In this document: positions 1 through 64,000 of the stretch, in pieces | Position numbering within the stretch: the stretch's first letter is position 1 | Layout of the letters: each line of letters opens with the position of its first letter | Assembly: GCA_016212185.1 (NCBI GenBank) | Contig: JACRGX010000002.1 | Span: forward strand, 3,760-67,759 | Reading direction: 5' to 3' | Length of the DNA stretch: 64,000 nt | From: Nitrospirota bacterium | GTDB taxonomy: Bacteria; Nitrospirota; Thermodesulfovibrionia; UBA6902; DSMQ01 | Position numbers and translations under genes: made by a program | The notes under the pieces: generated by a model | The model's input: the letters and a program-made list of their open reading frames with translations, nothing else | What the model was told of the DNA's origin: nothing | Databases searched by the model: none

Positions 1-2098
1 AAACGCAGTCATTGCCACAGAAGATGCAAGATACTGGTCCCATAAAGGAATTGATTACATCGCCATCGCACGGGCGTTTTTAAAAGATACCATCTCCCTC
101 CGAATGAAGGAAGGCGGAAGCACTATAACACAGCAGCTTGCAAAGGTGATCTTTCTTGCGCCTGAGAAAACCCTTCAGAGGAAGGTCCGGGAGGTAATCC
201 TTGCATTCAGGCTTGAAAAAAACCTGTCAAAAGATGAGATACTTGAACTTTACCTAAACAGAATATACTTCGGGCACGGGGCTTATGGAATTGAAATGGC
301 GGCAAGGACATATTTCGGCAAATCCATCCCGGACATAAATCTTTCCGAGGCCGCGCTTTTAGCCGGCATAATCAAGGCGCCTAACACTTATTCGCCATAC
401 AATAATCTTGATAAGGCAAAGGAAAGACAGTACGTTGTGCTTAAAAGAATGGAGGATGCGGACTATATCTCAGAGAAAGAAATAAAAGGCGCTTATGAAA
501 AACCGCTTTATCTTTCAAGCCTGAGATATGGATATGAAGCTCCGAGTTATTTTTTTGAATACATAAGAAAATATCTTGAGGACAAATACGGCATTGAGGC
601 GGTCTATAAGGGAGGGCTCAGGGTTTATACTCCCCTTAATATGAAAATGCAGGTTGCAGCAATAAGGGCGCTGCAGGCAGGACTGCGGGATGTGGACAAA
701 AGACAGGGCTTCAGGGGACCTGCCGGGCACAAGGATATTGACCCTGAAGACATGCTGAAGGAGAACGAACCGCTCCCAAAGGTCCTGATGAACCCGGGAG
801 ATATTCTGACAGGCATAGTGCTTAAGGCATCGGCAGATGAGGCGCAGGTAAAGGCCAGGGGGATTACAGGAAAAATATTCCTCTCGGATTCTTTATGGGC
901 CAGCAGGCTCATAGACGCTAAAAGAAAAATAATCAAGGAATTTAAAAATTTCACGCTCACAGACATTTTAAAGACAGGCGATATTATAAAGGTCCGCATC
1001 AAGACACTTCAGGGCAAAGCGCCTGTTTTCCTGCTTGAACAGGAACCTGTTGTAGAGGGCGCGCTTGTCGCAATGGAGCCGTTAACAGGACATATAAAGG
1101 CAATGGCAGGCGGCTATGATTTCATGCGAAGTGAATTTAACAGGGCCGTGCAGGCAAAGAGACAGGCCGGTTCGGCTTTTAAGCCGATAATATATTCCGC
1201 ATCAATGGATAAAGGTTTCACCCCTGCAAGCATTATTATTGACGAGCCTGTAAGCTACCCGAGCGGACAGCTTGGCGACTGGCAGCCTGAGAATTATGAC
1301 CATGAATACTGGGGGGCAACTCGTTTAAGAGAAGCGCTTGCGTATTCAAGAAACATAGTGACAATAAAACTGCTTGAAAAGGTAGGCGTGGGAAATGTCA
1401 TAGAGTTTGCAAAAAATCTTGGGTTTCAGGGACCATTTCCCGAGGACTTAACGCTTGCGCTCGGCTCACTCAGCGTAAGCCCGCTTGAGATGACTTCGGC
1501 ATTTTCTGTTTTTGCAAACGAAGGCGTAAGGATGACGCCTATTGCAATAAAATACATCACAGACAGCAGCGGCGAGGTTATTGAGGAAAACAAACCGGAG
1601 GGCACTGAGGTCATTAGTCCTCAGACCGCGTTCCTCGCCACATCCATGCTTGAGGACGTTGTAAAGCACGGGACAGGCTGGAGGGCAAAGGCGCTTCAGG
1701 TGCCTGTGGCCGGAAAAACAGGCACTACCAATGAATACAGGGATGCCTGGTTTGTCGGGTACACGCCTGCGCTTTCTGCAAGCGTCTGGGTTGGGTTTGA
1801 TGATATGCGTTCACTCGGTCACGGAGAAACCGGCGCAAGGGCGGCATCACCTGCATGGGTAGCCTTTATGAAAGAGGCACTGTATGCTCAGGGTGATGAA
1901 GATACGGCAGGTGAAACATTCCGCATACCCGATGGAATCATAACAGCAGAGATTGACCCGGGCACAGGACTCCTTGCTACAAATAAAACCGACCGGATGA
2001 CTGAATTTTTTAAACAGGGCACTGCCCCTAAGGTATATTCAAAACAAGTCTCAACAGGAACTAAAAAAGAGGAAAAGAAAAATCTTGATCTGGACTAA
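1..2098 (+). CDS. mrcA: Penicillin-binding protein 1A (class A PBP, transglycosylase/transpeptidase), 5' end outside window
   Basis: Frame-2 translation from nt 2 reads AVIATEDARYWSHKGIDY before the first in-window Met. GT51 motifs (EDxxF, GGSTITQQLAK, RKxxE) and transpeptidase motifs SAFKP, SRN and KTGT are present. Confidence 0.9.
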   Translation, partial: NAVIATEDARYWSHKGIDYIAIARAFLKDTISLRMKEGGSTITQQLAKVIFLAPEKTLQRKVREVILAFRLEKNLSKDEILELYLNRIYFGHGAYGIEMAARTYFGKSIPDINLSEAALLAGIIKAPNTYSPYNNLDKAKERQYVVLKRMEDADYISEKEIKGAYEKPLYLSSLRYGYEAPSYFFEYIRKYLEDKYGIEAVYKGGLRVYTPLNMKMQVAAIRALQAGLRDVDKRQGFRGPAGHKDIDPEDMLKENEPLPKVLMNPGDILTGIVLKASADEAQVKARGITGKIFLSDSLWASRLIDAKRKIIKEFKNFTLTDILKTGDIIKVRIKTLQGKAPVFLLEQEPVVEGALVAMEPLTGHIKAMAGGYDFMRSEFNRAVQAKRQAGSAFKPIIYSASMDKGFTPASIIIDEPVSYPSGQLGDWQPENYDHEYWGATRLREALAYSRNIVTIKLLEKVGVGNVIEFAKNLGFQGPFPEDLTLALGSLSVSPLEMTSAFSVFANEGVRMTPIAIKYITDSSGEVIEENKPEGTEVISPQTAFLATSMLEDVVKHGTGWRAKALQVPVAGKTGTTNEYRDAWFVGYTPALSASVWVGFDDMRSLGHGETGARAASPAWVAFMKEALYAQGDEDTAGETFRIPDGIITAEIDPGTGLLATNKTDRMTEFFKQGTAPKVYSKQVSTGTKKEEKKNLDLD

Positions 2099-2264
2099 AC
2101 AGCAGGAAAGAACCTCCCTGCAACATGCTGATGGGTATCTAAAATCTCCCCTCCCCTTGCGGGAGGGGACTAAGGGGAGGGGGAAGAATTTTCATAACCA
2201 CCCCCACCCTAACCCTCCCCCGTCAAGGGGGAGGGAAGTAGTTTAAGGAGGAAGAACTTAAACA

Positions 2265-3308
2265 ATGCGTCTTTCACAGCTTGGCGAGTTTAATCTCATA
2301 AAAAAACTCAGGATGTCTTCAGCAAGCGCTGCGCCTGAAATTCTTAAAGGCATCGGCGATGATACGGCGGCCGTAAAAATCCGCGGAGGCATAACGCTTA
2401 TTACCACTGATATGCTCATTGAGGGCATACACTTTGACCTTTCATTTACAACATTCTACCAGCTTGGATACAAGGCATTAGCCGTAAACATTAGCGATAT
2501 ACTTGCAATGGGCGGGAAGCCAAAGTATTTTCTTGTGGGTCTTGCGGCGCCCGGGCACTTCACATCAAACCATATTGATGAATTATATGCAGGCATGAGA
2601 GCGCTCGCAAATAAATTTAAAATAAATATCATAGGCGGCGATACGTGCGCCTCAAAACACGGACTCATAATCAGCGGAACCTTAATCGGCAAATGCAATA
2701 AAATAATTCCACGCTCAGGCGCAAAGACGGGAGACGCCATTTTCGTAACAAAGACGCTCGGGGACTCAGCTATGGGGCTTTTGTTACTGAAAAAATTCAA
2801 ATTTCATCCCGACTTATTCGGGACAAATTTCAAAATTAGCGATGCAAAATGCAAAATTAGTAATAATAAATTCACGGTACGCTCTATTTTACCTTTACTT
2901 AAGCGGCACCTCCAGCCTGAAATTGCACCGGTAAAAAATACCAAAGGCATAAACTCCATGATTGATATTAGCGACGGACTTCTGATAGATTTAAGTCACA
3001 TATGCGATGAAAGCAAAACAGGCGCAAGGATATATCTGGACCAAATACCTGTCTCAGGGGAACTCGCCGGGACTGCCAAAAAACTGAAGGTAAACCCAAT
3101 GGGCTTTGCCTTAAAAGGCGGAGAAGACTATGCCCTGCTTTTTACTGCACCGGCAAGTTTTAAGACAAATGCGTTCAGAATAGGCGAGATAATTTCCGGG
3201 GAGAGATTTGTCGTTCATCCTGACGGCAGGGAAAAAGCATTCAAACCGGAAGGATATGAACATTTTAAAGAAGGGGGCAAGAAGTCAACCGGTAAAAAAT
3301 TCAAGTAA
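2265..3308 (+). CDS. thiL: Thiamine-monophosphate kinase (AIR-synthase-related fold)
   Basis: GEFNLIKKL...GIGDDTAAV...LITTDMLIEGIHFD...KALAVNISDILAMGG matches the ThiL signature. Confidence 0.75.
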   Translation: MRLSQLGEFNLIKKLRMSSASAAPEILKGIGDDTAAVKIRGGITLITTDMLIEGIHFDLSFTTFYQLGYKALAVNISDILAMGGKPKYFLVGLAAPGHFTSNHIDELYAGMRALANKFKINIIGGDTCASKHGLIISGTLIGKCNKIIPRSGAKTGDAIFVTKTLGDSAMGLLLLKKFKFHPDLFGTNFKISDAKCKISNNKFTVRSILPLLKRHLQPEIAPVKNTKGINSMIDISDGLLIDLSHICDESKTGARIYLDQIPVSGELAGTAKKLKVNPMGFALKGGEDYALLFTAPASFKTNAFRIGEIISGERFVVHPDGREKAFKPEGYEHFKEGGKKSTGKKFK

Positions 3309-3373
3309 AAATTATCAATTATCATTGAAAATTGATAAATGTTAATTTTGCATTTTGCAATGAAAGAAACACT

Positions 3374-3823
3374 ATGGCATTTAGAGATAAATTAAAACAA
3401 ATTTTTTATATTAACGATACGCCGCACCGCATTGCGCTGTCATTTTCTATCGGCATATTTATGGGAATATCGCCTTTTCTGGGGCTGCACACGGTAGGCG
3501 CTATTTTTCTGGCGTGGGTATTCCGTCTGAATAAGCTTGTCGCATTTGCAGGAGTAGCCATGCTGAACCCGTGGACACTTGTTCCTGTATATTCCTTATG
3601 CCTGTGGGTCGGGGCTAAATTAACCGGGGTAAAACAAATAATTCCTGATATTGACTGGGCTGATTTAACTATTCTCACTTTCATGGAAAAATTAGGCTAT
3701 CTAGTAGTCCCGTTTATTGTTGGCACATTAATCATAGCGGTTATTTCAGCCTTAATTAGCTACTTCATCATTCACAAGATAGCAAGTAAATACAAACCCG
3801 CCGTGATGGAGAATAAACAATAA
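3374..3823 (+). CDS. DUF2062-family small membrane protein
   Basis: RIALSFSIGIFMGISPFLGLHT pattern with predicted TM helices. The ATG at 3374 is preferred over the TTG at 3332 used by the ORF track. Confidence 0.55.
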   Translation: MAFRDKLKQIFYINDTPHRIALSFSIGIFMGISPFLGLHTVGAIFLAWVFRLNKLVAFAGVAMLNPWTLVPVYSLCLWVGAKLTGVKQIIPDIDWADLTILTFMEKLGYLVVPFIVGTLIIAVISALISYFIIHKIASKYKPAVMENKQ

Positions 3824-3825
3824 CT

Positions 3826-4662
3826 ATGCCTCACCGACTTACCAGACTGCATGTCCTGCTCTTCATTCTTACATCCATAACTACCCTTATGGCAGGCGCA
3901 CTGATGCAGGGAATTGTGCCATGGGAAAAACCTGAAAAAATTTATCTCGGTTTTCCGTTTTCAATATCAATCATGACTATCCTGATAGCGCATGAACTTT
4001 CCCATTATTTCATATCGCGCAGGCATAATGTATCCGTCACACTGCCTTATTTCATACCGGCGCCTTCAATGATAGGGACTTTCGGCGCAATTATAAAAAT
4101 GTCGCCTCCAATTTACGACAAGCGCTCCCTTATTGACATCGGGGCCGCAGGGCCTATTGGAGGATTTATAGTTGCTGTAGCCGCTGTGATAATCGGGCTT
4201 AACTATTCGGAAATCATACCTTTAGGACTGGCAAAAGGCGGTTTTTCGTTAGGCGGTTCAATACTATTTTCATTCCTGTCAAAAACAATCTTGCGAATAG
4301 ACCCGGAAAAATATGATATCCTGCTTCACCCCATTGCCTTTGCAGGCTGGATCGGACTTTTCATTACATCAATAAATTTACTGCCTGTGGGACAGCTTGA
4401 CGGAGGACACATTGCATATGCGGTTTTTGGGGAAAAGCACAGATGGATCACCACCCTCGTAATAATTGTCCTGTTTATCCTCGGGCTGACTTACTGGGAA
4501 GGCTGGATGATGTGGGCTGTTTTGCTGACTTTAATAAGCCGCAGTCATCCGCCGGTGGTTTATCCTGAAATACAGCTTGACAGAAAACGAAAACTCATAG
4601 GCCTGGCGTCATTTCTCATCTTCATAATAACCTTTATCCCCTTGCCCTTCAGAGACATGTAG
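3826..4662 (+). CDS. Site-2 protease / M50-family membrane metalloprotease
   Basis: HELSHYF (HExxH) and NLLPVGQLDGGH (LDG motif); polytopic. Confidence 0.8.
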   Translation: MPHRLTRLHVLLFILTSITTLMAGALMQGIVPWEKPEKIYLGFPFSISIMTILIAHELSHYFISRRHNVSVTLPYFIPAPSMIGTFGAIIKMSPPIYDKRSLIDIGAAGPIGGFIVAVAAVIIGLNYSEIIPLGLAKGGFSLGGSILFSFLSKTILRIDPEKYDILLHPIAFAGWIGLFITSINLLPVGQLDGGHIAYAVFGEKHRWITTLVIIVLFILGLTYWEGWMMWAVLLTLISRSHPPVVYPEIQLDRKRKLIGLASFLIFIITFIPLPFRDM

Positions 4663-4703
4663 GATGAAAATAGATTTTTATATCTGCTATAATCATGCTG
4701 TAA

Positions 4704-5336
4704 ATGAAAACAGCCGCTTTAATTATTTTTGCCAAGACCCCGATTCCGGGCAAAGTGAAGACAAGACTCCAGCCTGATATTTCTCCTGAGGAAGGACTGA
4801 AAATCTATAAGTCTTTTGTCAGAGAAATAGCCGGCAGATGTTCAAAATTAAAAGGCGTTGATAAATTTTTAGGCTGTGCTCCCACGAAAGATGATGATTT
4901 TTTGAAAGGGCTTGCCGCAACGCATTGGTTTGAAATGTTTAATCAACGGGGGAAGGACCTTGGCGCAAGGATACTTAATGCCTTTAAAGACCATTTTAAA
5001 AAAGGCTATAAAAAGGTAATTATAATCGGCACTGACAGCCCTACAATACCGGTTAAATTCATAAAAAAGGCCTTTTCCGAACTGGATAAGAATGATTTTG
5101 TCCTCGGTCCATGCTGTGACGGCGGTTATTATCTAATCGGGGCAAGGAAGGTCTTTCCAAAGGTTTTTGACAATATTCCATGGGATACCAGCGAGGTGCT
5201 GATTAAAACAATTGACAGATTAGACGCATCCCGCATTAAATTTTTCCTGCTTCCTTTCTGGTATGACGTGGACACTATTAAAGACCTCCGCTTCTTTAAA
5301 AAGCATCTGAAGTACCTGGGAAAGCAGCAAACATAA
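4704..5336 (+). CDS. DUF2064-family nucleotidyltransferase-fold 'transferase'
   Basis: AALIIFAKTPIPGKVKTRL N-terminus, typical of DUF2064 / CofC-like proteins. Confidence 0.6.
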   Translation: MKTAALIIFAKTPIPGKVKTRLQPDISPEEGLKIYKSFVREIAGRCSKLKGVDKFLGCAPTKDDDFLKGLAATHWFEMFNQRGKDLGARILNAFKDHFKKGYKKVIIIGTDSPTIPVKFIKKAFSELDKNDFVLGPCCDGGYYLIGARKVFPKVFDNIPWDTSEVLIKTIDRLDASRIKFFLLPFWYDVDTIKDLRFFKKHLKYLGKQQT

Positions 5337-5387
5337 TCGCGCCTCATTTTAATATCTAATAACTAAATTTCAAATTTAAATAATCAT

Positions 5388-5416
5388 AGTTATTTCCTTG
5401 ACAGTAAATGCAGAAA
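5388..5416 (+). promoter_or_regulatory. Putative sigma70-type promoter: TTGACA, 17-nt spacer, TATTCT
   Basis: Consensus -35 at 5388..5393, 17-nt spacer, 4/6 -10 at 5411..5416, about 75 nt upstream of the GT2 start. Confidence 0.35.
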
Positions 5417-5491
5417 GCAGTATTCTATTAAGCTGTTAAACTGCAATTTAATTGTATAAGATTTTCAATGTAAGGATTTAATTACGGCAGT

Positions 5492-7006
5492 ATGCTTCTT
5501 TATTTATTTATAGCGATTTATTTTTGTATCCTGATAAGCGTATTTATCTACGCCGCCCACCGCTATTATATGGTGTACCTTTATTATAAACACCAGAAAA
5601 ACAAACCGGTCTCAAATGGAAAATTAACGCCTCTGCCGCATGTGACAATACAGCTTCCTTTATTTAATGAAATGTATGTGGTGAAGCGGCTGATTACGGC
5701 ATCCTGCGAAATTGACTATCCGAAAGAGCTGCTGGATATTCAGGTTCTTGACGACTCCACTGATGAGACTGTAATGATTGCACAAGAATGTGTCGGCGAA
5801 TTTGAAAAACAGGGGTATGACATTAATTATATTCATCGCAGCCGGAGGGATGGCTTCAAGGCAGGCGCATTGGCAGAAGGGCTAAAGAACGCAAAGGGTG
5901 AATTCGTCGCAGTATTTGACGCCGATTTTGTTCCGCAGAAGAATGTCCTGCAAAAAACCATCCATTATTTTTCTGACAAATCCGTAGGCATGGTGCAGAC
6001 GAGGTGGAGCTTTATAAACACAAAATACTCCCTGCTTACGAGGATACAGTCCATGATGCTTGACGGACATTTTGTGATTGAACACACGGCACGGAACTGG
6101 TCAGGCAGATTTTTTAACTTTAACGGCACGGCAGGCGTTTGGAGAAAAAAGGCGATAGAGACCGCAGGCGGATGGCAGAACGATACTCTGACAGAAGACC
6201 TGGATTTAAGCTACAGGGCGCAGTTAGCAGGATGGAAGTTCATATTTTTAAAGGATGAGACCGCCCCTTCAGAGATACCGGTAGATATTAATGGATTTAA
6301 GACGCAGCAGCACAGATGGGCAAAAGGCTCCATACAGACGGCAAAAAAGCTGCTGCCTGCAATAATGAAAAGCAATCTTCCATGGAAGGTTAAAGTAGAA
6401 GCATTTTTCCATCTGACAAACAATATTTCCTATCTGTTTATGTTGCTGCTGGCAATGTTGATGTATCCGTCTATGGTGGCCAGGATTAATATCGGATGGT
6501 TTCATATGCTTGTGACTGATGTGCCCTTCCTCCTGGTCGCAACAGTCGGCATTTCTTTTTTTTACATGTGCTCACAGAAAGAGGCTTATAAAGACTGGAA
6601 GTCAAGACTGATTTATCTGCCGGCACTAATGTCGCTCGGCATCGGGCTGTCTGTCAATAATTCAAAGGCGGTGCTGGAGGCGCTTTTTAACCGTGAGACC
6701 GAATTTACCCGCACCCCTAAATTTAAAATTGAGGGTAAAAAGGACAAATGGGCTGATAAGAAATACAAAGGCAAGACAACTCTTATGCCGATAATTGAAC
6801 TGCTTTTGGGGTTTTATTTTACCTTTAATATATATTTTGCTTATGTTAACAAAATCTATATTTCCATACCATTTTTGATGATATTCCAGATGGGTTTTTT
6901 TTATGTTGCATTTTTATCTTTATTCCAAGTATTATTTGGACGGATGATTTTAAAATTTATGCAGTATTTTACCTCTAACATCAAGGACATAATTACGGCC
7001 CAGTAA
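5492..7006 (+). CDS. Processive family-2 glycosyltransferase (cellulose/mannan-synthase-like, multi-TM C-terminus)
   Basis: DDSTDET, DAD, QTRW and QQHRWAKG (QxxRW) motifs, with C-terminal TM helices. Confidence 0.75.
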   Translation: MLLYLFIAIYFCILISVFIYAAHRYYMVYLYYKHQKNKPVSNGKLTPLPHVTIQLPLFNEMYVVKRLITASCEIDYPKELLDIQVLDDSTDETVMIAQECVGEFEKQGYDINYIHRSRRDGFKAGALAEGLKNAKGEFVAVFDADFVPQKNVLQKTIHYFSDKSVGMVQTRWSFINTKYSLLTRIQSMMLDGHFVIEHTARNWSGRFFNFNGTAGVWRKKAIETAGGWQNDTLTEDLDLSYRAQLAGWKFIFLKDETAPSEIPVDINGFKTQQHRWAKGSIQTAKKLLPAIMKSNLPWKVKVEAFFHLTNNISYLFMLLLAMLMYPSMVARINIGWFHMLVTDVPFLLVATVGISFFYMCSQKEAYKDWKSRLIYLPALMSLGIGLSVNNSKAVLEALFNRETEFTRTPKFKIEGKKDKWADKKYKGKTTLMPIIELLLGFYFTFNIYFAYVNKIYISIPFLMIFQMGFFYVAFLSLFQVLFGRMILKFMQYFTSNIKDIITAQ

Positions 7007-7069
7007 AAAGTGTAGAAAATAAATAATTTACTTGTTATATTAGATAACTTATATTTTCCGGAGGGGAAC

Positions 7070-8041
7070 ATGACAAAAAAGCTTATAATTGTTTTTATCA
7101 GTTTATTAAGCAGTATTATTTTTATTGCAAATGATTCTTTTGCAGGATGGACGCAGGCAAAAGGTCATGCCTATAACCAGTTGACTTATGGCTATTACGT
7201 CTCAAGCCATAAATACACCTCTCTTGAGACAAGGAATGATGTTGCCGTAGGCGCAACCAAGGGCAAGGAACGGATTGAGGCTTCTAAATTTGTATCGCGA
7301 AGCATTACTTATTATGGAGAATACGGACTTATTGATTCACTTACAATCTTTACCACAATCCCTTTGAAAGAGACGATATCGGCAGATACTATTAAGTATT
7401 CCGGGGAACGGGGCCCGAGCGGAATAGGCGATATAGATTTGGGTCTAAGATACAATCTTATGCAGAGTCTTGGAGGCGGACCGCTGTCACTGCAAGGCAC
7501 GGTGAAGATCCCCGAGGCATATAAATACGGCAATCCCTTGGAGTCATTAAGTTTAGGCGACGGCCAGTATGATGCAACGCTGGCTCTGCTCTATGGCAGA
7601 GGGTTAGGAAAAGGTTATGCCGTATTCAACGGAGGATATAAATATCGTTTTGAGAATCGTAAATACTATGCCTTTAAACCTTCGGATCAGATTAAGGTTT
7701 CAATAAGCGGCGGCTACCAAATTGCATCCAAGGTAGGTCTAGGAGCCATTGTAGACTGGACACGGTCTGTCGGAAATGCATATGTTTCAGATGAGATGAT
7801 AAAAGCTAATTATGCTTATGGCGGGCGCCGGTCTCAACAGGATAATGTCCTGATCAGGGATTCGCTGGGCCTTGAGCAGCAGGTTTTAAATGTGGGGGCA
7901 TCCCTGATTTACAATTTACCTTTTAAAAATACGCAGTTTGTGCTGTCCTATGCTGTTGATGTCGGCGGCGCAGGCATATTTGAAACCAATGATGCAGGAG
8001 TGGGAGAGACATATAACGCAGGATTGGTTTATACGTTTTAA
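7070..8041 (+). CDS. Secreted outer-membrane beta-barrel protein (transport-family-like)
   Basis: Signal peptide, alternating beta-strand pattern, C-terminal ...GLVYTF aromatic terminus. Confidence 0.45.
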   Translation: MTKKLIIVFISLLSSIIFIANDSFAGWTQAKGHAYNQLTYGYYVSSHKYTSLETRNDVAVGATKGKERIEASKFVSRSITYYGEYGLIDSLTIFTTIPLKETISADTIKYSGERGPSGIGDIDLGLRYNLMQSLGGGPLSLQGTVKIPEAYKYGNPLESLSLGDGQYDATLALLYGRGLGKGYAVFNGGYKYRFENRKYYAFKPSDQIKVSISGGYQIASKVGLGAIVDWTRSVGNAYVSDEMIKANYAYGGRRSQQDNVLIRDSLGLEQQVLNVGASLIYNLPFKNTQFVLSYAVDVGGAGIFETNDAGVGETYNAGLVYTF

Positions 8042-8056
8042 TTTAGATAATATTGT

Positions 8057-8088
8057 CCCGGCCTTTCATGAAATATGATGAGGCCGGG
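8057..8088 (+). terminator. Hairpin cccggcct(N16)aggccggg after the OMP gene, no T-tract
   Basis: 8-bp GC stem read directly; weak as an intrinsic terminator. Confidence 0.3.
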
Positions 8089-8111
8089 CAAATGTTCATT
8101 CCGTTTAATAA

Positions 8112-8747
8112 GTGGCTTCAATAATTAAAAAAATACCTTTTTCCCTCTTATTTGTACTGCTGCTGACAATTTTCTCCCTTTATGTTTTCAAACACAGCCA
8201 TACACTCATGGCAATTTTTTATCAGACGGTTAAACAGAATGATAAGGCTATAGCTGAATTTACAAAGGCAATCAACACTAACCCCCGGGATGCATATGCC
8301 TATTATCATTTGGGTTTAATGCTGAAGGATAAAATGGACTTTGACGGGGCTGAGGATATATATCTGAGATTGTTAAAAATTTTTCCAGAACACCCGGACG
8401 CCAATTACGACTTAGGCTATATTTACAGGGAAAAGGGGCTTTACGACAAGGCAATTGAAAGATACAGAAAAACGCTGGAGATTAATCCGAAGAATGTATA
8501 TGCGCATTATGATATGGGGTATATTTACAGGATCAACGGACGGTATGAGGAGGCGCTTAACGAGTATAAAAAAGCCTTGGAGATAGATTCAAAGCATCCT
8601 CATGCGCATTATGATACGGGATTAATCTATGAAAAATGGGGACTGAAGGATAAAGCGGAAGAAGAATTCAGGATTTACCATAAGATTACCGACCCTAATT
8701 TTATAGAAAATTTTATTAATAAGATAACAGGTAAGAAAAAAAAGTGA
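8112..8747 (+). CDS. TPR-repeat protein with N-terminal membrane anchor
   Basis: Repeated AYYxLGxxY 34-mer pattern (TPR). Confidence 0.7.
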   Translation: MASIIKKIPFSLLFVLLLTIFSLYVFKHSHTLMAIFYQTVKQNDKAIAEFTKAINTNPRDAYAYYHLGLMLKDKMDFDGAEDIYLRLLKIFPEHPDANYDLGYIYREKGLYDKAIERYRKTLEINPKNVYAHYDMGYIYRINGRYEEALNEYKKALEIDSKHPHAHYDTGLIYEKWGLKDKAEEEFRIYHKITDPNFIENFINKITGKKKK

Positions 8748-8769
8748 GGACAAATGAGTCCGGAGTTTT

Positions 8770-10866
8770 ATGGATACTATGTTTTTAAACAGTGCAATTT
8801 ATATTGCCGTAAATCTTCTGCTCTTCTCCTCATGGTATCTTCTCCTTTACCCCGTCAGAAAGAAAACCTTACCTGAACTTTCTAACGGAGGATGTCAACT
8901 ACCGTTCATTGACGGAGTTTTAGGTGCTTTTGTTCTGAGCCTGACCCAGATAATAGTTACAGAAATGATTCTGGGCGTGGTATTTAAGAGGCTCTATGCA
9001 ATGCCTCTTTTTTATTTGAATGTTTTTATATCGCTTATTGTCTTAATACTGGCGGTGCACTCAGGCAATAATAGGTTATTAAATCCCCCCGCCCCCCCTT
9101 TGCAAAAGGGGGGTAAAGGGGGATTTTTAGATAAAAATATTTTTAAAAATTTTCTATTAGAGTTTAGGAATGAGGCAAATCTGTTCTCCAATATAATAAA
9201 AAAAGATAAGATATTACTCTGCCTGTTTACAATTTTTTTAATTTACCTCTGTTACATGATTTTCATAGGCTGGCTTTTTCCGTCATATACGTGGGATGCG
9301 CTGTGGTATCACCTTCCCATAGCAGGCTATATCATGCAAGGCGGAGCTATTCAGGAGAATCCGGCGCCCTCTTTTATTGATCTTTTTATAAATATTTTTC
9401 CAAAAAACATGGAGCTATTTTTTCTCTGGAATATTATTTTCTTAAAAAGTGATATTATTGCGGATTTGAGCCAGCTCCTGTTTACCATAGCAGGGGTTTT
9501 CACTGTATACAGCATTGCCGTAAAAATGAGAATAAAGGAGGAACATGCCGTATATTCCGCCCTGCTGTTTTTTTTCACTCCCATAGTAATCCTGCAGTCT
9601 ACGACAAATTATATAGATATTGCCGTGTCGGTGTTATTCCTGATTGCTGTCAATTTCCTGATGTATGACGGCGCTGAAAATTATGCAAAAAACGAATCTG
9701 TGCTGAACCGCCTCAAGGAAAATAAAATTCCAGTGCTTCTTTCAGGACTTACGACCGGGATTTTATTAGGCTCAAAAGGTTCGGGCCCGATATTTGCGCT
9801 TGTGCTTGTAGTTATATTAACACTTAAAAATGTTTTAAAAAATTTCAATTTTTTAAAAACTGACGCATTACGCATTACGCATCACACATTACGGTTTTAT
9901 TCACTATATTTTATACTGCCGGCCTTTTTACTTGGAGGCTACTGGTATGTGAAAAACTGGGTCTTGTACAACAATCCCGTATATCCAATAAATATAACCA
10001 TTTTCAACACAACTCTCTTTAAGGGATTATACGGCGGGATAATAGACCCCCCTCCGCAGGTTTTTAAAGGATTAACTTTGCCGGCGCAGTTGTTTTATGT
10101 ATGGCTTGAAAGGGTTGAATATTATCTATATGACTCAAGGCTTAGCGGATTTGGCCCTGTATGGTTTATTCTTTTTCTGCCGACTGTTGTATTTTCTCTT
10201 GTGTCTGCTGTAAAAAATAAAAATTACGACTTTCTGTTTGTCAGTGCAATCCTTATCATAATATTTCTTGTTTATCCGAGAAACTGGAACACAAGATATG
10301 TAATTTTTATTGTTGGATTAGGCGCTGTTTCTTTTGGCACTGCGCTTGATTATTTTTGTGTAAAAGGCAAATGGCTTAAAATCATAGCGCTTTTACTTGC
10401 TGTCTATACATTTCTTACAGCAAATTCCCCCTGCATCATGCCTTCAAAAATCAGAGAATTTGTCCGCCTGCCTGCAAAAGAACGCTCAATATCAAGACAT
10501 GCCCCGTTCAACATAGACCTGCATGCAAGGCAGGAATACGGTTGTTGGATATGGATAGGCAATAATATCGTAAGAGGAGATACGCTGGCATATACTTTTG
10601 AGCCTCTGTTTCTCTCACCGTTATGGAACAGCGCTTTTTCAAACAGAATAATTTATATCAAGTCAGAGAGTTATAACGAATGGTTGGAAAACTTAAAGAA
10701 AAATAATGTAACATATGTATTAATCAGACAGAATTCTGAAGAGGATAAATGGGTGGATAAGGCAAGGAAGCTTATCAGCAGATTCTGGTGGCTCAGCGCT
10801 CCCTCTGAAAAATTCAAGGTCGTTTATTCGGACGAAAATTATAAAATAATGAAATTTATCAAGTGA
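8770..10866 (+). CDS. Large polytopic membrane protein, possible lipid-linked-sugar glycosyltransferase (ArnT/PMT-like fold?)
   Basis: About 12 predicted TM helices. Contains in-frame repeat insertions at 9092..9114 and 9865..9896. Functional assignment is weak. Confidence 0.35.
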   Translation: MDTMFLNSAIYIAVNLLLFSSWYLLLYPVRKKTLPELSNGGCQLPFIDGVLGAFVLSLTQIIVTEMILGVVFKRLYAMPLFYLNVFISLIVLILAVHSGNNRLLNPPAPPLQKGGKGGFLDKNIFKNFLLEFRNEANLFSNIIKKDKILLCLFTIFLIYLCYMIFIGWLFPSYTWDALWYHLPIAGYIMQGGAIQENPAPSFIDLFINIFPKNMELFFLWNIIFLKSDIIADLSQLLFTIAGVFTVYSIAVKMRIKEEHAVYSALLFFFTPIVILQSTTNYIDIAVSVLFLIAVNFLMYDGAENYAKNESVLNRLKENKIPVLLSGLTTGILLGSKGSGPIFALVLVVILTLKNVLKNFNFLKTDALRITHHTLRFYSLYFILPAFLLGGYWYVKNWVLYNNPVYPINITIFNTTLFKGLYGGIIDPPPQVFKGLTLPAQLFYVWLERVEYYLYDSRLSGFGPVWFILFLPTVVFSLVSAVKNKNYDFLFVSAILIIIFLVYPRNWNTRYVIFIVGLGAVSFGTALDYFCVKGKWLKIIALLLAVYTFLTANSPCIMPSKIREFVRLPAKERSISRHAPFNIDLHARQEYGCWIWIGNNIVRGDTLAYTFEPLFLSPLWNSAFSNRIIYIKSESYNEWLENLKKNNVTYVLIRQNSEEDKWVDKARKLISRFWWLSAPSEKFKVVYSDENYKIMKFIK

Positions 10867-11001
10867 GAGAGGAACAGAAAAAAGACATTTTACTGGTTTT
10901 GTATATACTGACAGTATTAATACTGACTGTGATATATTTTTCAGTGCCTGAAAGGGTATTGTTTATGGAGAATACGATACAGTGGTGGAGCGAGTGGTGG
11001 A

Positions 11002-11697
11002 ATGCTGTCAGGTAAAAAAATTGTCGTAATAATCCCCGCCTTGAATGAAGAAAAGGCTTTGCCGCTTGTCATAGCAGAGATTCCTAAAGACATAGTTGAT
11101 GCAATAATCGTTGTTGATAACGGCAGTTCTGACAGGACATTTCTCGTTGCGCAGGAATGCGGTGCATCTGTTATAAAAGAGGAGAGAAGGGGTTATGGCA
11201 ATGCCTGCCTCAAAGGCATTGAATATGCAGGGCAGAAACGGCCTGACATTATAGTATTTCTTGACGGAGACCACAGTGATTATCCTGAAGAGGTTACTTC
11301 CCTGATAAGGCCCATTATTAAAGACGGTTATGACCTGGTGCTGGGTTCAAGGTCAAAGGGCGAGAGGGAAAAAGGTTCAATGACGCCGCAGTCTTTCTAC
11401 GGGAATAAATTCGGCACGCTTCTCATCAAAATCCTTTTTGGTTTTTCATATACTGACTTTGGTCCGTTCAGGGCCATCAGGTTTGATAAGCTGATTGACT
11501 TAAATATGCAGGATACGACTTATGGATGGACCGTTGAGATGCAGATTAAGGCAGTAAAAAAAAGTTATAAAATAAAAGAAATGCCTGTCAGATACAGGGT
11601 CAGGGTCGGCAAATCAAAAGTCTCAGGGACATTAAAAGGTACTGTAATGGCAAGTTATAAAATACTGCTGACTATATTTAAGTATTGGATTTCTTAA
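11002..11697 (+). CDS. Small family-2 glycosyltransferase (Dpm1 / polyprenyl-phosphate sugar synthase-like)
   Basis: VVIIPALNEE, VVDNGSSD and FLDGDHSD (DxD) motifs. Confidence 0.8.
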   Translation: MLSGKKIVVIIPALNEEKALPLVIAEIPKDIVDAIIVVDNGSSDRTFLVAQECGASVIKEERRGYGNACLKGIEYAGQKRPDIIVFLDGDHSDYPEEVTSLIRPIIKDGYDLVLGSRSKGEREKGSMTPQSFYGNKFGTLLIKILFGFSYTDFGPFRAIRFDKLIDLNMQDTTYGWTVEMQIKAVKKSYKIKEMPVRYRVRVGKSKVSGTLKGTVMASYKILLTIFKYWIS

Positions 11698-11724
11698 GAA
11701 AATTATAAATATAATGGGGAATAC

Positions 11725-11754
11725 TTGACTTTGACCGGCAATAAAGTGTAAAAT
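11725..11754 (+). promoter_or_regulatory. Sigma70-like promoter: TTGACT, 18-nt spacer, TG-TAAAAT
   Basis: -35 at 11725..11730, -10 at 11749..11754 with upstream TG, and an AAAGGAG RBS 7 nt before the ATG at 11784. Confidence 0.5.
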
Positions 11755-11783
11755 TTTTTTATATAGTTATAAAGGAGTCTTCA

Positions 11784-14192
11784 ATGGCAAAATCCTGTTG
11801 TGAATCACGAGAAACAAGGCTTGAGCAGTATCAGATTGACAAGTGGAAGGTTAAGGAATCGGAGTTTAAGACCTTTAAACCCGATGATCTACTGTATTCC
11901 CCCCAATATATTAAAAAAGAAAAAAACGGTGTTTTTCTTCTCATTGACCCCCAGTCGCCAAACTGGCTCAGCACAAACAATATAGGCGCTGAGATTATAG
12001 CCCTTTGCGACGGCAAGCATAAGGTATCTGACATTCAGGAAGCTATGTTTGCGAAATACGGGGCCTCCGGCGCTGAGCATATTAAGAAAGAGACAGCTGA
12101 ATTTATTAATGCCGCAGGCACTATGGAATTTATTTCCGGTTCGCCTTTTTTAATCCGCGAATATCCCGGCAGGGGCAAGGTAATAGCGCCTCATAAAATG
12201 GATGAGCTATGGATATATAATACAATGCAGTGCAATCTCAGGTGTAAGCACTGTCTTGTGAGCGCAGGTAAGGAATTGAAGGATGAACTGACCGGAAAAG
12301 AGATTAAAAAGCTTGTGGATGAGGCGATAGAGTTAGGCGTCAAGCGGTTTTATATTACAGGCGGAGAGCCGTTTATGAAGGATGATATTTTTGAGGTGAT
12401 AAAATATATAACCAAAGAAAAAAACAAGGAACTGATTATACAGACAAATGCAACCCTGTTTGATGATAAGAAAATATCAGCATTAAAAGATTTTAAAAGC
12501 CCGCTGCTTACAATACAGGCAAGCTTAGAGGGTCCTGACGCAAAAATACATGACAGCATCCGCGGTAAAGGCAGTTTCAACAAGGCGGTTGAAGGGGTAA
12601 AGAAACTGATTGATATCGGTATAACCCCGGTGATTGCCACCGCAATCAGCAAGTATAATGAGGATTCAGTAACAGATACCTCTAAGTTTTTGTCAACACT
12701 CGGAGTCAAGGACCATCATATCCTCTGGATGCACACGCGGGGACGCGGGGCAAGCAATGTGGATAAACTGCTGGTCCCTTCGGACAGGATATCAAATATA
12801 ATGCAGGACCTGAGGAAGATTTATAAAGAAGGCGCGATAATTGTTGATAATGAAGAATCCCTCAAGGTCAGGCTGAAGGCTAAAAGGGGCAGAAAAAACG
12901 ACCTCTGCAACAATTGCTATGAAAAGGTATGTGTGAATTCAGACGGGCATGTATATCCGTGCGCCTCTTTTAACGGCGATAAGCGGTTTGATGCAGGCTC
13001 TATCAGGGAAAAGAGCCTGAAGGACATATGGCTGAATTCAAAGGTCATGGCAGGGTTTAGAAACAGCAGTGTTAAGGATAAGGAAGAGTGCAGTGCGTGT
13101 TATTTAAAGTATTTTTGCGGCGGCGGATGCACTGCCCAGAGTTACTATGCAAGCGAGGTTGAAACCGGGAAAGGCTCTTTTATGGCGCAGGAGCCTTATT
13201 GTTTAACTTATAAGACATTGTTTGAAGAAATACTTTGGGACCTGGCCAGAGAAGGCGCGCCTTCTGATGCAAAGAAAAAAGGGTATGCCACTCCATTTGT
13301 TTATAATGCAATGGACGGAAAACTCCCGCCGTATCTCAGTCATTCTTTTAAGACCATTGATGACAACTTTGAGGTAGGCTGCTACCACTGTTCATGCGTT
13401 CTGGCGGTTGATGTTGAGGATGATGAAGCAGTCTGCAAGCCGGACATAAAAGGGCAGGTGACAAAGACCGTAAAAAAGAAGTTTTCAACTGCCGCTCATG
13501 TTGCCGAGGCAAATTATTATTGCCCCACGGGATATAACCCCAAGGATTTGGAGCATATCCCGACAGAGGTGCTTGATGTATCCTACGGCTGTGGTAATCC
13601 TGCGGCAATAGCAGAGCTTAAGGAAGGGGATGTGGTCCTGGATTTAGGCTCAGGCGCCGGCATAGACTGTTTTATCGCCGCAAAGAGGCTCGGCAAAAAC
13701 GGCAGGGTGATAGGGCTTGACATGACTGACGAGATGGTTGAGAAGGCAGCGGAAAGCGCAAAAAAGGTTGCTAAATCTTTGGGCTACGATATTGTTGAAT
13801 TCAAAAAAGGGGAATTGATGAATATGCCTGTAGAGGACAACTCCATTGACCTTGTAATATCAAACTGTGTTGTTAATCTGACAGAAGATAAGGCTAAGGT
13901 CATGGATGAGGTTTTCAGGGTGCTGAAACCCGGCGGCAGGTTTGTCATCTCCGACATAGTTGCGGATAAGCCTATTCCGGGCTTTATGAGGAGGGACAAA
14001 GAGCTGTGGGCCGCATGTCTTTCCGGAGCATTGACAGAGGAAAGGTTTTTGGAGGCGGCAGTGGAGGCCGGACTTACAAATGTAAATCTGACTAAAAACT
14101 ATCTCTACAAAAAGGTAGAGTATATAAATTTCTATTCGGTCACAATGAAGGGATTTAAACCGCAGAAAATTACATGCGGCGGCTGCCCATAA
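11784..14192 (+). CDS. Fusion protein: PqqD-like N-terminal domain + radical SAM / SPASM domain + ArsM-type SAM-dependent methyltransferase
   Basis: Radical SAM motif CNLRCKHC; SPASM-like Cys clusters CNNCYEKVC...C and CSACYLKYFCGGGC; Cys-rich linker GCYHCSC. The C-terminal domain carries the ArsM motifs YYCPTG, SYGCGNP, VLDLGSGAGIDCF, GRVIGLDMT, ISNCVVNL, VLKPGGRFVISD and WAACLSGAL. Confidence 0.8.
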   Translation: MAKSCCESRETRLEQYQIDKWKVKESEFKTFKPDDLLYSPQYIKKEKNGVFLLIDPQSPNWLSTNNIGAEIIALCDGKHKVSDIQEAMFAKYGASGAEHIKKETAEFINAAGTMEFISGSPFLIREYPGRGKVIAPHKMDELWIYNTMQCNLRCKHCLVSAGKELKDELTGKEIKKLVDEAIELGVKRFYITGGEPFMKDDIFEVIKYITKEKNKELIIQTNATLFDDKKISALKDFKSPLLTIQASLEGPDAKIHDSIRGKGSFNKAVEGVKKLIDIGITPVIATAISKYNEDSVTDTSKFLSTLGVKDHHILWMHTRGRGASNVDKLLVPSDRISNIMQDLRKIYKEGAIIVDNEESLKVRLKAKRGRKNDLCNNCYEKVCVNSDGHVYPCASFNGDKRFDAGSIREKSLKDIWLNSKVMAGFRNSSVKDKEECSACYLKYFCGGGCTAQSYYASEVETGKGSFMAQEPYCLTYKTLFEEILWDLAREGAPSDAKKKGYATPFVYNAMDGKLPPYLSHSFKTIDDNFEVGCYHCSCVLAVDVEDDEAVCKPDIKGQVTKTVKKKFSTAAHVAEANYYCPTGYNPKDLEHIPTEVLDVSYGCGNPAAIAELKEGDVVLDLGSGAGIDCFIAAKRLGKNGRVIGLDMTDEMVEKAAESAKKVAKSLGYDIVEFKKGELMNMPVEDNSIDLVISNCVVNLTEDKAKVMDEVFRVLKPGGRFVISDIVADKPIPGFMRRDKELWAACLSGALTEERFLEAAVEAGLTNVNLTKNYLYKKVEYINFYSVTMKGFKPQKITCGGCP

Positions 14193-14235
14193 ATCGCAGA
14201 GCAGATAAAAAAATACCTAATGAGGAGGTAATAAT

Positions 14236-15720
14236 ATGAGAGTTAGTTTAGTAAATGCACAGGTGCTTGACGGTAATAATGTAGTTCCACCGCTTGGACT
14301 GATGTATATCGCGGCTGTCCTTGAAAAAGCAGGGCACAAGGTGCAGATTTTTGATGCCGACCCTGAGTATCAGGCAGGCATTCTGAAAGAGATAAAAGAG
14401 TTTAAGCCGGACCTTATCGGACTGGGTTTTTTGACTGTAGGCTATCAGAGGGCACTGAAATTGTTCAGAGGATTAAAAAAAGAAATACCTGACGCTATGT
14501 ACTGCTTGGGCGGCGTTCATCCGACGGTTAAGCCTATGGAAACCATAAATGAGTTTGATGCGGATTTCATTGTGCTCGGAGAGGGCGAGGATACGATTGT
14601 AGAGGCATGTGAAAAATTGGAGAAGAAGCAGGGGCTGGCAGGCGTAAAGGGCGTCATGTACCATGAGAACGGAAAAATTATAGATAACGGCAGGCGCGAC
14701 ATGATACCTGATATTGATACAATTCCGTTTCCTGCAAGACACCTGATAGACATGGGACCGTATCTCAAACCGCCGGGTATTATCAGGGGTTATGCCACCA
14801 AGAACCAGACCACTGTTGTTACAAGCAGGGGCTGTCCGTTCAGATGCATATACTGCGGAAGCCATAACATATTCGGAAGAAAGACCAGGAGACGCTCGGT
14901 TAAGAACGTTGTTGACGAGATAGAATTTCTCCATAAGACATACGACATAAAAGGCATATATTTCTGCGATGACAGTTTTACATTAAGGCCTGAATGGGTC
15001 AGGGAATATTGCGATGACTTAAAACGCAGAAATCTGGATATAAAATGGGGATGCCAGTCAAGGGTGGACCAGACTGATGAGGAATTGATGAGGTTAATGA
15101 AAGACCGGGGACTTGTCCAGCTTGACTTCGGCGTTGAGAGCGGCTCGGAAAAGATGCTGAAGGTACTGGGCAAGGGCGGACACGGCGACAGGACTTCGCA
15201 GATTAAAAAATCCTTTGAGCTTTGCAGAAAACTGGACATCAGGACCCTGGCTACATTTATAATCGGCAACCCTGAAGAAACCATGGAAGACATACAGCAG
15301 AGCTTTTCTGTGGCTAAAGAGATTAATGCCGATTACACTGCATTTTACTTCCTGACCCCATATCCGGGTACGGAAATTTATGAAATGGCAATTAAGAATA
15401 AATGGCTGGACCCGAACCTTCCATTCTCAGACATATGGGCGCACAGGCAGCCGGAACTGCCGCTGATGAAGATAACCTTTGAGAAAGAGGAATTAAGGGA
15501 CATACGCAAAAAACTGCAGAACCACTTCTTCTGGAAGAATTATTTTACTGCCACCGGGAATATCAGCTTCTACGGAATACTGTTTTCCATCATCTTCAGG
15601 CATCCGGGGGTTATTTTTACAGCGCTTGGAAAACTGGTGAGGACGGGTAGGCTGGATTACGTGGTTGAAACGCTTAATGCAGAATACTGGAGAATGAAAA
15701 AATACGAGGCTGCCGGATAA
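14236..15720 (+). CDS. Cobalamin-binding (class B) radical SAM enzyme
   Basis: N-terminal B12-binding-like domain followed by TSRGCPFRCIYCGS (Cx3Cx2C). Confidence 0.8.
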   Translation: MRVSLVNAQVLDGNNVVPPLGLMYIAAVLEKAGHKVQIFDADPEYQAGILKEIKEFKPDLIGLGFLTVGYQRALKLFRGLKKEIPDAMYCLGGVHPTVKPMETINEFDADFIVLGEGEDTIVEACEKLEKKQGLAGVKGVMYHENGKIIDNGRRDMIPDIDTIPFPARHLIDMGPYLKPPGIIRGYATKNQTTVVTSRGCPFRCIYCGSHNIFGRKTRRRSVKNVVDEIEFLHKTYDIKGIYFCDDSFTLRPEWVREYCDDLKRRNLDIKWGCQSRVDQTDEELMRLMKDRGLVQLDFGVESGSEKMLKVLGKGGHGDRTSQIKKSFELCRKLDIRTLATFIIGNPEETMEDIQQSFSVAKEINADYTAFYFLTPYPGTEIYEMAIKNKWLDPNLPFSDIWAHRQPELPLMKITFEKEELRDIRKKLQNHFFWKNYFTATGNISFYGILFSIIFRHPGVIFTALGKLVRTGRLDYVVETLNAEYWRMKKYEAAG

Positions 15721-15756
15721 CAATTATTGAAAACCGCGTAAGTAATGTCCGCTATG

Positions 15757-15850
15757 CTGTCATTCCGTGCTTAACGGAGCCTGCCCCGTACTTGATACGG
15801 GGGAATCCAGTCCGTTCCTCTGGATTCCTGCCTTCGCAGGAATGACAGGA
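15757..15850. repeat. MITE-like palindromic element of the TCTGGATTCC...GGAATGAC family
   Basis: gtcattcc ... ccccgtacttgatacggggg ... tctggattcc ... ggaatgaca; related copies at 23478..23603, 47545..47574 and 53171..53248. Confidence 0.5.
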
Positions 15851-15909
15851 TACAATAAGCGTAAGACACTAATATTAAGGGAATCCAGAGTCAGAATTTG
15901 TTTTTTTAA

Positions 15910-15938
15910 GCCGGTTGCAGTTATGCAACCGGCTTTTT
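15910..15938 (+). terminator. Intrinsic terminator, bidirectional: gccggttgca-gtta-tgcaaccggc then TTTTT, with an upstream T-run
   Basis: 10-bp perfect stem and 4-nt loop followed by T5, downstream of the rSAM operon. Confidence 0.6.
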
Positions 15939-16069
15939 GCTTTACAAATTTTTGTAGTAATTTGCTACTATATGACTTAAAATTAATGAATAGCGAGCGT
16001 ACCTGCCTGTCGGCATACAGGTTCCCGGTGGTCTTGCCACGGGGAAGATCAATTTGCGGGTAACTATTT

Positions 16070-16399
16070 ATGGCTCTTCAGGCCGTTTTAAAAGAAAGAG
16101 AAAAAAAACTAACGATATTAAGAAATAATGCCATGAAAGAGGCGCAAAGGCTCGCTTTCCTTTTAAGCAAGCGCTATAAGTTTGAGGCGATTTATCTTTT
16201 CGGCTCGCTTTTATCAGGAAAGTTCAGATTACATTCAGACATTGATATGGTAATAAAAGGTTTGAAAGTGGAGGATTTTTTTAAGGCGCATGCATTTTTA
16301 ATAAAAGAAAGCAGGTATAGAATTGATTTGAAGCCTTTTGAGGATCTTGAGGACAGCTTTAAGGAAAAAATTTTGCGGAAAGGATTGAAAATTGGATAA
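16070..16399 (+). CDS. Nucleotidyltransferase (MNT-type antitoxin)
   Basis: IYLFGSLLSGKFRLHSDIDMVI (GS...DxD). Confidence 0.7.
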   Translation: MALQAVLKEREKKLTILRNNAMKEAQRLAFLLSKRYKFEAIYLFGSLLSGKFRLHSDIDMVIKGLKVEDFFKAHAFLIKESRYRIDLKPFEDLEDSFKEKILRKGLKIG

Positions 16400-16874
16400 A
16401 GATATTTTAAGGGAAATCATCTCTGAAATAGAAAAAGAGCTTGAAAATATTAATGAATTCAGGAAGGAACTGATGAAAATAAAATCTGAAAATTCTATAA
16501 CATTCAGGCGTTCAATTGGTTCCATTCTGCATGATTTTTATAACTGCTGTGAAAGGGTCTTTAAAAAAACAGCGAGCGGCATTAACGGCAGTTATGAAGA
16601 TTCGGACAAATGGCATAAGTCGCTGCTGGTTAGAATGACTATCCCGATTAAAGATATAAGACCGGCAGTAATTTCCGAGGAACTTGCCGCTGAACTTGAC
16701 GAATACCTGTCTTTCAGGCATGTATTCAGAAATATCTATGGTTTTGAGCTTAAAGGCGACAGGATTAAATACCTTGCGGAAAAATTTGATAATGTTGCGG
16801 AAAGATTTATCAGTGAGATTAAAAAATTCCTTATTTTTTTAAGTAAAGAGCTGCAGGAATCAAAAGCGGATTAA
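16392..16874 (+). CDS. HEPN-like putative toxin partner of the MNT
   Basis: Overlaps the MNT stop by 8 nt. FRHVFRNIYGF is a loose match to the HEPN Rx4-6H motif. Confidence 0.4.
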   Translation: MDKDILREIISEIEKELENINEFRKELMKIKSENSITFRRSIGSILHDFYNCCERVFKKTASGINGSYEDSDKWHKSLLVRMTIPIKDIRPAVISEELAAELDEYLSFRHVFRNIYGFELKGDRIKYLAEKFDNVAERFISEIKKFLIFLSKELQESKAD

Positions 16875-16955
16875 TTATAAAATTGCCAACCCGTACAGCT
16901 TCTGTAAGTTTCTTACTTATCAGTGAATGGGGTAGAAAAAACAGCATTGTTTCGT

Positions 16956-17369
16956 CTATTTCACAAATATCTTTAAGAATTCTGCTGGAGTCATTATTTT
17001 TATCCCCACAGACGGAAAGTCTTTGTTATTTCTTGTAATGACACACTCGCATCCTTCATGAATAGCTGAAAAATATTGAATTAAATCCTCAAAGTCCTTG
17101 CCGGCGATCGACCTTGCCTGCTTTAAGATATTCTTTGTGAAAGCAATTATTCTAAAATCTTCCAATATCTGGTCTATTAACGGCTCCGCAGCCTTCACTC
17201 CCTTAAGTTTGCTTAAAATATAATAAAAGTTATTGACTGAAATTGCTGAAATACAACCTTGAATAACACCTTCCCTGCCAAGCGTCCACACCCTTGCCGA
17301 ATCCATATAAAATGGCTCCCGTTTTGTCAGAACATCCAATATTATATTTGTATCAATCAGTATCTTCAT
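16956..17369 (-). CDS. vapC: PIN-domain toxin
   Basis: MKILIDTNIILD N-terminus with acidic PIN residues. Confidence 0.75.
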   Translation of the reverse strand: MKILIDTNIILDVLTKREPFYMDSARVWTLGREGVIQGCISAISVNNFYYILSKLKGVKAAEPLIDQILEDFRIIAFTKNILKQARSIAGKDFEDLIQYFSAIHEGCECVITRNNKDFPSVGIKIMTPAEFLKIFVK

Positions 17370-17622
17370 ATTTCTTAAGCCGGGATGCGATATGCTCGTC
17401 TCTGAGTGCCTTATAAGACTTCTTGGTCCTTAACATGCCAATCCACCTTGAAACAAACGGCGAGATTTCTTTAGACTGCGACTCTTTCTCCCGCTGGAGA
17501 AAAAATTCCTTAACCATAACTGAAACGGATTTCCCCGTTAACTTAGCCGTCTTATGCGCAAGCCGGGTTATGTCTTCATCCATATATAACGTTAGTTTAG
17601 ATTTCGGCATATGCACCTCCAC
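17353..17622 (-). CDS. vapB: Antitoxin (VapB/RHH-like) paired with the PIN protein
   Basis: Overlaps vapC by 17 nt; small, charged protein. Confidence 0.5.
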   Translation of the reverse strand: MEVHMPKSKLTLYMDEDITRLAHKTAKLTGKSVSVMVKEFFLQREKESQSKEISPFVSRWIGMLRTKKSYKALRDEHIASRLKKYEDTD

Positions 17623-17881
17623 GTATTTATATCTAATTTACTACGTATAGAAGAAAAAGTCAAGGCGGTGGATAAGACAGCTTATCAATCTTTAATTTCC
17701 ATGTCCATTTATAAATTCAATGTCAATAAAAATAGGCGCTATCCCTACCTTCATTTTTTGCATGTTTGCAAGATTGACCCCGTTTCTTGCACTATAAATA
17801 ACTTAACTGCTTTAAAACAGTATTGCTTCAGATGAATCTGCCGTGCTTGTTCCCTAAAGCCACATAGATGAATTAGACTTC

Positions 17882-18598
17882 CTATTTAATATTCTCCCAC
17901 CAGTTATATGATAAAATGTCTGTAAGAAATTGCTGATATTGGTCGTTTACTACACGATTCATACTTTTTTCAAGTACGTTTGTCCGGCTTGGCCCAAAGA
18001 AAACACCAGAAACGGGAAAAAATAAGGGCATCATCATAGCCCTATAAAACACGGGGTCCATAACAGAATCTCTGATATCACTTCTGAAGGTATTCATATA
18101 TAAAATTTTACCTTCAGGGCTGACAACAGTCCACTTGGAAGTAACAAGAACTTCGCCTTGGGGAAAACACCATATATCCATTATTTGGGGAATTATAAAA
18201 ACATCTATTTCTTGGTTAATCTCTGATGATTTTAATGAATTAATAATTACTACCTCTTTAAATATTTGTTTAAGACTCCCATTAGCCCATCTATCCATGC
18301 CTTCACCAATATCCGCTTTAACGGTTTGAAAAGAAAAAATATTACCATTACCTCCGGCTAATAATTTCTGAGTACAAGAACAATTTTGAAAAACCTTGTC
18401 ATAGAGCCCAGCTTTCAAGGGAATCTTAGTTGAGAAAGTTGTTTCATTATTAAAATCTGCGACTTTAAGAGTTTTACTACTGCTACATCCACTAAAAATA
18501 AGTATGCCAACCAGCAGAAAACAACTTAGAACATTACTTGTGTATTGATTATTCTCCATTTTTAATTCTGTCCTGCTCGCTCCAAATTTCCTCTGCAT
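17882..18598 (-). CDS. Lipoprotein of unknown function
   Basis: Lipobox LIFSGC. Start is ambiguous (TTG at 18604, ATG at 18598 or ATG at 18559). Confidence 0.45.
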   Translation of the reverse strand: MQRKFGASRTELKMENNQYTSNVLSCFLLVGILIFSGCSSSKTLKVADFNNETTFSTKIPLKAGLYDKVFQNCSCTQKLLAGGNGNIFSFQTVKADIGEGMDRWANGSLKQIFKEVVIINSLKSSEINQEIDVFIIPQIMDIWCFPQGEVLVTSKWTVVSPEGKILYMNTFRSDIRDSVMDPVFYRAMMMPLFFPVSGVFFGPSRTNVLEKSMNRVVNDQYQQFLTDILSYNWWENIK

Positions 18599-19130
18599 TT
18601 TCAATTCTTTCCCTTATATTTTCTTTATCAAATATATTTTTCATATCAAATGCAAAAGTTAATGTATTTTCTGCCCTAAGAGTTTTAACATCAACTTTCA
18701 ATGCTTTAAGATTACTTATATTCTTTATAAGAGTCTCCTTATTCCCCAAATAAAAATAGATAAAACCATGATGTAACCCGCCATATTGAAGGGTTTTCTC
18801 AAGTAGCAGCTTTCTGGCTATATTTACCTCGCCTGATAAAATTTGTCTTAAAGGTTCCCTACCTCCAAACGCCACAATTGCACCAGCAGCAGGAAAAAAA
18901 AGAATCATAGTATAGCCACCTATAATTGCAGTTGTCTTAGCAAGTTTTTCTCGTTCCTTTATTTCTTTATTTAATTTTAAATATGCATCAGAACCTGATA
19001 TCACTGGTAGGAGAGTTGAATCATCTGCAGTAAATAATAAAAAATTCTCTTTCTGAATTAGAATACGCTGGTTAGTCTTATTTTCAATAACAACAAGGAC
19101 TGGTAAAATACCGAATGGGAGTAAATCCAC
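18549..19130 (-). CDS. Hypothetical protein. The frame continues upstream to 19370 and there encodes a lipoprotein signal peptide (KKLNLIALSIILFNISAC) with no canonical start codon
   Basis: The ORF-track start is a GTG. Upstream in the same frame the sequence reads FCTDRQTDRQTDRQTDRINLKDKKLNLIALSIILFNISACSL... down to a stop at 19371..19373. Confidence 0.5.
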   Translation of the reverse strand: MDLLPFGILPVLVVIENKTNQRILIQKENFLLFTADDSTLLPVISGSDAYLKLNKEIKEREKLAKTTAIIGGYTMILFFPAAGAIVAFGGREPLRQILSGEVNIARKLLLEKTLQYGGLHHGFIYFYLGNKETLIKNISNLKALKVDVKTLRAENTLTFAFDMKNIFDKENIRERIENAEEIWSEQDRIKNGE

Positions 19131-19331
19131 ACCAAAATATTTTTCTAATCTGTCTTCCTCAAAGAAAGGGTCAATTGCAACTGCTAATCCTTTTTGATTC
19201 TGGGAAAACTTGTATTCAGAGACAGATTGAGTTGGAACATCAGGGCGATGATAAGCAAGTGAACACGCACTAATATTAAATAATATTATAGATAAAGCTA
19301 TTAAATTTAACTTCTTATCTTTTAAGTTTAT

Positions 19332-19364
<33 letters not shown>

Positions 19365-19509
19365 GCAAAATCAATGCCGCAAGCATCGTTCCCATGTATG
19401 TTTAACTCCTTAAATAATGTATTTGCAAAAACTATATACCAGAGAAAAATTCAAGTCAAGGTAATTTTCACATTGCCTAAAAATGTGGTTCTTCTGCCTC
19501 GCCTTGCCC

Positions 19510-19929
19510 CTACCCTCGTCCTTGATAATTTTGCTCTATATATTTTATATACGTTTCAATATCAGCAAGATTTCTGAGGGCATCCCTGCAAATTTTAAGA
19601 TAATCTATTTTTTCATAATCATGGGCAAGAAAATTGCGGAAAGAGGCAATTTTTGCAAACTCATATGCAAAGCTGGCAGGTATTATGTTGTTTTCCCCAA
19701 GAATATCAATTGTGTCCTGATAAGTCTGCGGCGTTCTTAAATTTCTGTCACGTATGATCAACTCTGCAAGAGTTATGCATGAATCAGCAATGAGGTAAAG
19801 ATAGTGCAGAAGCGCGCCTCTGTAAACTATGTCCTTTAAAAATTTTTCCTCGCAATCCTGCCCCATGTCTTTCAGTGTTTTATGATATTCCTTTATCTTT
19901 TCAATTTTTACCCTTAGCCGCTCTGTCAT
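19510..19929 (-). CDS. hepT: HepT (DUF86 / HEPN) toxin
   Basis: FRNFLAHDYEKIDY (RNxxxHxY). Confidence 0.8.
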   Translation of the reverse strand: MTERLRVKIEKIKEYHKTLKDMGQDCEEKFLKDIVYRGALLHYLYLIADSCITLAELIIRDRNLRTPQTYQDTIDILGENNIIPASFAYEFAKIASFRNFLAHDYEKIDYLKICRDALRNLADIETYIKYIEQNYQGRG

Positions 19930-20309
19930 ATCCCTGCAAAAACCTTTCTTTGGTATTTGAAATCCATTGCATTATGCAAAACATTTAGCTCAAAAGTCTC
20001 TCTTAGCTGAGGGTTTCTGTCGCAAACTATCTTGCCGCTTCTGACTATCTCTTCAAGAAGGATTATGTTTTTTGTCCTGTTAAGAAAAACAAGGTCCACA
20101 GCGTTGCTCTTAAGCGCCCTGCTTAATACTGCATGTAATTCCATCTCCTTGTCAAAAAAAGCGGTCTCTCTACACATATAAACTGCAATGTCTATGTCAC
20201 TGGTGGGGAATGCGTTCTCATAGGCACATGAACCAAATAGATATGCAAATTCCACATCTTCGGCATTCAGAAATATATTTTTTAGTTTTGATAAAATCTC
20301 ACTTGCCAT
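19926..20309 (-). CDS. mntA: MntA nucleotidyltransferase antitoxin
   Basis: FLFGSCAYENAFPTSDIDIAVY; overlaps hepT by 4 nt. Confidence 0.8.
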   Translation of the reverse strand: MASEILSKLKNIFLNAEDVEFAYLFGSCAYENAFPTSDIDIAVYMCRETAFFDKEMELHAVLSRALKSNAVDLVFLNRTKNIILLEEIVRSGKIVCDRNPQLRETFELNVLHNAMDFKYQRKVFAGI

Positions 20310-20395
20310 TTCAGCTTATCTTCCTTTAAGTTTATAGCAGAATTATATCATAATACCTTCAAAAATAATCAGCTTAATAATTTTAAAAAGGGGCT

Positions 20396-20440
20396 GTCCC
20401 GTCCCGATGCTTCGGGAGGGAACAGCTCCCTTGAATCATG
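20396..20440 (-). terminator. Intrinsic terminator on the minus strand (ggggctgtcccgtcccgatgcttcgggagggaacagctccc then T5) downstream of vapC
   Basis: GC hairpin followed by a T-run on the minus strand; near-identical copy at 21148..21190. Confidence 0.55.
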
Positions 20441-20479
20441 TTTAAGTGAATTTTCACATCCCTCCCTTGAAACTTCCAC

Positions 20480-20899
20480 CTACCAAATCTCAAGGTAAAA
20501 ATCTTTATATGCCTTGATTAGCTCATAATCTGCCCTGTCTGAAGTAATGACTGTGGCTCCGTGGTTTCTTGCAGTAAGCGCTATGAGGACATCAAAATGA
20601 ATATCTCTCAGTTTCCCTGGAGAAAACCCTTTATCTTTATAAATCTTTGACAATATTTCGCCGGACTCAAGCCAGTTCTTCTCTGTCGGGGTAAGTATCG
20701 GGTGATTTTTTATTAGCATTGCTACAAAATCCGATTCTTCTTCCCTAACAGCTCCCCTTGATAATTCGGATAGAACAACAGATGAATTTCTTATAAGACC
20801 CGTCACATTTTGAATGTGATCAACGTATTTATTGGTCCTTAAATGGTCTATAAATACCGAGGTGTCAAAGACGATAATCCTACCTGCCATGAGCTTCAA
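20480..20899 (-). CDS. vapC: PIN-domain toxin
   Basis: RIIVFDTSVFIDHL N-terminus (PIN). Confidence 0.75.
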   Translation of the reverse strand: MKLMAGRIIVFDTSVFIDHLRTNKYVDHIQNVTGLIRNSSVVLSELSRGAVREEESDFVAMLIKNHPILTPTEKNWLESGEILSKIYKDKGFSPGKLRDIHFDVLIALTARNHGATVITSDRADYELIKAYKDFYLEIW

Positions 20900-21074
20900 A
20901 CTTCAGTTTGCCGCCGTGTTTTAACATCAGTTCCTTAAATTTTTTCAACCCTGCAACCTCTCTTAATGCCACATGCACCGCCTCAGTCCTGCTTTTTACG
21001 CCAAGAGCCTTAACAACAAAATCAGCAAGCTTAGTATCAAGTCTTATGGACGTCATTTTAACAGCAGCTTTCAT
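20880..21074 (-). CDS. vapB: VapB-type antitoxin
   Basis: MKAAVKMTSIRLDTKLADFV... Overlaps vapC. The internal ATG at 21074 is preferred. Confidence 0.55.
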   Translation of the reverse strand: MKAAVKMTSIRLDTKLADFVVKALGVKSRTEAVHVALREVAGLKKFKELMLKHGGKLKFEAHGR

Positions 21075-21147
21075 AAAGACCTCCTTGTTTTGTATATACA
21101 AATCATATAATTTTTATATACAATTGTCAAGGATAAGGATATAAAAA

Positions 21148-21190
21148 GGGGGCTGTTCCCGTCCCGATGCTTCGGAAGGGAACAGCCCCC
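21148..21190 (-). terminator. Intrinsic terminator on the minus strand (gggggctgttcccgtcccgatgcttcggaagggaacagccccc then T5) downstream of hppA
   Basis: 13-bp stem with T-run on the minus strand; second copy of the 20396 element. Confidence 0.6.
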
Positions 21191-21325
21191 TTAATCATTT
21201 CATAAGTGGGGCGGGGATTCCCCTCGCCCCTATCCTTCCTCTATATTTATGAAGAAAGAATTTTCTGTTTTCATTTCGCCCCGTATCAAATTCAGGGCCG
21301 TTACGTCTCACTTCTTACGTCTTAC

Positions 21326-23404
21326 TTATAATAACGGCACAATCAGCAGAGCTACGATGTTGATGACCTTAATCATTGGGTTAATCGCAGGACCTGCCGT
21401 ATCTTTGTACGGGTCGCCGACGGTATCGCCTGTAACTGAGGCTTTGTGTCCATCGCTCCCCTTCTTATGCATGACGCCTTTGTCGTCGGTAACGCCGTCT
21501 TCAAAGGATTTCTTGGCATTGTCCCATGCGCCGCCGCCGCTTGTCATGGCAATCGCCTGGAAGAGTCCGGTTAAGATACTTCCGATAAGAACGCCTCCGA
21601 GGGCTTCCCTGCCGAGGAGAAGACCTACTGCAATTGGCACTACAACCGGGATAAGAGCAGGAACCATCATCTGCTTGATAGCGCCTTTTGTAACGATGTC
21701 AACGCACTTGCCGTATTCCGGCTTTGCCTTATATTCCATAATGCCGGGAATCTCCCTGAACTGTCTTCTGACTTCTTCAACAATGCTGCCTGCTGCCTTT
21801 CCAACGGCCTCCATAAGGAGTGAGCCGAAATAATAAGGAAGCAGTCCTCCGATGAAAAGACCTGCCAAAACCATCGGGTTAGAAAGATCAAATGATAGGG
21901 CTTCGCTGAACGACCTTGAATACTCTGCAAAAAGGACCAGTGCCGCAAGACCTGCCGAGCCGATTGCATAACCCTTTGTAACAGCCTTTGTTGTGTTTCC
22001 GACTGCATCCAACGGGTCTGTGATATTACGGATTTCTTCAGGCAGTCCTGACATTTCTGCAATACCGCCTGCATTGTCCGTTATCGGTCCGTATGAGTCA
22101 ATTGCAACAACAATGCCTGTCATTGAAAGCATTGATACTGCTGACAGGGCAATAGCAAAAAGACCGCCTGCTGCATCACCGGCAAATCCACCGCCTAAAG
22201 AATATGCGCCTAAGATTGAGGCAACAATAACTACAACAGGCGCACCGGTTGACTTCATGCTGACCGCAAGGCCTGCTATCACGTTTGTGCCGTGACCGGT
22301 CAGGCTGGCCTTGGCAATGTGCTTCACAGGGCCATACTCCTTAGCAGTGAAGTACTCGGTTATGGCCACGATTAGACCCGTTAATGCGAGGCCGATAAGC
22401 GCCATAAGAAACACGTTCATCTGTGTAAATGAAGGATGCTCAACTAATGAAGCCTGCACGGATGCGCCTTCCAGAAATTTGCCCGTAACAAAATAAAAGG
22501 TTACTGCCGCAAGGATGCCTGCAACTGCAAGACCCTTATAAAGGGCGCCCATGATATACTGGTTCTTACCGAGCTTTACTGCAAAGGTCCCTATAATGGA
22601 AGCAATTATAGATATTCCGCCAAGGAGCATCGGGAATTCCACCCATGCGCTGTCAGCGCCAAAAACTGTCCTGGCCAGAAGCATTGCTGCAACGAGCGTA
22701 ACCGTGTATGTTTCATAAAGGTCGGCTGCCATGCCTGCGCAGTCGCCTACGTTGTCTCCAACATTGTCGGCGATAACTGCCGGATTTCTCGGGTCATCCT
22801 CAGGAATTCCTGCTTCAACTTTTCCGACAAGGTCAGCGCCTACGTCAGCAGCCTTTGTATAAATACCGCCTGCGATACGGGCGAACACGCTCATGAGCGA
22901 GCATCCAAAGCCGAGCCCCACAAGCGCATGGAAGGCCTGTTCAGGGGCGGACTGCTTTGCTATTGTATAAAAACACGCAAGACCTATAATCCCAAGACCA
23001 ACGACCATGACACCAGTCACTGACCCGCCCTTAAAGGCAAGACCGAGCGCAGCTTGAAGCCCCCTGCTCGCAGCCTGTGTGGTGCGGACGTTTGCCCTGA
23101 CAGTGACCCACATACCCACATAGCCCGCAAGCGCCGAACCTACCGTTCCAATCATGAAACCGATAGCCGGCCATATGCCGAGCTGCGGTATTGCAGCAAT
23201 GGCCACCACCAGAACAACGGCAACCATAGCAACAGTTTTATACTCACGTGCAAGAAACGCATATGCGCCCTCTTTGACTGCATTAGAGATTTCCTGCATC
23301 TTGGTGCTTCCCGCATCCTGCTTTGATACCCATGCTGCGGTTACGAGGGCGTATACAACACCCAGCGCGCCGCAGAGTAAGGCAAAAAGAATAGTTGTAC
23401 TCAT
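21326..23404 (-). CDS. hppA: Membrane-bound ion-translocating pyrophosphatase
   Basis: 692 aa, about 16 TM helices, GDNVGDCAG and DNVGDNVGD motifs; AAAGGAGG RBS. Confidence 0.9.
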
Positions 23405-23477
23405 TTAGCTCCTCCTTTTTATTGGTTTCAATTTAAAAAATTACATTTATGTAAATGTTTTTTGCCGTTTGTGTCCT

Positions 23478-23603
23478 TGCGGCTTGTCCGCAATCCTTTT
23501 ATTTTTTCGTTGTCATTCTGGCTTGTCCAGAATCCTTTCCAAGAAAGATTCCGAATCCCGAAGCATCGGGAGAATGACATTTCCGGCAAGCGAAAATGAC
23601 AAC
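23478..23603. repeat. Composite repeat between hppA and qmoC: direct repeat ggcttgtccRSaatcc x2 plus a GGAATGAC-family hairpin (cccgaagcatcggg)
   Basis: Read directly; shares motifs with 15757, 47545 and 53171. Confidence 0.45.
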
Positions 23604-23625
23604 TATAATAAGAACTACTCATTTG

Positions 23626-24744
23626 CTATTTCTTCTCTCTTCCTGAATATTTTGCATAGCAAATCGCCGCCGCCCTGTAAAATATATGGGCAAGTTTTGA
23701 GTATGGAAGATAAAGAAAAAGTGAAAACACAAAAACAAGGTGTATAAAATAAACCGGATACGCAAGGCCTGCCATGCCTGCAAGTCTTGTGGCCCATGAC
23801 AGGATACCGGAGGCCATGATTACTCCAATTATTGTCAGCAGAAGCCAGTCAAAATAGCTTCCAATACCTGATTTATCAACATGCTTAAACCTGTCAATAA
23901 CCATGAGCAAAACACCGATAAAAAGCCCTATCGCGCCGATTAGCCCAAAGATTTTAACAGGCGTGCCGTAACCGAATGCGAAAGGAGACTCCTTATGCAG
24001 AATATCAATATAAAGAACCCCGAAACCTGTAGCAATTGCAAGGGCCATGAAACTATAAAACACCATAAAGTGCGCTGAAAATCTGCTCCTGTCCACAACA
24101 CAGTCTTTGAATTTTTTCTGGCTCAGAATTTCTTTAGCCGTTTCAATTATGCCTGACTTCAAATCGCCCGATGTTACGCCTCCTGCCTGCTTCATGTCTT
24201 TCCAGAACTTTTTCAAGCCGAGAACGCCGACAGCAATTCCAAATAGCAGCGCGGGAGTAAAGACAAACTGAAGAAAGCGGATTGAGGCGAATTTTGAAAA
24301 TACAATCTCGCCGTCCGGTATATTAAACGTTCCCGCTGCTGAAAGTATCACTCCAAGCAGCACGGCAGGGAGAAGGAAGATAAGCCATACAAGATTCTTG
24401 TTACCAACCATTTTTGACAGAAACGCCGGTTTTGAATACATCTGAATGCCCTGCTTCCTGATTGCGCCTAAAACCTCTCCGGGTTTTGCGCCTCTCGGGC
24501 AGTATGCGGTGCAGTCGTTGCACTGATGACAGAGCCAGACATCGGGGTTGCCGATGAATTTTTCTTTCAGCCCCCACTGCGCCCAGACCATTTCTTTTCT
24601 GGGAAATGGTTTGTCATCCGGCGTCACATTGCACACAACCGTGCAAGTTGCGCACTGGAAACATTTTTTCAGGGACTCTCCGCCGCCTTCAATAACCCCT
24701 TTTACAAAATCAAGATCAGGCTTTATAACCGTTGCTGATGACAT
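23626..24744 (-). CDS. qmoC: Quinone-interacting membrane-bound oxidoreductase subunit C (HdrC-like FeS domain + haem-b membrane domain)
   Basis: CFQCATCTVVC and CHQCNDCTAYCP ferredoxin motifs followed by 5-6 TM helices. Confidence 0.8.
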   Translation of the reverse strand: MSSATVIKPDLDFVKGVIEGGGESLKKCFQCATCTVVCNVTPDDKPFPRKEMVWAQWGLKEKFIGNPDVWLCHQCNDCTAYCPRGAKPGEVLGAIRKQGIQMYSKPAFLSKMVGNKNLVWLIFLLPAVLLGVILSAAGTFNIPDGEIVFSKFASIRFLQFVFTPALLFGIAVGVLGLKKFWKDMKQAGGVTSGDLKSGIIETAKEILSQKKFKDCVVDRSRFSAHFMVFYSFMALAIATGFGVLYIDILHKESPFAFGYGTPVKIFGLIGAIGLFIGVLLMVIDRFKHVDKSGIGSYFDWLLLTIIGVIMASGILSWATRLAGMAGLAYPVYFIHLVFVFSLFLYLPYSKLAHIFYRAAAICYAKYSGREKK

Positions 24745-24772
24745 TTAATACCTCCCAATAATAGGGTTCTAT

Positions 24773-24872
24773 GATTCAAGGATTCGTGGGTTCAAGTGAT
24801 TAAAATTCATAACACATTACGAATTACGGTTTTAAAATCCTTGACTCCTTGACTCCTTGACCGCTTGAATCC
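24773..24872. repeat. GGATTCAAGG-family long imperfect palindrome between qmoB and qmoC
   Basis: Left arm gattcaaggattcgtgggttcaagtgat, right arm aatccttgactccttgactccttgaccgcttgaatcc. The loop contains the cacattacgaattacggtttt heptamer motif. Confidence 0.6.
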
Positions 24873-24878
24873 TGTTTT

Positions 24879-27104
24879 TTATAATTCCTTAAACGGATTG
24901 GGACCAATTTCTTCAACCCTCTCAACAAAGGTGTTTATCATTTCAGGGAGCTTGTCGTATTCTGATATGGAGACCTGCACAAGCTGGCATCTGTCGGATT
25001 CAAGCTGAAGCTTGTCAAGCGTCTCCTTAACCTTGCTGAAGCGGTAGTTTGCAAGCTCGCTGCCTTTTACAAAATGGCACTGATAATTTTCGCCGTACTT
25101 ACAGCCTAAAAGCATCAGTCCGTCAATTCCTTTTGAAAATGCATCGGTAACCCACACCAGATTGGTTGAACCGAGGCATCTGACAGGGATAATCCTTACC
25201 TTCGGATTTAATTTAATGCGTTTTATTGCCGCGCTGTCTAATGCAGGATAGGCGTCATTTTCGCAAGCCAGTACAATAATCCTGAACTCATCCTCATCCA
25301 CTTCTATGGACTTTATCATTGAACCGACTATATCAACGCTGAAATCCTTGAACGATACAATCCTTTCAGGGCATGCTCCCATACAGGTTCCGCAGCGCCG
25401 ACAGCGGTTGAGTCTGAAAAATGGAGTGCCTTTTTCATCTTCATCTATTGCGCCGAAAGGACACTCCTCAGTGCATCTCTTACATGACGTGCATTTTATC
25501 ATAAGAGGGTCAGGGAATGTCACATCCCATGCCCTCGGATGAACTGCCATGCCCTTTGCAACATGCTCAACGCACTGTATTGCCTTTAATGCCGCGCCTG
25601 CCGCATCCTCTGCGGCGTCAGCCATAGTCATAGGCTGTCTTACGCACCCTGCCGCATAAATGCCTGTCCTTCTCGTTTCATACTGGAAACAAATAAAACC
25701 GGAATCCGCAAACCCGTATGCGCCTTCAAGCGACGGGATTTCAGGACCCTGCCTGTAAGTGAGATTTAAGATGAAATCGGGCTTGGGCGTTGTTTCAATA
25801 TAAGCATTCTTTGCAATATCGCCTTTCTTTTGCGCCTCGGTAAGTCCGTCAAGATATTCCTGAGGGGCGCGTGTGGCAGGCACAACGCCTGTTGCAAGAA
25901 CCACAAGGTCTGCCTCAACCTTTATCTTTTCTCCGAGGAGGGTATTGTCTGCCTCAACATAAAGGTTGCCGTTTTCGGCGTCGCTTATGCCCGTTACTTC
26001 CGCCTTTGTCAATAAGACGCCCGGGTCGTTCTGCATATTTTTATAAAATATTTCTGTCTGCCCCGGTGTCCTAATATCTTTATAAAAAATCATTGCAATT
26101 GCATCGTCATTCTTCTCCCTCACATATTTTGCCTGCTTAAGCGATGCTGCACAGCAGAATGATGAGCAGTACGGAAGGTGGTTTGCGTCCCTTGAACCTG
26201 CGCACTGAATAAATGCCACCTTCTTTGCCTCTTTGCCGTCAGACGGACGGGTTATCTTTCCCTTCTTTGCCATTTCTTCCATCTGAATATTTGTAATTAC
26301 ATTAGGATTGCCGTATCCGAGATGAGTAAGTTTTGAGGCGTCATAGGGTTTCCATCCCGCAGCCATGATGACAGCGCCGACCCTCATTGTCTCGCTTGTT
26401 CCGTTGGTTCTTATAGTTACATCCAGGAGGCCAGGCTGTCCATCTGTCTTTTCTATAATTGATGATTTATATACTTTAATATTGGCGTGCGACTCCACTT
26501 CTTTCATCCTATCAAAAATCTTAGGCTCTTCAAGTTTATCAAACGGCTGCTGTCTCGGCGTTTCTTTATAAAGTTTTGCAGCCCATCCGCCAAGCTCCGC
26601 CTCTTTTTCAACAAGCACAACCTGATAACCTGCATTGGCAGCCTCAATCGCCGCAGAGAGTCCCGCACTGCCGCCGCCGATGACAAGGATCGTCTTGCTC
26701 AAATCCTGAAGTATGCTGGGCTCAGGTAGATCGCCCTTCTGCGCCTTGATTGCGCCCATTACCATATAATCATCTGCAAGACTCTGCGCATCCGTACTCA
26801 TAGGTTCGGCAGTCCAGGCAACAAACTCCCTCAGATTGACCCTTTCTGTTATTGTACCGGGGAAATCAAACTCTTCATATTTTACGCGTGGGGAGCATGC
26901 GCCGATGATAATTGTATTGGTCCCTTCTTTTATATCATTTTTGATAAGCTCCAGCCCCTCGGTACTGCATAAGACCTGATGCTCTTTTACGGCCTCTGCC
27001 GGCACCCTGCCCTTTCCAGAGGTCCTGGCCTTCAGCTTTTCTATGTTTACGGATTCTCCGATGCCACAGCCTTTACAGATATAAACGCCGATTTTTTTCT
27101 CCAT
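24879..27104 (-). CDS. qmoB: QmoB (HdrA-like flavoprotein + MvhD-like domain)
   Basis: 741 aa, FAD-binding GGGSAGLSAA, and several Cx2Cx2Cx3C clusters. Confidence 0.85.
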   Translation of the reverse strand: MEKKIGVYICKGCGIGESVNIEKLKARTSGKGRVPAEAVKEHQVLCSTEGLELIKNDIKEGTNTIIIGACSPRVKYEEFDFPGTITERVNLREFVAWTAEPMSTDAQSLADDYMVMGAIKAQKGDLPEPSILQDLSKTILVIGGGSAGLSAAIEAANAGYQVVLVEKEAELGGWAAKLYKETPRQQPFDKLEEPKIFDRMKEVESHANIKVYKSSIIEKTDGQPGLLDVTIRTNGTSETMRVGAVIMAAGWKPYDASKLTHLGYGNPNVITNIQMEEMAKKGKITRPSDGKEAKKVAFIQCAGSRDANHLPYCSSFCCAASLKQAKYVREKNDDAIAMIFYKDIRTPGQTEIFYKNMQNDPGVLLTKAEVTGISDAENGNLYVEADNTLLGEKIKVEADLVVLATGVVPATRAPQEYLDGLTEAQKKGDIAKNAYIETTPKPDFILNLTYRQGPEIPSLEGAYGFADSGFICFQYETRRTGIYAAGCVRQPMTMADAAEDAAGAALKAIQCVEHVAKGMAVHPRAWDVTFPDPLMIKCTSCKRCTEECPFGAIDEDEKGTPFFRLNRCRRCGTCMGACPERIVSFKDFSVDIVGSMIKSIEVDEDEFRIIVLACENDAYPALDSAAIKRIKLNPKVRIIPVRCLGSTNLVWVTDAFSKGIDGLMLLGCKYGENYQCHFVKGSELANYRFSKVKETLDKLQLESDRCQLVQVSISEYDKLPEMINTFVERVEEIGPNPFKEL

Positions 27105-27106
27105 CT

Positions 27107-28366
27107 CTATTTTGACCTCCCTGCGACGTGAATGCTTTTCATTGCTACCCCTGTCGCATCCTGAACTGATTTTGCGACATCAACAGGGCTTTTTAAAGTT
27201 CCAACCGCATACATGCCTTTTTTCAGTGAAGACGGCACCACAAAACCATCATCAGTGTATGAAATATCAGCATGTATCGCTGAATCCTTTGTTGAAGGCA
27301 CCATGCCTGCGGCAAGCACGACCATGTCATATTTCTCTGTAATCTTCCTGCCTGCGAGCACATCCTCCACAACCACGCTTACGTCTCCTGTTGCGCTGTC
27401 CTCGGTAATCTTTGCAACCTTTCCCTTTGTGAGCGTTACATTCGGGTCGTCCTTGACCTTCCAGTAAAACTGCTCATACCTTCCGGGCGTTCTTATGTCT
27501 ATGTAAAAAATCCGCGCCTTTGACTCAGGATACTGCTCCCTGATATAAGTCGCCTGCTTTAATGAAGCCATACAGCAGATATATGAACAGTATGGCAGGT
27601 GGTTTTCATCCCTTGAGCCTGCACATTGGACAAATGCAATGTTTTTGACCTCCTTGCCGTCAGAGGGTCTCAGAATCTTCCCTGCTGTCGGGCCGTTGGG
27701 AGATGCAAGGCGCTCCATCTGCATATTGGTTATCACATTTTTTATCTTTCCCGCTCCGAGATTATCAAGCTTTGACACATCATAGGGGTTCCAGCCTGCC
27801 GCAAGGATAATTGAACTGACCTTCAGGCTGATTGTTTCAGGCTTCATGTTTAAATCTATCGCATCATACTTGCACACAGCAATGCATTTTGCGCATGACG
27901 CACCCTTGCAGTGCTTTCCGTCTATTGCATATTTAAAAGGAAAGGCCTGATTGTGCGTGATGTATGCCGCCTTTGTCTTATCCATGCCGAAATTGAATTC
28001 ATTTGGCATTTCAACAGGACAAGCCTCGGCGCAGGCATTGCATCCCACGCACTTGTCGTTTATGAACCGGGGACTGAGTTTTACAGTCACATCATAATTC
28101 CCTTCCTGCCCGCAAACCTTCTCAACCTCTGCAAGCGTATAAAAAGAAATGTCCGCATTGTTCTTTATCCTCTTGAAATTAATCTCAAGCCCGCAGTTCG
28201 GGGGACACAGCTTTGGAAAATATTTATTTAATTGCGTGACCCTTCCGCCCAAAAACGGGGTTTTCTCTATGATAACTACGTCAGAGCCTGCCTCTGCGGT
28301 TTCAACCGCCGCGGTAAGCCCGCTGAATCCTCCGCCTACGACCAGAACTTTTTTCTTTTCTGCCAT
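27107..28366 (-). CDS. qmoA: QmoA (HdrA-like flavoprotein)
   Basis: VVGGGFSGLTAA FAD motif plus an FeS ferredoxin segment. Confidence 0.85.
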   Translation of the reverse strand: MAEKKKVLVVGGGFSGLTAAVETAEAGSDVVIIEKTPFLGGRVTQLNKYFPKLCPPNCGLEINFKRIKNNADISFYTLAEVEKVCGQEGNYDVTVKLSPRFINDKCVGCNACAEACPVEMPNEFNFGMDKTKAAYITHNQAFPFKYAIDGKHCKGASCAKCIAVCKYDAIDLNMKPETISLKVSSIILAAGWNPYDVSKLDNLGAGKIKNVITNMQMERLASPNGPTAGKILRPSDGKEVKNIAFVQCAGSRDENHLPYCSYICCMASLKQATYIREQYPESKARIFYIDIRTPGRYEQFYWKVKDDPNVTLTKGKVAKITEDSATGDVSVVVEDVLAGRKITEKYDMVVLAAGMVPSTKDSAIHADISYTDDGFVVPSSLKKGMYAVGTLKSPVDVAKSVQDATGVAMKSIHVAGRSK

Positions 28367-28554
28367 TTCTTACCTCCTTAAGGCAGTAATAATTCAAACA
28401 AAATAAATCCAACCACAGAAAACACCGAGAACATATTCATTGTAAATTTATTCCCGAATTGTCGGGACAAACTTAGCATTTTAAATTTGCATTTTGAAAT
28501 GATAATTGATAATTTTGCAATAAAAAATAACCTGTGCCCTCTGTGGTTAAATTA

Positions 28555-28591
28555 TTTTTTAAAAAAATATGGGGAGGGCTGTGCCCTCCCC
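28555..28591 (-). terminator. Intrinsic terminator downstream of aprA (ggggagggc-aca-gccctcccc + T-run on the minus strand)
   Basis: 9-bp GC stem at 28571..28591 followed by a T-run on the minus strand. Confidence 0.6.
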
Positions 28592-28603
28592 ATATAACAT
28601 CAC

Positions 28604-30607
28604 CTACTTAACCATCTGAACGTATGGTACTTTCTTTAACTCCCATTTGTTAGTCTCTGCATCATACCTGGAGTTTGTAAAGCATTTCCAGTTCGCATCA
28701 TCAATCTTGTTGTGGTCGCCTCTGTAGTAGTAACCCGGATATCTGGATTCTTCCCTGAAGAGGATATGCCTTGCATGCGCCTCTACCGACAGAATTCTGT
28801 GGTAGTTTTCAAAGCACCTTAAGAGCTCATGGAGGTCTTTTGCTGCCATTTTGCATGCATCCTCTTTAAGCATCTCAAGCAGTCTTAAACCTTCCTCAAG
28901 CATGGTCTTTGAGGTCATGTACCATGTGGCTACACCGCCAAAGTATTCATCAGAGATCTTCATCAATCTTGCCTGGAGAGCTTTTGGTCCGATATAGTTA
29001 GGATTGACGCCTGGTTCGGTTGTATAGGTTTTGTGTTTTTCATAAATCTCAAACGGCATATACAGTTCAGCTGCGATTTCGTCAAGAGACAGTTTTGGTG
29101 ATGGCTTATAGCTTGCATTATCAAGGATGTAAGCTATTGCAGCCTTTGCCGCCTGCCTGCCTTCTGCATGAGAACCGGATGAGAATTTGTGGCCTGAGGC
29201 GCCTACAACGTCGCCTGCCATAAAGAGACCGGGTACGGTAGACATCCTGTTATATCCCCAACTGTAATGTGCCGGTGTGCCGGGAAGATCGCCGGGTCCG
29301 CTTACCCAGAATCCCGCGCAGCCTGCGTGTGAACCTAAGAGATACGGCTCTGTCGGCATGATTTCGGAAACAGACTTATCCGGCTCAATATTCTTTGCCG
29401 CCCAGAGAGACGCCTGTCCGATAGCCATGTCAAGGAAGTCTTCCCATGCCTCTGCCTCAAGGTGTTTCATTTTCTTGGCGCCTTCTTTGTCGCCAAGTTT
29501 CTCTTTAAAGGCTGTGCCTAATGCTGCCATAGCCGCAGGGGTCTGCATAAGGATCGGGCCTCTGCCGTCCTTCATAGCCCGCATCATGAGATGGTTTCTT
29601 ATAGCCGTGCCGAGACCTTTTGCATAGTCTCCATATCTGGCAACTGCGTCATCAAAATATTCCTTGTCCGCACAGTAATCGTTGCCATAGCTGTCTGTAG
29701 CCTTTGCTTTGAAGAACAAGAACCAGGCGCCGACAGGACCATATCCGTCTTTAAATCTTGCAGGTACGAATCTGTTCTCCATTAATGTCAGCTCAGCGCC
29801 GGCCTGCATTCCGAAGGCGTATCCTGAACCGCAGCTAAATACCGGGTACCAGGTCCTTCCCATACCTTCACCAACCGACCTCGGCCTGAAGCAGTTGACT
29901 GCTCCGGCAGTCGCGCAGATCATTGCCTTTGCCTTGAAGGAGTAAATCTTATTTTCTCTCGTGCTGAATCCTATAGCTGCTGCCACGTTCTTGCCGTTTG
30001 TGTCCTTTACGGCCTTCACGATGAAAACCCTTTCAAAATGGTTCTGCGCCATACCGGTTTTTTCACGGTTGGTCTGAAGCGCCTTCTTTGCAGCTTCTGC
30101 AACAACAACTTTATAGGATTCGCCATTGATCATTATCTGCCATTTACCTGACCTGACCGGCATGCCGCCGTCCTTCAGTGATGCCTTTCCTGCATCCTTT
30201 GCCTGAAATCCGTCAAGCGAAAAACCGTCATCGCCTTTTTTCCAGATAGGAAGCCCCCACTCCTCAAAGAGCTGGACGCTGTCATCAACGTGCCTTCCGA
30301 GGTCAAACACCAGGTCTTCTCTGATAATGCCCATAAGGTCGTTTCTGACATATCTTACATAGTCTTCAACTTTGTTCTCACCGATATAGGTATTGATGGC
30401 TGACAGACCCATTGCAACCGCGCCGCTTCTGTCTGTTGCGGCTTTGTCAACGAGGACCACCTTCAGTCCCTTTTCATTGGCCCAGCGGCATGCCTCATAA
30501 GCTGCGCCGCAGCCGGCCATACCGCCGCCCATGATCAGGAGATCACATTCAACTTCTGTTACTTCGGGTCTCTTACAATATGAAAATGTACAGGTTTCTT
30601 TTTCCAT
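28604..30607 (-). CDS. aprA: Adenylylsulfate (APS) reductase alpha subunit
   Basis: 667 aa, FAD motif LIMGGGMAGCGAAYEA; sits between sat/aprB and qmoA. Confidence 0.9.
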   Translation of the reverse strand: MEKETCTFSYCKRPEVTEVECDLLIMGGGMAGCGAAYEACRWANEKGLKVVLVDKAATDRSGAVAMGLSAINTYIGENKVEDYVRYVRNDLMGIIREDLVFDLGRHVDDSVQLFEEWGLPIWKKGDDGFSLDGFQAKDAGKASLKDGGMPVRSGKWQIMINGESYKVVVAEAAKKALQTNREKTGMAQNHFERVFIVKAVKDTNGKNVAAAIGFSTRENKIYSFKAKAMICATAGAVNCFRPRSVGEGMGRTWYPVFSCGSGYAFGMQAGAELTLMENRFVPARFKDGYGPVGAWFLFFKAKATDSYGNDYCADKEYFDDAVARYGDYAKGLGTAIRNHLMMRAMKDGRGPILMQTPAAMAALGTAFKEKLGDKEGAKKMKHLEAEAWEDFLDMAIGQASLWAAKNIEPDKSVSEIMPTEPYLLGSHAGCAGFWVSGPGDLPGTPAHYSWGYNRMSTVPGLFMAGDVVGASGHKFSSGSHAEGRQAAKAAIAYILDNASYKPSPKLSLDEIAAELYMPFEIYEKHKTYTTEPGVNPNYIGPKALQARLMKISDEYFGGVATWYMTSKTMLEEGLRLLEMLKEDACKMAAKDLHELLRCFENYHRILSVEAHARHILFREESRYPGYYYRGDHNKIDDANWKCFTNSRYDAETNKWELKKVPYVQMVK

Positions 30608-30627
30608 TATTTTTTCACCTCCTTAAA

Positions 30628-31047
30628 TTATTCTTTCCTTGCCGGGCTATTAAAAAACCCGGGTTGTTTAATAGTTGAGAAGTCAGGCGCCGGTTTTCCT
30701 TTATATGGATCAACGGAACCTTCTACGGTAGTTCTGATGGGGAATTTGAATCTCTTCAGAATTCCATTCCTAAATTTAATTGTCCACATAATGGAGTCAG
30801 TGCCTCTCAAAGGGATGGTACTGGAGCCGAGGGGAACGAAGTCTGAATACCCCCTTACTTCTATAGCCTGCTGAGGGCATATTTTTACACAGTTAAAGCA
30901 CTCCCAGCACTGCTCGGGTTCCTGATTGTAAGCCTTCATCTTTTCTCTGTCCAGGGCCATCAAATCATGAGGACAAATATACTGACATGCAGTCTTATCC
31001 TGCGCCTTGCAGCCGTCACATTTTTCTGTGATTACAAAACTTGGCAT
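30628..31047 (-). CDS. aprB: APS reductase beta subunit (2x[4Fe-4S])
   Basis: MPSFVITEKCDGCKAQDKTACQYICPHDLMALD. Confidence 0.85.
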   Translation of the reverse strand: MPSFVITEKCDGCKAQDKTACQYICPHDLMALDREKMKAYNQEPEQCWECFNCVKICPQQAIEVRGYSDFVPLGSSTIPLRGTDSIMWTIKFRNGILKRFKFPIRTTVEGSVDPYKGKPAPDFSTIKQPGFFNSPARKE

Positions 31048-31170
31048 AATCTAACCTCCTAACTTAAGTTAATTGAGTTTGAAAACTTTTTTATGGTTTT
31101 AAAAACCATCTAATACTGCTTCTAACTTCACCCCCTCTCGTTAATTAATAATTGAAAATTGTTAATTGCC

Positions 31171-32388
31171 TTATTTTATTCCTTCTGAATATTTGTGGGT
31201 CTTTATCTCAACCTTCTCTGTCAGACCTGAATAGTATTCCCTTAATATCTCCAGAACCTCAGGACGGCTGAAGTGGTCGGGAACGGTCTCTCCCTCTGAA
31301 AGCATCTTCCTTAACTTTGTGCCGCTAAGAAGCATCCTGTCTTCCTTGCCGTGGCAGCAGGTCCTCATTGATGACATGCCGTCGCACTTTGTACAGTAGA
31401 ACGTCCAGTCTATTTTCAACGGCTTTGTCTCAAGGGCATCCTTTGGTATCTCATCAAATATCTTCTGTGCATCAAACGGACCGTAGTATTCACCGACGCC
31501 TGCATGGTCGCGCCCGATAATCTGATGGCTGCAGCCGTAGTTCTGCCTGAACAATGCATGCAGTAATGCCTCGCGGGGTCCTGCATATCTCATGTCAAGC
31601 GGATAGCCGGCCTGAATGCTTGTATCCTTTACAAAGTAAAGCTCTGTCAATTTGTCTATCGCCTTTACCCTGACTTCTGCCGGTATATCGCCGGATTTTA
31701 ATTTTCCCAAAAGCTGATGAATCAGTACGCCGTCGCATGTCTCAATTGCAATCTTTGCAAGATATTCGTGAGACCTGTGCATGGGGTTCCTTAACTGAAG
31801 GCATGCAACCGTGCTCCAGCCTTTTGCCTCAAATATTTTTCTGGTCTCAGCAGGCCTCATATAAACTCCCGCAAACTGCTTCGGGAACATTCCCTCGCTT
31901 AACACCTTAACCGTGCCGCTTAAGTTTACTTCTTCCTGCCCCATTACCTTTGCCACTCCGGGGTGTTCCATATCAGTCGTCTTAAAGACCTGCTTGCATT
32001 CATGCGCCTTGTCTATTTTGTATTTATCCTGAACCTTCATTGTGGCCATAAGTTCGCCGGATTCTTCATCTATAAGGGCTATTTCCTGTCCATTCTTTAT
32101 GCTGTTAGCCTGTCCCTCCGATGTGGAAAGCGTCACAGGAATAGGCCAGAAAGTTCCGTCTGCCATTTTATAATTATCACAAACACCCTTCCAGTCGTCG
32201 TGTCCCATAAAGCCCGTAAGCGGAGTGAATCCTCCGATGCCCATCATTATGAGGTCGCCTGTCTCCCTTGAAGCGGTCCTTACCTCAAGAAGAGTCTTCG
32301 CCTTTTTCTTTTCCTCTGCAAGCTCCTGGCCCTCAAGCAAAAGGGGCTTTAATTTTTTTGCTTTGCCGTGCGGATTTACAAGTGACAT
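31171..32388 (-). CDS. sat: Sulfate adenylyltransferase (ATP sulfurylase)
   Basis: [12 protein letters not shown] (QxRN...HRxHE) motif. Confidence 0.9.
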
Positions 32389-32423
32389 TTCTCCTCCTTA
32401 ATATATTTTGGATTTTGTTTATA

Positions 32424-32476
32424 CGTTCAAGGTTCTGTTGTCAACCCATTTAAACAACATTGAACTGTTTGAACTT
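32424..32476. promoter_or_regulatory. GTTCAA ... aaccattt ... TTGAAC repeat module upstream of sat
   Basis: cgttcaagg...caacccatttaaacaac...attgaactgtttgaac. Same architecture as 34494..34576 and 52575..52690. Confidence 0.4.
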
Positions 32477-32485
32477 ATTTTTAAG

Positions 32486-33130
32486 TTATTTTCCCAGCAA
32501 ACTGCATACCTTATTGAAAATATCATCAATGCCGCCGGTGCCCATTACCGATTTCAGTATTCCGCCTTTTTTGTAATAATCAATCAGCGGCGCAGTCTGG
32601 GCCTCGTACACATCAAGCCTTCTTTTTATCGTTTCTTCCTTGTCATCATCCCTCTGGAAAAGCTCTCCCCCGCATTTGTCGCACACTGTGTTCTTTTTGG
32701 ACGGGGAAAAATATACGTTATACATCTGCTGACAGCCCCTGCAGGTCCTTCTGCCGGTAAGTCTTTTCATGAGGTCGTCTTTTGGGACCTCAACGCTTAA
32801 GGCTGAATCAAGAGGCATGTTCAGTTTCTTCAGCATTGCATCAAGCGTCTCGGCCTGCGCGGTATTGCGCGGGAATCCGTCAAGTATAAAACCCTTCTTG
32901 CAGTCCGGCTGTTTCAGCCGGTCCTCAATCAGTCCTATGACGACCTTATCCGGCACGAGTTCCCCCTTGTCCATATAAGACTTTGCCTCTTTGCCGAGCG
33001 GGGTTCCGTCTGCTACTGCCTTTCTGAGGATATCACCGGTAGATATCTGTGGGATGCCGTATTTCTCAATAAGTTTTTTTGCCTGAGTCCCTTTGCCGGC
33101 ACCCGGCGCACCTAACAATACAAGTCTCAT
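32486..33130 (-). CDS. adk: Adenylate kinase (zinc-finger lid type)
   Basis: LGAPGAGKGTQA P-loop; CRGC...CDKCG lid. Confidence 0.9.
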   Translation of the reverse strand: MRLVLLGAPGAGKGTQAKKLIEKYGIPQISTGDILRKAVADGTPLGKEAKSYMDKGELVPDKVVIGLIEDRLKQPDCKKGFILDGFPRNTAQAETLDAMLKKLNMPLDSALSVEVPKDDLMKRLTGRRTCRGCQQMYNVYFSPSKKNTVCDKCGGELFQRDDDKEETIKRRLDVYEAQTAPLIDYYKKGGILKSVMGTGGIDDIFNKVCSLLGK

Positions 33131-33205
33131 TCACACCTCCGGAAAAAATATTTTTATATAATCAAAAAAATAGAACGCTGTCTTTTTCACAACAAAACTA
33201 TTGAA

Positions 33206-33234
33206 TTGCAAGGCAGATTGTTGTGTGGTATTAT
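33206..33234 (+). promoter_or_regulatory. Putative sigma70 promoter: TTGCAA, 17-nt spacer, TG-n-TATTAT
   Basis: -35 at 33206..33211 and -10 at 33229..33234, upstream of the DRTGG gene. Confidence 0.4.
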
Positions 33235-33342
33235 CTTTCCAATACCAAAAAAAGTAAGTATAATATGATGAAGTGACGGTATTCAGTCAACATAAAAATT
33301 TAAATTAAAATATAATCTTTGCTTATAAAAACAGGAAACTAC

Positions 33343-33693
33343 TTGAAATTAAAAGAAATTGCAAGACTGCTTGATGCAGAGGTAATATCAGATTCCGCAG
33401 ATCTGGATGCTGATATCATGCTGGTATACAGCAGCGACTTAATGAGCGACGTGCTTTTTTTTGCGCCCCCTGACTGCATACTAATTACCGGACTTACACA
33501 TCCGCATGTGATACGCACTGCCGAGATTACCCGCATAAACGCCATTGTCTTTGTTCAAAACAAAAAACCTGACAGCGAGACTGTTGAACTTGCTAAAAAA
33601 AAGAATATCCATTTGCTTGTCACACCGCTGTCCAAATTCGCCGCATGCGGAAGGCTGTACATGAACGGCATACGCGATTGTTCTGAAAAATAA
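33343..33693 (+). CDS. DRTGG-domain protein
   Basis: LKEIARLLDAEVISDS...CILITGLTHPHVIRTAE...LLVTPLSKFAACGRL. TTG start at 33343 with an AGGAAA RBS is preferred over the TTG at 33319. Confidence 0.55.
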   Translation: MKLKEIARLLDAEVISDSADLDADIMLVYSSDLMSDVLFFAPPDCILITGLTHPHVIRTAEITRINAIVFVQNKKPDSETVELAKKKNIHLLVTPLSKFAACGRLYMNGIRDCSEK

Positions 33694-33696
33694 CAT

Positions 33697-34128
33697 ATGG
33701 CTATTTCTCAATCAATAGAAGGAAGTTTTCAGCTTATCGGAGGCAATTTTGACAATGCCGGCGAGGCGTCAATTAAATTGAAGCAGGAGCTTGCGCGTCT
33801 TGGATTGAATGAGGAAATCATACGAAGGGTTGCAATCGTGACCTTTGAGGCTGAGATAAATGTAATAATTTACGCCGCGGCCGGCTGGCTTCATTATGCC
33901 ATCACACTGGAGCAGATAAAAATTAAAGTGGAAGATATGGGGCCCGGCATTGAAAATATTGAACTGGCGATGCAGGAAGGCTATTCCACCGCGCCGGACT
34001 GGGTAAGGGAGCTGGGCTGGGGCGCAGGCATGGGGCTTCCGAATATGAAAAAAAACTCGGATGAATTTAAGATTGACTCGGTTGTCGGCGAAGGGACCAC
34101 GGTTGAGATGGTGATAAATATTAAATAA
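33697..34128 (+). CDS. Histidine-kinase-like ATPase (RsbW / anti-sigma-factor Ser kinase-like)
   Basis: HATPase_c Bergerat-fold motifs (EDMGPGIEN, G-rich lid). Confidence 0.6.
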   Translation: MAISQSIEGSFQLIGGNFDNAGEASIKLKQELARLGLNEEIIRRVAIVTFEAEINVIIYAAAGWLHYAITLEQIKIKVEDMGPGIENIELAMQEGYSTAPDWVRELGWGAGMGLPNMKKNSDEFKIDSVVGEGTTVEMVINIK

Positions 34129-34147
34129 AGGAATCAGGAGGTGCGCT

Positions 34148-34492
34148 GTGAAACTTAACGATATTGTCAATAAACTGCCTCTGAAAGTTAACTCATACAG
34201 CGACGGGCTTCAGAAAGATGTAAGCGGCGGATATTCAAGCGACCTGCTTTCAGATGTACTGGCAAACAGCAGGGAAGGTAATGTCTGGATTACACTTCAG
34301 ACTAACTTAAATATAGTTGCCGTCGCAAGCGTAAAAAACCTTGCAGGCATAATCATTGTCAGCAGTAAAAAGCCTCCGGAGGAGACACTGAAAAAAGCAG
34401 AGGAGGAAAAAATTACAATTATGACAACCTCCATGCCGGCATTTGAAACAGCAGGGAGAATTTATCAGCTTCTACAAGGAAAAAACGTTTAA
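34148..34492 (+). CDS. DRTGG-domain protein (second copy)
   Basis: GTG start with an AGGAGGTG RBS; SDLLSDVLANS...IVSSKKPPEETLKKAEE pattern. Confidence 0.55.
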   Translation: MKLNDIVNKLPLKVNSYSDGLQKDVSGGYSSDLLSDVLANSREGNVWITLQTNLNIVAVASVKNLAGIIIVSSKKPPEETLKKAEEEKITIMTTSMPAFETAGRIYQLLQGKNV

Positions 34493-34493
34493 A

Positions 34494-34576
34494 TTGTTCA
34501 AACGTTAAAATCGTTCAATTTATCTGCAATGTTCAACCATATTAAACCATTTAAACCATTTGAACATTTTGAACAG
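34494..34576. promoter_or_regulatory. GTTCAA x3 ... aaccattt x2 ... TTGAAC x2 repeat module upstream of the PHP gene
   Basis: tgttcaaacg..cgttcaattt..tgttcaacc..taaaccatttaaaccatttgaacattttgaaca. Confidence 0.4.
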
Positions 34577-34632
34577 ATTAAACTAAACGAATATTTTTAA
34601 AACTTGCAAACAGTTCACTGGAATAAAAAATC

Positions 34633-35382
34633 ATGGAAACGCTCCGGACATTCAAGGCTGACCTGCACATCCATACATGCCTGTCTCCGTGCGCTGACAT
34701 CGGCATAACGCCTTCAACAATTGTGAAACGGGCAATTGAAAAAGGCATAGACATCATTGCCGTCACGGACCACAATTCCGCTGAAAATACTGCGGCGGCA
34801 AAAAAAGCCGCAGAAGGCACAGGGCTTACGGTCCTTGCCGGAATGGAAATCGCCTCTTCGGAAGAGGCTCACATTTTGGCGCTCTTTGATGACATTGAAG
34901 GCATCATGAGACTTCAGGATATAGTTTATATGAATCTGATGCCCGGAAAAAATGACGAAAAGAGATTCGGCTATCAAATAGTCGCGGATGAAAATGACGT
35001 AGTGCTGGGTTTCAACAAACGCCTGCTTATAGGAGCCGCATTACTGACCGCCCATTCAATAGTAAAAATAATTCATCTGTTCGGAGGGCTTGCAATAGCA
35101 TCGCATATTGACAGGAGTTTTTTCAGCGTCATATCCCAGTTCGGCTTCATCCCCGAGGATATAAAATTTGATGCGCTGGAGATATCTTTCAGGCTGTCAC
35201 GGGAAGAGGCCGAGAGAAAATTCAGGGAATATAACCATATCCCGTGGATATCAGCGTCTGATTCGCATAGGATAGACGACATCGGCGCAAGGACCTCAAC
35301 ATTTTTCATAAAAGAACCTACAATAGCCGAGCTATCTTCCGCCTTTAAAAATATTGACGGAAGAAAAGTGGAGTGGGGGTAG
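34633..35382 (+). CDS. PHP-domain metal-dependent phosphoesterase
   Basis: DLHIHTCLSPCADI...IIAVTDHNS. Confidence 0.75.
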   Translation: METLRTFKADLHIHTCLSPCADIGITPSTIVKRAIEKGIDIIAVTDHNSAENTAAAKKAAEGTGLTVLAGMEIASSEEAHILALFDDIEGIMRLQDIVYMNLMPGKNDEKRFGYQIVADENDVVLGFNKRLLIGAALLTAHSIVKIIHLFGGLAIASHIDRSFFSVISQFGFIPEDIKFDALEISFRLSREEAERKFREYNHIPWISASDSHRIDDIGARTSTFFIKEPTIAELSSAFKNIDGRKVEWG

Positions 35383-35386
35383 AGAC

Positions 35387-35518
35387 TTGGGGTCAGGTCT
35401 TCATTCTTCACTTAATCCCCCTTCCAAAACAAATAAATATGACGGTTCTATTTTTTTATTTCTTTCCATCTTTTAAAACCCCTTTTCCATCCTCTCCCTA
35501 CCTCTCTGACAGAAAAAT
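35387..35518. repeat. About 135-nt conserved intergenic element, copy A (second copy at 46827..46962)
   Basis: ttggggtcaggtcttcattcttcacttaatccccc...ccaaaacaaataaatat...ctgacagaaaaattatttatata; about 85% identical to copy B. Confidence 0.6.
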
Positions 35519-35622
35519 TATTTATATAGTTAGGCGCTATAAAATCTTTATAATACTGCCCGTTAATTTCTTTTGTAGCCATGAAAATCATATTCTGCTA
35601 TAATCCGTTTTAAAAACCGAGT

Positions 35623-36156
35623 ATGGAAGACCTTTCATTACACATTCTTGACGTCATAGAAAATTCAATAAACGCTGACGCGACAAAAATCCGGCTGACG
35701 ATAACTGAAGACACCGGCAAAAATCTCTTCAGCGTGGAAATAGCCGATAACGGCAGGGGAATGGATGAGAAAACAATAAAAATGGCTTATGACCCCTTTT
35801 TCACGACAAAAGCAAAGCGCACAGGGCTTGGCATCCCGTTTTTAGCAGATGCGGCAAGAGAAGCCGGCGGGGATATTTCCATCAAATCGGAAAGGGGCCA
35901 GGGCACAACCATCACCGCAAATTTCCGGCATGACCACATTGACAGAAAACCACTTGGAGAAATTGAAAAAACCATAATGGTTTTAATCGCCGCCAGTCCT
36001 CACATTGACTTCACATTTGAATTCAAAAGAAATGACAAAACCTATATAATTGATACGGCAGAAATTAAGGAAAAAATGGGGGATGTTCCTGTGAATGACC
36101 CTGAGATAATAAATTTTATTAAAGACGGTATAAGGCAGTGGCTAAAAGATACATAG
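35623..36156 (+). CDS. Stand-alone HATPase_c-domain protein
   Basis: IENSINADATKIRLTI...VEIADNGRGMD...GLGIPFLADAAREAGGDISIKSERGQGTTI. Confidence 0.55.
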   Translation: MEDLSLHILDVIENSINADATKIRLTITEDTGKNLFSVEIADNGRGMDEKTIKMAYDPFFTTKAKRTGLGIPFLADAAREAGGDISIKSERGQGTTITANFRHDHIDRKPLGEIEKTIMVLIAASPHIDFTFEFKRNDKTYIIDTAEIKEKMGDVPVNDPEIINFIKDGIRQWLKDT

Positions 36157-36221
36157 GATATGATAATATATAACCTCAATAAGTCCCGTCATTCCGGTTT
36201 ATAAAAAGTTAGAAAGGGCTG

Positions 36222-36992
36222 ATGATGGAAAAAGGTAAAATCCTTGTACTTGATGATGACCCTATTGTAAGCCTGAGCTGTAAAAGGATATTAGGCGCAG
36301 AAGGCTACAATATAACTACAGTTGAAAGAGGAGAAGCCGCACTCAATAAAATATCCAAAGAGGATTTTGATCTGGTAATCGCTGACGTCAGGCTCCCTGA
36401 CATCAGCGGCCTGACCGTGCTTAAAGAGTCCCGCATAATCAAGCCTGAGACCGATGTCGTAATAATCACAGGTTACCCTACTCTTGAAGATGCAAAAGAA
36501 TCCATAACGTTAGGTGCCTCGGAATACATTGAAAAACCTTTTACGCCTGATTTCATGATAAATATAGCCAAGAAAGTCTTTGACACCAAAGGCTGGATAC
36601 TGAGGCAGGCATTTATTAATGACTTCAGGAATTACACAGTTCCCTCAAGGGACACGGAAAATCCCGTAATATTTTATAAAGAAGGCACATGGGCAAGACC
36701 GATTGATAATAACTTATGGGAGATAGGCTGTGACCTGAGATACTGGATTCTGACGGGCAATCTCATGTATGTTGATTTTATAAAAGACTTGGAAAAATTC
36801 ACGGCAGGCGAGCCCTTTGCAAGGATTTACACAGGCACAGGCCAAAGCAGCGAGCTCATGGCGCCGATGAACGGAGAACTTAGAGAGATAAATACAAAGG
36901 TCAATGATGTCATGGCAGTCTTATTGCAGGAACACCTTTCAGAGGGCTGGCTCATATGGCTGGCAAGGGTGTTTCCGTTGAGCACAGAGTAG
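36222..36992 (+). CDS. Response-regulator receiver domain fused to a GcvH-like (non-lipoylatable) domain
   Basis: ILVLDDDPIV...DLVIADVRLPDISG...KPF (REC). The C-terminus (WARPIDNNLWEIGCD...NGELREINTKVND...EGWLIWL) resembles glycine-cleavage H protein but has no lipoyl-lysine. Confidence 0.55.
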   Translation: MMEKGKILVLDDDPIVSLSCKRILGAEGYNITTVERGEAALNKISKEDFDLVIADVRLPDISGLTVLKESRIIKPETDVVIITGYPTLEDAKESITLGASEYIEKPFTPDFMINIAKKVFDTKGWILRQAFINDFRNYTVPSRDTENPVIFYKEGTWARPIDNNLWEIGCDLRYWILTGNLMYVDFIKDLEKFTAGEPFARIYTGTGQSSELMAPMNGELREINTKVNDVMAVLLQEHLSEGWLIWLARVFPLSTE

Positions 36993-37114
36993 TGCGTTCA
37001 TAGCGCCTGCCTGCCGGTAGGCAGGTTCATAGCGTTTATTGCGTAAAGCGTAACAGGGAAATACACATTACTCATTACGGATTACGCATAACGGTTTTTT
37101 ATAAGGGAGAACTT

Positions 37115-38032
37115 ATGTCCGGCAGCGTGCTGGTAGTTGATGATGAGCTTGTTGTTATAAAAAGCTGTGAAAGAATCTTAAATGCTGAAGGCTACAATGT
37201 AGACAGCGCCTCCGGCGGCGCAGAGGCATTGCGCAAAATAGAAAAAACTAACTACGACCTCGTGCTCACCGACCTAAAAATGCCCGGAATGGACGGCATA
37301 ACACTGATCAAACTGATAAAAAGGGCCAAACCCGCACAGGGCATTGTAGTCATTACAGGCTATCCGACGCAGGAGACAATCAAAGAAGCTCTTGAGATGG
37401 GCATCATTGATTATGTGCCAAAGCCGTTTACTCCGGCAGTGCTTACAGATGTTACGCACAGGGCCTTTCAATGGATAAAGGGGACAGTTGCTGGAGAAAA
37501 ACCAAAAGAGGAATTCCCTCCTGCCATGATTGCCGAGCTTGACAGGGTCCTCAGGGAATATAAAAACAAGCCGGGCAACGCAATACCCGCGCTTCAGCGC
37601 GCACAGGAAATCGTCGGATACCTGCCGCCCTTAATACAAAAACGTATTGCAAAAGGTTTAAATATATCGCCGGCTGAGATTCACAGCATTGTTTCGTTTT
37701 ACTCATTCTTTACAATGAAGCCGCGGGGCGACCACACGGTAAGGGTATGTCTCGGGACTGCATGTTATGTTAAAGGAATTGAGACAATAATAGCCAAACT
37801 TAAAGATACGCTAATGATAGATGTCGGCGGAATAACGGCAGATAAGAAATTCTCTCTTGAGACCGTCAGATGCCTTGGCGCCTGCGGCCTCGCGCCTGTC
37901 ATGGTCATAGACCATGATACATACGGCTCATTGACTCAGAAAAAGGCGGTAGATGCCCTGAGCAACTATGCCTCACTGCAGACGGCGGCGCTGTCCGAAG
38001 AGAAAGAATTTGCAGACAGCAAAGGAGATTAA
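37115..38032 (+). CDS. Receiver domain fused to a NuoE / HndA-type [2Fe-2S] thioredoxin-like subunit
   Basis: VLVVDDELVV...DLVLTDLKMPGMDG...KPF (REC), then RVCLGTACYVKG...RCLGACGLAPVM (NuoE-type four-Cys motif). Confidence 0.75.
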   Translation: MSGSVLVVDDELVVIKSCERILNAEGYNVDSASGGAEALRKIEKTNYDLVLTDLKMPGMDGITLIKLIKRAKPAQGIVVITGYPTQETIKEALEMGIIDYVPKPFTPAVLTDVTHRAFQWIKGTVAGEKPKEEFPPAMIAELDRVLREYKNKPGNAIPALQRAQEIVGYLPPLIQKRIAKGLNISPAEIHSIVSFYSFFTMKPRGDHTVRVCLGTACYVKGIETIIAKLKDTLMIDVGGITADKKFSLETVRCLGACGLAPVMVIDHDTYGSLTQKKAVDALSNYASLQTAALSEEKEFADSKGD

Positions 38033-38034
38033 AA

Positions 38035-38418
38035 ATGACGAGACTGACGATAGATGACCTTCTAAAGATCAAAGAAAAACATCAGGCGGAATTTACCCTG
38101 AGAGAAGGCGGTTACAGGGCAAAAGTTACAGTCCACATGGGCACCTGCGGAATTGCGGCAGGCGCAAGGGCTGTCATGACTGCATTAATGGATGAAATTT
38201 CAAATGCCAGTGTAAAGGATGTCATAGTCACAACCTCGGGCTGCGCAGGGCTTTGCGCCCGTGAGCCCATGGCGACTGTTGAAATAATCAATCAGCCGCC
38301 AGTAAAATACTGCGACTTAAATGAAGATAAAATTAAACAGATATTCAAAGAACACATTATAGCAGGAACACCTGTTGAAAAATATGTGCTGGTAGCCGGT
38401 TGTGAAACAACATACTAA
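38035..38418 (+). CDS. Small thioredoxin-like [2Fe-2S] ferredoxin (HndB-like)
   Basis: MGTCGIAAGA...TSGCAGLCAREP. Confidence 0.6.
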   Translation: MTRLTIDDLLKIKEKHQAEFTLREGGYRAKVTVHMGTCGIAAGARAVMTALMDEISNASVKDVIVTTSGCAGLCAREPMATVEIINQPPVKYCDLNEDKIKQIFKEHIIAGTPVEKYVLVAGCETTY

Positions 38419-38423
38419 AAAAA

Positions 38424-38520
38424 GGATTCAAGGGGTCAAGCGGTCAAGGATTCAAGTGATAGAAAACTACATTTTAAAAAATTGTCACTTGAACCCTGGA
38501 ATCCTGGAATCCTTGAACCC
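38424..38520. repeat. GGATTCAAGG-family palindrome between the ferredoxin and nuoF-like genes
   Basis: ggattcaaggggtcaagcggtcaaggattcaagtgat ... cacttgaaccctggaatcctggaatccttgaaccc. Confidence 0.6.
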
Positions 38521-38533
38521 TATTTAGGAGTCT

Positions 38534-40360
38534 ATGGAAAATTTTCGCGCAAATATAATGCTATGTGCAGGGACGGGCTGCGTTGCCAGCGGAACCATGA
38601 AGGTTAAGTTCGCCCTTGAGAAAGAGCTGAAGAAAACGGGGCTTGAAAACGAAATAAAAGTAGTCCTCACCGGCTGTAACGGCTACTGCGCGCAAGGTCC
38701 TGTAATGTCGGTTTATCCTGATGACATTTTTTATCAGGCAGTTAGCGTAGATGAAATACCCAAACTGGTTGAAGAACACTTCCTTAAAGGCAGGCCGTAT
38801 GAGAAGCTGATGTTCAAGGAGCCTGAAAAAAAGTCTGCTGTCCCTTTAATGAAGGACATCCCTTTCTTTAAACATCAGGTTCTAAGGGTATTAAGGAACA
38901 AAGGGCTTATTGACCCTGAAAAAATTGAAGAGTACATTGCAAGAGACGGTTATCAGGCCGCGGCTAAGGTGCTGACACAGATGACCCCTGAGGACGTAAT
39001 AAATGTGATAAAAGATTCAGGGATAAGAGGCCGGGGCGGAGCTGGATTTCCAACAGGCATGAAATGGGAATTTTGTTCAAAGGTCAGGTCTGATGTAAAG
39101 TTCATGCTCTGCAACGGTGATGAAGGCGACCCGGGCGCATTTATGGACAGGTCTGTAATGGAGGCTGACCCGCATGCTGTTATTGAAGGCATGATTATCG
39201 GCGCAAGGGCCATCGGCTCTCATAACGGCTACATCTACGTAAGAGCTGAATACCCTCTGGCTGTGAAAAGGCTTCAGCTGGCGATAGACCAATGTTATGA
39301 GGCAGGACTCCTCGGTAAAAACATCCTTGACAGCGGTTTTGATTTTGACCTTGAGATTTATCAGGGAGCCGGGGCCTTTGTCTGCGGAGAGGAAACCGCT
39401 TTGATGCGGTCCATTGAGGGCAAGCGCGGCATGCCGAGACCACGGCCGCCCTTCCCTGCCCACAAGGGATTATGGGACAAGCCGTCAGTTTTAAACAATG
39501 TTGAAACCCTTGCGCAGATTTCCCTGATAATTATGAACGGAGCAGACTGGTATAAAAGCCTCGGCACTGAAAAAAGCACCGGGACAAAGGTTTTCGCCCT
39601 TACAGGCGCAGTTAACAATATCGGGCTTATTGAAGTGCCTATGGGCACGCCGTTGAAGACCATTATTTTTGACATAGGCGGGGGTATAAAAAAGGGAAGA
39701 AAATTCAAAGCAGTCCAGATGGGAGGACCGTCAGGAGGCTGTATCCCTGAAAGTCTGATTGACATCCCGGTCACATATGAAGATGTCGTAAAGACAGGAG
39801 CCATCATGGGCTCAGGCGGCATGGTGGTAATGGACGACAACAACTGCATGGTCAGCATTGCAAAGTTCTTCCTGGAATTCACTGCGGACGAATCCTGTGG
39901 AAAGTGCGTGCCCTGCAGGGTGGGTACCAGGATACTGCTTGATATGCTCATTGACATTACAGAAGGCAGGGGAAAAGAAAGCGATATAGAAACACTTGAG
40001 GATCTCTCGCTGGATATTATCGCTGCATCGCTTTGCGGCCTCGGACAAACAGCGCCGAATCCCATCCTCACAACAATACGGTATTTTAAAGATGAATATG
40101 AATCGCATATAAAAGATAAATGGTGCAAGGCAGGTGTGTGCCGCAGTCTCTGCACATTTATGATTGATGAAAAAACCTGCACCGGATGCGGCGCATGCAT
40201 GAGGGCCTGTCCGGCTAAGGCAATTACAGGGGAAAAGAAAAAACCTCACAATATTATGCAGGAGGTCTGCGTCCACTGCAGGAACTGTTATGAAACCTGT
40301 AAGTTTAATTCTATCCGAATACTGCCGGCAGCAGCGAGAGAAACAGTGAAGAAAGAGTAA
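38534..40360 (+). CDS. NuoF / HndC-like NAD(P)H-binding flavoprotein with an N-terminal [2Fe-2S] domain and C-terminal 2x[4Fe-4S]
   Basis: GRGGAGFPTGMKWEF, ESCGKCVPCR, CTGCGACMRACP...CVHCRNCYETC. Confidence 0.85.
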   Translation: MENFRANIMLCAGTGCVASGTMKVKFALEKELKKTGLENEIKVVLTGCNGYCAQGPVMSVYPDDIFYQAVSVDEIPKLVEEHFLKGRPYEKLMFKEPEKKSAVPLMKDIPFFKHQVLRVLRNKGLIDPEKIEEYIARDGYQAAAKVLTQMTPEDVINVIKDSGIRGRGGAGFPTGMKWEFCSKVRSDVKFMLCNGDEGDPGAFMDRSVMEADPHAVIEGMIIGARAIGSHNGYIYVRAEYPLAVKRLQLAIDQCYEAGLLGKNILDSGFDFDLEIYQGAGAFVCGEETALMRSIEGKRGMPRPRPPFPAHKGLWDKPSVLNNVETLAQISLIIMNGADWYKSLGTEKSTGTKVFALTGAVNNIGLIEVPMGTPLKTIIFDIGGGIKKGRKFKAVQMGGPSGGCIPESLIDIPVTYEDVVKTGAIMGSGGMVVMDDNNCMVSIAKFFLEFTADESCGKCVPCRVGTRILLDMLIDITEGRGKESDIETLEDLSLDIIAASLCGLGQTAPNPILTTIRYFKDEYESHIKDKWCKAGVCRSLCTFMIDEKTCTGCGACMRACPAKAITGEKKKPHNIMQEVCVHCRNCYETCKFNSIRILPAAARETVKKE

Positions 40361-40362
40361 AA

Positions 40363-40510
40363 TCGGGTTAGAGGATTCAAGGATTCGAGGGTTCAAGTAA
40401 ACTATGGAATTCGTTATAAGTTATAAGTTATAAGTTATAAGTTATAGGATAACGAATAACGTAGCGCTAAAATTCACTTGAATCCTTGACCGCTTGACCC
40501 CTTGAATCCT
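40363..40510. repeat. GGATTCAAGG-family palindrome with an internal (GTTATAA)5 heptamer tract; about 92% identical, in reverse orientation, to 56043..56185
   Basis: gggttagaggattcaaggattcgagggttcaagt ... (gttataa)x4gttatagg ... acttgaatccttgaccgcttgaccccttgaatcc. Confidence 0.7.
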
Positions 40511-40525
40511 TTGAAAGGTTTTATT

Positions 40526-43075
40526 ATGGTAACTTTAACAATTAACGGCAAACAAATTGAAGCTGTAGAAGGCACGACCATTCTTGAGGCTGCGCTGAAA
40601 AACGGCATCAGGATTCCAAACCTCTGCTATGACAGAAGGCTCAAGCCTTATGGCGCATGCAGGTTGTGCGTTGTTGAAGTGGAAGGTCAGCCGAGGCTTT
40701 TTGCTTCATGCTCAAGCCCGGTCACTGCAGGCATGGCGGTAAAAACTGATACGCCGAAACTGAGGAAGGCGCGCCAGACAGTGCTTGAGCTCATGCTGGT
40801 GCACCATCCTCTGGACTGCCCGCTATGCGACAAGGCCGGCGAGTGCGACCTTCAGGACTTTGCATACGACTACGGTAAACCTGAAGCGCGCTTTATCAGA
40901 CACCGGAAAGAAGCGCCTCCTGATGTAAGGGGTCCACTGGTAGAGCTGACTGCAAACAGATGCATTTTATGCGGCAAATGCGTGCGGCTGTGCGATGAGC
41001 ATCAGGGCCGGGGAGCATTAGGGTTTATCGGCAGGGGATTTTCTACAGTGGTCCAGCCTGCTTTCGGCGAAATACTTGAATGCGATTACTGCGGGCAGTG
41101 CATAGATGCATGTCCTACCGGCGCGCTTCTCAGCAAACCGTATAAATTCAAGGCAAGGCCCTGGTTCCTTGATGAAAAAGATACCATATGCCCGTTCTGC
41201 GGCTGCGGCTGCACCCTGACTCTCGGAATTCGGGATGGAGAAATATTAAGGTCACGGGGAGTAGAAGGCAGGGGACAAAGCAAAGGCAATCTCTGCGGCA
41301 GGGGCAGATTCGGCTTTGATTACATTTACAGCAAAAACCGCCTGAAGACCCCGCTGATTAGAATAAAGGATAAAAAAGAGGGTTCAAGGATTCAAGGATT
41401 CAAGGATTCAAGTGAAAAACTCGACCCCTCGACCCCTCGACCCCTCGACCCCTTTCCAAGTTTTAGAGAGGCTTCCTGGACTGAGGCGTTGAATTACATC
41501 AGCGAAAACCTCCGGTCTATTTCAGAACAACACGGGCCGTCTTCCATAGGCGCCATAGGCTCGCACAGATGCGCTAATGAAGATAATCATATGCTGCAAA
41601 AATTCATGAAGCACATTATCGGCTCAAACAATATTGACTCATCGGCAGCCTTTGGCTATGCAGTTGTTGAAAAGGCATGGGAAACGGCCTTCGGTCAAAA
41701 ATGCCACAGCATTAACCTTAAATCCCCGCTTGATAAAGAAGCCATTCTGATAGTTGAATCCGACCTGACTGTTACGCATCCGGTATTCGGGCTGAATATC
41801 TTACAGGCCAAAAGGGAAGGTTCAAAGCTTATTGTTGCCGACAGTAGGGAAACAAAACTTACAAGACACAGCTCGCAGAAGCTCAGGATAAAACCCGGGA
41901 CAGGCATAGCCCTGCTTAACGGAATAATGAAAATTATAATGGACAAAGAGCTCTTTGATAAAGAAAAGGTATCGGGTATTGCAGGTTTCTCAGCGCTTCA
42001 GACATTATTAGATGATTACACCACTGAGAAGGTCTGCAGGATTACCGGATTAACAGAAGCAGAGCTGACAGCAGCCTCTGAAACATATGCCCGCGCCAAA
42101 AGCAGAATGATTTCCCTCACAATAAGCGCTTCGGAGAACACCAAAGGCATGGATACCGTTCTTGCCGCTGCCAATCTTATCTTACTGCTTGGCGACAGCC
42201 ACAGCTCGCTTCAAATACCTGCGGAATATTCAAACAGCTTCGGCGCATATCACCTTTTGAACGGTTTAAACAATTCAAGCACAGGAAAAGATATTTTTGA
42301 AATGCTTTATAACCCGGACTCTATCAGGGCATTATATATCATGGGAGAAGACCCTGCGCTCAACTTCCCGGACACCTCAAGTATAATAAATAAGTTGAAG
42401 TCTTTGGATTTTCTGATTGTTCAGGACATAGCGCTTACTGAAACCGCAAAATTAGCGCATGTAGTCCTGCCTGCGTCAAGCTGGGCTGAAAAAGACGGAA
42501 CATTCACCAATGCCGAAGGGCTTAACCAGCGGCTGCAAAAAGTAATTGACACGGCAGAACAGCCTCTTCCTGACTGGAGGATATTGAAGGACCTTGCTTT
42601 ATGCATGGGGAAAGACACAGGCATAAGAAACATTGAAGATATTACCAAAGAAATAACTTCATCCTTCAACCCTCAACCTTCAACCCTCAACCCTCAACCT
42701 TGTTTTAGTCCGGTTAGTTACGCCCCTGCCGAAAAATCAGACAGTTATCCCATATCCCTGATACTCAGGGATATTCTTCAGCACTCAGGGAGCATGTCTG
42801 CACGGTCAAAATCACTGGACCTGGTGGCATCCGAGGCAATTCTTGAGATAAATGAAGAAGATGCCAAAAAACTCGGCATCACAGACAACAGTCATGTAAA
42901 AGTAAGTTCAAGCCGTACCAGTGTTTATCTTAAGGCAATGGTTTCCGACGAAATCCCGGAAGGCGCAGTGTTTGTCTCTGCACATTTTCCCCATGCAAAA
43001 ATAAACACCCTGACCTCTCCCTTCTTAAACGGCATGCCCTCTATCACCATGGTAAATATAGAAGCCGTGAAGTAA
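40526..43075 (+). CDS. NuoG / FdhA-like subunit (2Fe-2S, 4Fe-4S, MopB and molybdopterin-dinucleotide-binding domains) lacking the Cys/Sec Mo ligand
   Basis: The N-terminal FeS domains and MopB CPFCGCGCTL cluster are intact. Where FdhA has [18 protein letters not shown]...GSGAMTNS this protein reads NNIDSSAAFGYAVVEKAWETAFG. Start reassigned to the ATG at 40526 (GAAAGG RBS), outside the upstream hairpin. Confidence 0.75.
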   Translation: MVTLTINGKQIEAVEGTTILEAALKNGIRIPNLCYDRRLKPYGACRLCVVEVEGQPRLFASCSSPVTAGMAVKTDTPKLRKARQTVLELMLVHHPLDCPLCDKAGECDLQDFAYDYGKPEARFIRHRKEAPPDVRGPLVELTANRCILCGKCVRLCDEHQGRGALGFIGRGFSTVVQPAFGEILECDYCGQCIDACPTGALLSKPYKFKARPWFLDEKDTICPFCGCGCTLTLGIRDGEILRSRGVEGRGQSKGNLCGRGRFGFDYIYSKNRLKTPLIRIKDKKEGSRIQGFKDSSEKLDPSTPRPLDPFPSFREASWTEALNYISENLRSISEQHGPSSIGAIGSHRCANEDNHMLQKFMKHIIGSNNIDSSAAFGYAVVEKAWETAFGQKCHSINLKSPLDKEAILIVESDLTVTHPVFGLNILQAKREGSKLIVADSRETKLTRHSSQKLRIKPGTGIALLNGIMKIIMDKELFDKEKVSGIAGFSALQTLLDDYTTEKVCRITGLTEAELTAASETYARAKSRMISLTISASENTKGMDTVLAAANLILLLGDSHSSLQIPAEYSNSFGAYHLLNGLNNSSTGKDIFEMLYNPDSIRALYIMGEDPALNFPDTSSIINKLKSLDFLIVQDIALTETAKLAHVVLPASSWAEKDGTFTNAEGLNQRLQKVIDTAEQPLPDWRILKDLALCMGKDTGIRNIEDITKEITSSFNPQPSTLNPQPCFSPVSYAPAEKSDSYPISLILRDILQHSGSMSARSKSLDLVASEAILEINEEDAKKLGITDNSHVKVSSSRTSVYLKAMVSDEIPEGAVFVSAHFPHAKINTLTSPFLNGMPSITMVNIEAVK
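41380..41453 (+). repeat. In-frame tandem nonamer insert (GGATTCAAG)3-(CTCGACCCC)4 within the NuoG/FdhA-like CDS
   Basis: Encodes GSRIQGFKDSSEKLDPSTPRPLDP. A near-identical copy lies in the paralog at 55112..55184. Confidence 0.8.
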
Positions 43076-43159
43076 AAGTTAAAAACACTTGACACTACCG
43101 GTAAAATTTTATATAGTTTCAAAACGGCAAATAACCATATCTTATCGGGGGGGGATAAA

Positions 43160-43903
43160 ATGAAAAAAATAATCCTGTCTTGTTTTTGTTGTTCAGTACT
43201 CTTTATTCTGTCAGCAATCACTTCATCATCATCTGCCAGCGAGATAGATAAGCTGACCGGATGGAAATTTGCACAGCTTGCCAAGGGAGGCGTTTTATAC
43301 GACAACTGGCCCGCAGAACTCAGGGTAAAGATTGATAAGACACACCCCGCCTACCCTGCCGAAGGAAAAATTAAAGGCTTGGATACATGGCGCTGTAAGG
43401 AATGTCACGGCTGGGACTATAAAGGCAAGGCAGGCATTTATTCAAGCGGCGAGCATTATACAGGCATCGGAGGCATCAGGGCTTATGCCAATCAGGATCC
43501 GGTGGAAATAGTAAAAATACTTAAGAATAAAACCCATGCTCTTGGAAATATGATAGGAGAAAGTGATCTGGAAGCCCTGTCACTGTTTGTCTCCTTCGGG
43601 CAGATAGACATGGACCTCTACCTTGACCGTACAACAAAAAAGGTTATCGGCGAGCCTGCAAACGGCGCAAGGATATATCTGACCACATGCATAAAATGCC
43701 ACGGCGATGACGGCAAGGCAATAAATCACGGTACTATGCAAAACCCCATATATGTTGGAACGTCTGCAAATAAAAACCCGTGGGAAACCATTCACAAAAT
43801 CCGGTGGGGACATCCCGGAACCCAGATGATCTCCCTGCTCTTCTTAGGGCTGAAGGACCAGCTTGACGTCCTCTCCTTCTGCAAAACACTGCCGGAAGAA
43901 TAA
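43160..43903 (+). CDS. Secreted dihaem cytochrome c
   Basis: Signal peptide; CKECHG and CIKCHG (two CxxCH motifs). Confidence 0.8.
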   Translation: MKKIILSCFCCSVLFILSAITSSSSASEIDKLTGWKFAQLAKGGVLYDNWPAELRVKIDKTHPAYPAEGKIKGLDTWRCKECHGWDYKGKAGIYSSGEHYTGIGGIRAYANQDPVEIVKILKNKTHALGNMIGESDLEALSLFVSFGQIDMDLYLDRTTKKVIGEPANGARIYLTTCIKCHGDDGKAINHGTMQNPIYVGTSANKNPWETIHKIRWGHPGTQMISLLFLGLKDQLDVLSFCKTLPEE

Positions 43904-44110
43904 GAGAGGGAGATAAAAAACTGTTCAACAGCCTTAAGCAGGATTTCAGTTTTGTAAAATGGATTGGGAACTATCCCGGCATATAGGAATAAAAGCCAAG
44001 CAGACAGGCTCTTAACTTTCAGCTTTTAATTCTTAACTGTCTTTTCCCCTTTACTACTTGCTACTCTCTACTTTTTTTCACCCATCACGCGTTACGTATC
44101 TTTTTTTTCT

Positions 44111-44146
44111 TAATTCTTTAACTCTTAACTCCCAACTTTTAACTTT
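44111..44146. repeat. Heptamer tandem tract (TCTTAAC / GTTAAGA)n at the 3' end of the BNR gene
   Basis: taattctttaactcttaactcccaacttttaac; related tract at 53262..53292. Confidence 0.5.
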
Positions 44147-44150
44147 CTTT

Positions 44151-46799
44151 TTACTCTCCTGTCACCGTAAAATTCCCGCTGGTTACAGCCTTAGACAGCG
44201 CATTGTAATAAAGCGTTCCGTCAGATTTTTTAATCTGCACGCCTATTGCATCAGGACTGCCATCTGTTATTGTAGCTGTAAATGTATATCCGGCAGTTCC
44301 ATTCACAGTCCCTGTGCCTGTAACTGCTGCAATGCCGTTTGAAACCGTAATGCCGCTTATTGCCGTGCTCGCAAAATTCATCCTTGTCCGGGTGTAGTAG
44401 TACCTCACATAGCTCGTTCCAAGGGATGAGGCATTTACATTGACAGCTAACGTCGCTCTGAAGAATGGGATAGGGTAGTTATAAGCATTGCCTGAAACGG
44501 ATAGGACAGGCGTTGCAGGGTTGCAGTCATCGTCTATGTTGTTGTTTGGTATTTCGGCTGCTCCGGGATTTATTGATGGGTTGCTGTCATTACAATCCAC
44601 GGGACCAAAGCCGTCTTCTATGGCATACCCATCCCCATCATTGTCTGTGTATGTAGGCGGCAAACGCCATGTTCCGTGCGAGGAGCCGACATACACATAT
44701 CCATTGTGTGGGTTTACTGATATTGACCATGGCGTAAATTCTGGACCAAGGTTATATGTAATATTCTCCCATGTGTCCCCATAATTTATTGATCTAAAAA
44801 TTCCATTAGAATGCCCATAAAAATTTATCCATTTCCCAGCGTAAACAACATTTGGATGTTTTGGGTCTACTGTTATATATCGTGTACTGCATGTTCCAAA
44901 AGCGTCAGTTTCTAAGTTGCCTTCGCCTCCGCATGTTTTTAAATCCCATGTCGACCCATTCCAGATATGTACTCCTTCCCATAGTCCTGTCACATAAATT
45001 CTGTCTGGATTTTTAGGATCTATAAAAATTTCTCCGGGCCCTGAGGTGCCTATATCAACAGAGTCGTATGAAATCCAATTAGTTCCACCATCAGTTGATT
45101 TCGATAATGTTAAGATAAAACCATTCATGTCTGCAGCATAAATTATATTTTCATCACTTGCATCGCCCTGAAACATAGCAACAACTTTTTTAGAAAGCTC
45201 ACTCCAATTGTTACCTTTGTCAGTGCTCTTATATTTACCCGCGTAAACAATGTTTGGGTTCTGTGGATGGAAAGCAATAAAATTATAATTATCTTCAGTG
45301 TATTGTTTACCATTAGTTCCATCCATTAATGTCCAGTTTTGTCCCCCGTCCTGCGTTACGGCAATTACCTGATTAGTCCACCCGCCTACTGCGGTTACAA
45401 TTACGTTGGAATTAGGAGTAGGGTCAAGTGCACCTACCGGTGTTGTCCTAACACCGGTATAACGTGGTATTTTTAGATTTTTGAATGTTGAACCCCCATC
45501 TTCTGTGAGTACAGGACCGAAATCCATTAAAAATAATGCAAACCTATTGGGGTTGTTAGAGTCCCAACTAAAAGAAGTTGAGCTAACCCCTGCCCTTCCC
45601 CCTGTATAACCGTTTCCAGAATATGTCCAGGTATCTCCTCCATTGGTAGTTTTCTCAAGATGATTTCCGGCTCCAGAGGTTATTGCGATTTTTTCATTGT
45701 CTGGATTGATACCCGGATGGGTTGCAATTGGTGTACTATAATATTCCCCACCTTGTGAATCATTTACTTCATAAATTAAACTGCCGTTATCCATTGTAGA
45801 GGGTTTATACCAATTCTCTCCACCATTATGTGTATAATATGGGTGATTTCCCCCTAACATATAAAAACTTACATAAAGATAGTTGGGATCCTTAGAACTC
45901 ATTGCCAAATAGGTGGCTTTCTTGCCCTGATTCACAGGAGATAACCCAGTGTTCTTAGGGCTGAAACTATTACCACCATCAGTGGATTTATAAACTCCCT
46001 TTGTTCCAACTGTGACATAAATAATATTAGGATTATTGGGATTCACTACTATCGCCCTTGGAAAATCATCTATTGGGAGATCAGTTCCTATCGGTTCAAG
46101 AGTTACTGTTCCATTGTCAGTTACTTTGTAAAGTCCATTCTCGGTAGCTAAAAATATAATAGAGGAGTTCTGGGGATTTACCTTTACATCCAATATTTTT
46201 GTTCCTGATAATATATTTAATGGACTCCATGTGTCTCCTCCATCTATGGATTTTAATAGTCCTTCCTCATGAGTGCCAGCATAAATAGTATTTGCTCCTG
46301 CAAAGGCAAAATTAACCCCACCTTTTTTGGCTCCTAAACTATAAAAATGAGTTGGATAAACCCTATTCCAACTTTCTCCTCCATCTTGTGTTCTGTATAT
46401 GCCGTCTGCAATTTCATTTGATTCTGTTTGGTAACTTGAGCCGGCTACAAAGACAATATTTTCATTGTTTGGATGAACAGCTAAAGAGATTCCTCCATTT
46501 GCTAAAAATCCTTTATGCTTCATTTGCCATGTATTACCCCCATCCTTGCTTTTCCATACCTGGGATGTGTTTGACACTAAATATAAAATATAAGGATTTG
46601 ATGGTGCGTAACTAAGTCCCCAAACCATCTGCATACCCTCTCCACCAGACATCCCCTCATTTTCTTGTGCTTGAGTACGCAGAGGCACCTGTTGCCAAGT
46701 TTGAGACGCAGCTTCCACTTTTGCATACAAAGCTGTCATAAAAATGATTAATAAGAATAAGCTGTAAACAGTTTTTTTCATAATCTGTCTCCTTGTCAA
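44151..46799 (-). CDS. Large secreted BNR/Asp-box repeat protein with a C-terminal MopE-like motif
   Basis: Signal peptide; at least 10 SxDxGxTW-type motifs (SKDGGNTW, TQDGGESW, STDGGTNW ...); C-terminal DNDGDGYA...GPVDCNDSNP. Confidence 0.75.
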   Translation of the reverse strand: MTRRQIMKKTVYSLFLLIIFMTALYAKVEAASQTWQQVPLRTQAQENEGMSGGEGMQMVWGLSYAPSNPYILYLVSNTSQVWKSKDGGNTWQMKHKGFLANGGISLAVHPNNENIVFVAGSSYQTESNEIADGIYRTQDGGESWNRVYPTHFYSLGAKKGGVNFAFAGANTIYAGTHEEGLLKSIDGGDTWSPLNILSGTKILDVKVNPQNSSIIFLATENGLYKVTDNGTVTLEPIGTDLPIDDFPRAIVVNPNNPNIIYVTVGTKGVYKSTDGGNSFSPKNTGLSPVNQGKKATYLAMSSKDPNYLYVSFYMLGGNHPYYTHNGGENWYKPSTMDNGSLIYEVNDSQGGEYYSTPIATHPGINPDNEKIAITSGAGNHLEKTTNGGDTWTYSGNGYTGGRAGVSSTSFSWDSNNPNRFALFLMDFGPVLTEDGGSTFKNLKIPRYTGVRTTPVGALDPTPNSNVIVTAVGGWTNQVIAVTQDGGQNWTLMDGTNGKQYTEDNYNFIAFHPQNPNIVYAGKYKSTDKGNNWSELSKKVVAMFQGDASDENIIYAADMNGFILTLSKSTDGGTNWISYDSVDIGTSGPGEIFIDPKNPDRIYVTGLWEGVHIWNGSTWDLKTCGGEGNLETDAFGTCSTRYITVDPKHPNVVYAGKWINFYGHSNGIFRSINYGDTWENITYNLGPEFTPWSISVNPHNGYVYVGSSHGTWRLPPTYTDNDGDGYAIEDGFGPVDCNDSNPSINPGAAEIPNNNIDDDCNPATPVLSVSGNAYNYPIPFFRATLAVNVNASSLGTSYVRYYYTRTRMNFASTAISGITVSNGIAAVTGTGTVNGTAGYTFTATITDGSPDAIGVQIKKSDGTLYYNALSKAVTSGNFTVTGE

Positions 46800-46826
46800 A
46801 TTGATTTCTCTGGTTTTTAAATTTGG

Positions 46827-46962
46827 ATGGGGTCAGGTCTTCATTCTTCACTTAGCCCTCTCCAAAACAAATAAATATAACGATTCCATTTTTTCTTTTC
46901 ATCTTTATAAACCCTTTCTTCATCTTCTCTCTATATTTTTGACAGAAAAATTATTTATATGG
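46827..46962. repeat. About 135-nt conserved intergenic element, copy B, in the divergent region between the BNR gene and hicB
   Basis: atggggtcaggtcttcattcttcacttagccctctccaaaacaaataaatata...tttgacagaaaaattatttatatgg. Confidence 0.6.
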
Positions 46963-47006
46963 TAAAGTTGAGTAAATAGTTTTCTAAAATAGGAGATTTT
47001 ATAAAA

Positions 47007-47201
47007 TTGCACGCGATAATTGAACAAGATGAAGCAGGTTATTATGTAGCCGAAGTGCCGGCGCTTCCGGGGTGTCTTTCTCAGGGGAAAACTTATGAAG
47101 AAGCCATTGCCAATATCAAAGAAGCTATTGAGGGTTGGTTTGAGGTAATGGAATCTAAACAAGTCATTGATTCTTCCCGTCTTATTGAAGTTGCTGTTTG
47201 A
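47007..47201 (+). CDS. hicB: HicB-family antitoxin
   Basis: EQDEAGYYVAEVPALPGCLSQGKTYEEAIANIKEAIEGWFE; TTG start. Confidence 0.65.
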   Translation: MHAIIEQDEAGYYVAEVPALPGCLSQGKTYEEAIANIKEAIEGWFEVMESKQVIDSSRLIEVAV

Positions 47202-47428
47202 TGAGTAAAAAAAATTTAAAACTCTGCTCAGGTGCAGAAGCAGTCCGAAAATTCCAGGAAGCAAGCTGGACTGCTGTCCGGCAAAAAGGCTCCTATGTAA
47301 TGATGACAAAACCCGGCTATCAGTGGACATTATCCATTCCTCAGCATAAAGAACTCGGTCCCGGACTGCTCCGCAAACTGATAAATCAAGCTGGACTTAC
47401 CGTAGAAAAATTTAATAATTTGCAGTAA
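47198..47428 (+). CDS. hicA: HicA-family mRNA-interferase toxin
   Basis: Overlaps the hicB stop (ATGA); KGSYVMMTKPG...HKELGPGLLRKLINQAGL. Confidence 0.65.
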   Translation: MMSKKNLKLCSGAEAVRKFQEASWTAVRQKGSYVMMTKPGYQWTLSIPQHKELGPGLLRKLINQAGLTVEKFNNLQ

Positions 47429-47544
47429 AGAAAAAAAGGGGTTATTTTCTTGCTTTTCATCTTTCCAAATCCCCTTATCCCCTGCAATCTTTATATATAT
47501 TCATAACCATCCTAATGGTTGCTCTTATATTGGAATTTTTATCC

Positions 47545-47574
47545 TGAAAATCTTCTGGATTCCGTGTCAAGCAC
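47545..47574. repeat. Short GGAATGAC-family hairpin (tctggattccgtgtcaagcacggaatgaca)
   Basis: Read directly. Confidence 0.5.
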
Positions 47575-48026
47575 GGAATGACAAAGACTTTAAAAATCTC
47601 CTCAAAAAACAAAAAAGCTGAGCATGCCAAAGGTTTTTCCTTGGCAGCTCAGCCATGCCGGTTCTCCGGTATCTGGTGCTTTCCGCCTCCCGATTACTCA
47701 GGATTTGGCTTTATCTGGAAAATTATTATACAATTTAACATTTACACAAAGTTACAAACCCTGTCAAGAAAATTTAATAAATTTTATAGATGCTATAAGA
47801 ATTTTTTATAGTTGGATTGATATAAATCCAGTAGCATAACTTCTGAATTCCCGCCTGTCCGGCAGGCAGGTTTTCGCGGGAATTAACACAATCCCGAAGT
47901 GCCGGGAACACAAAGGGAGTATAAAAATACACCCTCCCCTTCATCCCCTCCTCTACTAGCCAGTGACCGTCCCGAAACGGGTCTCCGCGCAGGGTCGCTC
48001 CGACAAGGGAGGGGAGATATCTTCCC

Positions 48027-48875
48027 CTATCCGGCTTTTGCGAGTCCTGATTCCAGCGCCTTTCTCATTACTTCAACAGGCGGTTTTTTCCCTGTCCATA
48101 ATTCAAATGCAAACACGCCCTGCCACAGGAGCATGCCGAGTCCGTTAAGAGTTTTACATCCTTTTTGAGAGGCTTTTCCAAGAAATACTGTTTTTTTATA
48201 GACTAAGTCACAGACAATATGCTTTTTGTTGAGGTTGCTTAAATTGATAGGCATCGGGTCGCCCTTTTTAAAACCGAGCGGCGTTGCGTTAATTATTATG
48301 TCAAACTCATCAAGCTGATGGCTGATAGCTGATGGCTGATAGCTGAAGAAAAAAATGTTTTTGCGGATTTTTCTTAAATCCCTCACAAGCTTCTCCGCTT
48401 TTTTCTTATCTATATCAAACAAAAATAATTTTCCTGCTTTCTCACTGAGATAATAGCTGATTGCGCGCGATGCGCCGCCTGCGCCAATTATCAGAATTTT
48501 CTTTCCGCGGACATATATTCCCGCCTCAGATAATGACTTCATAAATCCCCTGCCGTCTGTGTTATATCCGATAAGTTTTCCGTCTTTATTGACGATTGTA
48601 TTTACTGCGCTGATGAACAGCGCTTCTTTATCAACCTCATCAAGCAAGGATACAACCTTTTCCTTATGCGGCACAGTGACATTTACGCCGGTAAGATTAA
48701 GCACTCTTACTGCCTTGACAGCCTGCGGAAGTTCCTCGGGAAGAACTTTAAACGGCAGATAGCACATATCAAGTTTCATTACCTTGAATGCGGCATTATG
48801 CATTGCCGGCGACAGTGTGTGCTCTACAGGAAAGCCTAACAATCCAAGTATTTTAGTTTTCCCACTTACATCCAT
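48027..48875 (-). CDS. aroE: Shikimate dehydrogenase
   Basis: ILGLLGFPVEHTLSP...NVTVPHK...GAGGASRAI. Confidence 0.85.
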   Translation of the reverse strand: MDVSGKTKILGLLGFPVEHTLSPAMHNAAFKVMKLDMCYLPFKVLPEELPQAVKAVRVLNLTGVNVTVPHKEKVVSLLDEVDKEALFISAVNTIVNKDGKLIGYNTDGRGFMKSLSEAGIYVRGKKILIIGAGGASRAISYYLSEKAGKLFLFDIDKKKAEKLVRDLRKIRKNIFFFSYQPSAISHQLDEFDIIINATPLGFKKGDPMPINLSNLNKKHIVCDLVYKKTVFLGKASQKGCKTLNGLGMLLWQGVFAFELWTGKKPPVEVMRKALESGLAKAG

Positions 48876-50145
48876 CGGTTATCCCTTTTAATAATCCTTC
48901 AGGGGTAGACTCAATCGCCTTGACCCTAATCTGCAGATTTTCCTCAAGGTCCTTCAGCGTCAGATTGTCCAGAAATATGCCGGCGCCGTCTTTAAGCAAA
49001 ACATTGGGAATTAACAGACAATCGCCTTTTACCTTCCCGATCAGCGTCTTCAGTATATCCTTGCCTGTAAGCAGTCCCGCCACAGTGATTGTCTGACCAA
49101 AAAACTTATTTTCTATCTTTAGAATCTCAAGGGAGAGTCCGTCTATGGCGCTGAATTTCTGAGCTGCCTCTTCAAGATACGGCGCAAAAGCAGCGCCCGT
49201 AATTGCAAACACTTTTCGCGGCTCCATCTTTTTAGGGATTTTTAATTTCTTCATGGAATTTAAAAATGACGGCGCCAGTCCGACGCCGTTTTCAATCTGA
49301 GGAAAGTCGCCGTATTCTCCGATAGGAGGAAATGGCATGTCTGCCTTTATGTATAACTCATCCGCCGCATATATTACGGGGTCTCCGTGGCGTTTTTTAA
49401 ACCTCTTGCTGAATTGCCTGATCATCTCTATTATTTTTTCAGCCTCGGCCTTTTCAACAGATTTTACATGTGTCTTTCTGTATTTCGTCAATCCCACAGG
49501 AACAACTGCGATTGATGCAATATAAGGGTAAAACTTATACAGGTCCTTGATGGTCTTTGAAAGTTCCTCACCGTCATTAACCCCGGGAATTATTACAATC
49601 TGTGCGTGCAGCCTTATTTTATTGTTTACAAAATCCTGAATCTCGGCCAGGATATCCGGCGCCTTGGGATTGCCTAATATTTTTCTGCGCAGGTCATTGT
49701 TTGTGGTATGAACAGAGACATAAATAGGACTGAGTCTCTGCTCAAAGATGCGTTTTTTATCGGCAGGCGGAAGATTTGTCAGCGTTATATAATTCCCATA
49801 CAGGAAAGACATCCTGTAATCGTCATCCTTCAGATAAAGCGATTTCCTCATACCCTTGGGCATCTGGTCAACAAAACAGAATAAACATTTATTCCTGCAG
49901 GACTTCGGCATGAACGGTTTCAGTTCAAAACCCGGGTCTGTCTTTTGCTTCTTTTTTATCTTAACCAGATGAGTCTTATCCCCCCTCTGGACTTTCAAAT
50001 CCAGCGTCCCGTCCTTTGAATAGTACATGTAATCAATAAGGTCCTTGACCTGCGCGCCGTTGACAGACAGAATAATGTCGTCCTTTTTAAGTCCGGCCTC
50101 ATGGGCAATGCTTCCTTCTGTGATATGACTAATTACAAGGCTCAT
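48853..50145 (-). CDS. PDZ-domain + radical-SAM-like (DUF512-type) protein
   Basis: N-terminal PDZ (GLKKDDIILSVNG) and CRNKCLFCFV (Cx3Cx2C). Confidence 0.65.
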   Translation of the reverse strand: MSLVISHITEGSIAHEAGLKKDDIILSVNGAQVKDLIDYMYYSKDGTLDLKVQRGDKTHLVKIKKKQKTDPGFELKPFMPKSCRNKCLFCFVDQMPKGMRKSLYLKDDDYRMSFLYGNYITLTNLPPADKKRIFEQRLSPIYVSVHTTNNDLRRKILGNPKAPDILAEIQDFVNNKIRLHAQIVIIPGVNDGEELSKTIKDLYKFYPYIASIAVVPVGLTKYRKTHVKSVEKAEAEKIIEMIRQFSKRFKKRHGDPVIYAADELYIKADMPFPPIGEYGDFPQIENGVGLAPSFLNSMKKLKIPKKMEPRKVFAITGAAFAPYLEEAAQKFSAIDGLSLEILKIENKFFGQTITVAGLLTGKDILKTLIGKVKGDCLLIPNVLLKDGAGIFLDNLTLKDLEENLQIRVKAIESTPEGLLKGITDGCKWEN

Positions 50146-50195
50146 TTATTGATCTTCCCTGCGGCAAGACCACAGGGAATACGCTCACTATCCAT
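50146..50195 (-). repeat. 50-nt leader hairpin element (ccctgYggcRagaccacaggg family) filling the pgsA / DUF512 intergenic exactly
   Basis: ttattgatcttccctgcggcaagaccacagggaatacgctcactatccat; related copies at 61678..61717 and 61741..61792. Confidence 0.6.
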
Positions 50196-50756
50196 TTAAC
50201 CGCTCTTAACCATCGCATTGTTGGAAATCTTCAATCCCCTGTAAATATAATGTATGCCAGAGGCTGCCGTAAGAAATGCAACTGCAACCATAAAAAATAC
50301 AGGCATTTCGGCGTTCCCCTTTATATTAATTAATAACAGCGCAAACCCTATCAGGAAAAACTGGCAGAGGTTTGCAGCCTTTCCCACAAGGCTCGGCTCA
50401 ACCCTTACGGTATGTGTGACAAAATAAAAAATCAGCCAGCCCGTCACCACAATCAGATCCCTGCTTATAACCGTAATTGTAAGCCACTTCGGTATCCAGC
50501 CGTAAACGCTCATCAAAATAAAAGACGTTATAAGCAGGAACTTATCCGCAACCGGATCCAGTATGCCTCCCAATGCCGTTATCTGTTTTTTCGCCCTTGC
50601 CAAAAGCCCGTCAAGTATGTCGGTAATTCCGGCCGACAGAAAAAGAATAAGGCTGTATTCATAGTAACCGTAAATTAAAGTCGCCGCAAAAAAAGGCAGT
50701 AACAATATCCGGATTATTGTCAAAATATTGGGAAGATTGCCTGTTATCGGTCCCAA
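50196..50756 (-). CDS. pgsA: CDP-diacylglycerol--glycerol-3-phosphate 3-phosphatidyltransferase
   Basis: DILDGLLAR...GGILDPVADK (CDP-alcohol phosphatidyltransferase motif). Confidence 0.8.
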   Translation of the reverse strand: MGPITGNLPNILTIIRILLLPFFAATLIYGYYEYSLILFLSAGITDILDGLLARAKKQITALGGILDPVADKFLLITSFILMSVYGWIPKWLTITVISRDLIVVTGWLIFYFVTHTVRVEPSLVGKAANLCQFFLIGFALLLINIKGNAEMPVFFMVAVAFLTAASGIHYIYRGLKISNNAMVKSG

Positions 50757-50779
50757 AAAAAGCCTCCACCTGAGTCTTT

Positions 50780-52543
50780 CTAAAACAGCCCTTTAACCTT
50801 GCCTGTATTTACATCCACGTCAACTCTGCGGTATGCAGGGTCTGATGCTGTTCCCGGCATCAACTTAATTGCGCCTGCAACCGGAACAACAAAGCCCGCG
50901 CCTTTGTAAGTGAGAATGTCACGGATGAGAAGCTTCCACCCTTTTGGCACGCCTTTTAAATTAGGATTGTCGGTTAAACTCAGATGGGTCTTGACCATGC
51001 ATGTTCCGAGTTTTGAAGTCTCGGGGTCTTCCTCCATCTTCTTTGCCTTTACAAACGCATCAGGAGCATATTCCACGCCGTCTGCTCCGTAAACTTCTGT
51101 TGCAATTAATTCAATGCGCTTGCGTAATGGTGTGGAAAGTTCATAAAGAAACTTGAAGTTGTTCGGTTCATTGCACGCATCAACAACCGCATCCGCAAGT
51201 TCAAGGGCCCCTTCACCGCCAAACTGCCAGTGTTTTGAGAGCGCAACTCTTGCGCCTGCCGTCTCTGCAATCCTGCGGACAGCCTTTATCTCATTGTCGG
51301 TGTCTGTATAAAAAGCGTTTATGCAGACAACAGGATTAATGCCTGCCTTCTTAACGACATTCACCAGATGAATAAGATTTACACAGCCCTTTTCCACCCA
51401 GCCGACATTTTCACCCTTGTATTCTTCAGGTATCGGCCTTCCCGGCACAGGAATCGGAGCGCCGCCGTGGCATTTTAAGGCCCTGATTGTAGCAACGAGA
51501 ACCGCTGCATTAGGCTTCAGTCCTGAGAACCTGCATTTTAGATTCCAGAATTTCTCAAAACCGATGTCTGCCGCAAACCCGGACTCCGTCACATTATAAT
51601 CAGCAAGCTTAAGTCCGATCCTGTCTGCAATAATAGACGACTGCCCGATTGCAATATTGGCAAAAGGACCTGCATGTACAAGGACCGGCTGTCCCTCAAT
51701 CGTCTGCATGAGATTGGGATTGAGCGCCTCCACCATCCAGGCAGTCATTGCGCCTGCGACATTAAGGTCTTCTGTTGTAACGGGCTTGCCGCTCTTGTCA
51801 TAGGCCACAACAATCCTCCCCATTCTCTCTCTCATGTCCTTTAAATCTTTTGCGACAGCAAGGATAGCCATAACCTCTGATGAAACCGCTATTGCAAATC
51901 CGGAATTCATCATAAAGCCGTCGTTTTTGCCGCCTAATCCTATTGTTATCTCTCTTAACGCCTGCGCACAGAAATCCATTATCCATTTCATCTCAATATT
52001 GCGCGGGTCAATGTTGAGCCTCTTTAATTTGCGCTTCGCAAGCTGTTCGTCAGTGTAGTTGAATTCGTGCTGTATGCGGGACGTAAGCGCAACCATTGCA
52101 AGATTGTGAGCATTCATGATTGCATTGATGTCGCCGGTAAGCCCTAATGAAAACGGGGTCAGAGGAATGCACTGCGACAATCCGCCGCCTGCGGCAGAAC
52201 CCTTAATGTTCATCGTCGGTCCGCCGGATGGCTGCCGGATGGCTGCTATAACATTCTTTTTACGCTTGCCAAGCCCCTGAGTCAATCCGATTGTTGTTGT
52301 TGACTTGCCTTCTCCCAGAGGGGTCGGTGTAATAGCGGTAACATCAATGTATTTTCCGTCCGGTCTGCCGGCAAGACGTTTCAGTATCTTATTAAAGTCA
52401 AGCTTTGCCACATAATGCCCGTGCGGCAAAAGTTCTTCCTTTTCAAGACCAAGTTCCTCTCCTAACTGATAAACAGTCTTCATGTGCGCTTCAGCGGCTT
52501 CTGCAATCTCCCAGTCTGCGTGCTTGGTTGGATCAATCGGCAT
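50780..52543 (-). CDS. fhs: Formate--tetrahydrofolate ligase
   Basis: [15 protein letters not shown]; 587 aa. Confidence 0.9.
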
Positions 52544-52574
52544 TGTTTAAAATCCTCCTCTTCAATTATTTAGT

Positions 52575-52690
52575 TTAAACTTGTTCAAGTTTGTTCAAGT
52601 TTGTTCAAAGAGTTTAATATGGTTCAATGTTGTTCAAAATTAAACCATCTTGAACCATTTGAACCATTTAAACTCTTTGAACAATGTTCT
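52575..52690. promoter_or_regulatory. GTTCAA / TTGAAC repeat module upstream of fhs: (cttgttcaagttt)x3, ggttcaatgttgttcaa, cttgaaccatttgaaccattt, ctttgaacaa
   Basis: Read directly; same module as upstream of sat and the PHP gene. Confidence 0.45.
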
Positions 52691-53146
52691 TTAGTAGCTT
52701 ATCAGCATACCTAAAAACTTCTCGTTCATGCGCCTTAAATTTTTGCATATGATTAAAAGCATCTTCTTCGTTATCTTTACGGCAAGGACAAGATTCTCCT
52801 TCTCCATTTTTTCAAAATCTTCTTTTGGTATCAGAAATATCTCCGTATTTTCAAGCGCGACTGCATTTGCCTCATGCCGTCTTTTTTCAAGTATTGACAG
52901 CTCTCCTAAAAAATGGCCTGTCCCCAGAATGGCAAGTGTCTGTTTCCATTCGTCAGGAGTGACCTTGGAAATTTCTACTTTCCCGGAATGTATGAGATAG
53001 AGCCCTTTTGTCTCTTCCTTTTCCTTAAAAAGATATTCGCCTTTTTTAAAAGACAGCTTTTTTACTATCTTCGCAATGCTTTCAAGCCCTGCCTCATCAA
53101 TGTCTTCAAGCAGGACCTGCTGTTTTAATATCGCCGGCTTAATCAT
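52691..53146 (-). CDS. Stand-alone cyclic-nucleotide-binding domain protein (Crp-like cNMP domain, no HTH)
   Basis: FKKGEYLFKEKEETKGLYLIHSGKVEI...GELSIL. Start moved to the ATG at 53146 (GAGGGGG RBS), outside the repeat element. Confidence 0.6.
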   Translation of the reverse strand: MIKPAILKQQVLLEDIDEAGLESIAKIVKKLSFKKGEYLFKEKEETKGLYLIHSGKVEISKVTPDEWKQTLAILGTGHFLGELSILEKRRHEANAVALENTEIFLIPKEDFEKMEKENLVLAVKITKKMLLIICKNLRRMNEKFLGMLISY

Positions 53147-53170
53147 AATACCCCCTCTGCATAATATGTT

Positions 53171-53248
53171 ATCATTCCCGCGAAAGCGGGAATCCAGGAA
53201 ACAACTTTCTGGATTCCGCATTCCCGATACATCGGGGCGGAATGACGA
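53171..53248. repeat. GGAATGAC-family element (cattcccgcgaaagcgggaatcc ... tctggattccgcattcccgatacatcggggcggaatgacg)
   Basis: Read directly. Confidence 0.5.
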
Positions 53249-53269
53249 AATTAAGGAAATTCTTAACTC

Positions 53270-56035
53270 TTAACTTTTAACTCTTAACTTTTCTATCTTC
53301 ACCGCACATACCTTCAGCTCAGGTATCTTACACACAGGGTCAAGGGCGGTATTTGTAAGGACATTGGCTGCTGCCTCCCTGTAGTGGAATGGTATAAACA
53401 CCATTCCCTTTACAGGTTTTTCTGAAATCTGCACCTTGATTTCTATCTCCCCCCTCCTTGAAGATACCTTTACCGCCTGCCCTTCGGTAATGCCGAGCCT
53501 GCCGGCATCCTCAGGGTTCAGTTCAACATATGCCTCAGGGGCAACAGCATTTAATGCATCTACCCTTCTCGTCATTGAACCGGTGTGATAATGAAAAAGC
53601 TGCCTTCCCGTAGAAAGCAGAAACGGATACTCTTCGTCAGGAAGTTCCTGTGAACGCCTGTATTCTACCACAGTAAACACCGCTTTTCCCTTTGGGAAGC
53701 CTCCTTTAAAAAGATACGGAGTCCCGGGATGGTCCAGCGTGGGGCAGGGCCATTGAATTCCGTGTTTATCAATCCTTCCGTAAGTAATGCCTTTGACAGT
53801 CTGCCAGACGTTTCCGATTTCCTGAAAGACTTCTTCCACGAAATTATACTTCATAACAAAGTCAAGCCTTCTGCTTAACTCTGAAATTATCCATAAATCC
53901 TCTCTGGCCTCTCCGGGAGGATTTAATGCCTTCCTTACCCTTTGCACCCTTCTTTCAGTATTGGTAAAAGTCCCTTCTTTTTCCGCAAAACTCGCCGCAG
54001 GCAATACCACATCTGCAAGCGCCGCCGTCTCTGTCATAAATATATCCTGAACAACAAGGAAGTCAAGATTCTTTAATGCCTTTACCGTATGATTCATATC
54101 AGGGTCGCTCATCACAGGATTTTCACCCATAACATAAAACGCCTTCAGTCTTCCGTCAAGCGCAGCACCGGTCATTTCCGTCGCAGTCATTCCGGGCTTG
54201 TCTGAAAGCTTTGCGTTCCAGGCCTCTTCAAACTTGGTCCTGACGGCCGGCATATCAACCCTCTGATAGCCTGTATAGAGATTAGGAATGCACCCCATGT
54301 CCGTAGCTCCCTGTACATTATTCTGCCCCCTGAGTGGGTTGACGCCGGTGCTTTCCATGCCGAGATTTCCTGTCATAAGGGCCAGATTTGCAATTGCATA
54401 GACATTCTCAGTGCCGTGTGAATGCTGTGTTACGCCCATAGTGTAATATATGGCAGGATACTGCGCCCTGCCGTACAGCAATGCGGCGTCAATTATTTTT
54501 TGCTTTGGAACTCCTGTAATCTTTTCGGCATATTCAGGCGTATATTTGCTGAGGCTTTCTTTAAATTCACTAAATCCCTCTGTACGAACGAGTATAAACA
54601 CCCTGTCAATCAGTCCCTCTTTAAGAAGCACATGCATCATAGAATTCAGCAGCACTACATCTGTGCCTGATTTATGCTGAATCCATACATCTGCAAACCT
54701 TACAATATCAATCCTCCTCGGGTCGGCGACAATAATCTTTGCGCCGTTTCTCACTGCCTTTTTCATCTTAAGCCCGATAATAGGATGGGTTTCAGTAGTA
54801 TTAGAGCCGATTATAAAAATAACATCATTGTTTTCAATCTCAGGAATGGAGTTTGTCATAGCTCCTGAGCCGAAGACTGTAGCCAGACCGGCCACCGTTG
54901 CGCTGTGTCAATACCTTGCGCAGTGGTCTACATTGTTCGTGCTGAGGCCTGCCCTGATAAATTTCTGGAACAGATAGTTCTCTTCATTTGTGCATCTTGC
55001 AGATGAAAGCCCTCCTATTGCATCAGGACCGTGCTTTTCTTTTACTGCCTTTAATTTTTCTGCAATATAATCAAGCGCCTCATCCCAGGAAGCCTCTCTG
55101 AAACTTGAAAAGGGGTCGAGGGGTCGAGGGGTTGAGGGGTCGAGTTTTTCACTTGAATCCTTGAATCCTTGAATCCTTGAACCCTCTTTTTTATCCTTTA
55201 TTCTGATAAGCGGTTTTGTGAGCCTGTCACCGCTTCCCACAAACTGATACCCGAACCTTCCCTTGGAGCACAGCCATCCTTCATTTATAGTGTCTTCCCT
55301 TGATGTAATCCGCACAATCTCATTCTTCCTGACGTGAAGCGTCAGACTGCATCCGCACCCGCAGTACGGACAGGTTGTATCAATCTCTTTTATGTCCTTC
55401 TGCCTTCCCTTAAGTTCCCACATCTTGCCTGTCAGCGCTCCGGTCGGGCAAACTGCAACACACTGCCCGCAGAACTCGCACATAAGGTCTTTCTCAAAAG
55501 GCGTGCATATCTTTGAACTGAATCCCCTGTATCCAAAATCTATGGCTGCAACCCCCTCAATCTCATCGCAAGCCTTCACACACCTGCCGCACATTATGCA
55601 CTTCTCAAGGTCTCTTTCAATAAAGGGGTTGCCGTCTCTCTTTTTGTAGATTCTTCTTTCCCCTTCAAACCTGTTTTCCCTGATACCGTAAAAATAAGCA
55701 AGCTCCTGAAGCATGCAGTCCCCTGCCTTTTCGCATACCATACAGTCATTGGGGTGGTCTGAGAGGATTAACTCAAGAATAGTCTTTCTCAATCCCTCAA
55801 GATTGGGGCTTGTTGTAGTCACCTCCATGCCCTCGCTTACAGGGGTAGTGCATGACGTTACAGGTCTTGCCATGCCTTTAATCTCCACAAGGCAAAGCCT
55901 GCACCCCCCGAAGGCCGTCAGCTTGGGATGATGACAGAGCGCCGGGATGGAAATATCAATTTTTTTTGCCGCAGAAAGGATATTAGTCCCTGCCGGAACC
56001 GTCACCTTTCTGCCGTCTATCGTTAAAGTTACCAT
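53270..56035 (-). CDS. fdhA: Formate dehydrogenase alpha subunit (FdhA/FdsA type) with in-frame TGA = selenocysteine at 54908..54910
   Basis: ORF-track pieces 54908..56059 and 53270..54895 join across one TGA to read ...[30 protein letters not shown]..., matching the E. coli FdhF Sec site CARVUHGPSVAGL. N-terminal 2Fe-2S/4Fe-4S domains plus the C-terminal Mo-bisPGD domain. Start at ATG 56035. Confidence 0.8.
55112..55184 (-). repeat. In-frame (GGATTCAAG)3-(CTCGACCCC)4 insert in fdhA, paralog of 41380..41453
   Basis: Encodes GSRIQGFKDSSEKLDPSTPRPLDP; nucleotide sequence is near-identical to the copy in the other operon. Confidence 0.8.
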
Positions 56036-56042
56036 AATTAAA

Positions 56043-56185
56043 CCTTTCAAAGGGTTCAAGGGGTCAAGCGGTCAAGGATTCAAGTGATTTTTAGCTCTAA
56101 GTTATTCGTTATCCTAATAACTAATAACTTATAACGAATTTTATAGTTTACTCGCACCCTCGAATCCTTGAATCCTCTAACCCTA
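56043..56185. repeat. GGATTCAAGG-family palindrome between fdhA and the nuoF-like gene (reverse-complement copy of 40363..40510)
   Basis: agggttcaaggggtcaagcggtcaaggattcaagtgat ... heptamer tract ... cgcaccctcgaatccttgaatcctctaaccct. Confidence 0.7.
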
Positions 56186-56186
56186 T

Positions 56187-57968
56187 TTATTCTTTTTGCA
56201 CTGCCTTAAACTTGCATACATCAAAGCATGCACCGCATTTTATGCATATATCAGCATTTATTGTATGCAGTTTCTTCTTCTCACCGGTCACTGCGCCTGC
56301 CGGGCAGACCCTGAGGCATGCGCCGCAGCCTTTGCAGAACTCTGCCAGGACAGAATACGTCAGCAGGTCTTTGCAGACGCCTGCCGGACATTTCTTGTCT
56401 TTTATATGAGTTATATATTCATCTTTAAAGTAATTTAGAGTGCTGAGAATGGGATTGGGCGCAGTTTGTCCGAGACCGCAGAGGGATGCTGATTTTACAT
56501 CCCGGCTCAGTTGTTCAAGAACTGCAATATCGCCCTCCCTGCCCTCGCCTTTTGTAATCCTCGTTAAAATCTCAAGAAGCCTCTTGGTCCCTATCCTGCA
56601 CGGCACGCATTTCCCGCACGACTCAGCCTGCGTAAATTCAAGAAAGAATTTCGCGACATTGACCATGCAGTCTGTCTCATCAAGGACCACCATTCCCCCG
56701 GAGCCGACAATAGAGCCGACCCTGGCAAGGGATTCATAATCCACCGGCGTATCCAGCAGTGATGCCGGTATGCAGCCGCCGGAAGGCCCCCCTGTCTGCA
56801 CTGCCTTGAATGCCTTATCGCCCTCTATGCCTCCGCCTATGTCATAAATAATTTCCCTTAGCGGAATGCCCATCGGAACTTCTATCAAACCTGAATTCTT
56901 AATCTTCCCTGTCAATGCAAAGACCTTTGTGCCCTTGGATTTCTCAGTGCCGTAAGAGGCAAACCACTTGGCGCCGTTTCTAATAATGACAGGGACATTG
57001 GCAAATGTCTCCACATTGTTGATTACCGTCGGTTTTTCCCAGAGCCCCTGATATACGGGGAACGGCGGCTTGGCCCTCGGCATGCCGCGCTGTCCCTCAA
57101 TAGACGCAATCAGCGCTGTTTCTTCTCCGCATACAAATGCGCCGGCGCCGAGCTTTACCTTTATATCAAAACTGAATTTCGTGCCCATTATATTTTTGCC
57201 TAAAAAGCCTTTTTTCTTTGCATGAGATAGCGCCAGTTTCAGCCTTTCAACTGCAAGAGGATATTCTGCCCTTATGTAAACATAGCCCTTGTCAGCGCCA
57301 ATCGCATAGGCTCCGATAACCATGCCTTCAATGACCGCATGGGGATTGCCTTCAATAACAGACCGGTCCATGAATGCGCCGGGGTCGCCCTCATCCGCAT
57401 TACAGATAATATATTTTTGAGCGGACTGGTTCTTTCTGCATATCTCCCATTTCTGCCCTGTCGGAAAACCCGCTCCGCCCCTGCCCCTCAATCCTGAATC
57501 CTTAATAATGCCTATCGCCTCTTCAGGCGTCATTGCAGTTAAAACTTTTTTTGCCGCTTCATAACCGCGGACTGCCGTGTATGCGTCAATATCCTCGGGG
57601 TCTATGCTGCCGCAGTCAGCAAGCACAACCTTAAACTGCTTTTTATGGAAATTATGATAATCCTCACCTGCAACCCAGTCCTGAACAGCGGTTTTACCAA
57701 TTATGTGCTCTGTGACAATCCTCAGAACCATGTCAGGCTTTATAAATTGATACGTTACTTTTTCATCATTGATAATCACATCTACCAGCACGTCCTTTGC
57801 GCAGAGTCCGCGGCAGCCGACTTTGTGCATGGAACAGTTTTTCTGCACCACGGCGTCTATGCCTGCCGCTTTAATCTCCTTGTTAAAGGCATCCAGCACC
57901 TCAGCGCCTCCGGCGGCAATGCCGCCAGTTCCCATACACACCTTTATAATGGTGTTACTCATCTTCAC
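56187..57968 (-). CDS. NuoF / HndC-like NAD(P)H-binding flavoprotein with fused 2Fe-2S and 2x[4Fe-4S]
   Basis: GRGGAGFPTGQKWE, ESCGKCVPCR, CKGCGACLRVCP...CIKCGACFDVC. Confidence 0.85.
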   Translation of the reverse strand: MKMSNTIIKVCMGTGGIAAGGAEVLDAFNKEIKAAGIDAVVQKNCSMHKVGCRGLCAKDVLVDVIINDEKVTYQFIKPDMVLRIVTEHIIGKTAVQDWVAGEDYHNFHKKQFKVVLADCGSIDPEDIDAYTAVRGYEAAKKVLTAMTPEEAIGIIKDSGLRGRGGAGFPTGQKWEICRKNQSAQKYIICNADEGDPGAFMDRSVIEGNPHAVIEGMVIGAYAIGADKGYVYIRAEYPLAVERLKLALSHAKKKGFLGKNIMGTKFSFDIKVKLGAGAFVCGEETALIASIEGQRGMPRAKPPFPVYQGLWEKPTVINNVETFANVPVIIRNGAKWFASYGTEKSKGTKVFALTGKIKNSGLIEVPMGIPLREIIYDIGGGIEGDKAFKAVQTGGPSGGCIPASLLDTPVDYESLARVGSIVGSGGMVVLDETDCMVNVAKFFLEFTQAESCGKCVPCRIGTKRLLEILTRITKGEGREGDIAVLEQLSRDVKSASLCGLGQTAPNPILSTLNYFKDEYITHIKDKKCPAGVCKDLLTYSVLAEFCKGCGACLRVCPAGAVTGEKKKLHTINADICIKCGACFDVCKFKAVQKE

Positions 57969-58455
57969 CTTTGACGCCTTTCAGCGTCTTTATCTCTTTA
58001 ATCAGCTTGTCCGCAGATGATTTGCCGTAAACTTTTTTATTGATTATAAATACAGGCGCAATACTGCAGGCGCCGACACAGTTAACCTTTTCCACTGTGA
58101 TTTCTTTGTCCTTTGTGGTGTCCTCGTCATCTGACAAGCTAAGCTCCCTTCTCACTCCGTTCAGAAGCCTCTCAGAGCCTTTCACGTGGCAGGCCGTGCC
58201 GCAGCAGGCTGTTATGATGTTTTTGCCCCTCGGCGTTAGATGAAACTGCGCATAAAAAGTTACAACGCCGAAGAACCTGCTTGCAGGGATTTGAAGTTTC
58301 TTTGAAACCCAGTTTACCGCATCCTCAGAAATATAGCCGAGCGACGCTTCTATATCCTGGAGTATGGAGATAATGTTTCCTTCTTCTGCAATATGCTTAT
58401 TAAGAAGTGCATTTAATTTTTTTTCTACATCCAACAATACTTCTCCACGAGCCAT
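57955..58455 (-). CDS. NuoE / HndA-like [2Fe-2S] subunit
   Basis: ACCGTACHVKG...CVGACSIAPV. The ATG at 58455 is preferred over the TTG at 58467. Confidence 0.7.
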   Translation of the reverse strand: MARGEVLLDVEKKLNALLNKHIAEEGNIISILQDIEASLGYISEDAVNWVSKKLQIPASRFFGVVTFYAQFHLTPRGKNIITACCGTACHVKGSERLLNGVRRELSLSDDEDTTKDKEITVEKVNCVGACSIAPVFIINKKVYGKSSADKLIKEIKTLKGVKGEDE

Positions 58456-58606
58456 AGGCAGCACCAAACCTCCATGATACGCAGGGTAAATACTTGTATC
58501 ATTATTGTTGCAGTGATGAGTTTAGAAGGCTTTAAACTTTACCACAGTGTAAAGTTTAGTGTCAAATTAATTTCTTTTTGCTGGGTATAAAATTAACTGA
58601 TAAGGG

Positions 58607-58641
58607 CTGACAGAAGCGCCCTGATAAAAATCTGGCTCCAT
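58607..58641. repeat. 34-bp direct repeat (left copy) flanking the AbiE cassette; a copy of the brnA 3' end
   Basis: ctgacagaagcgccctgataaaaatctggctccat matches 60264..60297 at 33/34 positions. Confidence 0.7.
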
Positions 58642-58704
58642 ACTTGACTATATATCCATTATTCTTTACAATATTAATAAGGATATTGCTTATAAGGATA
58701 ATCT

Positions 58705-59289
58705 ATGAAAAAGATAGAGTCCCTGCTGACATTGCAAAAATCCAAAAGGGATATATTCAGTTTGAATGACCTGAAAAAACTCCTGCGGATTGAGAGCGAC
58801 AACACCGCCTATGTACAGGCAAACAGACTGACATCGGACGGTATTCTGAAAAGAATAACCAAAGGGGTTTACTGCTTAAAGGACAGTAAACCCGATGACT
58901 TTGAGACGGCAAACTTTCTCTACAAGCCTTCATACATCTCTTTGGAATCGGCGTTAGCGTTCTACGGCATCTTGCTGCAGGCGCCTCAGACCATAACCTC
59001 TGTCACACCCAAAAGGGCAAAGAAGATTCATGCCGGGAACAGGGAATTCACTTATTCGCATCTGAATCAGAAGTATTATTCCGACTATATCAGAGAACAA
59101 GGCTTTATTATCTCAACGCCTGAGAAAGCGCTTATTGACACTATTTTTTTTGCCGGTTACGGAAGGATAGTAATACATCCCGAAGAATGGGTACTGAATA
59201 ATATTGATAAAAAGAGATTTAAAAAACTGTCTGAGAAAATTGAGAGCAGGATATTTAGGAATTACTTTAAATCACTAAGCATCTGTTAA
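58705..59289 (+). CDS. abiEi: AbiEi-family antitoxin / transcriptional regulator
   Basis: Lies immediately upstream of the AbiEii nucleotidyltransferase; typical size and N-terminus. Confidence 0.6.
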   Translation: MKKIESLLTLQKSKRDIFSLNDLKKLLRIESDNTAYVQANRLTSDGILKRITKGVYCLKDSKPDDFETANFLYKPSYISLESALAFYGILLQAPQTITSVTPKRAKKIHAGNREFTYSHLNQKYYSDYIREQGFIISTPEKALIDTIFFAGYGRIVIHPEEWVLNNIDKKRFKKLSEKIESRIFRNYFKSLSIC

Positions 59290-59293
59290 AAAT

Positions 59294-60049
59294 ATGCTCA
59301 GTAAAGAACAAATCAGGGAGTTGGCGCAGAAATTTGCCATTGATGAATTCTCTGTTATCAGGGAATATCTGCAAATTCTCTTTCTGTCAGAGCTTTATGA
59401 GCAGAAAGAGAGCTCTAAGATATATTTCAAAGGCGGCACAGCCCTCAGACTGCTTCTTAATTCATTCAGGTTTTCTGAAGACCTGGACTTTACCTCTCTG
59501 AGAACTCCTGATGAGTTAAAAAAAATTCTCGCCAGAGTTATCAGAGGGATAAACCTCATCGTGCCCGCCGCAGAACTCCGTCAGGTCAAAACCAACATCA
59601 ACAGCCTCACAGGTTTTTTGAAATATAAGACTGATGAAATGAAATTCCCGCTCAATATCCATCTGGAGTTTTCTTTAAGGGAAAAACCGCTAACAGAGAA
59701 AGACATCGTTCTTGAGACATTGTTTCCTGTCAGCCCGTACCCTGTTATAAAATGTCTTTCATGGGAAGAAGTCCTCGCGGAAAAAATCAGGGCATTGATG
59801 CACAGGGCAAAAGGCAGGGACCTGTTTGACATCTGGTATCTTCTCTCAAAGGGAACAGAAATTGACTGGATAATGACTGACAAGAAGATGTCCTTCTACA
59901 AGGAAAAAGTTACGCGTGAAGATGTTTTTAGCAAGATAAGCGTCTTTGACCAGAAGATACTGAAATTAGACCTCGGGAAGTTTCTGCCTTTAAGTCAAAG
60001 AAAAATCGCCGTGCATATTAAAGAGATGCTCATGGAGAAGCTGAAATAG
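59294..60049 (+). CDS. abiEii: AbiEii / DUF1814 nucleotidyltransferase toxin
   Basis: IYFKGGTALRLLLNSFRFSEDLDFT. Confidence 0.75.
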   Translation: MLSKEQIRELAQKFAIDEFSVIREYLQILFLSELYEQKESSKIYFKGGTALRLLLNSFRFSEDLDFTSLRTPDELKKILARVIRGINLIVPAAELRQVKTNINSLTGFLKYKTDEMKFPLNIHLEFSLREKPLTEKDIVLETLFPVSPYPVIKCLSWEEVLAEKIRALMHRAKGRDLFDIWYLLSKGTEIDWIMTDKKMSFYKEKVTREDVFSKISVFDQKILKLDLGKFLPLSQRKIAVHIKEMLMEKLK

Positions 60050-60057
60050 AGAATAGA

Positions 60058-60330
60058 TTGATGCTAAAAGCAATGACAAAGAAAAAACCGGCTAAAAGCA
60101 CAAGAGAATTTGACAGGCGTTTTGATGCCGGAGAGGACATTCATGACCTTTTAGATATGTCTAAGGCTGTAGTGGTCCGTCACGGCAAAAAAGTGCGCAT
60201 CACGCTGGATATTGCAGAATCTCTTGTCAAAGAGATTGACGATGTGCGCAAAAAGATAGGAGTTGACAGGAGCGCCCTGATAAAAATCTGGCTCCATGAA
60301 AAAGTAAAACAGGAAAAATCTGCCGCCTGA
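60058..60330 (+). CDS. BrnA-like (RHH) antitoxin with no cognate toxin gene
   Basis: KKVRITLDIAESLVKEIDDVRKKIGVDRSALIKIWLHEK; no brnT-like gene upstream. Confidence 0.5.
   Translation: MMLKAMTKKKPAKSTREFDRRFDAGEDIHDLLDMSKAVVVRHGKKVRITLDIAESLVKEIDDVRKKIGVDRSALIKIWLHEKVKQEKSAA
60264..60297. repeat. 34-bp direct repeat (right copy), inside the 3' end of the brnA-like CDS
   Basis: tgacaggagcgccctgataaaaatctggctccat. Confidence 0.7.
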
Positions 60331-60446
60331 ATTTTGAAGGTGTTTGAAAGAATGTTTGGGGTATTACGCTTTATCGGCAAAGCCGAAGCAAAAAAAAGGA
60401 AACCATTCCCTTGTCAAAAATGGTCTCCCTTGAATAATTTATTAAG

Positions 60447-61337
60447 TTATGGTGTAACCTGCACAGTTGTGCCAGATGCCTTACAGTTATTCCTCTCGTT
60501 GCTTTCAATCACTGCATTTGTGTCATCCGCGCAGGCAAGGAGGTAATATGTCTCTTGAGGCATATTTGCCGGAATAGTCACAGTTACACTTCTTATACCG
60601 CGCGAGGTTTCGCCCGGGTTCAGTACAGGCACCGCCCTGCTGCCGGTCAGGCGTCTATCTTTAGCGCTTATGTACTTGTTAGTGGAAAGGTAATAGCGCG
60701 TTGTAGATACGCCTGAGGCTATATTCCCCTGATTCTTAACTGTATCACTAAGTTTAAAACTGCTCCCGGCTGCAGCAGTTGTAGGCGGATTGGTTACAGA
60801 TATTTCAATAAGGTCAACTGCCTGACAATTACTGTCAGCAGAATCTATTGCCCCATCGCAGTCATTGTCAATTAAATCACTGCATGCAGGGTCGCCAAAC
60901 GGCCCTTCCACAGCGCCGGGGAAGACATTAGGATTACTGTCGTCACAATCCACAGGACCGCAAGTACCGCCTTCTGCTGCATATCCGTCTCCATCATTAT
61001 CTGTGCATTGTTCCGGATACTCATCAGCGCCAATGTCCGCTGCACTGTTGATTATCCTCGCCTCCCCGTCACAATCTGTAACCGGCAGTGATGGAGCAGT
61101 ATTCACACCCTTGTCAATGCACGGCGAGCCTGCCTGAAGATGAAGATGATTGCTTGAAGTAAGGACTATCAGACAATCTGCCTGAATGTTATTGCCCTGA
61201 CTATAATTATCAGTATCAGTTACAACAAGGTCTTCACTCATTGCCGTAACAAGGTCTGCGTTAAGACCGAGATCATTATTAAAAAGATTTACCGCAGCAT
61301 AAAATTCATTATATCTTATAGGTACTATAAGAATTTT
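60447..61337 (-). pseudogene. C-terminal fragment of a secreted beta-helix / MopE-motif / CARDB-domain protein (no start codon, no signal peptide)
   Basis: The frame is open from the stop at 61338..61340 with no ATG/GTG/TTG before ...DIGADEY (beta-helix end), DNDGDGYA...GPVDCDDSNP (MopE-like) and a CARDB-like C-terminus. Confidence 0.5.
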
Positions 61338-61461
61338 TTATAATGGGTTTGTGCAAGGAGTGGATTGGGGTATTGCTTATTTGGTTCGTTTAAACAATTT
61401 CTAAAAATTTTTGTGGCGTTAATATCTGAAGGTCAAACGGTAACCGGTATCAATAACTATT

Positions 61462-61650
61462 TTATTTCTTTTTCCCGTAGGTTTTTCTCCTTACCGTCTT
61501 AACTGCATTATCAATGTCTTTCATTGTCAGCTTAGTCTTTCTAAATGCTTCTGCAGCCACTTTAAATGCCGCATCAAGCCTGTCCTCAGGAGAAAGCACG
61601 GAAAGGATGTAATCTTCCGGATTTATTTTCCTTACTGCAGCGATACCCAT
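61462..61650 (-). CDS. Small hypothetical protein (62 aa)
   Basis: Start at ATG 61650 with a GGGAGG RBS. The ORF-track N-terminal extension is translation through the hairpin repeats. Confidence 0.4.
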   Translation of the reverse strand: MGIAAVRKINPEDYILSVLSPEDRLDAAFKVAAEAFRKTKLTMKDIDNAVKTVRRKTYGKKK

Positions 61651-61677
61651 TTTAAACACCTCCCTCTCGGTAATTAT

Positions 61678-61717
61678 TATTGATCTTCCCTGTGGCGAGA
61701 CCACAGGGAATCTAATG
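61678..61717 (-). repeat. Leader hairpin element (attgatcttccctgtggcgagaccacagggaatctaatg)
   Basis: 2 mismatches in 35 nt versus the copy at 50146..50195. Confidence 0.6.
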
Positions 61718-61740
61718 TAAGGAATTTCTTTATCATATTC

Positions 61741-61792
61741 GCTCGCTTGACCCCGTAGCAAGACCACGGGGAATACGCTCGCTATCCATTTA
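61741..61792 (-). repeat. Leader hairpin element, degenerate copy (gcttgaccccgtagcaagaccacggggaatacgctcgctatccattta)
   Basis: Its 5' half matches the 5' half of the 50146 copy. Confidence 0.55.
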
Positions 61793-61912
61793 TTTTATAT
61801 TAAAATATTTACTTTTTCTATTATAATTTTTTGACTATAGTTTTTGACTTTGTCAACTGTTTGTAAATAGTCAAAACTTTATGTTAATCTTTTAGACCTT
61901 CCGGAGAAACTT

Positions 61913-62461
61913 ATGGTAAAAAACGACCGCTGGGTTAAAGAGATGGCTGAAAAGGGGATGATAACGCCCTTTGCGGAAAATCAGGTGCGTGAAGGCGTAA
62001 TCTCCTACGGCATAAGCGCCTATGGTTATGACATGCGGATAACCGATAAGTTCAAGATTTTCACTAATGTAAATTCAGCAATAATTGACCCGAAGAAATT
62101 TGACCCAAACAGCCTTATTGATTTTAAAGGGAACGTCTGCATTATCCCTCCTAATTCCTTTGTGCTTGCTACATCCGTTGAATACTTCCACATCCCGCGG
62201 GATGTTATAGTCATCTGCCTTGGCAAATCCACTTATGCACGGTGCGGCATTGTTGTCAATGTAACGCCGCTTGAGCCTGAATGGGAAGGCCATGTCACTA
62301 TTGAAATCTCAAACACAACCCCCCTGCCTGCAAAAATATATGCAAACGAAGGCATTGCGCAGGTTATTTTTTTAGGCGCAGAGGAGATGTGCAGGGTTTC
62401 ATATAAAGACAAGGCCGGGAAATATCAGGCGCAGAAGGGGATAACGCTGCCAAAAATATAA
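61913..62461 (+). CDS. dcd: dCTP deaminase
   Basis: [20 protein letters not shown]...[10 protein letters not shown]. Confidence 0.85.
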
Positions 62462-62491
62462 CAGTGAACGGTGAACAGTGAACAGTGAACG
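62461..62491. repeat. (GTGAACA)4 heptamer tandem tract between dcd and pyrF
   Basis: acagtgaacggtgaacagtgaacagtgaacg. Confidence 0.8.
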
Positions 62492-63191
62492 AATCATCCT
62501 TGCCCTTGATGTATCGGATTTTGATGATGCCATGAGCATCGTCAACAAATTCAAAGACCACATTGATATTTTTAAGGTAGGCTCCGAGCTTTTTACAGCA
62601 GTCGGTCCCAAAATAATTGAAGAAATTAATTCAATAGGGAAAAAGGTCTTTCTTGACCTGAAATATCACGATATTCCAAACACGGTATCAAAAACTGCGT
62701 CAGTGGTATCAAGGCTCGGGGTCTTCATGTTCAATGTTCATACTCTCGGAGGGCTTGAGATGATGAAGCAGACAGCAGACACACTTACAAAAATGTCCCT
62801 TAAACACAATATTCCACAACCAAGACTACTCGGCGTAACAATTCTCACAAGCATTGACCAGAAAACGCTGACAGACGAACTCGGGATAGGGCAAAGGATG
62901 AAAACGCAGGTTAAACACCTTGCAGGGCTTGCGCTCAAGGCAGGGCTTGATGGTGTTGTTGCATCCCCTGAAGATATTGAGTCAATACGGTCGCACTGCG
63001 GAAAAGGATTTTTAATCGTCACTCCGGGAATCAGACCCTCGTGGGCGCCTATGGACGACCAGAAACGGACTATGACTCCAAAGGAGGCGCTAAACCTCGG
63101 CGCTGATTACATCGTCATAGGAAGAGCGGTCCTGGCACAAGCCGACCCGCTTACAGCATTAGAGAAGATTTTAGAGGAGTTAAGAGGTTAA
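62478..63191 (+). CDS. pyrF: Orotidine-5'-phosphate decarboxylase
   Basis: ILALDVSDFDDAMSIV...IFKVGSELF...DLKYHDIPNT. Confidence 0.85.
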   Translation: MNSERIILALDVSDFDDAMSIVNKFKDHIDIFKVGSELFTAVGPKIIEEINSIGKKVFLDLKYHDIPNTVSKTASVVSRLGVFMFNVHTLGGLEMMKQTADTLTKMSLKHNIPQPRLLGVTILTSIDQKTLTDELGIGQRMKTQVKHLAGLALKAGLDGVVASPEDIESIRSHCGKGFLIVTPGIRPSWAPMDDQKRTMTPKEALNLGADYIVIGRAVLAQADPLTALEKILEELRG

Positions 63192-63197
63192 GATTAG

Positions 63198-63425
63198 TGG
63201 TCAGAGAAAAATCCTGATGGACGCTGGCGTGCATTTGATTACGAAGAACTAATAAACCGTGACAAAGCAAGCCTCGACATCTTCTGGCTCAAAGACAAAA
63301 GCCTTGAAGATTCCGAAAATCTACCCGAACCCGACATCATCGCCTGCGAAATTGTTGAAGACCTTGAATCAGCGATAGAGCAATTCAAACTTATTACTGA
63401 AGATTTAGGTGGGGAAAAACTTTAA
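63198..63425 (+). pseudogene. Start-less 75-codon remnant resembling the C-terminus of a type I restriction-modification HsdM subunit
   Basis: RWRAFDYEELINRDKASLDIFWLKDKSLEDSENLPEPDIIACEIVEDLESAIEQF. Begins directly after a TAG with no start codon. The HsdM assignment is from memory. Confidence 0.45.
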
Positions 63426-63502
63426 GGCTTTATTGAAACAAACAATACAAAAAATGGTATATTCTTTAGAGTTTGAATTATTTTTTGCAAGGAGACAGAA
63501 AA

Positions 63503-63925
63503 ATGGCAAATGCAAAAGTTACCCTTGTTGACGGGATGCAATTTGTTGCCACTGCAGATTCAGGACATGCGGTAGTTATGGACAGCACGCAAAATGTCGG
63601 AGGGAATAATACCGGTTCAAGACCCATGGAGCTTCTTCTGATGGCATTCGGCGGCTGTTCGGGGATGGATGTCATCTCAATCTTAAGAAAGAAAAAACAG
63701 GATGTAAGGAAATTTGAGATTTATGTAAAGGGCGAAAAAGCTGAGACTGACCCGCATTATTACACTGACCTGCATATTGAATATGTTGTTACAGGCAAAG
63801 ACATTTCCGAAGACGCGGTAAAACGCGCGGTTGAACTTTCACTTGAGAAATACTGTTCTGTCGGCGCAACGCTCGGCAAGGCGGCAAAGATAACGCATTC
63901 GTATAAGATTGTTAAAGAGGATTGA
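63503..63925 (+). CDS. OsmC / Ohr-family peroxiredoxin-like protein
   Basis: ELLLMAFGGCSGMDV; AAGGAG RBS before the ATG at 63503. Confidence 0.8.
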   Translation: MANAKVTLVDGMQFVATADSGHAVVMDSTQNVGGNNTGSRPMELLLMAFGGCSGMDVISILRKKKQDVRKFEIYVKGEKAETDPHYYTDLHIEYVVTGKDISEDAVKRAVELSLEKYCSVGATLGKAAKITHSYKIVKED

Positions 63926-64000
63926 AAAAAATGCACTTAGTATTTAGCATAAGGCACAGCAGCCTTCAAAATCTTTAGAAAGCAGCAACGATTATTATAT

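Follow-up and report, generated by a model that had tools for sequence, protein, structure and literature searches.

The window (i.e., the whole 64-kb stretch of Nitrospirota DNA analysed here) carries two adjacent forward-strand ORFs, one of 802 aa (MBI5194718.1, 11784..14192) and, 43 nt further on, one of 494 aa (MBI5194719.1, 14236..15720), as claimed in a preliminary description of this locus. The first encodes a fusion protein in which a PqqD/RRE-like domain, a radical SAM domain, a SPASM domain, a Cys-rich linker and a short-type ArsM domain follow one another, and the second a B12-binding radical SAM protein; Shine-Dalgarno-like sequences (AAAGGAG and GGAGG) lie one ahead of each ORF. 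The shared promoter proposed for both genes, a sigma-70-like TTGACT-18-TAAAAT at 11725..11754 (+), is indeed the top regional match (10/12) and the motif is also kept in loci L005 and L006, but promoter-like sites are no more numerous in this region (11 observed) than in shuffled sequence (11.4 expected), so it is plausible and unproven. Downstream, the 3' untranslated region contains a structured multi-hairpin element (15740..15860, +; fold -45.8 kcal/mol, z = -3.9 versus shuffles), with a 24-nt core (15823-15846) that is single-copy in the window, and the proposed terminator was located as a terminator-like hairpin followed by a T run (15908..15935, +; 12-bp stem, 7 G-C pairs). We see a roughly even chance that the two genes form one operon serving as a biosynthetic unit for organo-arsenicals (thiophilic metalloid).

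The genes reported upstream are all present on the same strand: a TIGR04282/DUF2064 CofC-like transferase (4704..5336, +; NCBIfam TIGR04282 201.6 bits, cutoff 134, and Pfam DUF2064), a block encoding a large processive GT2 and a 12-TM protein of 698 aa, to which our analysis adds an OMP-like and a TPR protein (5492..10866, +; family matches and a TM/signal-peptide scan), and a small GT2 resembling AglJ and dolichyl- or polyprenyl-phosphate hexose transferases (11002..11697, +; Pfam Glycos_transf_2, NCBIfam AglJ-like match below cutoff). As context of the fusion family, only the transferase and the small GT2 recur. TIGR04282 homologs adjoin fusions in L008, L010, L016 and L088 and in 29 of the 56 loci of the P0125 subtype; the small GT2 shares 46-53% identity with a GT2 encoded ahead of TIGR04282 and the fusion in 19 of these 56 loci, and 51% with the GT2 partner in L128; a remnant of its 3' end persists upstream of the cassette in L005. 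The block at 5492..10866 has a lower GC content (0.37-0.39), accompanies fusions outside the window in the closest relatives alone (L006, L090, L092), and is probably an envelope-polysaccharide module outside the conserved system; hhalign detected no homology between its 12-TM protein and the GT-C-like partner in L128 (probability 0.05).

Domain architecture of the fusion protein

Pfam searches and an AlphaFold2 model of the 802-aa protein (mean pLDDT 89.8, pTM 0.86) bear out the domain architecture previously claimed, and every motif quoted for it was found (CNLRCKHC, GCYHCSC, YYCPTG, SYGCGNP, ISNCVVNL, WAACLSGAL). The protein begins with an extension of ~30 aa (11784..11873, +) with an invariant Cys5-Cys6 pair (MAKxCC), which alignments A1 and A2 restrict to the Nitrospirota type. 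The PqqD/RRE-like domain follows (residues ~31-125; 11874..12158, +; Pfam PqqD at 53-110, 31.4 bits, cutoff 23.4), and the top six matches of its profile among solved structures are all PqqD/RRE proteins (E 0.004-0.7), ahead of two ISG15 chains (E~1). The radical SAM core (12201..12773, +; Pfam Radical_SAM at 149-303) has an active site, C150-x3-C154-x2-C157 plus GGEP, that is invariant family-wide and in all subtypes. In the SPASM domain (12876..13253, +; Pfam SPASM at 375-440, 42.4 bits) the cysteine set is complete (C375, C378, C383, C393, C436, C439, C445, C449, C473), with the full 7-Cys motif; alignment A1 shows these cysteines to be invariant, and the P0125 and DUF5714 subtypes have lost them. 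A Cys-rich linker (GCYHCSC...C551; 13356..13451, +), of which C538 is invariant in all subtypes, is modelled at lower confidence (pLDDT 61-75), which suggests that it is flexible.

The best structure and sequence matches of residues 1-490 are peptide maturases of the RRE-containing radical SAM/SPASM type (CteB, SuiB, SkfB, PqqE and anSME), a group with which the fusion has the PqqD-like N-terminus, the CX3CX2C motif and the 7-Cys SPASM in common, and residues ~1-480 of the model superpose on CteB (RRE, radical SAM and SPASM; TM 0.71 on target), CteB being matched over its full length. Such a half would suit a RiPP or protein maturase, with a leader peptide from a gene at another locus bound by the RRE, a thioether or C-C cross-link introduced by the SPASM radical SAM domain, and the peptide methylated by the fused methyltransferase (e.g., S-methyl-Cys) and C-methylated by the B12 enzyme. 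The PqqD score above cutoff, the RREs of lasso-peptide and PQQ systems as best solved matches of the RRE profile, CteB, SkfB, SuiB and anSME as closest structures, the retained SPASM motif and a sub-threshold match of the B12 partner to the RiPP enzyme ApyD all speak for it. Nevertheless, unlike the peptide maturases, the fusion is joined to an ArsM and has no cognate precursor peptide that we could find: no small ORF (15-100 aa) within 2 kb is conserved in more than two of six cassette loci, where such a precursor had been sought, and neither a protease nor an exporter recurs beside the cassette. Moreover, the RRE-like domain is kept in related subtypes that lack the SPASM cysteines and lie in sugar-, permease- or reductase-type clusters, the cassette is vertically conserved class-wide (63-81% identity) unlike typical RiPP clusters, and the four metalloid-binding cysteines of the ArsM domain, needless for a peptide methyltransferase, are invariant. 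We thus hold this explanation to be unlikely and, as no conserved peptide gene was found, the weakest of the three roles first offered for the protein.

The C-terminal short-type ArsM domain (residues 557-795; 13452..14168, +; Pfam Methyltransf_31 at 613-757, NCBIfam and structure matches) carries a VLDLGSGAG SAM motif and cysteines C580, C603, C695 and C745, and is followed by a Cys-containing tail (ITCGGCP and the stop codon; 14169..14192, +; sequence and alignment) that is Cys-rich and variable between homologs. Its top NCBIfam match is to the arsenite methyltransferase model NF008823, at 257 bits for a curated cutoff of 263, a shortfall of 6 bits; against solved structures, ArsM is found at E 1e-37 and the next non-ArsM methyltransferase at 7e-16. 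Judged by these comparisons, the domain groups with ArsM and not with UbiE/COQ5-type methyltransferases, an affiliation on which the preliminary description had hinged. The last 240 residues share fold, SAM motif and As(III)-binding cysteines with ArsM/AS3MT (CmArsM 4fr0/6cx6, CrArsM 5evj, human AS3MT 8xt7; PRK11873), the model superposing on these structures at rmsd 2.0-2.8 Å with 33-39% identity and the As(III)-bound 6cx6 standing among the best matches in both sequence and fold. The statement that all ArsM cysteines are kept holds residue by residue for C603, C695 and C745, which align with CmArsM C72, C174 and C224, whereas C580 is equated with the fourth cysteine by position only (23 residues before C603 versus 28 in CmArsM). 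All four, together with C538, are invariant in 117 sequences of two subtypes. The Cys-containing tail is common to the fusion and short bacterial ArsM (PRK11873), and the long C-terminal domain of CmArsM is absent; what sets the fusion apart from all ArsM/AS3MT is that ~555 residues (RRE, radical SAM, SPASM, Cys linker) covalently precede the methyltransferase.

The cobalamin-binding partner and the fusion family

Both domains claimed for the 494-aa partner were recovered, i.e., B12-binding (residues 15-123; nt 14278-14604) and Radical_SAM (residues 194-357; nt 14815-15306). A gene for this protein lies directly 3' of the fusion in 35/35 evaluable loci (gaps 8-167 nt), though the flanks differ, and its products form a tight orthologous group (74-97% identity). 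The partner shares a strong B12-binding domain and the radical SAM core with class B cobalamin radical SAM enzymes (BchE/HpnJ, PhpK/Sden_1168-family P-methyltransferases, AprD4), and its best matches are BchE, HpnJ, ApyD, the Sden_1168 family and AprD4; however, it scores far below the cutoffs of all these families and constitutes an orthologous group of its own, always found by the fusion. A paralog (65% identity) occurs without any fusion. The likeness of both radical SAM proteins to heme and bacteriochlorophyll enzymes (best family matches NirJ2 and AhbD for the fusion, BchE and HpnJ for the partner) could be taken as a sign of tetrapyrrole or other cofactor modification, the more so as the cassette has hemA, hemC and ccsA in its vicinity in L002 and L004, and a siroheme synthase domain is encoded close to it in L001. 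We regard this as very improbable: the matches are far under their cutoffs (167 vs 500; 210 vs 481), the heme genes are on the opposite strand or several genes off and are present in only 2-3 of six loci, and the ArsM cysteines and gene contexts of the family would be left unexplained.

In Nitrospirota the fusion comprises more than 120 clusters (63-81% identity), and more distant relatives (30-49% identity) are spread over many phyla, one subtype alone numbering more than 1,100 proteins; an additional DUF5714 domain is present in some, and the domain order is reversed in at least one (P0133). This occurrence across many phyla, and in either order, argues for joint action of the radical SAM and ArsM halves. 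The architecture had been put forward as undescribed, which stands insofar as no NCBIfam model reaches its cutoff for the family, source names are generic and full-text literature searches found nothing on a radical SAM-ArsM fusion of this kind; it is not rare, being that of a large multi-phylum family.

Gene neighbourhoods and the choice of substrate

Around the 56 P0125-type fusions, the recurrent genes besides TIGR04282 encode DedA/VTT (24 loci), PiT/PHO4 (23), Pyr_redox_2, a pyridine-nucleotide disulfide oxidoreductase (22), DUF547 (21), Dpm1-like GT2 (19), GT-C-like (15), DsrE (8) and LMW-phosphatase (8) proteins, along with SodC; the best model for the LMW-phosphatase is an arsenate reductase, under its cutoff. 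About 40 of the 43 window-type loci are without the PHO4, ArsC-like, TIGR04282 and GT2 partners, so that the context argument draws for the most part on relatives with no more than 35-40% identity, though the window itself keeps homologs of two of them (TIGR04282 and the small GT2).

Genes for arsenic resistance are scarce in these surroundings. No ars regulator or transporter was found within the 64-kb window, and in the fusion loci compared (43 window-type, 56 P0125-type and 8 DUF5714-type) ArsR occurs once, at a P0125-type locus, and Acr3 never, as against 17 ArsR and 10 Acr3 in 45 stand-alone ArsM loci, which in turn have none of the biosynthetic partners listed above. This difference weighs against a plain detoxifying ArsM whose radical SAM domain and B12 enzyme would support anoxic methylation (electron supply, methyl-cobalamin) and make no new As-C scaffold. 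The intact ArsM domain, anaerobic hosts (names point to sulfate-reducing Nitrospirota MAGs) and the capacity of B12 enzymes to deliver methyl groups would fit such a role; yet the complete radical SAM site, invariant in all subtypes, implies catalysis of its own, and partners that transfer glycosyl and nucleotidyl groups suggest that a product is assembled, so we give this account little credence.

The same scarcity of ArsR and Acr3 could mean that another thiophilic element or sulfur (Se, Te, Sb, persulfide/polysulfide) is methylated by the ArsM-like domain and bonded to carbon by the radical SAM domain. Sulfur-relay (DsrE-like), disulfide oxidoreductase, DedA/VTT and SodC partners in P0125-type loci would agree with this, as would several ArsM-like selenoprotein fusions in NCBIfam, its linking of DUF5714 to a 'metal-binding double selenoprotein' and a permease in L015 whose best NCBIfam match is a sulfate permease, below cutoff. 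PiT-family permeases transport sulfate too. Sequence and fold are nevertheless nearest to enzymes proven on As(III), the cysteine constellation is that of the ArsM As(III) site, the LMW-phosphatase is best modelled as an arsenate reductase, and PHO4 and DsrE also lie beside genuine ars operons with ArsM and ArsS; we therefore doubt that an element other than arsenic is the substrate.

A candidate route to organo-arsenicals

Two known systems couple radical SAM chemistry to ArsM. ArsS (TIGR04167), acting with a separate ArsM, adenosylates DMAs(III), and ArsL forms the C-As bond of arsinothricin and holds As(III) through a Cys-rich terminal RCCLKC tail (PMC13598754). The radical SAM of ArsS is, like that of the fusion, functionally tied to ArsM; canonical ArsM-ArsS pairs and fusions have PHO4 and DsrE-like neighbours in common, and TIGR04282 and TIGR04283, linked to ArsS by NCBIfam, flank fusions with scores above cutoff, their arsenosugar-biosynthesis label being a database name and not an experiment. 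The ArsM domain of the fusion shares 50% identity with an ArsM of Nitrospira whose ars operon includes a true ArsS (Radical_SAM + DUF3641), ArsC, Acr3 and ArsR. Yet the radical SAM half of the fusion resembles ArsS in the core alone (26% over 132 aa) and is no ortholog of it; it has RRE and SPASM in place of DUF3641, and both activities reside in one chain. With ArsL the pairing with ArsM and the Cys-rich arsenic-binding motif are shared, the arsenic role of the fusion being one we infer; the two are not meaningfully related in sequence, the ArsL model of NCBIfam matches only the B12 partner (54 bits, cutoff 450), and ArsL itself is non-canonical, generates an ACP radical and is unfused.

Our best reading, held at about even confidence, is that of an organo-arsenical (metalloid) biosynthetic enzyme, comparable to ArsM combined with ArsS and neither resistance pump nor classical peptide maturase. 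C580, C603, C695 and C745 would bind As(III), probably assisted, by analogy with the ArsL tail, by C538 and the Cys-rich N- and C-terminal arms, and SAM would then methylate the arsenic. The methylated trivalent arsenical could be handed, inside this one polypeptide, to the radical SAM/SPASM domain, where a radical step would fix arsenic to carbon, either by adenosylation (as ArsS does with DMAs(III)) or by substrate-radical coupling. The obligatory B12-radical SAM partner may add a further methyl or rearrange the product, and in this lineage the nucleotidyl-transferase-like TIGR04282 protein and the Dpm1-like GT2 may transfer it to a sugar- or polyprenyl-phosphate-linked carrier. Counting against an organo-arsenical role are the CteB/anSME-like radical SAM half with RRE and two auxiliary-cluster sites, typical of peptide-modifying enzymes, as well as the ArsM score below cutoff, the window devoid of ars regulator and transporter genes, and the B12-enzyme paralog that occurs alone. 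The role, one of those originally suggested, gains comparative support from gene context and ArsM identity: most likely, the fusion family builds carbon-arsenic compounds rather than exporting arsenic, and the fusion and its B12 partner belong to a large, unstudied enzyme family.

The cassette and its fused enzyme

The fusion protein (MBI5194718.1, 802 aa) is encoded by an intact ORF at 11784..14192 (+) and its B12-binding radical SAM partner (hereafter the B12 partner; MBI5194719.1, 494 aa), likewise intact, at 14236..15720 (+), the two being separated by 43 nt and each preceded by a Shine-Dalgarno-like sequence; in this Nitrospirota MAG both carry generic database names. Pfam recognizes PqqD (residues 53-110, 31.4 bits, cutoff 23.4), Radical_SAM (149-303), SPASM (375-440, 42 bits) and Methyltransf_31 (613-757, 123 bits) in the fusion, and B12-binding (15-123, 80 bits) and Radical_SAM (194-357, 85 bits) in the partner. 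The AlphaFold2 model of the fusion, for which 117 homologs were used, has high confidence (mean pLDDT 89.8, pTM 0.86), and in Foldseek searches its residues ~1-480 superpose on CteB, a sactipeptide maturase with RRE, radical SAM and SPASM domains that is covered full-length (TM 0.71 on target), while the C-terminal part superposes on ArsM/AS3MT structures, an As(III)-bound form included, at rmsd 2.0-2.8 A and 33-39% identity (matches to 6cx6, 5evj and 4fr0 span 2.0-4.1 A). The architecture proposed in the preliminary description, i.e., PqqD-like, radical SAM/SPASM, Cys-rich linker and methyltransferase parts in one ORF followed after 43 nt by a B12 radical SAM gene, is thus borne out.

That description had also placed both genes under one promoter and terminator. 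A strong terminator-like hairpin is indeed present at 15908-15935 (+), but the sigma-70-like TTGACT-18-TAAAAT (11725-11754, +), though the best match in the region, belongs to a class of matches no commoner than in shuffled sequence. An alignment of seven upstream regions revealed no conserved operator or sigma-54 promoter, only -35/-10-like boxes restricted to close relatives. Between the stop codon of the B12 partner and the terminator lies a multi-hairpin element (15740-15860, +; fold energy -45.8 kcal/mol, z = -3.9) bounded by the inverted repeats GTCATTCC...GGAATGAC, and the 24-nt core tested has a single copy in the window; the element may represent a REP/MITE-like insertion or act to stabilise the 3' UTR. 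Just past the terminator is a type VII toxin-antitoxin pair with overlapping genes, an MntA-like nucleotidyltransferase antitoxin (16070..16399, +) and a HepT-like toxin (16392..16874, +), and farther along a c-di-GMP-I riboswitch aptamer (47640-47719, -; Rfam RF01051, 52.4 bits vs gathering score 35) confirms the bacterial origin of the window.

The N-terminal half has the features of RRE-dependent SPASM peptide maturases, namely a CX3CX2C motif (C150, C154, C157), a seven-cysteine SPASM motif for two auxiliary clusters and a PqqD-like N-terminal domain. The latter is family-wide, with P59 and W61 invariant, and the six best solved matches to its profile are PqqD/RRE proteins (TbiB1, PqqD, lasso-peptide RREs), albeit with weak E-values (0.004-0.7) and with two ISG15 chains coming next at about E 1. 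This architecture would suit a maturase of RiPPs or other proteins; the search for a small precursor peptide gene nearby, as advised in the preliminary description, found none, no small ORF up to 2 kb from the cassette recurring in more than two of six loci. A peptide might be encoded elsewhere, yet the gene contexts of the fusion family and its invariant putative metalloid-binding cysteines also argue against peptide maturation, which we consider unlikely. Invariant in an alignment of 21 Nitrospirota homologs are Cys5-Cys6 of an N-terminal MAKxCC extension, the three CX3CX2C cysteines, nine SPASM-region cysteines (C375...C473), linker cysteines C536, C538 and C551, and C580, C603, C629, C695 and C745 of the methyltransferase domain.

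Like class B radical SAM enzymes, the B12 partner combines an N-terminal B12-binding domain with a radical SAM core. Its best family matches (BchE, HpnJ, ApyD, a P-methyltransferase family and AprD4) all fall far below cutoff (BchE 210 vs 481, HpnJ 187 vs 578, the Sden_1168 family 140 vs 575, AprD4 131 vs 500). Sub-threshold family matches, together with loose synteny, are all that would recommend a role in tetrapyrrole or cofactor modification, which we regard as very improbable. The pairing with the fusion is strict: the two genes adjoin in 6/6 loci with annotated genes, where both flanks differ, and after a linker-specific metagenome scan that added 37 loci of the same Nitrospirota type (window-type), the B12 partner was found directly downstream of the fusion in all 35 loci whose contig extends past it (gap 8-167 nt, median about 41). 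Orthologs of the partner share 74-97% identity; a paralog in another Nitrospirota genome (65% identical) does not adjoin a fusion, and the gene is absent from every other fusion subtype. In one Nitrospiraceae genome (locus L089, 351-9485), four paralogous B12-radical SAM genes are grouped with those for Rrf2, TusA, NifS and NifU, and about 2 kb from them (11366-13384) is a homolog of a 698-aa, 12-TM protein that the window encodes upstream of the cassette.

Identity of the methyltransferase domain and extent of the family

Judged by sequence, the C-terminal domain is ArsM and not a generic UbiE-type methyltransferase. It has the class I Rossmann methyltransferase fold with the SAM-binding motif VLDLGSGAG, and in NCBIfam it scores highest against arsenite methyltransferase NF008823 (PRK11873), a near miss at 257.1 bits vs a cutoff of 263; the more specific ArsM models are all far under their cutoffs. 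Among solved structures ArsMs rank highest (E 1e-37 to 1e-28), and methyltransferases of other kinds start at 7e-16, so that the question of ArsM versus UbiE/COQ5 affinity posed in the preliminary description is settled on the ArsM side. The same description had all conserved ArsM cysteines retained: C603, C695 and C745 do align residue by residue with C72, C174 and C224 of CmArsM, but C580, in an N-terminal loop 23 residues ahead of C603, is matched to the fourth (CmArsM C44) by position only. All four putative As(III)-binding cysteines are invariant in 117/117 sequences. The C-terminal domain shares 50% identity with a Nitrospira ArsM whose gene adjoins those of a genuine ArsS, ArsC, Acr3 and ArsR. 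ArsS (TIGR04167) itself differs from the fusion, having a radical SAM core followed by a Cys/Sec-rich DUF3641 for which the fusion gives no match, and the genuine ArsS of a Nitrospira locus (L034) aligns with it over the radical SAM core only (26% over 132 aa).

The architecture had been presented as undescribed, and this holds insofar as curated functions and literature are concerned, but it is widespread across phyla rather than rare. More than 120 clusters (90% identity) contain proteins of ~800 aa that have the domain set of the fusion at 63-81% identity, nearly all source-named members being Nitrospirota/Thermodesulfovibrionia, and among 1.8 billion cluster representatives searched, dozens of further clusters have the full-length architecture at 30-49% identity. 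One subtype (P0125-type, ~835 aa) has more than 1,155 members at least and, among the matches listed, occurs in Elusimicrobia, Omnitrophica, Nitrospinae, Nitrospiria, Acidobacteriota, Gemmatimonadota, Planctomycetota and others. Another, of ~1,000-1,080 aa, ends in a DUF5714 domain (proteins P0130, P0142, P0146, P0148, P0152 and P0163; loci L017-L023 and L025), which NCBIfam ties to the "metal-binding double selenoprotein MbdU"; it lacks the C580-equivalent cysteine, its genome loci are mostly Desulfobacterota among the matches listed, and no recurrent gene neighbours were found at these loci. As the genome collection was scanned with an ArsM-generic pattern, the taxonomic survey is incomplete and its counts are to be read as "at least". 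All subtypes keep the radical SAM motif, C538 of the linker (H-S/C-N-C-V-L), C603, C695 and C745; the SPASM cysteines are restricted to the Nitrospirota type and the relatives closest to it (P0121-P0124), the P0125 and DUF5714 types having lost them. A single 711-aa protein (P0133) has the reverse order, an ArsM-like methyltransferase followed by radical SAM and SPASM, the two activities having been joined independently in this case.

Common as these fusions are, no member reaches any NCBIfam cutoff, so the function that a common fusion might already have been assigned was not found there, and all copies are labeled "methyltransferase domain-containing protein" or "PqqD family chaperone". Full-text literature searches returned no description of an ArsM/radical SAM fusion, of SPASM with arsenite methyltransferase or of DUF5714, and for the fusion, DUF5714 and TIGR04282 nothing relevant save background on ArsS and ArsL.

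Gene contexts of the fusion family

Neighbourhoods were compared by tblastn in three locus sets, including 56 P0125-type fusion loci, many of them on truncated contigs (their counts are thus lower bounds), and 45 stand-alone ArsM loci. TIGR04282 (29/56), DedA/VTT (24/56), a PiT/PHO4 permease (23/56), DUF547 (21/56), a Dpm1/AglJ-like GT2 (19/56), a GT-C-like membrane protein (15/56), SodC (11/56) and DsrE-like proteins (8/56) accompany the P0125-type and none of the 45 stand-alone genes, and a pyridine-nucleotide disulfide oxidoreductase is found in 22/56 vs 2/45. The reverse is seen for an ArsC-like LMW phosphatase (8/56 vs 16/45), ArsR (1/56, and 1/107 over all fusion loci, vs 17/45) and Acr3 (0/56 and 0/107 vs 10/45). 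A cluster of at least 10 genes surrounds the P0125-type fusion at L128 (579-11465), in about 40 similar metagenome loci (L127-L169) and at L088, and as far as our searches show it is undescribed. Its order at L128 is VTT, Pyr_redox, GT87-like, GT2, TIGR04282 (187 bits vs cutoff 134), fusion, DUF547, DsrE, SodC, LMW phosphatase (best models arsenate reductases, 88 bits vs cutoff 158) and PHO4. Two further loci (L008, L010) have TIGR04283 and TIGR04282 partners, as adjacent genes or fused in one protein, both above cutoff, and the corresponding partners of L088 match the respective Pfam domains.

Loci of Nitrospira and Methanobacterium that the genome scan had returned were rejected as fusions, since their ArsM and ArsS (DUF3641) genes are separate or their radical SAM genes unrelated, and served as a control set. 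Four Nitrospira loci (L033, L034, L036, L037) encode canonical ArsM and ArsS (Radical_SAM + DUF3641) within ars operons (ArsC, Acr3, ArsR), with a PiT/PHO4 permease in 3/4 and a DsrE-like protein in 2/4. Given these neighbour counts, the partners at L128, L008, L010 and L088 and the PHO4 and DsrE genes of Nitrospira, we therefore conclude that the fusion family sits in a biosynthesis-like cluster rather than in resistance operons, sharing accessory genes with the ArsM/ArsS arsenosugar system. Plain arsenic detoxification is at odds with both these contexts and the intact radical SAM site and appears quite improbable. A classical resistance operon unites ArsR, Acr3/ArsB and ArsC; fusion loci are almost devoid of ArsR and Acr3, and tblastn with ArsR, Acr3 and ArsC gave no match in the 64-kb window, where a PHO4 homolog is likewise missing. 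The lack of ArsR and Acr3, along with the DsrE, disulfide-reductase and DedA partners, might also fit chemistry on another thiophilic element or on sulfur, a reading to which we assign a low likelihood.

In the window, ThiL, DUF2062, an M50 peptidase, TIGR04282, a processive-type GT2, an OMP-like protein, a TPR protein, the 12-TM protein and a small GT2 precede the cassette on the same strand. The window thereby holds, by sequence comparison, homologs of two conserved partners of the fusion family: the CofC-like transferase TIGR04282 (4704..5336, +; 201.6 bits vs cutoff 134; database name "arsenosugar biosynthesis glycosyltransferase"), 30-38% identical to its P0125-type counterparts, and the AglJ/Dpm1-like small GT2 (11002..11697, +), 46-53% identical to the cluster GT2. 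Window-type loci are usually without accessory genes, and these two were seen only in one lineage (the window, L006, L090 and L092); a remnant of the GT2 3' end persists at L005, which suggests loss in other lineages. The preliminary description had tied the upstream glycosyltransferase genes as a whole to the cassette. TIGR04282/DUF2064 and the small GT2, which recur with the family, are kept as system parts because of the metagenome scan, but the block between them (5492-10866, +) is not: it is missing at other fusion loci, has lower GC (0.37-0.39) and its products are a CelA/PgaC-like GT2 bearing TM segments, a beta-rich OMP-like protein with a signal peptide and the ending YTF, a TPR protein and the 12-TM protein, so that this synthase/OMP/TPR-like block looks like an unrelated envelope or exopolysaccharide synthesis and export module that was inserted between the two partners. 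The 12-TM protein (8770..10866) gave no family match or solved relative and was rejected as the counterpart of the GT-C-like partner at L128 (no detectable homology, hhalign probability 0.05). In three Thermodesulfovibrionia relatives (L001, 14100-15708; L106; L107, where only its start is visible at the contig end) a same-strand PHO4 phosphate-transporter gene comes after the cassette, preceded at L001 by a PhoU-like gene, which recalls the PiT genes found with the distant subtypes.

A putative organoarsenical biosynthetic unit

We postulate, with about even confidence, that the cassette is an organoarsenical biosynthetic unit operating as follows. The ArsM domain would bind and methylate As(III), and the methylated product would be passed within the same chain to the radical SAM/SPASM domain, a hand-over that the invariant linker cysteine and Cys-rich termini may aid by analogy with ArsL, which holds As(III) by its RCCLKC tail (PMC13598754). 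There, an As-C bond could be formed or elaborated, for which ArsS, adding a 5'-deoxyadenosyl radical to DMAs(III) to yield DDMAA (PMC13598754), offers a precedent. The B12 partner might then methylate or rearrange this product. In loci that have them, TIGR04282 and the Dpm1-like GT2 (joined elsewhere by DedA and a GT-C) suggest that transfer may proceed via a nucleotide- or polyprenyl-phosphate-linked sugar, in line with ArnC/ArnT-type logic. The organoarsenical role put forward in the preliminary description is accordingly supported, with corrections that concern the frequency of the architecture, the upstream genes and the RiPP role, and with the same corrections the evidence supports the view of the fusion family as a widespread, uncurated form of the ArsM plus radical SAM organoarsenical system.

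More speculatively, the cassette could be a self-contained line of three chemistries, i.e., methyl transfer from SAM, chemistry by a 5'-deoxyadenosyl radical together with two auxiliary Fe-S clusters, and radical methylation that depends on cobalamin, yielding a novel organoarsenical in strictly anaerobic Nitrospirota. Its own Cys arms (N-terminal Cys-Cys, C538 and the C-terminal tail) would ferry arsenic between active sites, the RRE-like domain docking an arm instead of a free peptide, and the methyl acceptor of the B12 enzyme would be arsenic or a carbon next to it, cf. P-methylation by PhpK. The wider family, with TIGR04282, GT2, DedA, PiT and ArsC-like partners, would then represent a second, ArsS-independent route of arsenosugar or arsenolipid type in non-phototrophic bacteria of many phyla; we hold this extended scenario to be possible but tentative.

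Organoarsenicals such as arsenosugars, arsenolipids and arsinothricin have been described chiefly in algae, in cyanobacteria and in a small number of soil bacteria, and to our knowledge ArsS and ArsL are the only As-C bond-forming radical SAM enzymes characterized. With the fusion there may be a third type, joined in one chain, that is widespread among uncultured anaerobes and in soil or groundwater phyla and has escaped curation. The gene set, i.e., the fusion with its B12 partner or with TIGR04282/GT2 partners, makes this directly testable and, if true, would provide a compact enzyme for As-C bond making. Metagenomic "arsM" counts would then need correcting, because the fusion genes would not be detoxification genes, and anoxic aquifers and sediments would harbor an unrecognized microbial arsenic sink and transformation route.

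Follow-up and report, generated by a model that had tools for sequence, protein, structure and literature searches.

Octamer-repeat hairpins in the redox operons of a Nitrospirota bacterium: a dispersed, probably selfish repeat family with apparent patch copying between paralogous operons

REP/BIME and ERIC sequences and the Correia palindromes of Neisseria are short, imperfect, multi-copy palindromes that can make the upstream mRNA more stable, serve as cleavage sites of RNase III or give rise to promoters. In related species, one and the same spacer can be filled by different families of such intergenic palindromes, of the enterobacterial type. The Rickettsia palindromic elements (RPEs) were reportedly described by Ogata and colleagues in 2000 as ‘selfish DNA in protein-coding genes’. 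Both ectopic conversion between paralogous genes and template switching stimulated by palindromes are known processes, and homologous recombination, including conversion of the RecA type, normally needs longer identical flanks than an identity of 55-60% provides. The heptamer direct repeats of cyanobacteria (STRR) and of Beggiatoaceae (TAACTGA) have little predicted structure (PMC4679880). The intervening sequences (IVSs) in the 23S rRNA of Coxiella and Leptospira have inverted repeats at their ends, which pair into a stem cut by RNase III, and a role in mobility was at one time suggested for the IVS ORF (PMC4990558).

In the window, the 64-kb stretch of Nitrospirota DNA analysed in the current study, we found six copies of a GGATTCAAGG-type palindrome, of which A-D are intergenic and E and F lie inside coding sequence (Table 1). 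The first-pass annotation had listed four intergenic copies; all four were recovered where it had placed them, as were the heptamer tracts it had reported in the loops (GTTATAA, in the loop of C, and CATTACG, in that of A), but its count was incomplete because E and F had been missed. Elements C and E belong to one operon (operon 1) and D and F to another (operon 2); the two have an identical gene order, are mutually inverted and lie 13 kb apart. The fdhA 2 gene of operon 2 contains an in-frame TGA codon for selenocysteine (Sec) at 54908-54910. At this position the protein of fdhA/nuoG-like 1 has Gly, and its clade is called NuoG by several sources; the same gene contains a second in-frame heptamer array at 42657-42701, and heptamer arrays are numerous elsewhere in the window too.

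Table 1. Positions of the octamer hairpins, their parts and the neighbouring genes in the window
Feature	Position	Strand	Context and composition
qmoC	23626-24744	-	Pfam-based context
Element A	24773..24872	genes on -	qmoB/qmoC spacer
Element A, 5′ arm	24773-24799		GATTCAAG GATTCGTG GGTTCAAG TGA
Element A, loop			CATTACG/AATTACG heptamers
Element A, 3′ arm	24838-24872		(TCCTTGAC)x3 CGCTTGAATCC
qmoB	24879-27104	-	Pfam-based context
Element B	38424..38520	genes on +	Between the gene for a 127-aa thioredoxin-like 2Fe-2S protein and nuoF-like 1
Element B, arms	38424-38459 and 38485-38520
nuoF-like 1	38534-40360	+	Between elements B and C
Patch 1 (probably converted)	40335..40556	+	Last nuoF-like 1 codons, element C, RBS, to about codon 8 of fdhA-like 1 (MVTLTI)
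Element C	40363..40510		Between nuoF-like 1 and fdhA/nuoG-like 1
Element C, arms	40373-40400 and 40474-40509
Element C, loop	40413-40446		Nested heptamer palindrome; (GTTATAA)x4.9 at the position given
fdhA/nuoG-like 1	40526..43075	+	849 aa; host of element E
Patch around E (probably converted)	about 41361-41478
Element E	41380..41452	+	In frame inside fdhA/nuoG-like 1
fdhA 2	53270..56035	-	NuoG-type N-terminus fused to molybdopterin formate dehydrogenase; host of element F
Element F	55112..55184	-	In-frame insert of the Sec-containing fdhA 2 gene; codon position shared with E
Element D	56043..56185	genes on -	Between nuoF-like 2 and Sec-fdhA 2; donor-side counterpart of C
Element D, arms	56052-56087 and 56151-56175
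Element D, loop			CTAATAA x3.7; GTTATAA palindrome also nested in the loops of C and D
nuoF-like 2	56187-57968	-

The arms of the elements are tandem arrays of period 8, (GGATTCAA)n on one side and (CTTGAAYC)n on the other. Each arm measures 22-41 nt; the two are complementary to each other at 73-77% and have the inner boundaries ...AAGTGA / TCACTTGA.... With at most one mismatch, GGATTCAAGG occurs 36 times in the window compared with 5.9 ± 2.7 times in shuffled sequences, and the 20-mer CAAGCGGTCAAGGAKTCAAG, taken from one arm, occurs 12 times with at most three mismatches where 0.01 occurrences are expected. The predicted folding energies of the hairpins range from -24 to -55 kcal/mol, and every copy folds better than its shuffles, at -30 to -55 kcal/mol with z from -3.2 to -7.0. 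The better-folding polarity is the sense strand for C and D and the antisense strand for A, B, E and F. In all four intergenic copies the end of the element immediately precedes the RBS of the next gene. Elements C and D agree in the order of their units and in the palindrome nested in the loop; A and B differ in both. No direct duplication of the target site is evident at the ends of A-F, where AAAGG.../...CCTTT prolongs the palindrome. We found no transposase, reverse transcriptase or PF05635 gene in the 64-kb window, and no Y1 (RAYT) transposase among the window ORFs scanned.

We aligned the two inverted operons and scanned the nucleotide identity in 60-nt windows. The identity between the operons was 50-65% throughout except at two peaks, 40338-40520 and 41353-41470. 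Elements C and D are 92.6% identical over 135 aligned nt, with one 13-nt indel in the heptamer tract, while E and F are 97.5% identical over 118 nt. The flanks as a whole are 54-61% identical at the nucleotide level and 38-43% at third codon positions: the NuoF paralogues share 57% of their amino acids and 61% of their nucleotides (third positions 40%), and the N-terminal halves of FdhA outside the insert share 45% and 54%, respectively. Each paralogue has its own clade of orthologues at 65-89% identity. These values confirm that the elements are more conserved than the flanking genes and that C and D are about 92% identical, as the first-pass annotation had stated. Its description of C and D as being in opposite orientation is correct in so far as the operons are inverted, but relative to transcription the two have the same orientation. 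The comparison of the elements with the nucleotide and synonymous-site identity of their flanks, which it had proposed, yielded 54-61% for the flanks and not the equally high value of about 92% that it had set as the mark of a plain recent duplication. Since the flanks are far below 92%, a duplication of this kind does not explain the pairs.

Orthologues of the two operons differ in which elements they contain. Among 118 homologues of the FdhA1 clade, all of them at ≤72% identity, the loop between PLIR and SWDEAL is in every case 8 aa long and carries no insert, and element C is absent from the operon-1 orthologue L007, in which the nuoF/fdhA spacer is only 50 nt. In the FdhA2 clade the loop is expanded in 104 of 118 homologues. 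Orthologues of paralogue 2 at 75-81% identity have the same octamer insert; it was confirmed in DNA for L008 and L009, both of which share element F. Element D is shared with a close relative, L011 (94.9% nucleotide identity). The nuoF/fdhA element is missing from L008 and L009, where the spacers are 13 nt and 38 nt, and on this distribution the intergenic element is recent.

The residues that surround the insert in paralogue 1 are IKDKK...FPSFREASW, as in the FdhA2 clade (typically IKDKK...PFSxFREASW), whereas its own clade has R-KNGE-LVPASW at those positions. The start MVTLTI is found in 22 of 120 FdhA2-clade proteins, the closest ones included, and within the FdhA1 clade, which otherwise starts with MIELTI, only in the protein encoded in the window. 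The tracts of high identity are thus sharply bounded within diverged paralogues and accompanied by characters of the donor clade, as is expected of ectopic gene conversion. The operon-1 orthologues are without both elements and the patches have operon-2 characters; therefore the direction of copying was from operon 2 to operon 1. On these sequence comparisons, the most likely history is that a pair of short patches with a hairpin at the centre of each was copied from operon 2 to the homologous places in operon 1 long after the paralogues had diverged, with element F the probable donor of E. An ancient conserved element is ruled out by the operon-1 orthologues, which have neither copy.

Elements E and F have the sequence (GGRTTCAA)x4 GTGAAAAA (CTCGACCC)x4, whose translation is EGSRIQGFKDSSEKLDPSTPRPLDP, and element E adds 29 aa to the loop that has only 8 aa in its 118 clade homologues. 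As read from the sequence, (TTGAATCC)3 has a TGA in every frame and (CTCGACCC)n has no stop codon. Since the ordinary 3′ arm cannot be read in any frame, only the stop-free CTCGACCC arm can survive in the loop. The sense hairpin of E and F is weak, at -24 to -26 kcal/mol, compared with -42 to -44 kcal/mol for the antisense strand, in which the altered positions form G-U pairs; the weak mRNA hairpin would be the price of the stop-free arm. In an AlphaFold model of the 849-aa protein, which is of moderate overall confidence (mean pLDDT 65.5), insert residues 283-309 form a low-confidence coil between two confident strands. The site of the insert is best explained, on the basis of this model, as a probable tolerated surface loop of FdhA.

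Among orthologues, the octamer element is kept at 89-95% identity even though the flanks are only 70-74% identical, and its third codon positions are 70-89% identical compared with 44-47% in the flanks. Between F and L008 the values are 95% versus 73.5% overall and 89% versus 47% at third positions. Conservation in coding sequence above that of the neighbouring synonymous sites counts against a purely neutral passenger. Decaying in-CDS copies are also seen, with z = -2.1 in L009 and z about 0 in L012.

The same sites hold different hairpins in different lineages. In the qmoB/qmoC spacer, L144 has an octamer palindrome of GAAGTTAA/CTCAACTT units, L145 a heptamer palindrome of GTTAAGA units and L146 a heptamer palindrome of GGGTTTA/CCCCAAN units; L147 has 9 nt only. 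At the nuoF/fdhA junction, L011 has octamer arms and a nested (CCTG)2CCGG(CAGG)2 palindrome, and its loop is different; of the L012 spacer the contig preserves 43 nt, which contain TTAACTC heptamers. In the closest relatives, in which the flanks are 91-95% identical at the nucleotide level, the FdhA loop is occupied by unrelated palindromes of 7- or 8-mers. The fixed sites could be hot spots of hairpin-targeted insertion or replacement, or else places where some hairpin is selected.

We also examined the distribution of the family outside the window. An exact scan for the 20-mer in one genome per species detected it in six contigs, and in five of these it forms the same kind of intergenic hairpin; the five are from MAGs of Thermodesulfobacteriota, Syntrophales and Nitrospirae. 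A degenerate pattern of three units, which matches six of the six window copies, was run on metagenome and viral contigs and was found at no fewer than 120 metagenome loci (≥120) and in 11 viral contigs. Among the matches listed, 63 of 125 non-array matches have a complementary arm within 800 nt downstream, versus one upstream; the loop is ≤80 nt in 31 cases, 81-250 nt in 28 and 251-500 nt in 3. The resolvable contexts, again among the matches listed, are co-directional (17), divergent (10), convergent (4) and within an ORF (1). All gene arrangements occur, and therefore the family is not tied to operons or redox genes; the location inside redox-complex operons claimed by the first-pass annotation is true of the window copies but not specific to the family. 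A search of the literature by unit sequence returned only unrelated work. The proposal of the first-pass annotation of a mobile, homogenising element was supported by the lineage-specific presence of the copies (absent at the same junctions in L007, L008, L009 and L147), by the metagenome loci and by the donor characters of the patches.

Fuller relatives of the elements contain a gene. Among the matches listed, a PF05635-like gene or gene fragment is present in 22 of 120 loci, and in 13 it abuts an arm. The protein was assigned to PF05635 (23S rRNA-intervening sequence protein) with E = 5.9e-42 and to TIGR02436 (four helix bundle protein) with E = 7.9e-42, and shows weak similarity to DGR Avd. 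We inspected the full-length ORF-bearing copies of L045, L093, L121, L049 and L074. The typical layout is a 5′ arm, ...GTGA, an RBS, an ORF of 123 aa, CACTTGA... and a 3′ arm. Both arms enclose the ORF in L045, L093, L121 and L074, while L049 has the 3′ arm and no octamer arm upstream of the ORF. A comparison of the A-D loops with the ends of the PF05635 ORF gave no significant similarity, and therefore the arms alone link the window copies to the ORF-bearing elements. None of the loci retrieved gave an rRNA signature with crude probes. In the literature we found no description of PF05635 genes inside dispersed repeat hairpins.

The possibility that the transcribed hairpins act as RNA was also examined. 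Scans with Rfam models, at gathering and at permissive thresholds, gave no match at the elements. The arms of a copy pair no better with each other than with swapped arms (-34.0 versus -35.5 kcal/mol, n = 63). Of the RNA properties that the first-pass annotation had proposed to check, stable folding was confirmed (z from -3.2 to -7.0) but covariation between the arms was not seen. On the sense strand, A and B are not followed by a T-run, and C and D are followed by TTT and then the RBS. After the better-folding strand, runs of T6-7 are confined to A, B, E and F and there to the antisense side; the T7 run of B corresponds to an A7 run upstream of the element. A TTGACC-17-TATAAT site, from which transcription might begin, lies at 24857-24885. 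A scan for intrinsic terminators listed none of the elements, and across the family a mean of 3.4 T was found in 10 nt among the matches listed. A function as intrinsic terminator was consequently rejected, the elements being unlisted by the scan, the sense T-runs absent or short, and the T-runs weak across the family. Since the T6-7 runs are antisense only, copies that terminated the operons may have been filtered out. The resemblance of the unit to a CsrA site, an anti-Shine-Dalgarno sequence or a tRNA T-arm was dropped because the palindrome gives the same motifs in both orientations. These RNA-test results favour tolerated selfish DNA; a selected RNA structure is unproven, and the hairpins may still affect processing by RNase III or the stability of the mRNA.

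When compared with described systems, the elements are like REP/BIME, ERIC and Correia sequences in being short, imperfect, multi-copy palindromes that are co-transcribed as part of intercistronic spacers. They differ from REP/BIME in that the stems are built of tandem 8-nt units, one copy is translated, and the fuller copies carry a PF05635 ORF and not a transposase. The GT[AG]G head of REP sequences was not found, the arms beginning with GGRTTCAAG, nor was a MITE parent with the same ends and a transposase, the longer copies encoding PF05635. Like the RPEs, they include a palindromic insert, in the gene of an essential enzyme, that is in frame, stop-free and translated as an extra surface segment, while other copies are intergenic. 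Here, however, the host phylum is unrelated and the sequence apparently so too, the stems are built of short tandem repeats, a single codon is occupied by different families of repeats according to lineage, and the insert has moved between paralogues. The abundance of tandem units of 7-8 nt near start codons and occasionally inside ORFs is shared with the STRR and TAACTGA repeats, but in the present family two complementary arrays make a long hairpin.

The likeness to 23S rRNA IVSs lies in the inverted-repeat stem around a PF05635 ORF in L045, L093, L121 and L074, though not in the window copies, and in a sporadic distribution that looks horizontal. No examined copy is in rRNA, and the window copies have no ORF and lie in mRNA spacers and a coding region; none of them is in helix 9, 25 or 45 of 23S rRNA. 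Ectopic gene conversion is resembled in the short near-identical tracts within diverged paralogues, which are unidirectional and have co-converted donor markers; the differences are that the tracts are centred on inserted hairpins and that the flanks are only 54-61% identical. The elements resemble REP/BIME/Correia palindromes, RPEs and IVSs but could not be assigned to any of these families: a GTAG head or RAYT, a transposase-bearing parent, an evident target duplication and a location in rRNA were not found. What is unusual is the tandem-repeat stems, the exchange at fixed sites, the patch copying between paralogues of 54-61% identity and the association with PF05635.

The high identity of the pairs could have other causes. 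The hairpins might be selected, cis-acting RNA structures of the operons that set the QmoAB:QmoC and NuoEF:FdhA ratios by RNase III cutting, by blocking 3′ exonucleases or by attenuation of read-through, so that the identity would reflect purifying selection. The stable folds and the position of all four intergenic copies just before the next RBS are consistent with such a role, as is the presence of a hairpin of a different family in the qmoB/qmoC spacer in four of five lineages examined and of a nuoF/fdhA hairpin in two close relatives (complete in L011, heptamer repeats in the 43 nt of L012). The conservation of the in-CDS copy at synonymous sites among orthologues points the same way, and related copies have the architecture of rRNA IVSs, whose stems are RNase III substrates (PMC4990558). 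On the other hand, complementarity between a copy's own arms is not in excess, A/B and C/D do not share one polarity with respect to transcription, Rfam gave no match, and some copies are decaying (L009, L012). The junctions are bare in L007, L008, L009 and L147, and copies of the family lie between divergent and between convergent genes too. The donor-clade characters in the flanks of operon 1 indicate copying and not conservation. We consider selection for an RNA function unlikely as the cause of the identity, and the ‘super-conservation’ of the pairs is best explained by something other than selection between old paralogues.

Less probable still is that one and the same mobile element inserted separately and site-specifically in the two paralogues by recognising a conserved target sequence, and that nothing passed from one operon to the other. 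The same sites have been struck repeatedly by different repeat families across lineages, and loops and arms contain nested insertions (GTTATAA in C and D; (CCTG)2CCGG(CAGG)2 in L011), which speaks in favour of such insertion. However, the tracts of high identity reach into coding flanks that match the operon-2 clade and are unlike all operon-1 orthologues, and these flank characters are absent from the copies of L001-L005 and from the metagenome copies. Furthermore, C and D share the unit order and the nested loop palindrome, in which A and B differ, and no target-site duplication is visible. If the operon as a whole had recently been duplicated, elements included, the shared gene order and the inverted arrangement 13 kb apart would be accounted for, but this reading is refuted by flanking genes of 54-61% nucleotide identity with saturated third positions, as well as by the separate orthologue clade of each paralogue at 65-89% identity; we regard its probability as negligible.

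We believe that a family of selfish hairpins of the REP/MITE/IVS kind, combined with element-centred patch conversion from operon 2 to operon 1, is the probable explanation of the locus, although we hold it with no more than reasonable confidence. The palindromes of the window would then be non-autonomous copies of a dispersed selfish hairpin-repeat family, whose fuller relatives carry a PF05635 gene in the loop, the architecture of the rRNA IVSs. Copies would settle where they are tolerated, that is, in intercistronic spacers just upstream of an RBS and in one surface loop of FdhA. Patches of about 220 nt and about 120 nt, each with a hairpin at its centre, would have been copied non-reciprocally, the Sec-fdhA operon (operon 2) being the donor and operon 1 the recipient. 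The copying probably proceeded by gene conversion or template switching stimulated by the hairpins, and it may have been anchored in short conserved motifs, namely the PLIR and SWDEAL codons and the MxxLTI start. The transcribed hairpins would mostly be tolerated passengers that may incidentally offer sites to RNase III or exonucleases, or terminate antisense transcripts. The sequence data show how the elements are built, that their presence is specific to lineages, where the patches end, in which direction they were transferred, how the family is distributed and that it is associated with PF05635; the mechanism of copying and the passenger status of the hairpins are inferred.

More tentatively, and with rather little confidence, these observations may be joined in a wider reading. 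The PF05635-associated (‘IVS-type’) hairpins of short tandem repeats could be a widespread selfish class in anaerobic Nitrospirota and Thermodesulfobacteriota that colonises mRNA spacers and coding loops. Such hairpins could spread as small patches between homologous sites, in paralogues and possibly in orthologues of other species, with replacement of cassettes at fixed positions. The process could be hairpin-targeted and operate without a classical transposase, perhaps through an intermediate of RNA or cDNA and with the participation of an Avd-like four-helix-bundle protein.

The apparent ultra-conservation of old paralogues at this locus is most likely the result of recent element-centred copying, and reading it at face value would mislead searches for regulatory RNAs. 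In a core energy gene, that of a selenocysteine formate dehydrogenase, hairpin DNA is translated at one codon in most of the clade. The hairpin sequence in this FdhA loop appears to be rapidly exchanged, which makes it useful for understanding how repeats invade genes, and the hairpins in FdhA matter for annotation and strain typing of sulfate-reducing Nitrospirota. Finally, PF05635, a common and unexplained family, is linked here to dispersed hairpin repeats outside rRNA, and this bears on what these proteins and the IVSs are.

The window's two formate dehydrogenase-like genes differ at the selenocysteine position. Paralogue 2 (53270-56035), in operon 2, carries a selenocysteine codon, an in-frame TGA, within HCARY*HSATV, and at the same position paralogue 1 (40526-43075), in operon 1, has glycine (SSAAFGYAVV). 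Paralogue 1 is unlikely to be a catalytically active formate dehydrogenase; several sources use the name NuoG for its clade. A second in-frame short-repeat array was found in paralogue 1, and both its heptamer and the peptide SSFNPQPS recur within the loop insert of an FdhA2 orthologue (P0122) encoded at L012, a close relative. Residues 735-770 of the paralogue 1 product were of low confidence in the structure model. Inserts from a different repeat type appear to occupy the loop in other members of the FdhA2 clade, where PPLPPFVKGGRGG-type peptides (e.g. in P0128) look like translated G/C-run repeats of the kind found as a palindrome in the window. Genes for QmoC homologues may also contain variable in-frame inserts. 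The homologous proteins (P0242-P0360) range from 363 to 419 aa, compared with 372 aa for QmoC of the window.

Coordinates of these and other features of the window are collected in the table.

Repeat, promoter-like and other features of the window
Position	Strand	Feature	Details
9081-9126		G/C-run palindrome	AAATCCCCCCGCCCCCCCTTT / AAGGGGGGTAAAGGGGGATTT; -31 kcal/mol
9863-9893, 44108-44144, 48313-48346, 53261-53292, 62460-62490		Heptamer direct-repeat arrays	many in window
16070-17369, 19510-20899, 58705-60049		Toxin-antitoxin gene cluster	
19332-19364		Microsatellite	(TCTG)x8
24857-24885	+	Sigma-70-type promoter match, near-consensus	TTGACC-17-TATAAT, 11/12
34483-34583, 52581-52682		Two palindromes, 9-10-nt units	(TTGTTCAAGT)n ... 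(AACCATTTG)n; intergenic
37006-37095		Small palindrome, then heptamer palindrome	CCTGCCTGCCGGTAGGCAGG; (GCGTAAA/GCGTAAC)...(CATTACT/CATTACG)
42657-42701	+	Second in-frame short-repeat array in fdhA/nuoG-like 1	(TCAACCC/TTCAACC)x~6; translated SSFNPQPSTLNPQP
47640-47719	-	c-di-GMP-I riboswitch aptamer	Rfam, 52.4 bits vs gathering score 35

The pair of intergenic palindromes adjoining a PHP-domain gene and the gene of a cNMP-binding regulator represents a further short-repeat hairpin family, with a GTTCAA core in common. The small palindrome and its heptamer neighbor directly precede the first gene of operon 1; the former is of the same type as the palindrome nested in an arm at L011, another close relative. 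The direct-repeat arrays have the units ACGCATT, TCTTAAC (twice), AGCTGAT and AACAGTG, the last of which spans both the stop of dcd and the start of pyrF. Hairpins built from the TCTTAAC family occur in L012 and, in the qmo locus L145, in the qmoB|qmoC spacer.

In the window this spacer holds element A, an octamer-repeat hairpin, and the final unit of its 3′ arm forms the -35 of the promoter match. The match, whose -10 overlaps the stop codon of qmoB, is directed antisense into that gene. Arm units of the octamer family (CTTGAC) are generally -35-like. A scan of the window against Rfam returned the riboswitch as the sole match. The toxin-antitoxin genes comprise two nucleotidyltransferase/HepT pairs, two PIN-domain genes and one AbiEi/AbiEii pair.

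Outside the window, the octamer pattern was found on 11 contigs classed as viral (L133-L143). A few metagenome contigs (L039, L083, L118) carry it in pure tandem arrays of great length, reaching about 1.5 kb. These arrays may reflect a different, satellite-like phenomenon. A second small hairpin, TCTTCTCCAAnnnnnTTGGAGAAGA, lies before or after several other metagenome copies (L017, L027, L036, L042, L121). Fuller copies carry in their loop a gene for a 23S-rRNA intervening-sequence protein (PF05635), of which the loops of ∼148 nt in the hairpin-accompanied copies keep only the first and last codons. This retention of the terminal codons alone suggests that the short-loop copies are internal-deletion derivatives.

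Follow-up and report, generated by a model that had tools for sequence, protein, structure and literature searches.

Receiver domains fused to the NuoE-type subunit and to an H-protein-like partner of a Bfu-type NAD(H) module suggest direct two-component control of an enzyme

What does a phosphorylatable receiver domain do on an electron-transfer subunit? This question is raised by two adjacent genes of a sulfate-reducing Nitrospirota bacterium, located in the 64-kb stretch of DNA analysed here (the window). A sequence-only reading had claimed that one of them encodes a CheY-like receiver (REC) domain, with its acceptor Asp, in front of a complete NuoE/HndA-type [2Fe-2S] fold, that the preceding gene fuses another REC domain to a GcvH-like domain that lacks the lipoyl-lysine, and that neither protein has a DNA-binding domain. 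The two proteins and their parts are as follows.

36222..36992, + strand: REC-GcvH-like response regulator, 256 aa (Pfam, Foldseek)
~36240-36563, + strand: receiver domain of REC-GcvH, acceptor Asp D55 at 36384-36386
~36678-36962, + strand: H-protein fold of REC-GcvH, non-lipoylated (GCV_H profile, structure match)
37115..38032, + strand: REC-NuoE, 305 aa; REC, then a linker, then a NuoE/HydC-type [2Fe-2S] part
~37127-37450, + strand: receiver domain of REC-NuoE, acceptor Asp D53 at 37271-37273
~37541-37969, + strand: C-terminal part of REC-NuoE, a NuoE/HydC helical bundle and a thioredoxin-like [2Fe-2S] domain

Pfam searches recovered all three expected families (Response_reg, 2Fe-2S_thioredx, and GCV_H) above their cut-offs. 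In REC-NuoE, residues 5-112 match Response_reg (104 bits) and residues 143-285 match 2Fe-2S_thioredx (160 bits), both far over the cut-off, and a linker of ~14 residues lies between the receiver and the NuoE part. The phosphorylation-site set is complete (D9, D10, D53, T81, and K103), with the acceptor Asp, D53, lying within DLVLTDLKMPGMDG, and all four cluster cysteines are in place (C212, C217, C253, and C257). Hence, the two ends of the protein are what they were claimed to be: the N terminus keeps the acidic pocket of a receiver, and the C terminus keeps the Cys ligands of a NuoE-like domain. In the AlphaFold model, strands and helices of the receiver alternate in a (beta-alpha)5 fold (pLDDT 89-96 up to residue 80, and 70-83 in the last strands and helix), and helices at residues 136-199 form the N-terminal helical bundle; the inter-domain geometry of this model is of low confidence (pTM 0.52). 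The closest solved structures in the PDB are HydC subunits of bifurcating hydrogenases (E ~1e-36).

The reading of the preceding gene held as well. In REC-GcvH, residues 7-114 match Response_reg (89.5 bits), with a complete phosphorylation-site set (D12, D13, D55, T83, and K105), and residues 153-247 match GCV_H (27.8-29.7 bits versus a cut-off of 22.2). The AlphaFold model is poor overall (pLDDT 55.8) and usable in the C-terminal domain only (block means 52-84), where Foldseek aligns it with solved H-proteins at a TM of 0.6-0.65 over ~105 columns. The protein thus resembles GcvH in its fold and differs from it in being joined to a receiver and in having no conserved lipoyl-lysine. At the tip of the hairpin, G207 aligns with the lipoyl-lysine of E. 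coli GcvH, and in the alignment of the window protein with its family the lysine is not conserved, the position after G207 being Q in 48 members, K in 20, H in 4, and other residues in the rest. In relatives and in a public gene call, the start used is the second Met, at 36225. The RnfC_N barrel-sandwich domain, which we took to be a possible look-alike of the H-protein-like domain, was dropped when Pfam gave nothing for it even at E = 10. Searching with the GcvH-like domain alone returned only 23 protein matches, mostly short or fragmentary, and no new architectures. In a classical gcv operon, gcvP and gcvT are neighbours; neither was present among the cluster genes scanned. Neither fusion protein matches a DNA-binding family in Pfam or NCBIfam profile searches. 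The two receivers are 43% identical to each other and both NtrC-like, and as such they probably share an origin.

That the fusions are assembly or frameshift artefacts joining separate genes is an explanation to which we give practically no credence, because independent contigs carry the same fusions: each architecture is represented by more than 120 protein clusters (at 90% identity) and lies on many independent contigs (NCBI, JGI, ENA, and Logan). When REC-NuoE fusions were surveyed and grouped at 50% identity, they fell into at least 17 protein clusters drawn from several phyla. Since a contig scan with REC-NuoE was dominated by the generic receiver motif DLKMPGMD, with L001, L011, and L051 as its only true fusions, this taxonomic breadth is poorly sampled. 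REC fusions of this kind are common in nature, yet unstudied; our literature search found no paper on the REC-NuoE architecture, nor on DRTGG, PHP, or kinase-like genes near hydrogenases.

The REC-GcvH and REC-NuoE genes always travel together. In all 54 evaluable related loci, the gene order is REC-GcvH, REC-NuoE, HndB, NuoF, and NuoG, and in six complete relatives, as well as in truncated contigs, the two fusion genes are separated by genes resembling NfnA and NfnB (SudB-like and GltD-like). The phosphorylation-site residues (Asp-Asp, acceptor Asp, Thr, and Lys) are invariant in 56 of 56 REC-NuoE and 78 of 78 REC-GcvH relatives, despite an overall identity of only 58-96% among close relatives, and the four cluster cysteines are likewise invariant among close REC-NuoE relatives. 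Over divergent REC-NuoE clades, D53 and K103 remain at least 90% conserved. Some distant clades (P0246, P0298/P0304, and P0381) have degenerate receivers, and therefore phosphorylation appears dispensable in some lineages. For the REC-less NuoE representatives P0262, P0263, and P0318, the contigs are too short to show gene context.

To which enzyme, then, does the receiver-bearing subunit belong? REC-NuoE is the only NuoE gene of its operon and adjoins the NuoF-type gene region, and no terminator-like sites occur on the + strand within 33000-43100. The remaining subunits, together with a paralogue that served as a positive control, are listed below.

38035..38418, + strand: HndB-like small [2Fe-2S] thioredoxin-like subunit (Pfam 2Fe-2S_thioredx, 19.8 bits, weak and under the cut-off)
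38534..40360, + strand: FMN subunit of NuoF/HydB (BfuB) type; [2Fe-2S] domain at its N terminus, 2x[4Fe-4S] domain at its C terminus (Pfam)
40502..43075, + strand: NuoG/FdhA-like large subunit (BfuA), Fe-S domains kept, Mo/W active-site residues gone (Pfam, NCBIfam)
53270-56059: Sec-containing FdhA paralogue (CARY-U(TGA)-H), the positive control

The PDB matches of the HndB-like subunit are the N-terminal domains of BfuB-type subunits. The NuoF/HydB-type subunit scores, over residues 3-594, ~820 bits against HydB of structurally characterised bifurcating hydrogenases versus ~390 bits against complex I NuoF, and it has the features that mark BfuB, i.e., an additional [2Fe-2S] domain at the N terminus, a 2x[4Fe-4S] domain at the C terminus, and an accompanying BfuC [2Fe-2S] subunit. 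The large subunit can be aligned with R. capsulatus FdsA from end to end (~400 bits), and it shares 39% identity with the window's Sec-FdhA paralogue versus 34% with NuoG, in which respects it resembles FdsABG and Fdh-Bfu enzymes. Unlike in FdsABG, Gly-Tyr stands in place of the Mo-ligand Cys/Sec-His (ARVCH to AAFGY). What we take to be the catalytic Arg motif, PLRGQNN by consensus, reads IPAEYSN by eye, in a region that HMMER did not align. Both changes recur in ~30 relatives, and Gly-Tyr also replaces Cys-His in the NuoG of a nuo operon from another locus (L169). We have rejected a formate dehydrogenase identity on the loss of these ligands here and in the ~30 relatives, and we found no other catalytic subunit in the window operon. 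By these sequence features, REC-NuoE is the NuoE/HydC-type [2Fe-2S] subunit of a four-subunit flavin/Fe-S NAD(H) module, with the HndB-like protein, the Bfu-type NuoF, and the NuoG-like large subunit. The module is of Bfu/Hnd type, sharing with the BfuABC/HydABC/Hnd family a NuoE-type [2Fe-2S] subunit, an HndB-like subunit, a NuoF with extra Fe-S domains, and a NuoG/FdhA-like subunit; its large subunit, having no Mo site, is predicted to be non-catalytic.

We next consider where a phosphoryl group would come from. At least 17 related loci encode, in the same gene string, a full-length HAMP-HisKA-HATPase kinase; an NtrC-type activator is present in 11, and single-domain REC (CheY-like) proteins were verified by Pfam in 3. 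In L148, only 0-3 nt separate the adjoining genes for the kinase, the CheY-like protein, and REC-GcvH. More distant REC-NuoE clades also have an NtrC-type regulator and a kinase of the Cache-HAMP-HisKA type as neighbours. A sigma-54 -24/-12 element lies upstream of REC-GcvH in ~20 loci, mostly at a distance of 26-70 nt, so that in relatives regulation may also be transcriptional, via the NtrC-type activator and a sigma-54 promoter. In the 64-kb window we found no HisKA kinase, CheY-like protein, NtrC-type gene, or NfnAB anywhere, and in L001, L135, L151, and L158, as in the window, neither a kinase nor an NtrC-type gene lies near the cluster. The sigma-54 motif counts in the window are at chance level, with one site of a single mismatch (36913-36928) falling inside coding sequence. 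The kinase for the window proteins would thus have to be encoded elsewhere in the genome.

The missing kinase, along with the clades in which the fusion persists although the acceptor Asp or the acidic pocket is gone (P0246, P0298, P0304, and P0381), would be expected if the receivers were phosphorylation-independent structural modules that add an interface for dimerisation or scaffolding and switch nothing. We regard this as quite improbable, given that the phosphorylation sites are fully conserved in both families while the rest of the sequence diverges, and that many relatives carry a cognate-type kinase gene in an unbroken string with the cluster. A phosphorylation switch on the electron-transfer subunit is instead strengthened by three observations taken together: the invariant phosphorylation-site residues, the kinase and CheY-like genes in many related loci, and the position of REC-NuoE as the sole NuoE of its operon. 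These observations suggest that a signalling kinase may act directly on an enzyme.

On such a switch, a HAMP-HisKA sensor kinase would phosphorylate D53 of REC-NuoE and D55 of REC-GcvH, and phosphorylation would reshape the alpha4-beta5-alpha5 face of the receiver. In solved homologues, the NuoE helical bundle packs on NuoF. Because the receiver is tied to this bundle by a linker of only ~14 residues, the change could alter the seating of the [2Fe-2S] subunit on the flavoprotein or the dimerisation of the module. As a consequence, phosphorylation might gate NADH/ferredoxin electron flow, or else docking to a partner, for which a complex I-type membrane arm is the most likely candidate. REC-GcvH would be a co-regulator, either as a competitor for phosphate or as an adaptor that binds the module via its H-protein-like domain. 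Overall, we judge it reasonably likely that the NADH module is controlled post-translationally through phosphorylation, the exact effect being inferred.

Signals could also run in reverse: REC-NuoE, and perhaps REC-GcvH, would inform the two-component system of the redox state of the enzyme or its [2Fe-2S] cluster and, by serving as a phosphate sink or by inhibiting the kinase, would tune the NtrC-type output. One kinase beside up to four receivers (CheY-like, NtrC-type, REC-GcvH, and REC-NuoE) is a layout typical of branched or sink-type pathways, and the sigma-54 promoter and NtrC-type activator of the relatives would supply an output. A precedent is documented in Caulobacter FixT, an Fe-S-binding single-domain receiver that feeds back on its kinase by inhibiting it (Stein et al. 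2020, PMC7078487). Like FixT, the fusion ties a receiver protein to an Fe-S cluster, links redox to two-component signalling, and binds no DNA; unlike in FixT, where the receiver itself binds the cluster, the cluster here sits in a separate, bona fide enzyme-subunit domain. Indeed, REC-NuoE, as the only NuoE of the operon and with every structural BfuC feature kept, must be part of the enzyme, and neither the window nor the four loci that resemble it in this respect have a kinase or an NtrC-type gene nearby. We therefore hold this reading to be unlikely as a replacement for an enzyme switch; the two directions, switching the enzyme and reporting its redox state, can coexist.

Whether the module serves complex I is addressed by its neighbours and its closest counterpart. 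In L169/L170, the nearest REC-less counterpart of the gene set is found inside a complex I operon, flanked by nuoD and nuoH and accompanied by the same accessory genes, like the predicted Nuo-Bfu of Schut et al. 2022 (PMC9304861). Identities to the L169 nuo-operon subunits are 61% for NuoF, 55% for HndB, and 46% for the NuoE domain. In 12-13 relatives, a divergent nuo operon (nuoABCD) adjoins the cluster. The two adjacent nuo operons that were checked, in L148 and L162, have their own canonical nuoE-F-G, and for these loci we rejected the cluster as the missing N-module of the adjacent 11-subunit nuo operon; a role as complex I N-module is, for the same reason, not established. The window module itself is not situated in a nuo operon.

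These last data, i.e., the NuoEFG encoded by the L148 and L162 operons themselves, would fit a module of another kind, a soluble NAD(P)H/ferredoxin oxidoreductase not associated with complex I, whose partners are NfnAB-like or others and whose receivers tune the cytoplasmic pyridine-nucleotide/ferredoxin balance. So would the NfnA-/NfnB-like genes inserted between the two fusion genes in some relatives, and the likeness of NuoF, NuoE, and HndB to soluble bifurcating enzymes among solved structures. The counterpart embedded between nuoD and nuoH, together with its accessory genes, the divergent nuo operons beside the cluster, and the lack of any Nfn gene in the window argue against it, and we consider a soluble enzyme possible, with the odds leaning the other way. 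If the module instead meets a membrane arm, the two-component system might work as a respiratory clutch: the phospho-receiver on NuoE and the adaptor with receiver and H-protein fold would decide whether the Bfu-type (NADH + ferredoxin) module engages a complex I-type arm, as a switchable alternative to canonical NuoEFG. We put this forward as a speculative proposal with a low chance of being right in full. The Nuo complexes of sulfate-reducing Nitrospirota are often described as having no NADH input module (PMC5165239), and the REC-NuoE module is relevant to whether NADH or ferredoxin can be coupled to them after all.

The nearest precedent for a receiver acting on an NADH module is Rv3143 (MSMEG_2064), a mycobacterial orphan response regulator that binds the NADH dehydrogenase complex, with post-translational modulation as its proposed role (Plocinska et al. 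2022, PMC9274095). Both systems have a receiver without a DNA-binding domain; the Rv3143 gene adjoins nuo genes, and relatives of the window encode a single-domain REC with only the kinase gene between it and a divergent nuoA. The two differ in that Rv3143 is a free single-domain protein contacting NuoD of canonical complex I, for which phosphorylation could not be shown (PMC9274095), whereas the receiver here is covalently joined to NuoE of a Bfu-type module, is accompanied by a second receiver with an H-protein fold, and has a cognate-type kinase alongside in relatives. Unlike the Bfu enzymes of PMC9304861, the module has a large subunit without a catalytic site, genes apart from those of a membrane arm, and a REC domain on NuoE; receiver domains, kinases, and PHP are not mentioned in that study. 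Apart from the Rv3143 work, our literature search found no paper on post-translational control of bifurcating enzymes or complex I-type NADH modules. With a fused REC domain, invariant phosphorylation-site residues, and a kinase alongside in relatives, NuoE/HydC is an obvious candidate control point.

Finally, the genes 5' of the core may represent another form of control.

33319..33693, + strand: DRTGG-domain protein 1, accessory regulatory gene (Pfam DRTGG, 26.8 bits)
33697..34128, + strand: SpoIIAB-like GHKL ATPase, putative Ser-Thr protein kinase (Pfam HATPase_c_2, 35 bits)
34148..34492, + strand: DRTGG-domain protein 2 (Pfam DRTGG, 26.7 bits)
34633..35382, + strand: PHP-domain phosphoesterase, candidate phosphatase (Pfam PHP, 46.8 bits, and PHP_C)
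35623..36156, + strand: stand-alone histidine-kinase-type CA domain without HisKA/DHp (Pfam HATPase_c, 61.6 bits, residues 7-102)

Genes of the DRTGG, PHP, and kinase-like types recur by Bfu-type and putative sensory-hydrogenase clusters, and the fusions offer a route to their function; if the clutch proposal is true, NuoE/HydC would also be the target of these long-unexplained genes beside Bfu-type clusters. The CA-domain protein has its best NCBIfam and PDB matches in the CA domains of AtoS/ZraS kinases, and its C-terminal 75 residues match no Pfam family. The SpoIIAB-like protein scores 57.8 bits, under the cut-off, against the NCBIfam anti-sigma F factor SpoIIAB; its gene is conserved in relatives, and that of DRTGG protein 1 is kept beside the core genes in relatives. 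The accessory proteins also have counterparts in the L169 nuo operon: DRTGG protein 1 is 41% identical to the 123-aa protein that opens the operon, and DRTGG protein 2, the PHP protein, and the HATPase_c protein are 53%, 47%, and 43% identical, respectively, to genes within it. The DRTGG, HATPase_c_2, PHP, and HATPase_c genes could be an older, separate regulatory layer common to the REC-less relatives.

Ten closely packed genes lie on the + strand at 33319-43075 of the window, with products assigned by Pfam and NCBIfam; the first five are referred to below as accessory genes and the last five as core genes.

33319-33693 (+), DRTGG protein
33697-34128 (+), SpoIIAB-like HATPase_c_2 protein
34148-34492 (+), second DRTGG protein
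34633-35382 (+), PHP phosphoesterase
35623-36156 (+), histidine-kinase catalytic domain (HATPase_c) without a HisKA domain
36222-36992 (+), REC + GCV_H (REC-GcvH)
37115-38032 (+), REC + 2Fe-2S_thioredx, NuoE (REC-NuoE)
38035-38418 (+), HndB-like small [2Fe-2S] protein
38534-40360 (+), NuoF; extra [2Fe-2S] domain at the N-terminus, 2x[4Fe-4S] domain at the C-terminus
40502-43075 (+), NuoG/FdhA-like molybdopterin-family protein

Within this cluster, no terminator-like site was found on the + strand. Just 3' of it, the gene at 43160-43903 (+) likely encodes a dihaem cytochrome c, judging by two CxxCH motifs, a Pfam Cytochrom_C match, and an N-terminus that looks signal-peptide-like by eye. This gene, probably a separate transcription unit, is preceded by the region's best sigma-70-like match (43089-43117, 11/12).

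Domain searches recover both fusions that the sequence-only reading had proposed. Specifically, REC-NuoE joins a receiver (Response_reg, residues 5-112, 104 bits in Pfam) to a complete NuoE fold (residues 143-285, 160 bits). The phospho-acceptor Asp expected in this receiver is D53, with its partners D9/D10, T81, and K103 in place, and the four cluster cysteines are present. REC-GcvH combines a receiver (89.5 bits; D12/D13, acceptor D55, T83, K105) with a GCV_H domain scoring 27.8 bits against a cut-off of 22.2. The two receivers are 43% identical and both NtrC-like and, as had been claimed, no DNA-binding family was detected in either protein. AlphaFold models the REC-NuoE receiver with confidence (pLDDT 89-96 up to residue 80); after it come a linker of ~14 residues with low confidence, the helical bundle of NuoE, and a thioredoxin-like domain. 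For REC-GcvH the model is poor as a whole, yet its C-terminal domain matches solved H-proteins (Foldseek, TM ~0.6-0.65). G207 aligns to the lipoyl-lysine of E. coli GcvH, and the position adjacent to it is variable (Q 48, K 20, H 4, others). The GCV_H score, the Foldseek matches, and the G207 alignment bear out a GcvH-like domain that lacks the lipoyl-lysine.

The enzyme that carries the first receiver can be placed by comparison with solved structures. The window NuoF matches HydB of electron-bifurcating hydrogenases with solved structures along its full length (~820 bits) and complex I NuoF in the core only (~390 bits), the NuoE domain is nearest to the HydC subunits of the same hydrogenases, and HndB is similar to BfuB proteins in their N-terminal domain. 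Therefore, the last four core genes encode a module of the Bfu/Hnd type as defined by Schut et al. 2022 (PMC9304861). The large subunit can be aligned to FdsA of R. capsulatus, with the Mo-ligand Cys-His motif ARVCH changed to AAFGY and, by eye, the catalytic Arg motif also replaced. Both losses are kept in ~30 relatives, and we identify it as a predicted non-catalytic subunit. It also contains Pro/Ser-rich low-complexity insertions at residues ~290-320 and 725-745 (SRIQGFKDSSEKLDPSTPRPLDPFPS; SSFNPQPSTLNPQPCFSP), the former lying in a stretch that the alignment with solved FdsA does not cover. An internal control is provided by a paralogous cluster without REC at 53270-58467 (-), which is followed by two further genes.

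57955-58467 (-), NuoE, REC-less
56187-57968 (-), NuoF, Bfu-type
54908-56059 and 53270-54895 (-), FdhA in two ORF parts
52691-53221 (-), cNMP-binding protein, after the FdhA cluster
50780-52543 (-), formate-tetrahydrofolate ligase

Here an in-frame TGA (54908-54910) lies within CARY-U-HSATVAG, and the paralogue is therefore a true selenocysteine formate dehydrogenase, which ORF callers will split into two genes (53270-56059).

Both fusion architectures are abundant in databases, where they are carried under generic names, and the architecture is unchanged among the best 120 homologues of each (64-94% and 74-96% identity). The database survey of REC-NuoE fusions suggested earlier yields at least 17 distinct clusters among the best 150 (exhaustive search, representatives clustered at 50% identity), including carriers in Acidobacteriota (L011), Planctomycetota (L051), and Thermodesulfovibrio (L001). 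Conservation of D53 and K103 in the divergent clades is 90% or higher, and all four cysteines are invariant; receivers are degenerate in a few clades. We retrieved 80 metagenomic loci using the H-protein-like domain alone as query, and in all 54 with enough downstream sequence REC-GcvH is followed by REC-NuoE, HndB, NuoF, and NuoG (48 with the two fusions directly adjacent, 6 with an insert). The two fusion genes are thus obligatorily linked. All five phosphorylation-site residues are kept in 78/78 REC-GcvH and 56/56 REC-NuoE sequences. Altogether, these results show two canonical, conserved receivers, one on the sole NuoE of a Bfu-type module and one on a non-lipoylated H-protein fold. One cluster representative (P0241, 578 aa) has two REC and two NuoE-fold stretches, apparently in tandem as REC-NuoE-REC-NuoE, which could reflect either true duplication or an error of gene calling or assembly.

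The 64-kb window encodes no HisKA kinase, NtrC-type protein, or single-domain receiver. Its stand-alone HATPase_c, from which the His-bearing domain is absent, shows its greatest similarity to the catalytic domains of AtoS/ZraS kinases, which pair with NtrC-family regulators. A complete HAMP-HisKA-HATPase kinase is encoded in at least 17 of the related loci, with a single-domain receiver gene after it (Pfam-verified in L148, L141, and L132), and 11 loci have a gene for an NtrC-type sigma-54 activator as well. This group of genes is found immediately 5' of either REC-GcvH or the accessory genes, and kinase genes are contiguous with the receiver fusions; in L148, the gaps between the kinase, CheY-like, and REC-GcvH genes are 0-3 nt. 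In ~20 loci there is a good sigma-54 -24/-12 element, mostly 26-70 nt upstream of REC-GcvH, and two distant REC-NuoE clades (L011, L084) have a Cache-HAMP-HisKA kinase and an NtrC-type regulator alongside. In the window itself, a one-mismatch match (TGGCAGTCTTATTGCA, 36913-36928, +) lies ~190 nt ahead of REC-NuoE, within the 3'-terminal part of the REC-GcvH gene, with window-wide motif counts at chance level.

We propose that the kinase would phosphorylate the receivers of REC-NuoE and REC-GcvH and, in relatives, CheY-like and NtrC-type proteins too. Phosphorylation would alter the receiver surface of REC-NuoE and, via the short linker, could change NuoE seating on NuoF, module dimerisation, or partner docking, the outcome being a switching of electron flow, with REC-GcvH acting as adaptor or competitor. 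As a whole, we consider this mechanism moderately probable. The chief alternatives to it are FixT-type reverse signalling (PMC7078487) and scaffolding by the receivers that is independent of phosphorylation. The original interpretation is supported, and our analysis adds to it the kinase, sigma-54, and nuo context in relatives as well as the predicted non-catalytic large subunit.

The nuo context is clearest in the L169/L170 operon (2165-16516), whose order is nuoABCD, DRTGG, PHP, HATPase_c, NuoE (without REC), HndB, Bfu-type NuoF, NuoG, and nuoHIJKL, matching the "Nuo-Bfu" arrangement that earlier work has predicted; that a nuo operon can contain regulatory-looking genes is apparently not discussed in the Nuo-Bfu literature consulted. 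Identities between window and L169 proteins are 61% (NuoF), 55% (HndB), 46% (NuoE domain), 43% (HATPase_c), 47% (PHP), and 53% (DRTGG), and the Gly-Tyr replacement of the Mo site is present in L169 NuoG too. Thus, the window cluster looks like a detached Nuo-Bfu-type input module that retains old accessory genes. Divergent nuo operons also adjoin the cluster in 12-13 Nitrospirota relatives. Three observations keep this reading tentative: those operons carry their own canonical nuoE-F-G (2/2 checked), the large subunit is overall slightly nearer to the Sec-FdhA paralogue than to NuoG, and NfnAB-like genes interrupt REC-GcvH/REC-NuoE in six complete relatives (L092, L095, L098, L110, L156, and L162, e.g., L162 10430-12897) and in truncated contigs. 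The inserted NfnA-like (SudB-type) and NfnB-like (GltD-type) genes hint at a functional link with NADPH/ferredoxin transhydrogenation.

The set of five accessory genes predates the receivers and is independent of them: it is found with a REC-less NuoE (L169), lies upstream of the core genes in some relatives and downstream in others, and is absent from the flanks of some. Ahead of the L169/L170 operon are a CBS + HATPase_c_2 protein and a DRTGG1-like protein, the latter 41% identical to the first DRTGG protein of the window and with no Pfam hit on record. In L084 (18553-20664), a 440-aa HydS-like protein (Fe_hyd_lg_C + "FeS" domain) is encoded immediately after DRTGG and HATPase_c_2 genes; a Cache kinase, an NtrC-type regulator, REC-NuoE, and a protein with two RECs (REC-REC) are encoded at the same locus. 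This layout may connect the accessory genes with putative sensing of H2.

Our literature search found no description of fusions that join a receiver with NuoE/HydC or with an H-protein fold. The nearest precedent is Rv3143, an orphan receiver protein encoded by the mycobacterial nuo operon that binds NuoD and is a proposed complex I modulator (PMC9274095). Genes of a kinase-like type have also been reported, without explanation, next to putative sensory hydrogenases (PMC8163306). The fusions extend response regulators with non-DNA outputs and Bfu/Nuo-Bfu modules and are not a new category. Given the fusion, NuoE is the likely control point of this enzyme class, and the question becomes experimentally tractable.

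Divergent from the cluster is a dissimilatory sulfate-reduction block, 21326-33130 (-).

21326-23404 (-), H+-pyrophosphatase
23626-28366 (-), qmoC/B/A-like genes
28604-30607 (-), aprA
30628-31047 (-), aprB
31171-32388 (-), sat
32486-33130 (-), adenylate kinase (adk)

The adjacency of this block to the cluster is not kept in relatives. With these sat/apr/qmo-type neighbours, and with the best homologues of both fusions in Nitrospirae/Thermodesulfovibrionia MAGs, the host is therefore a sulfate-reducing Nitrospirota bacterium.
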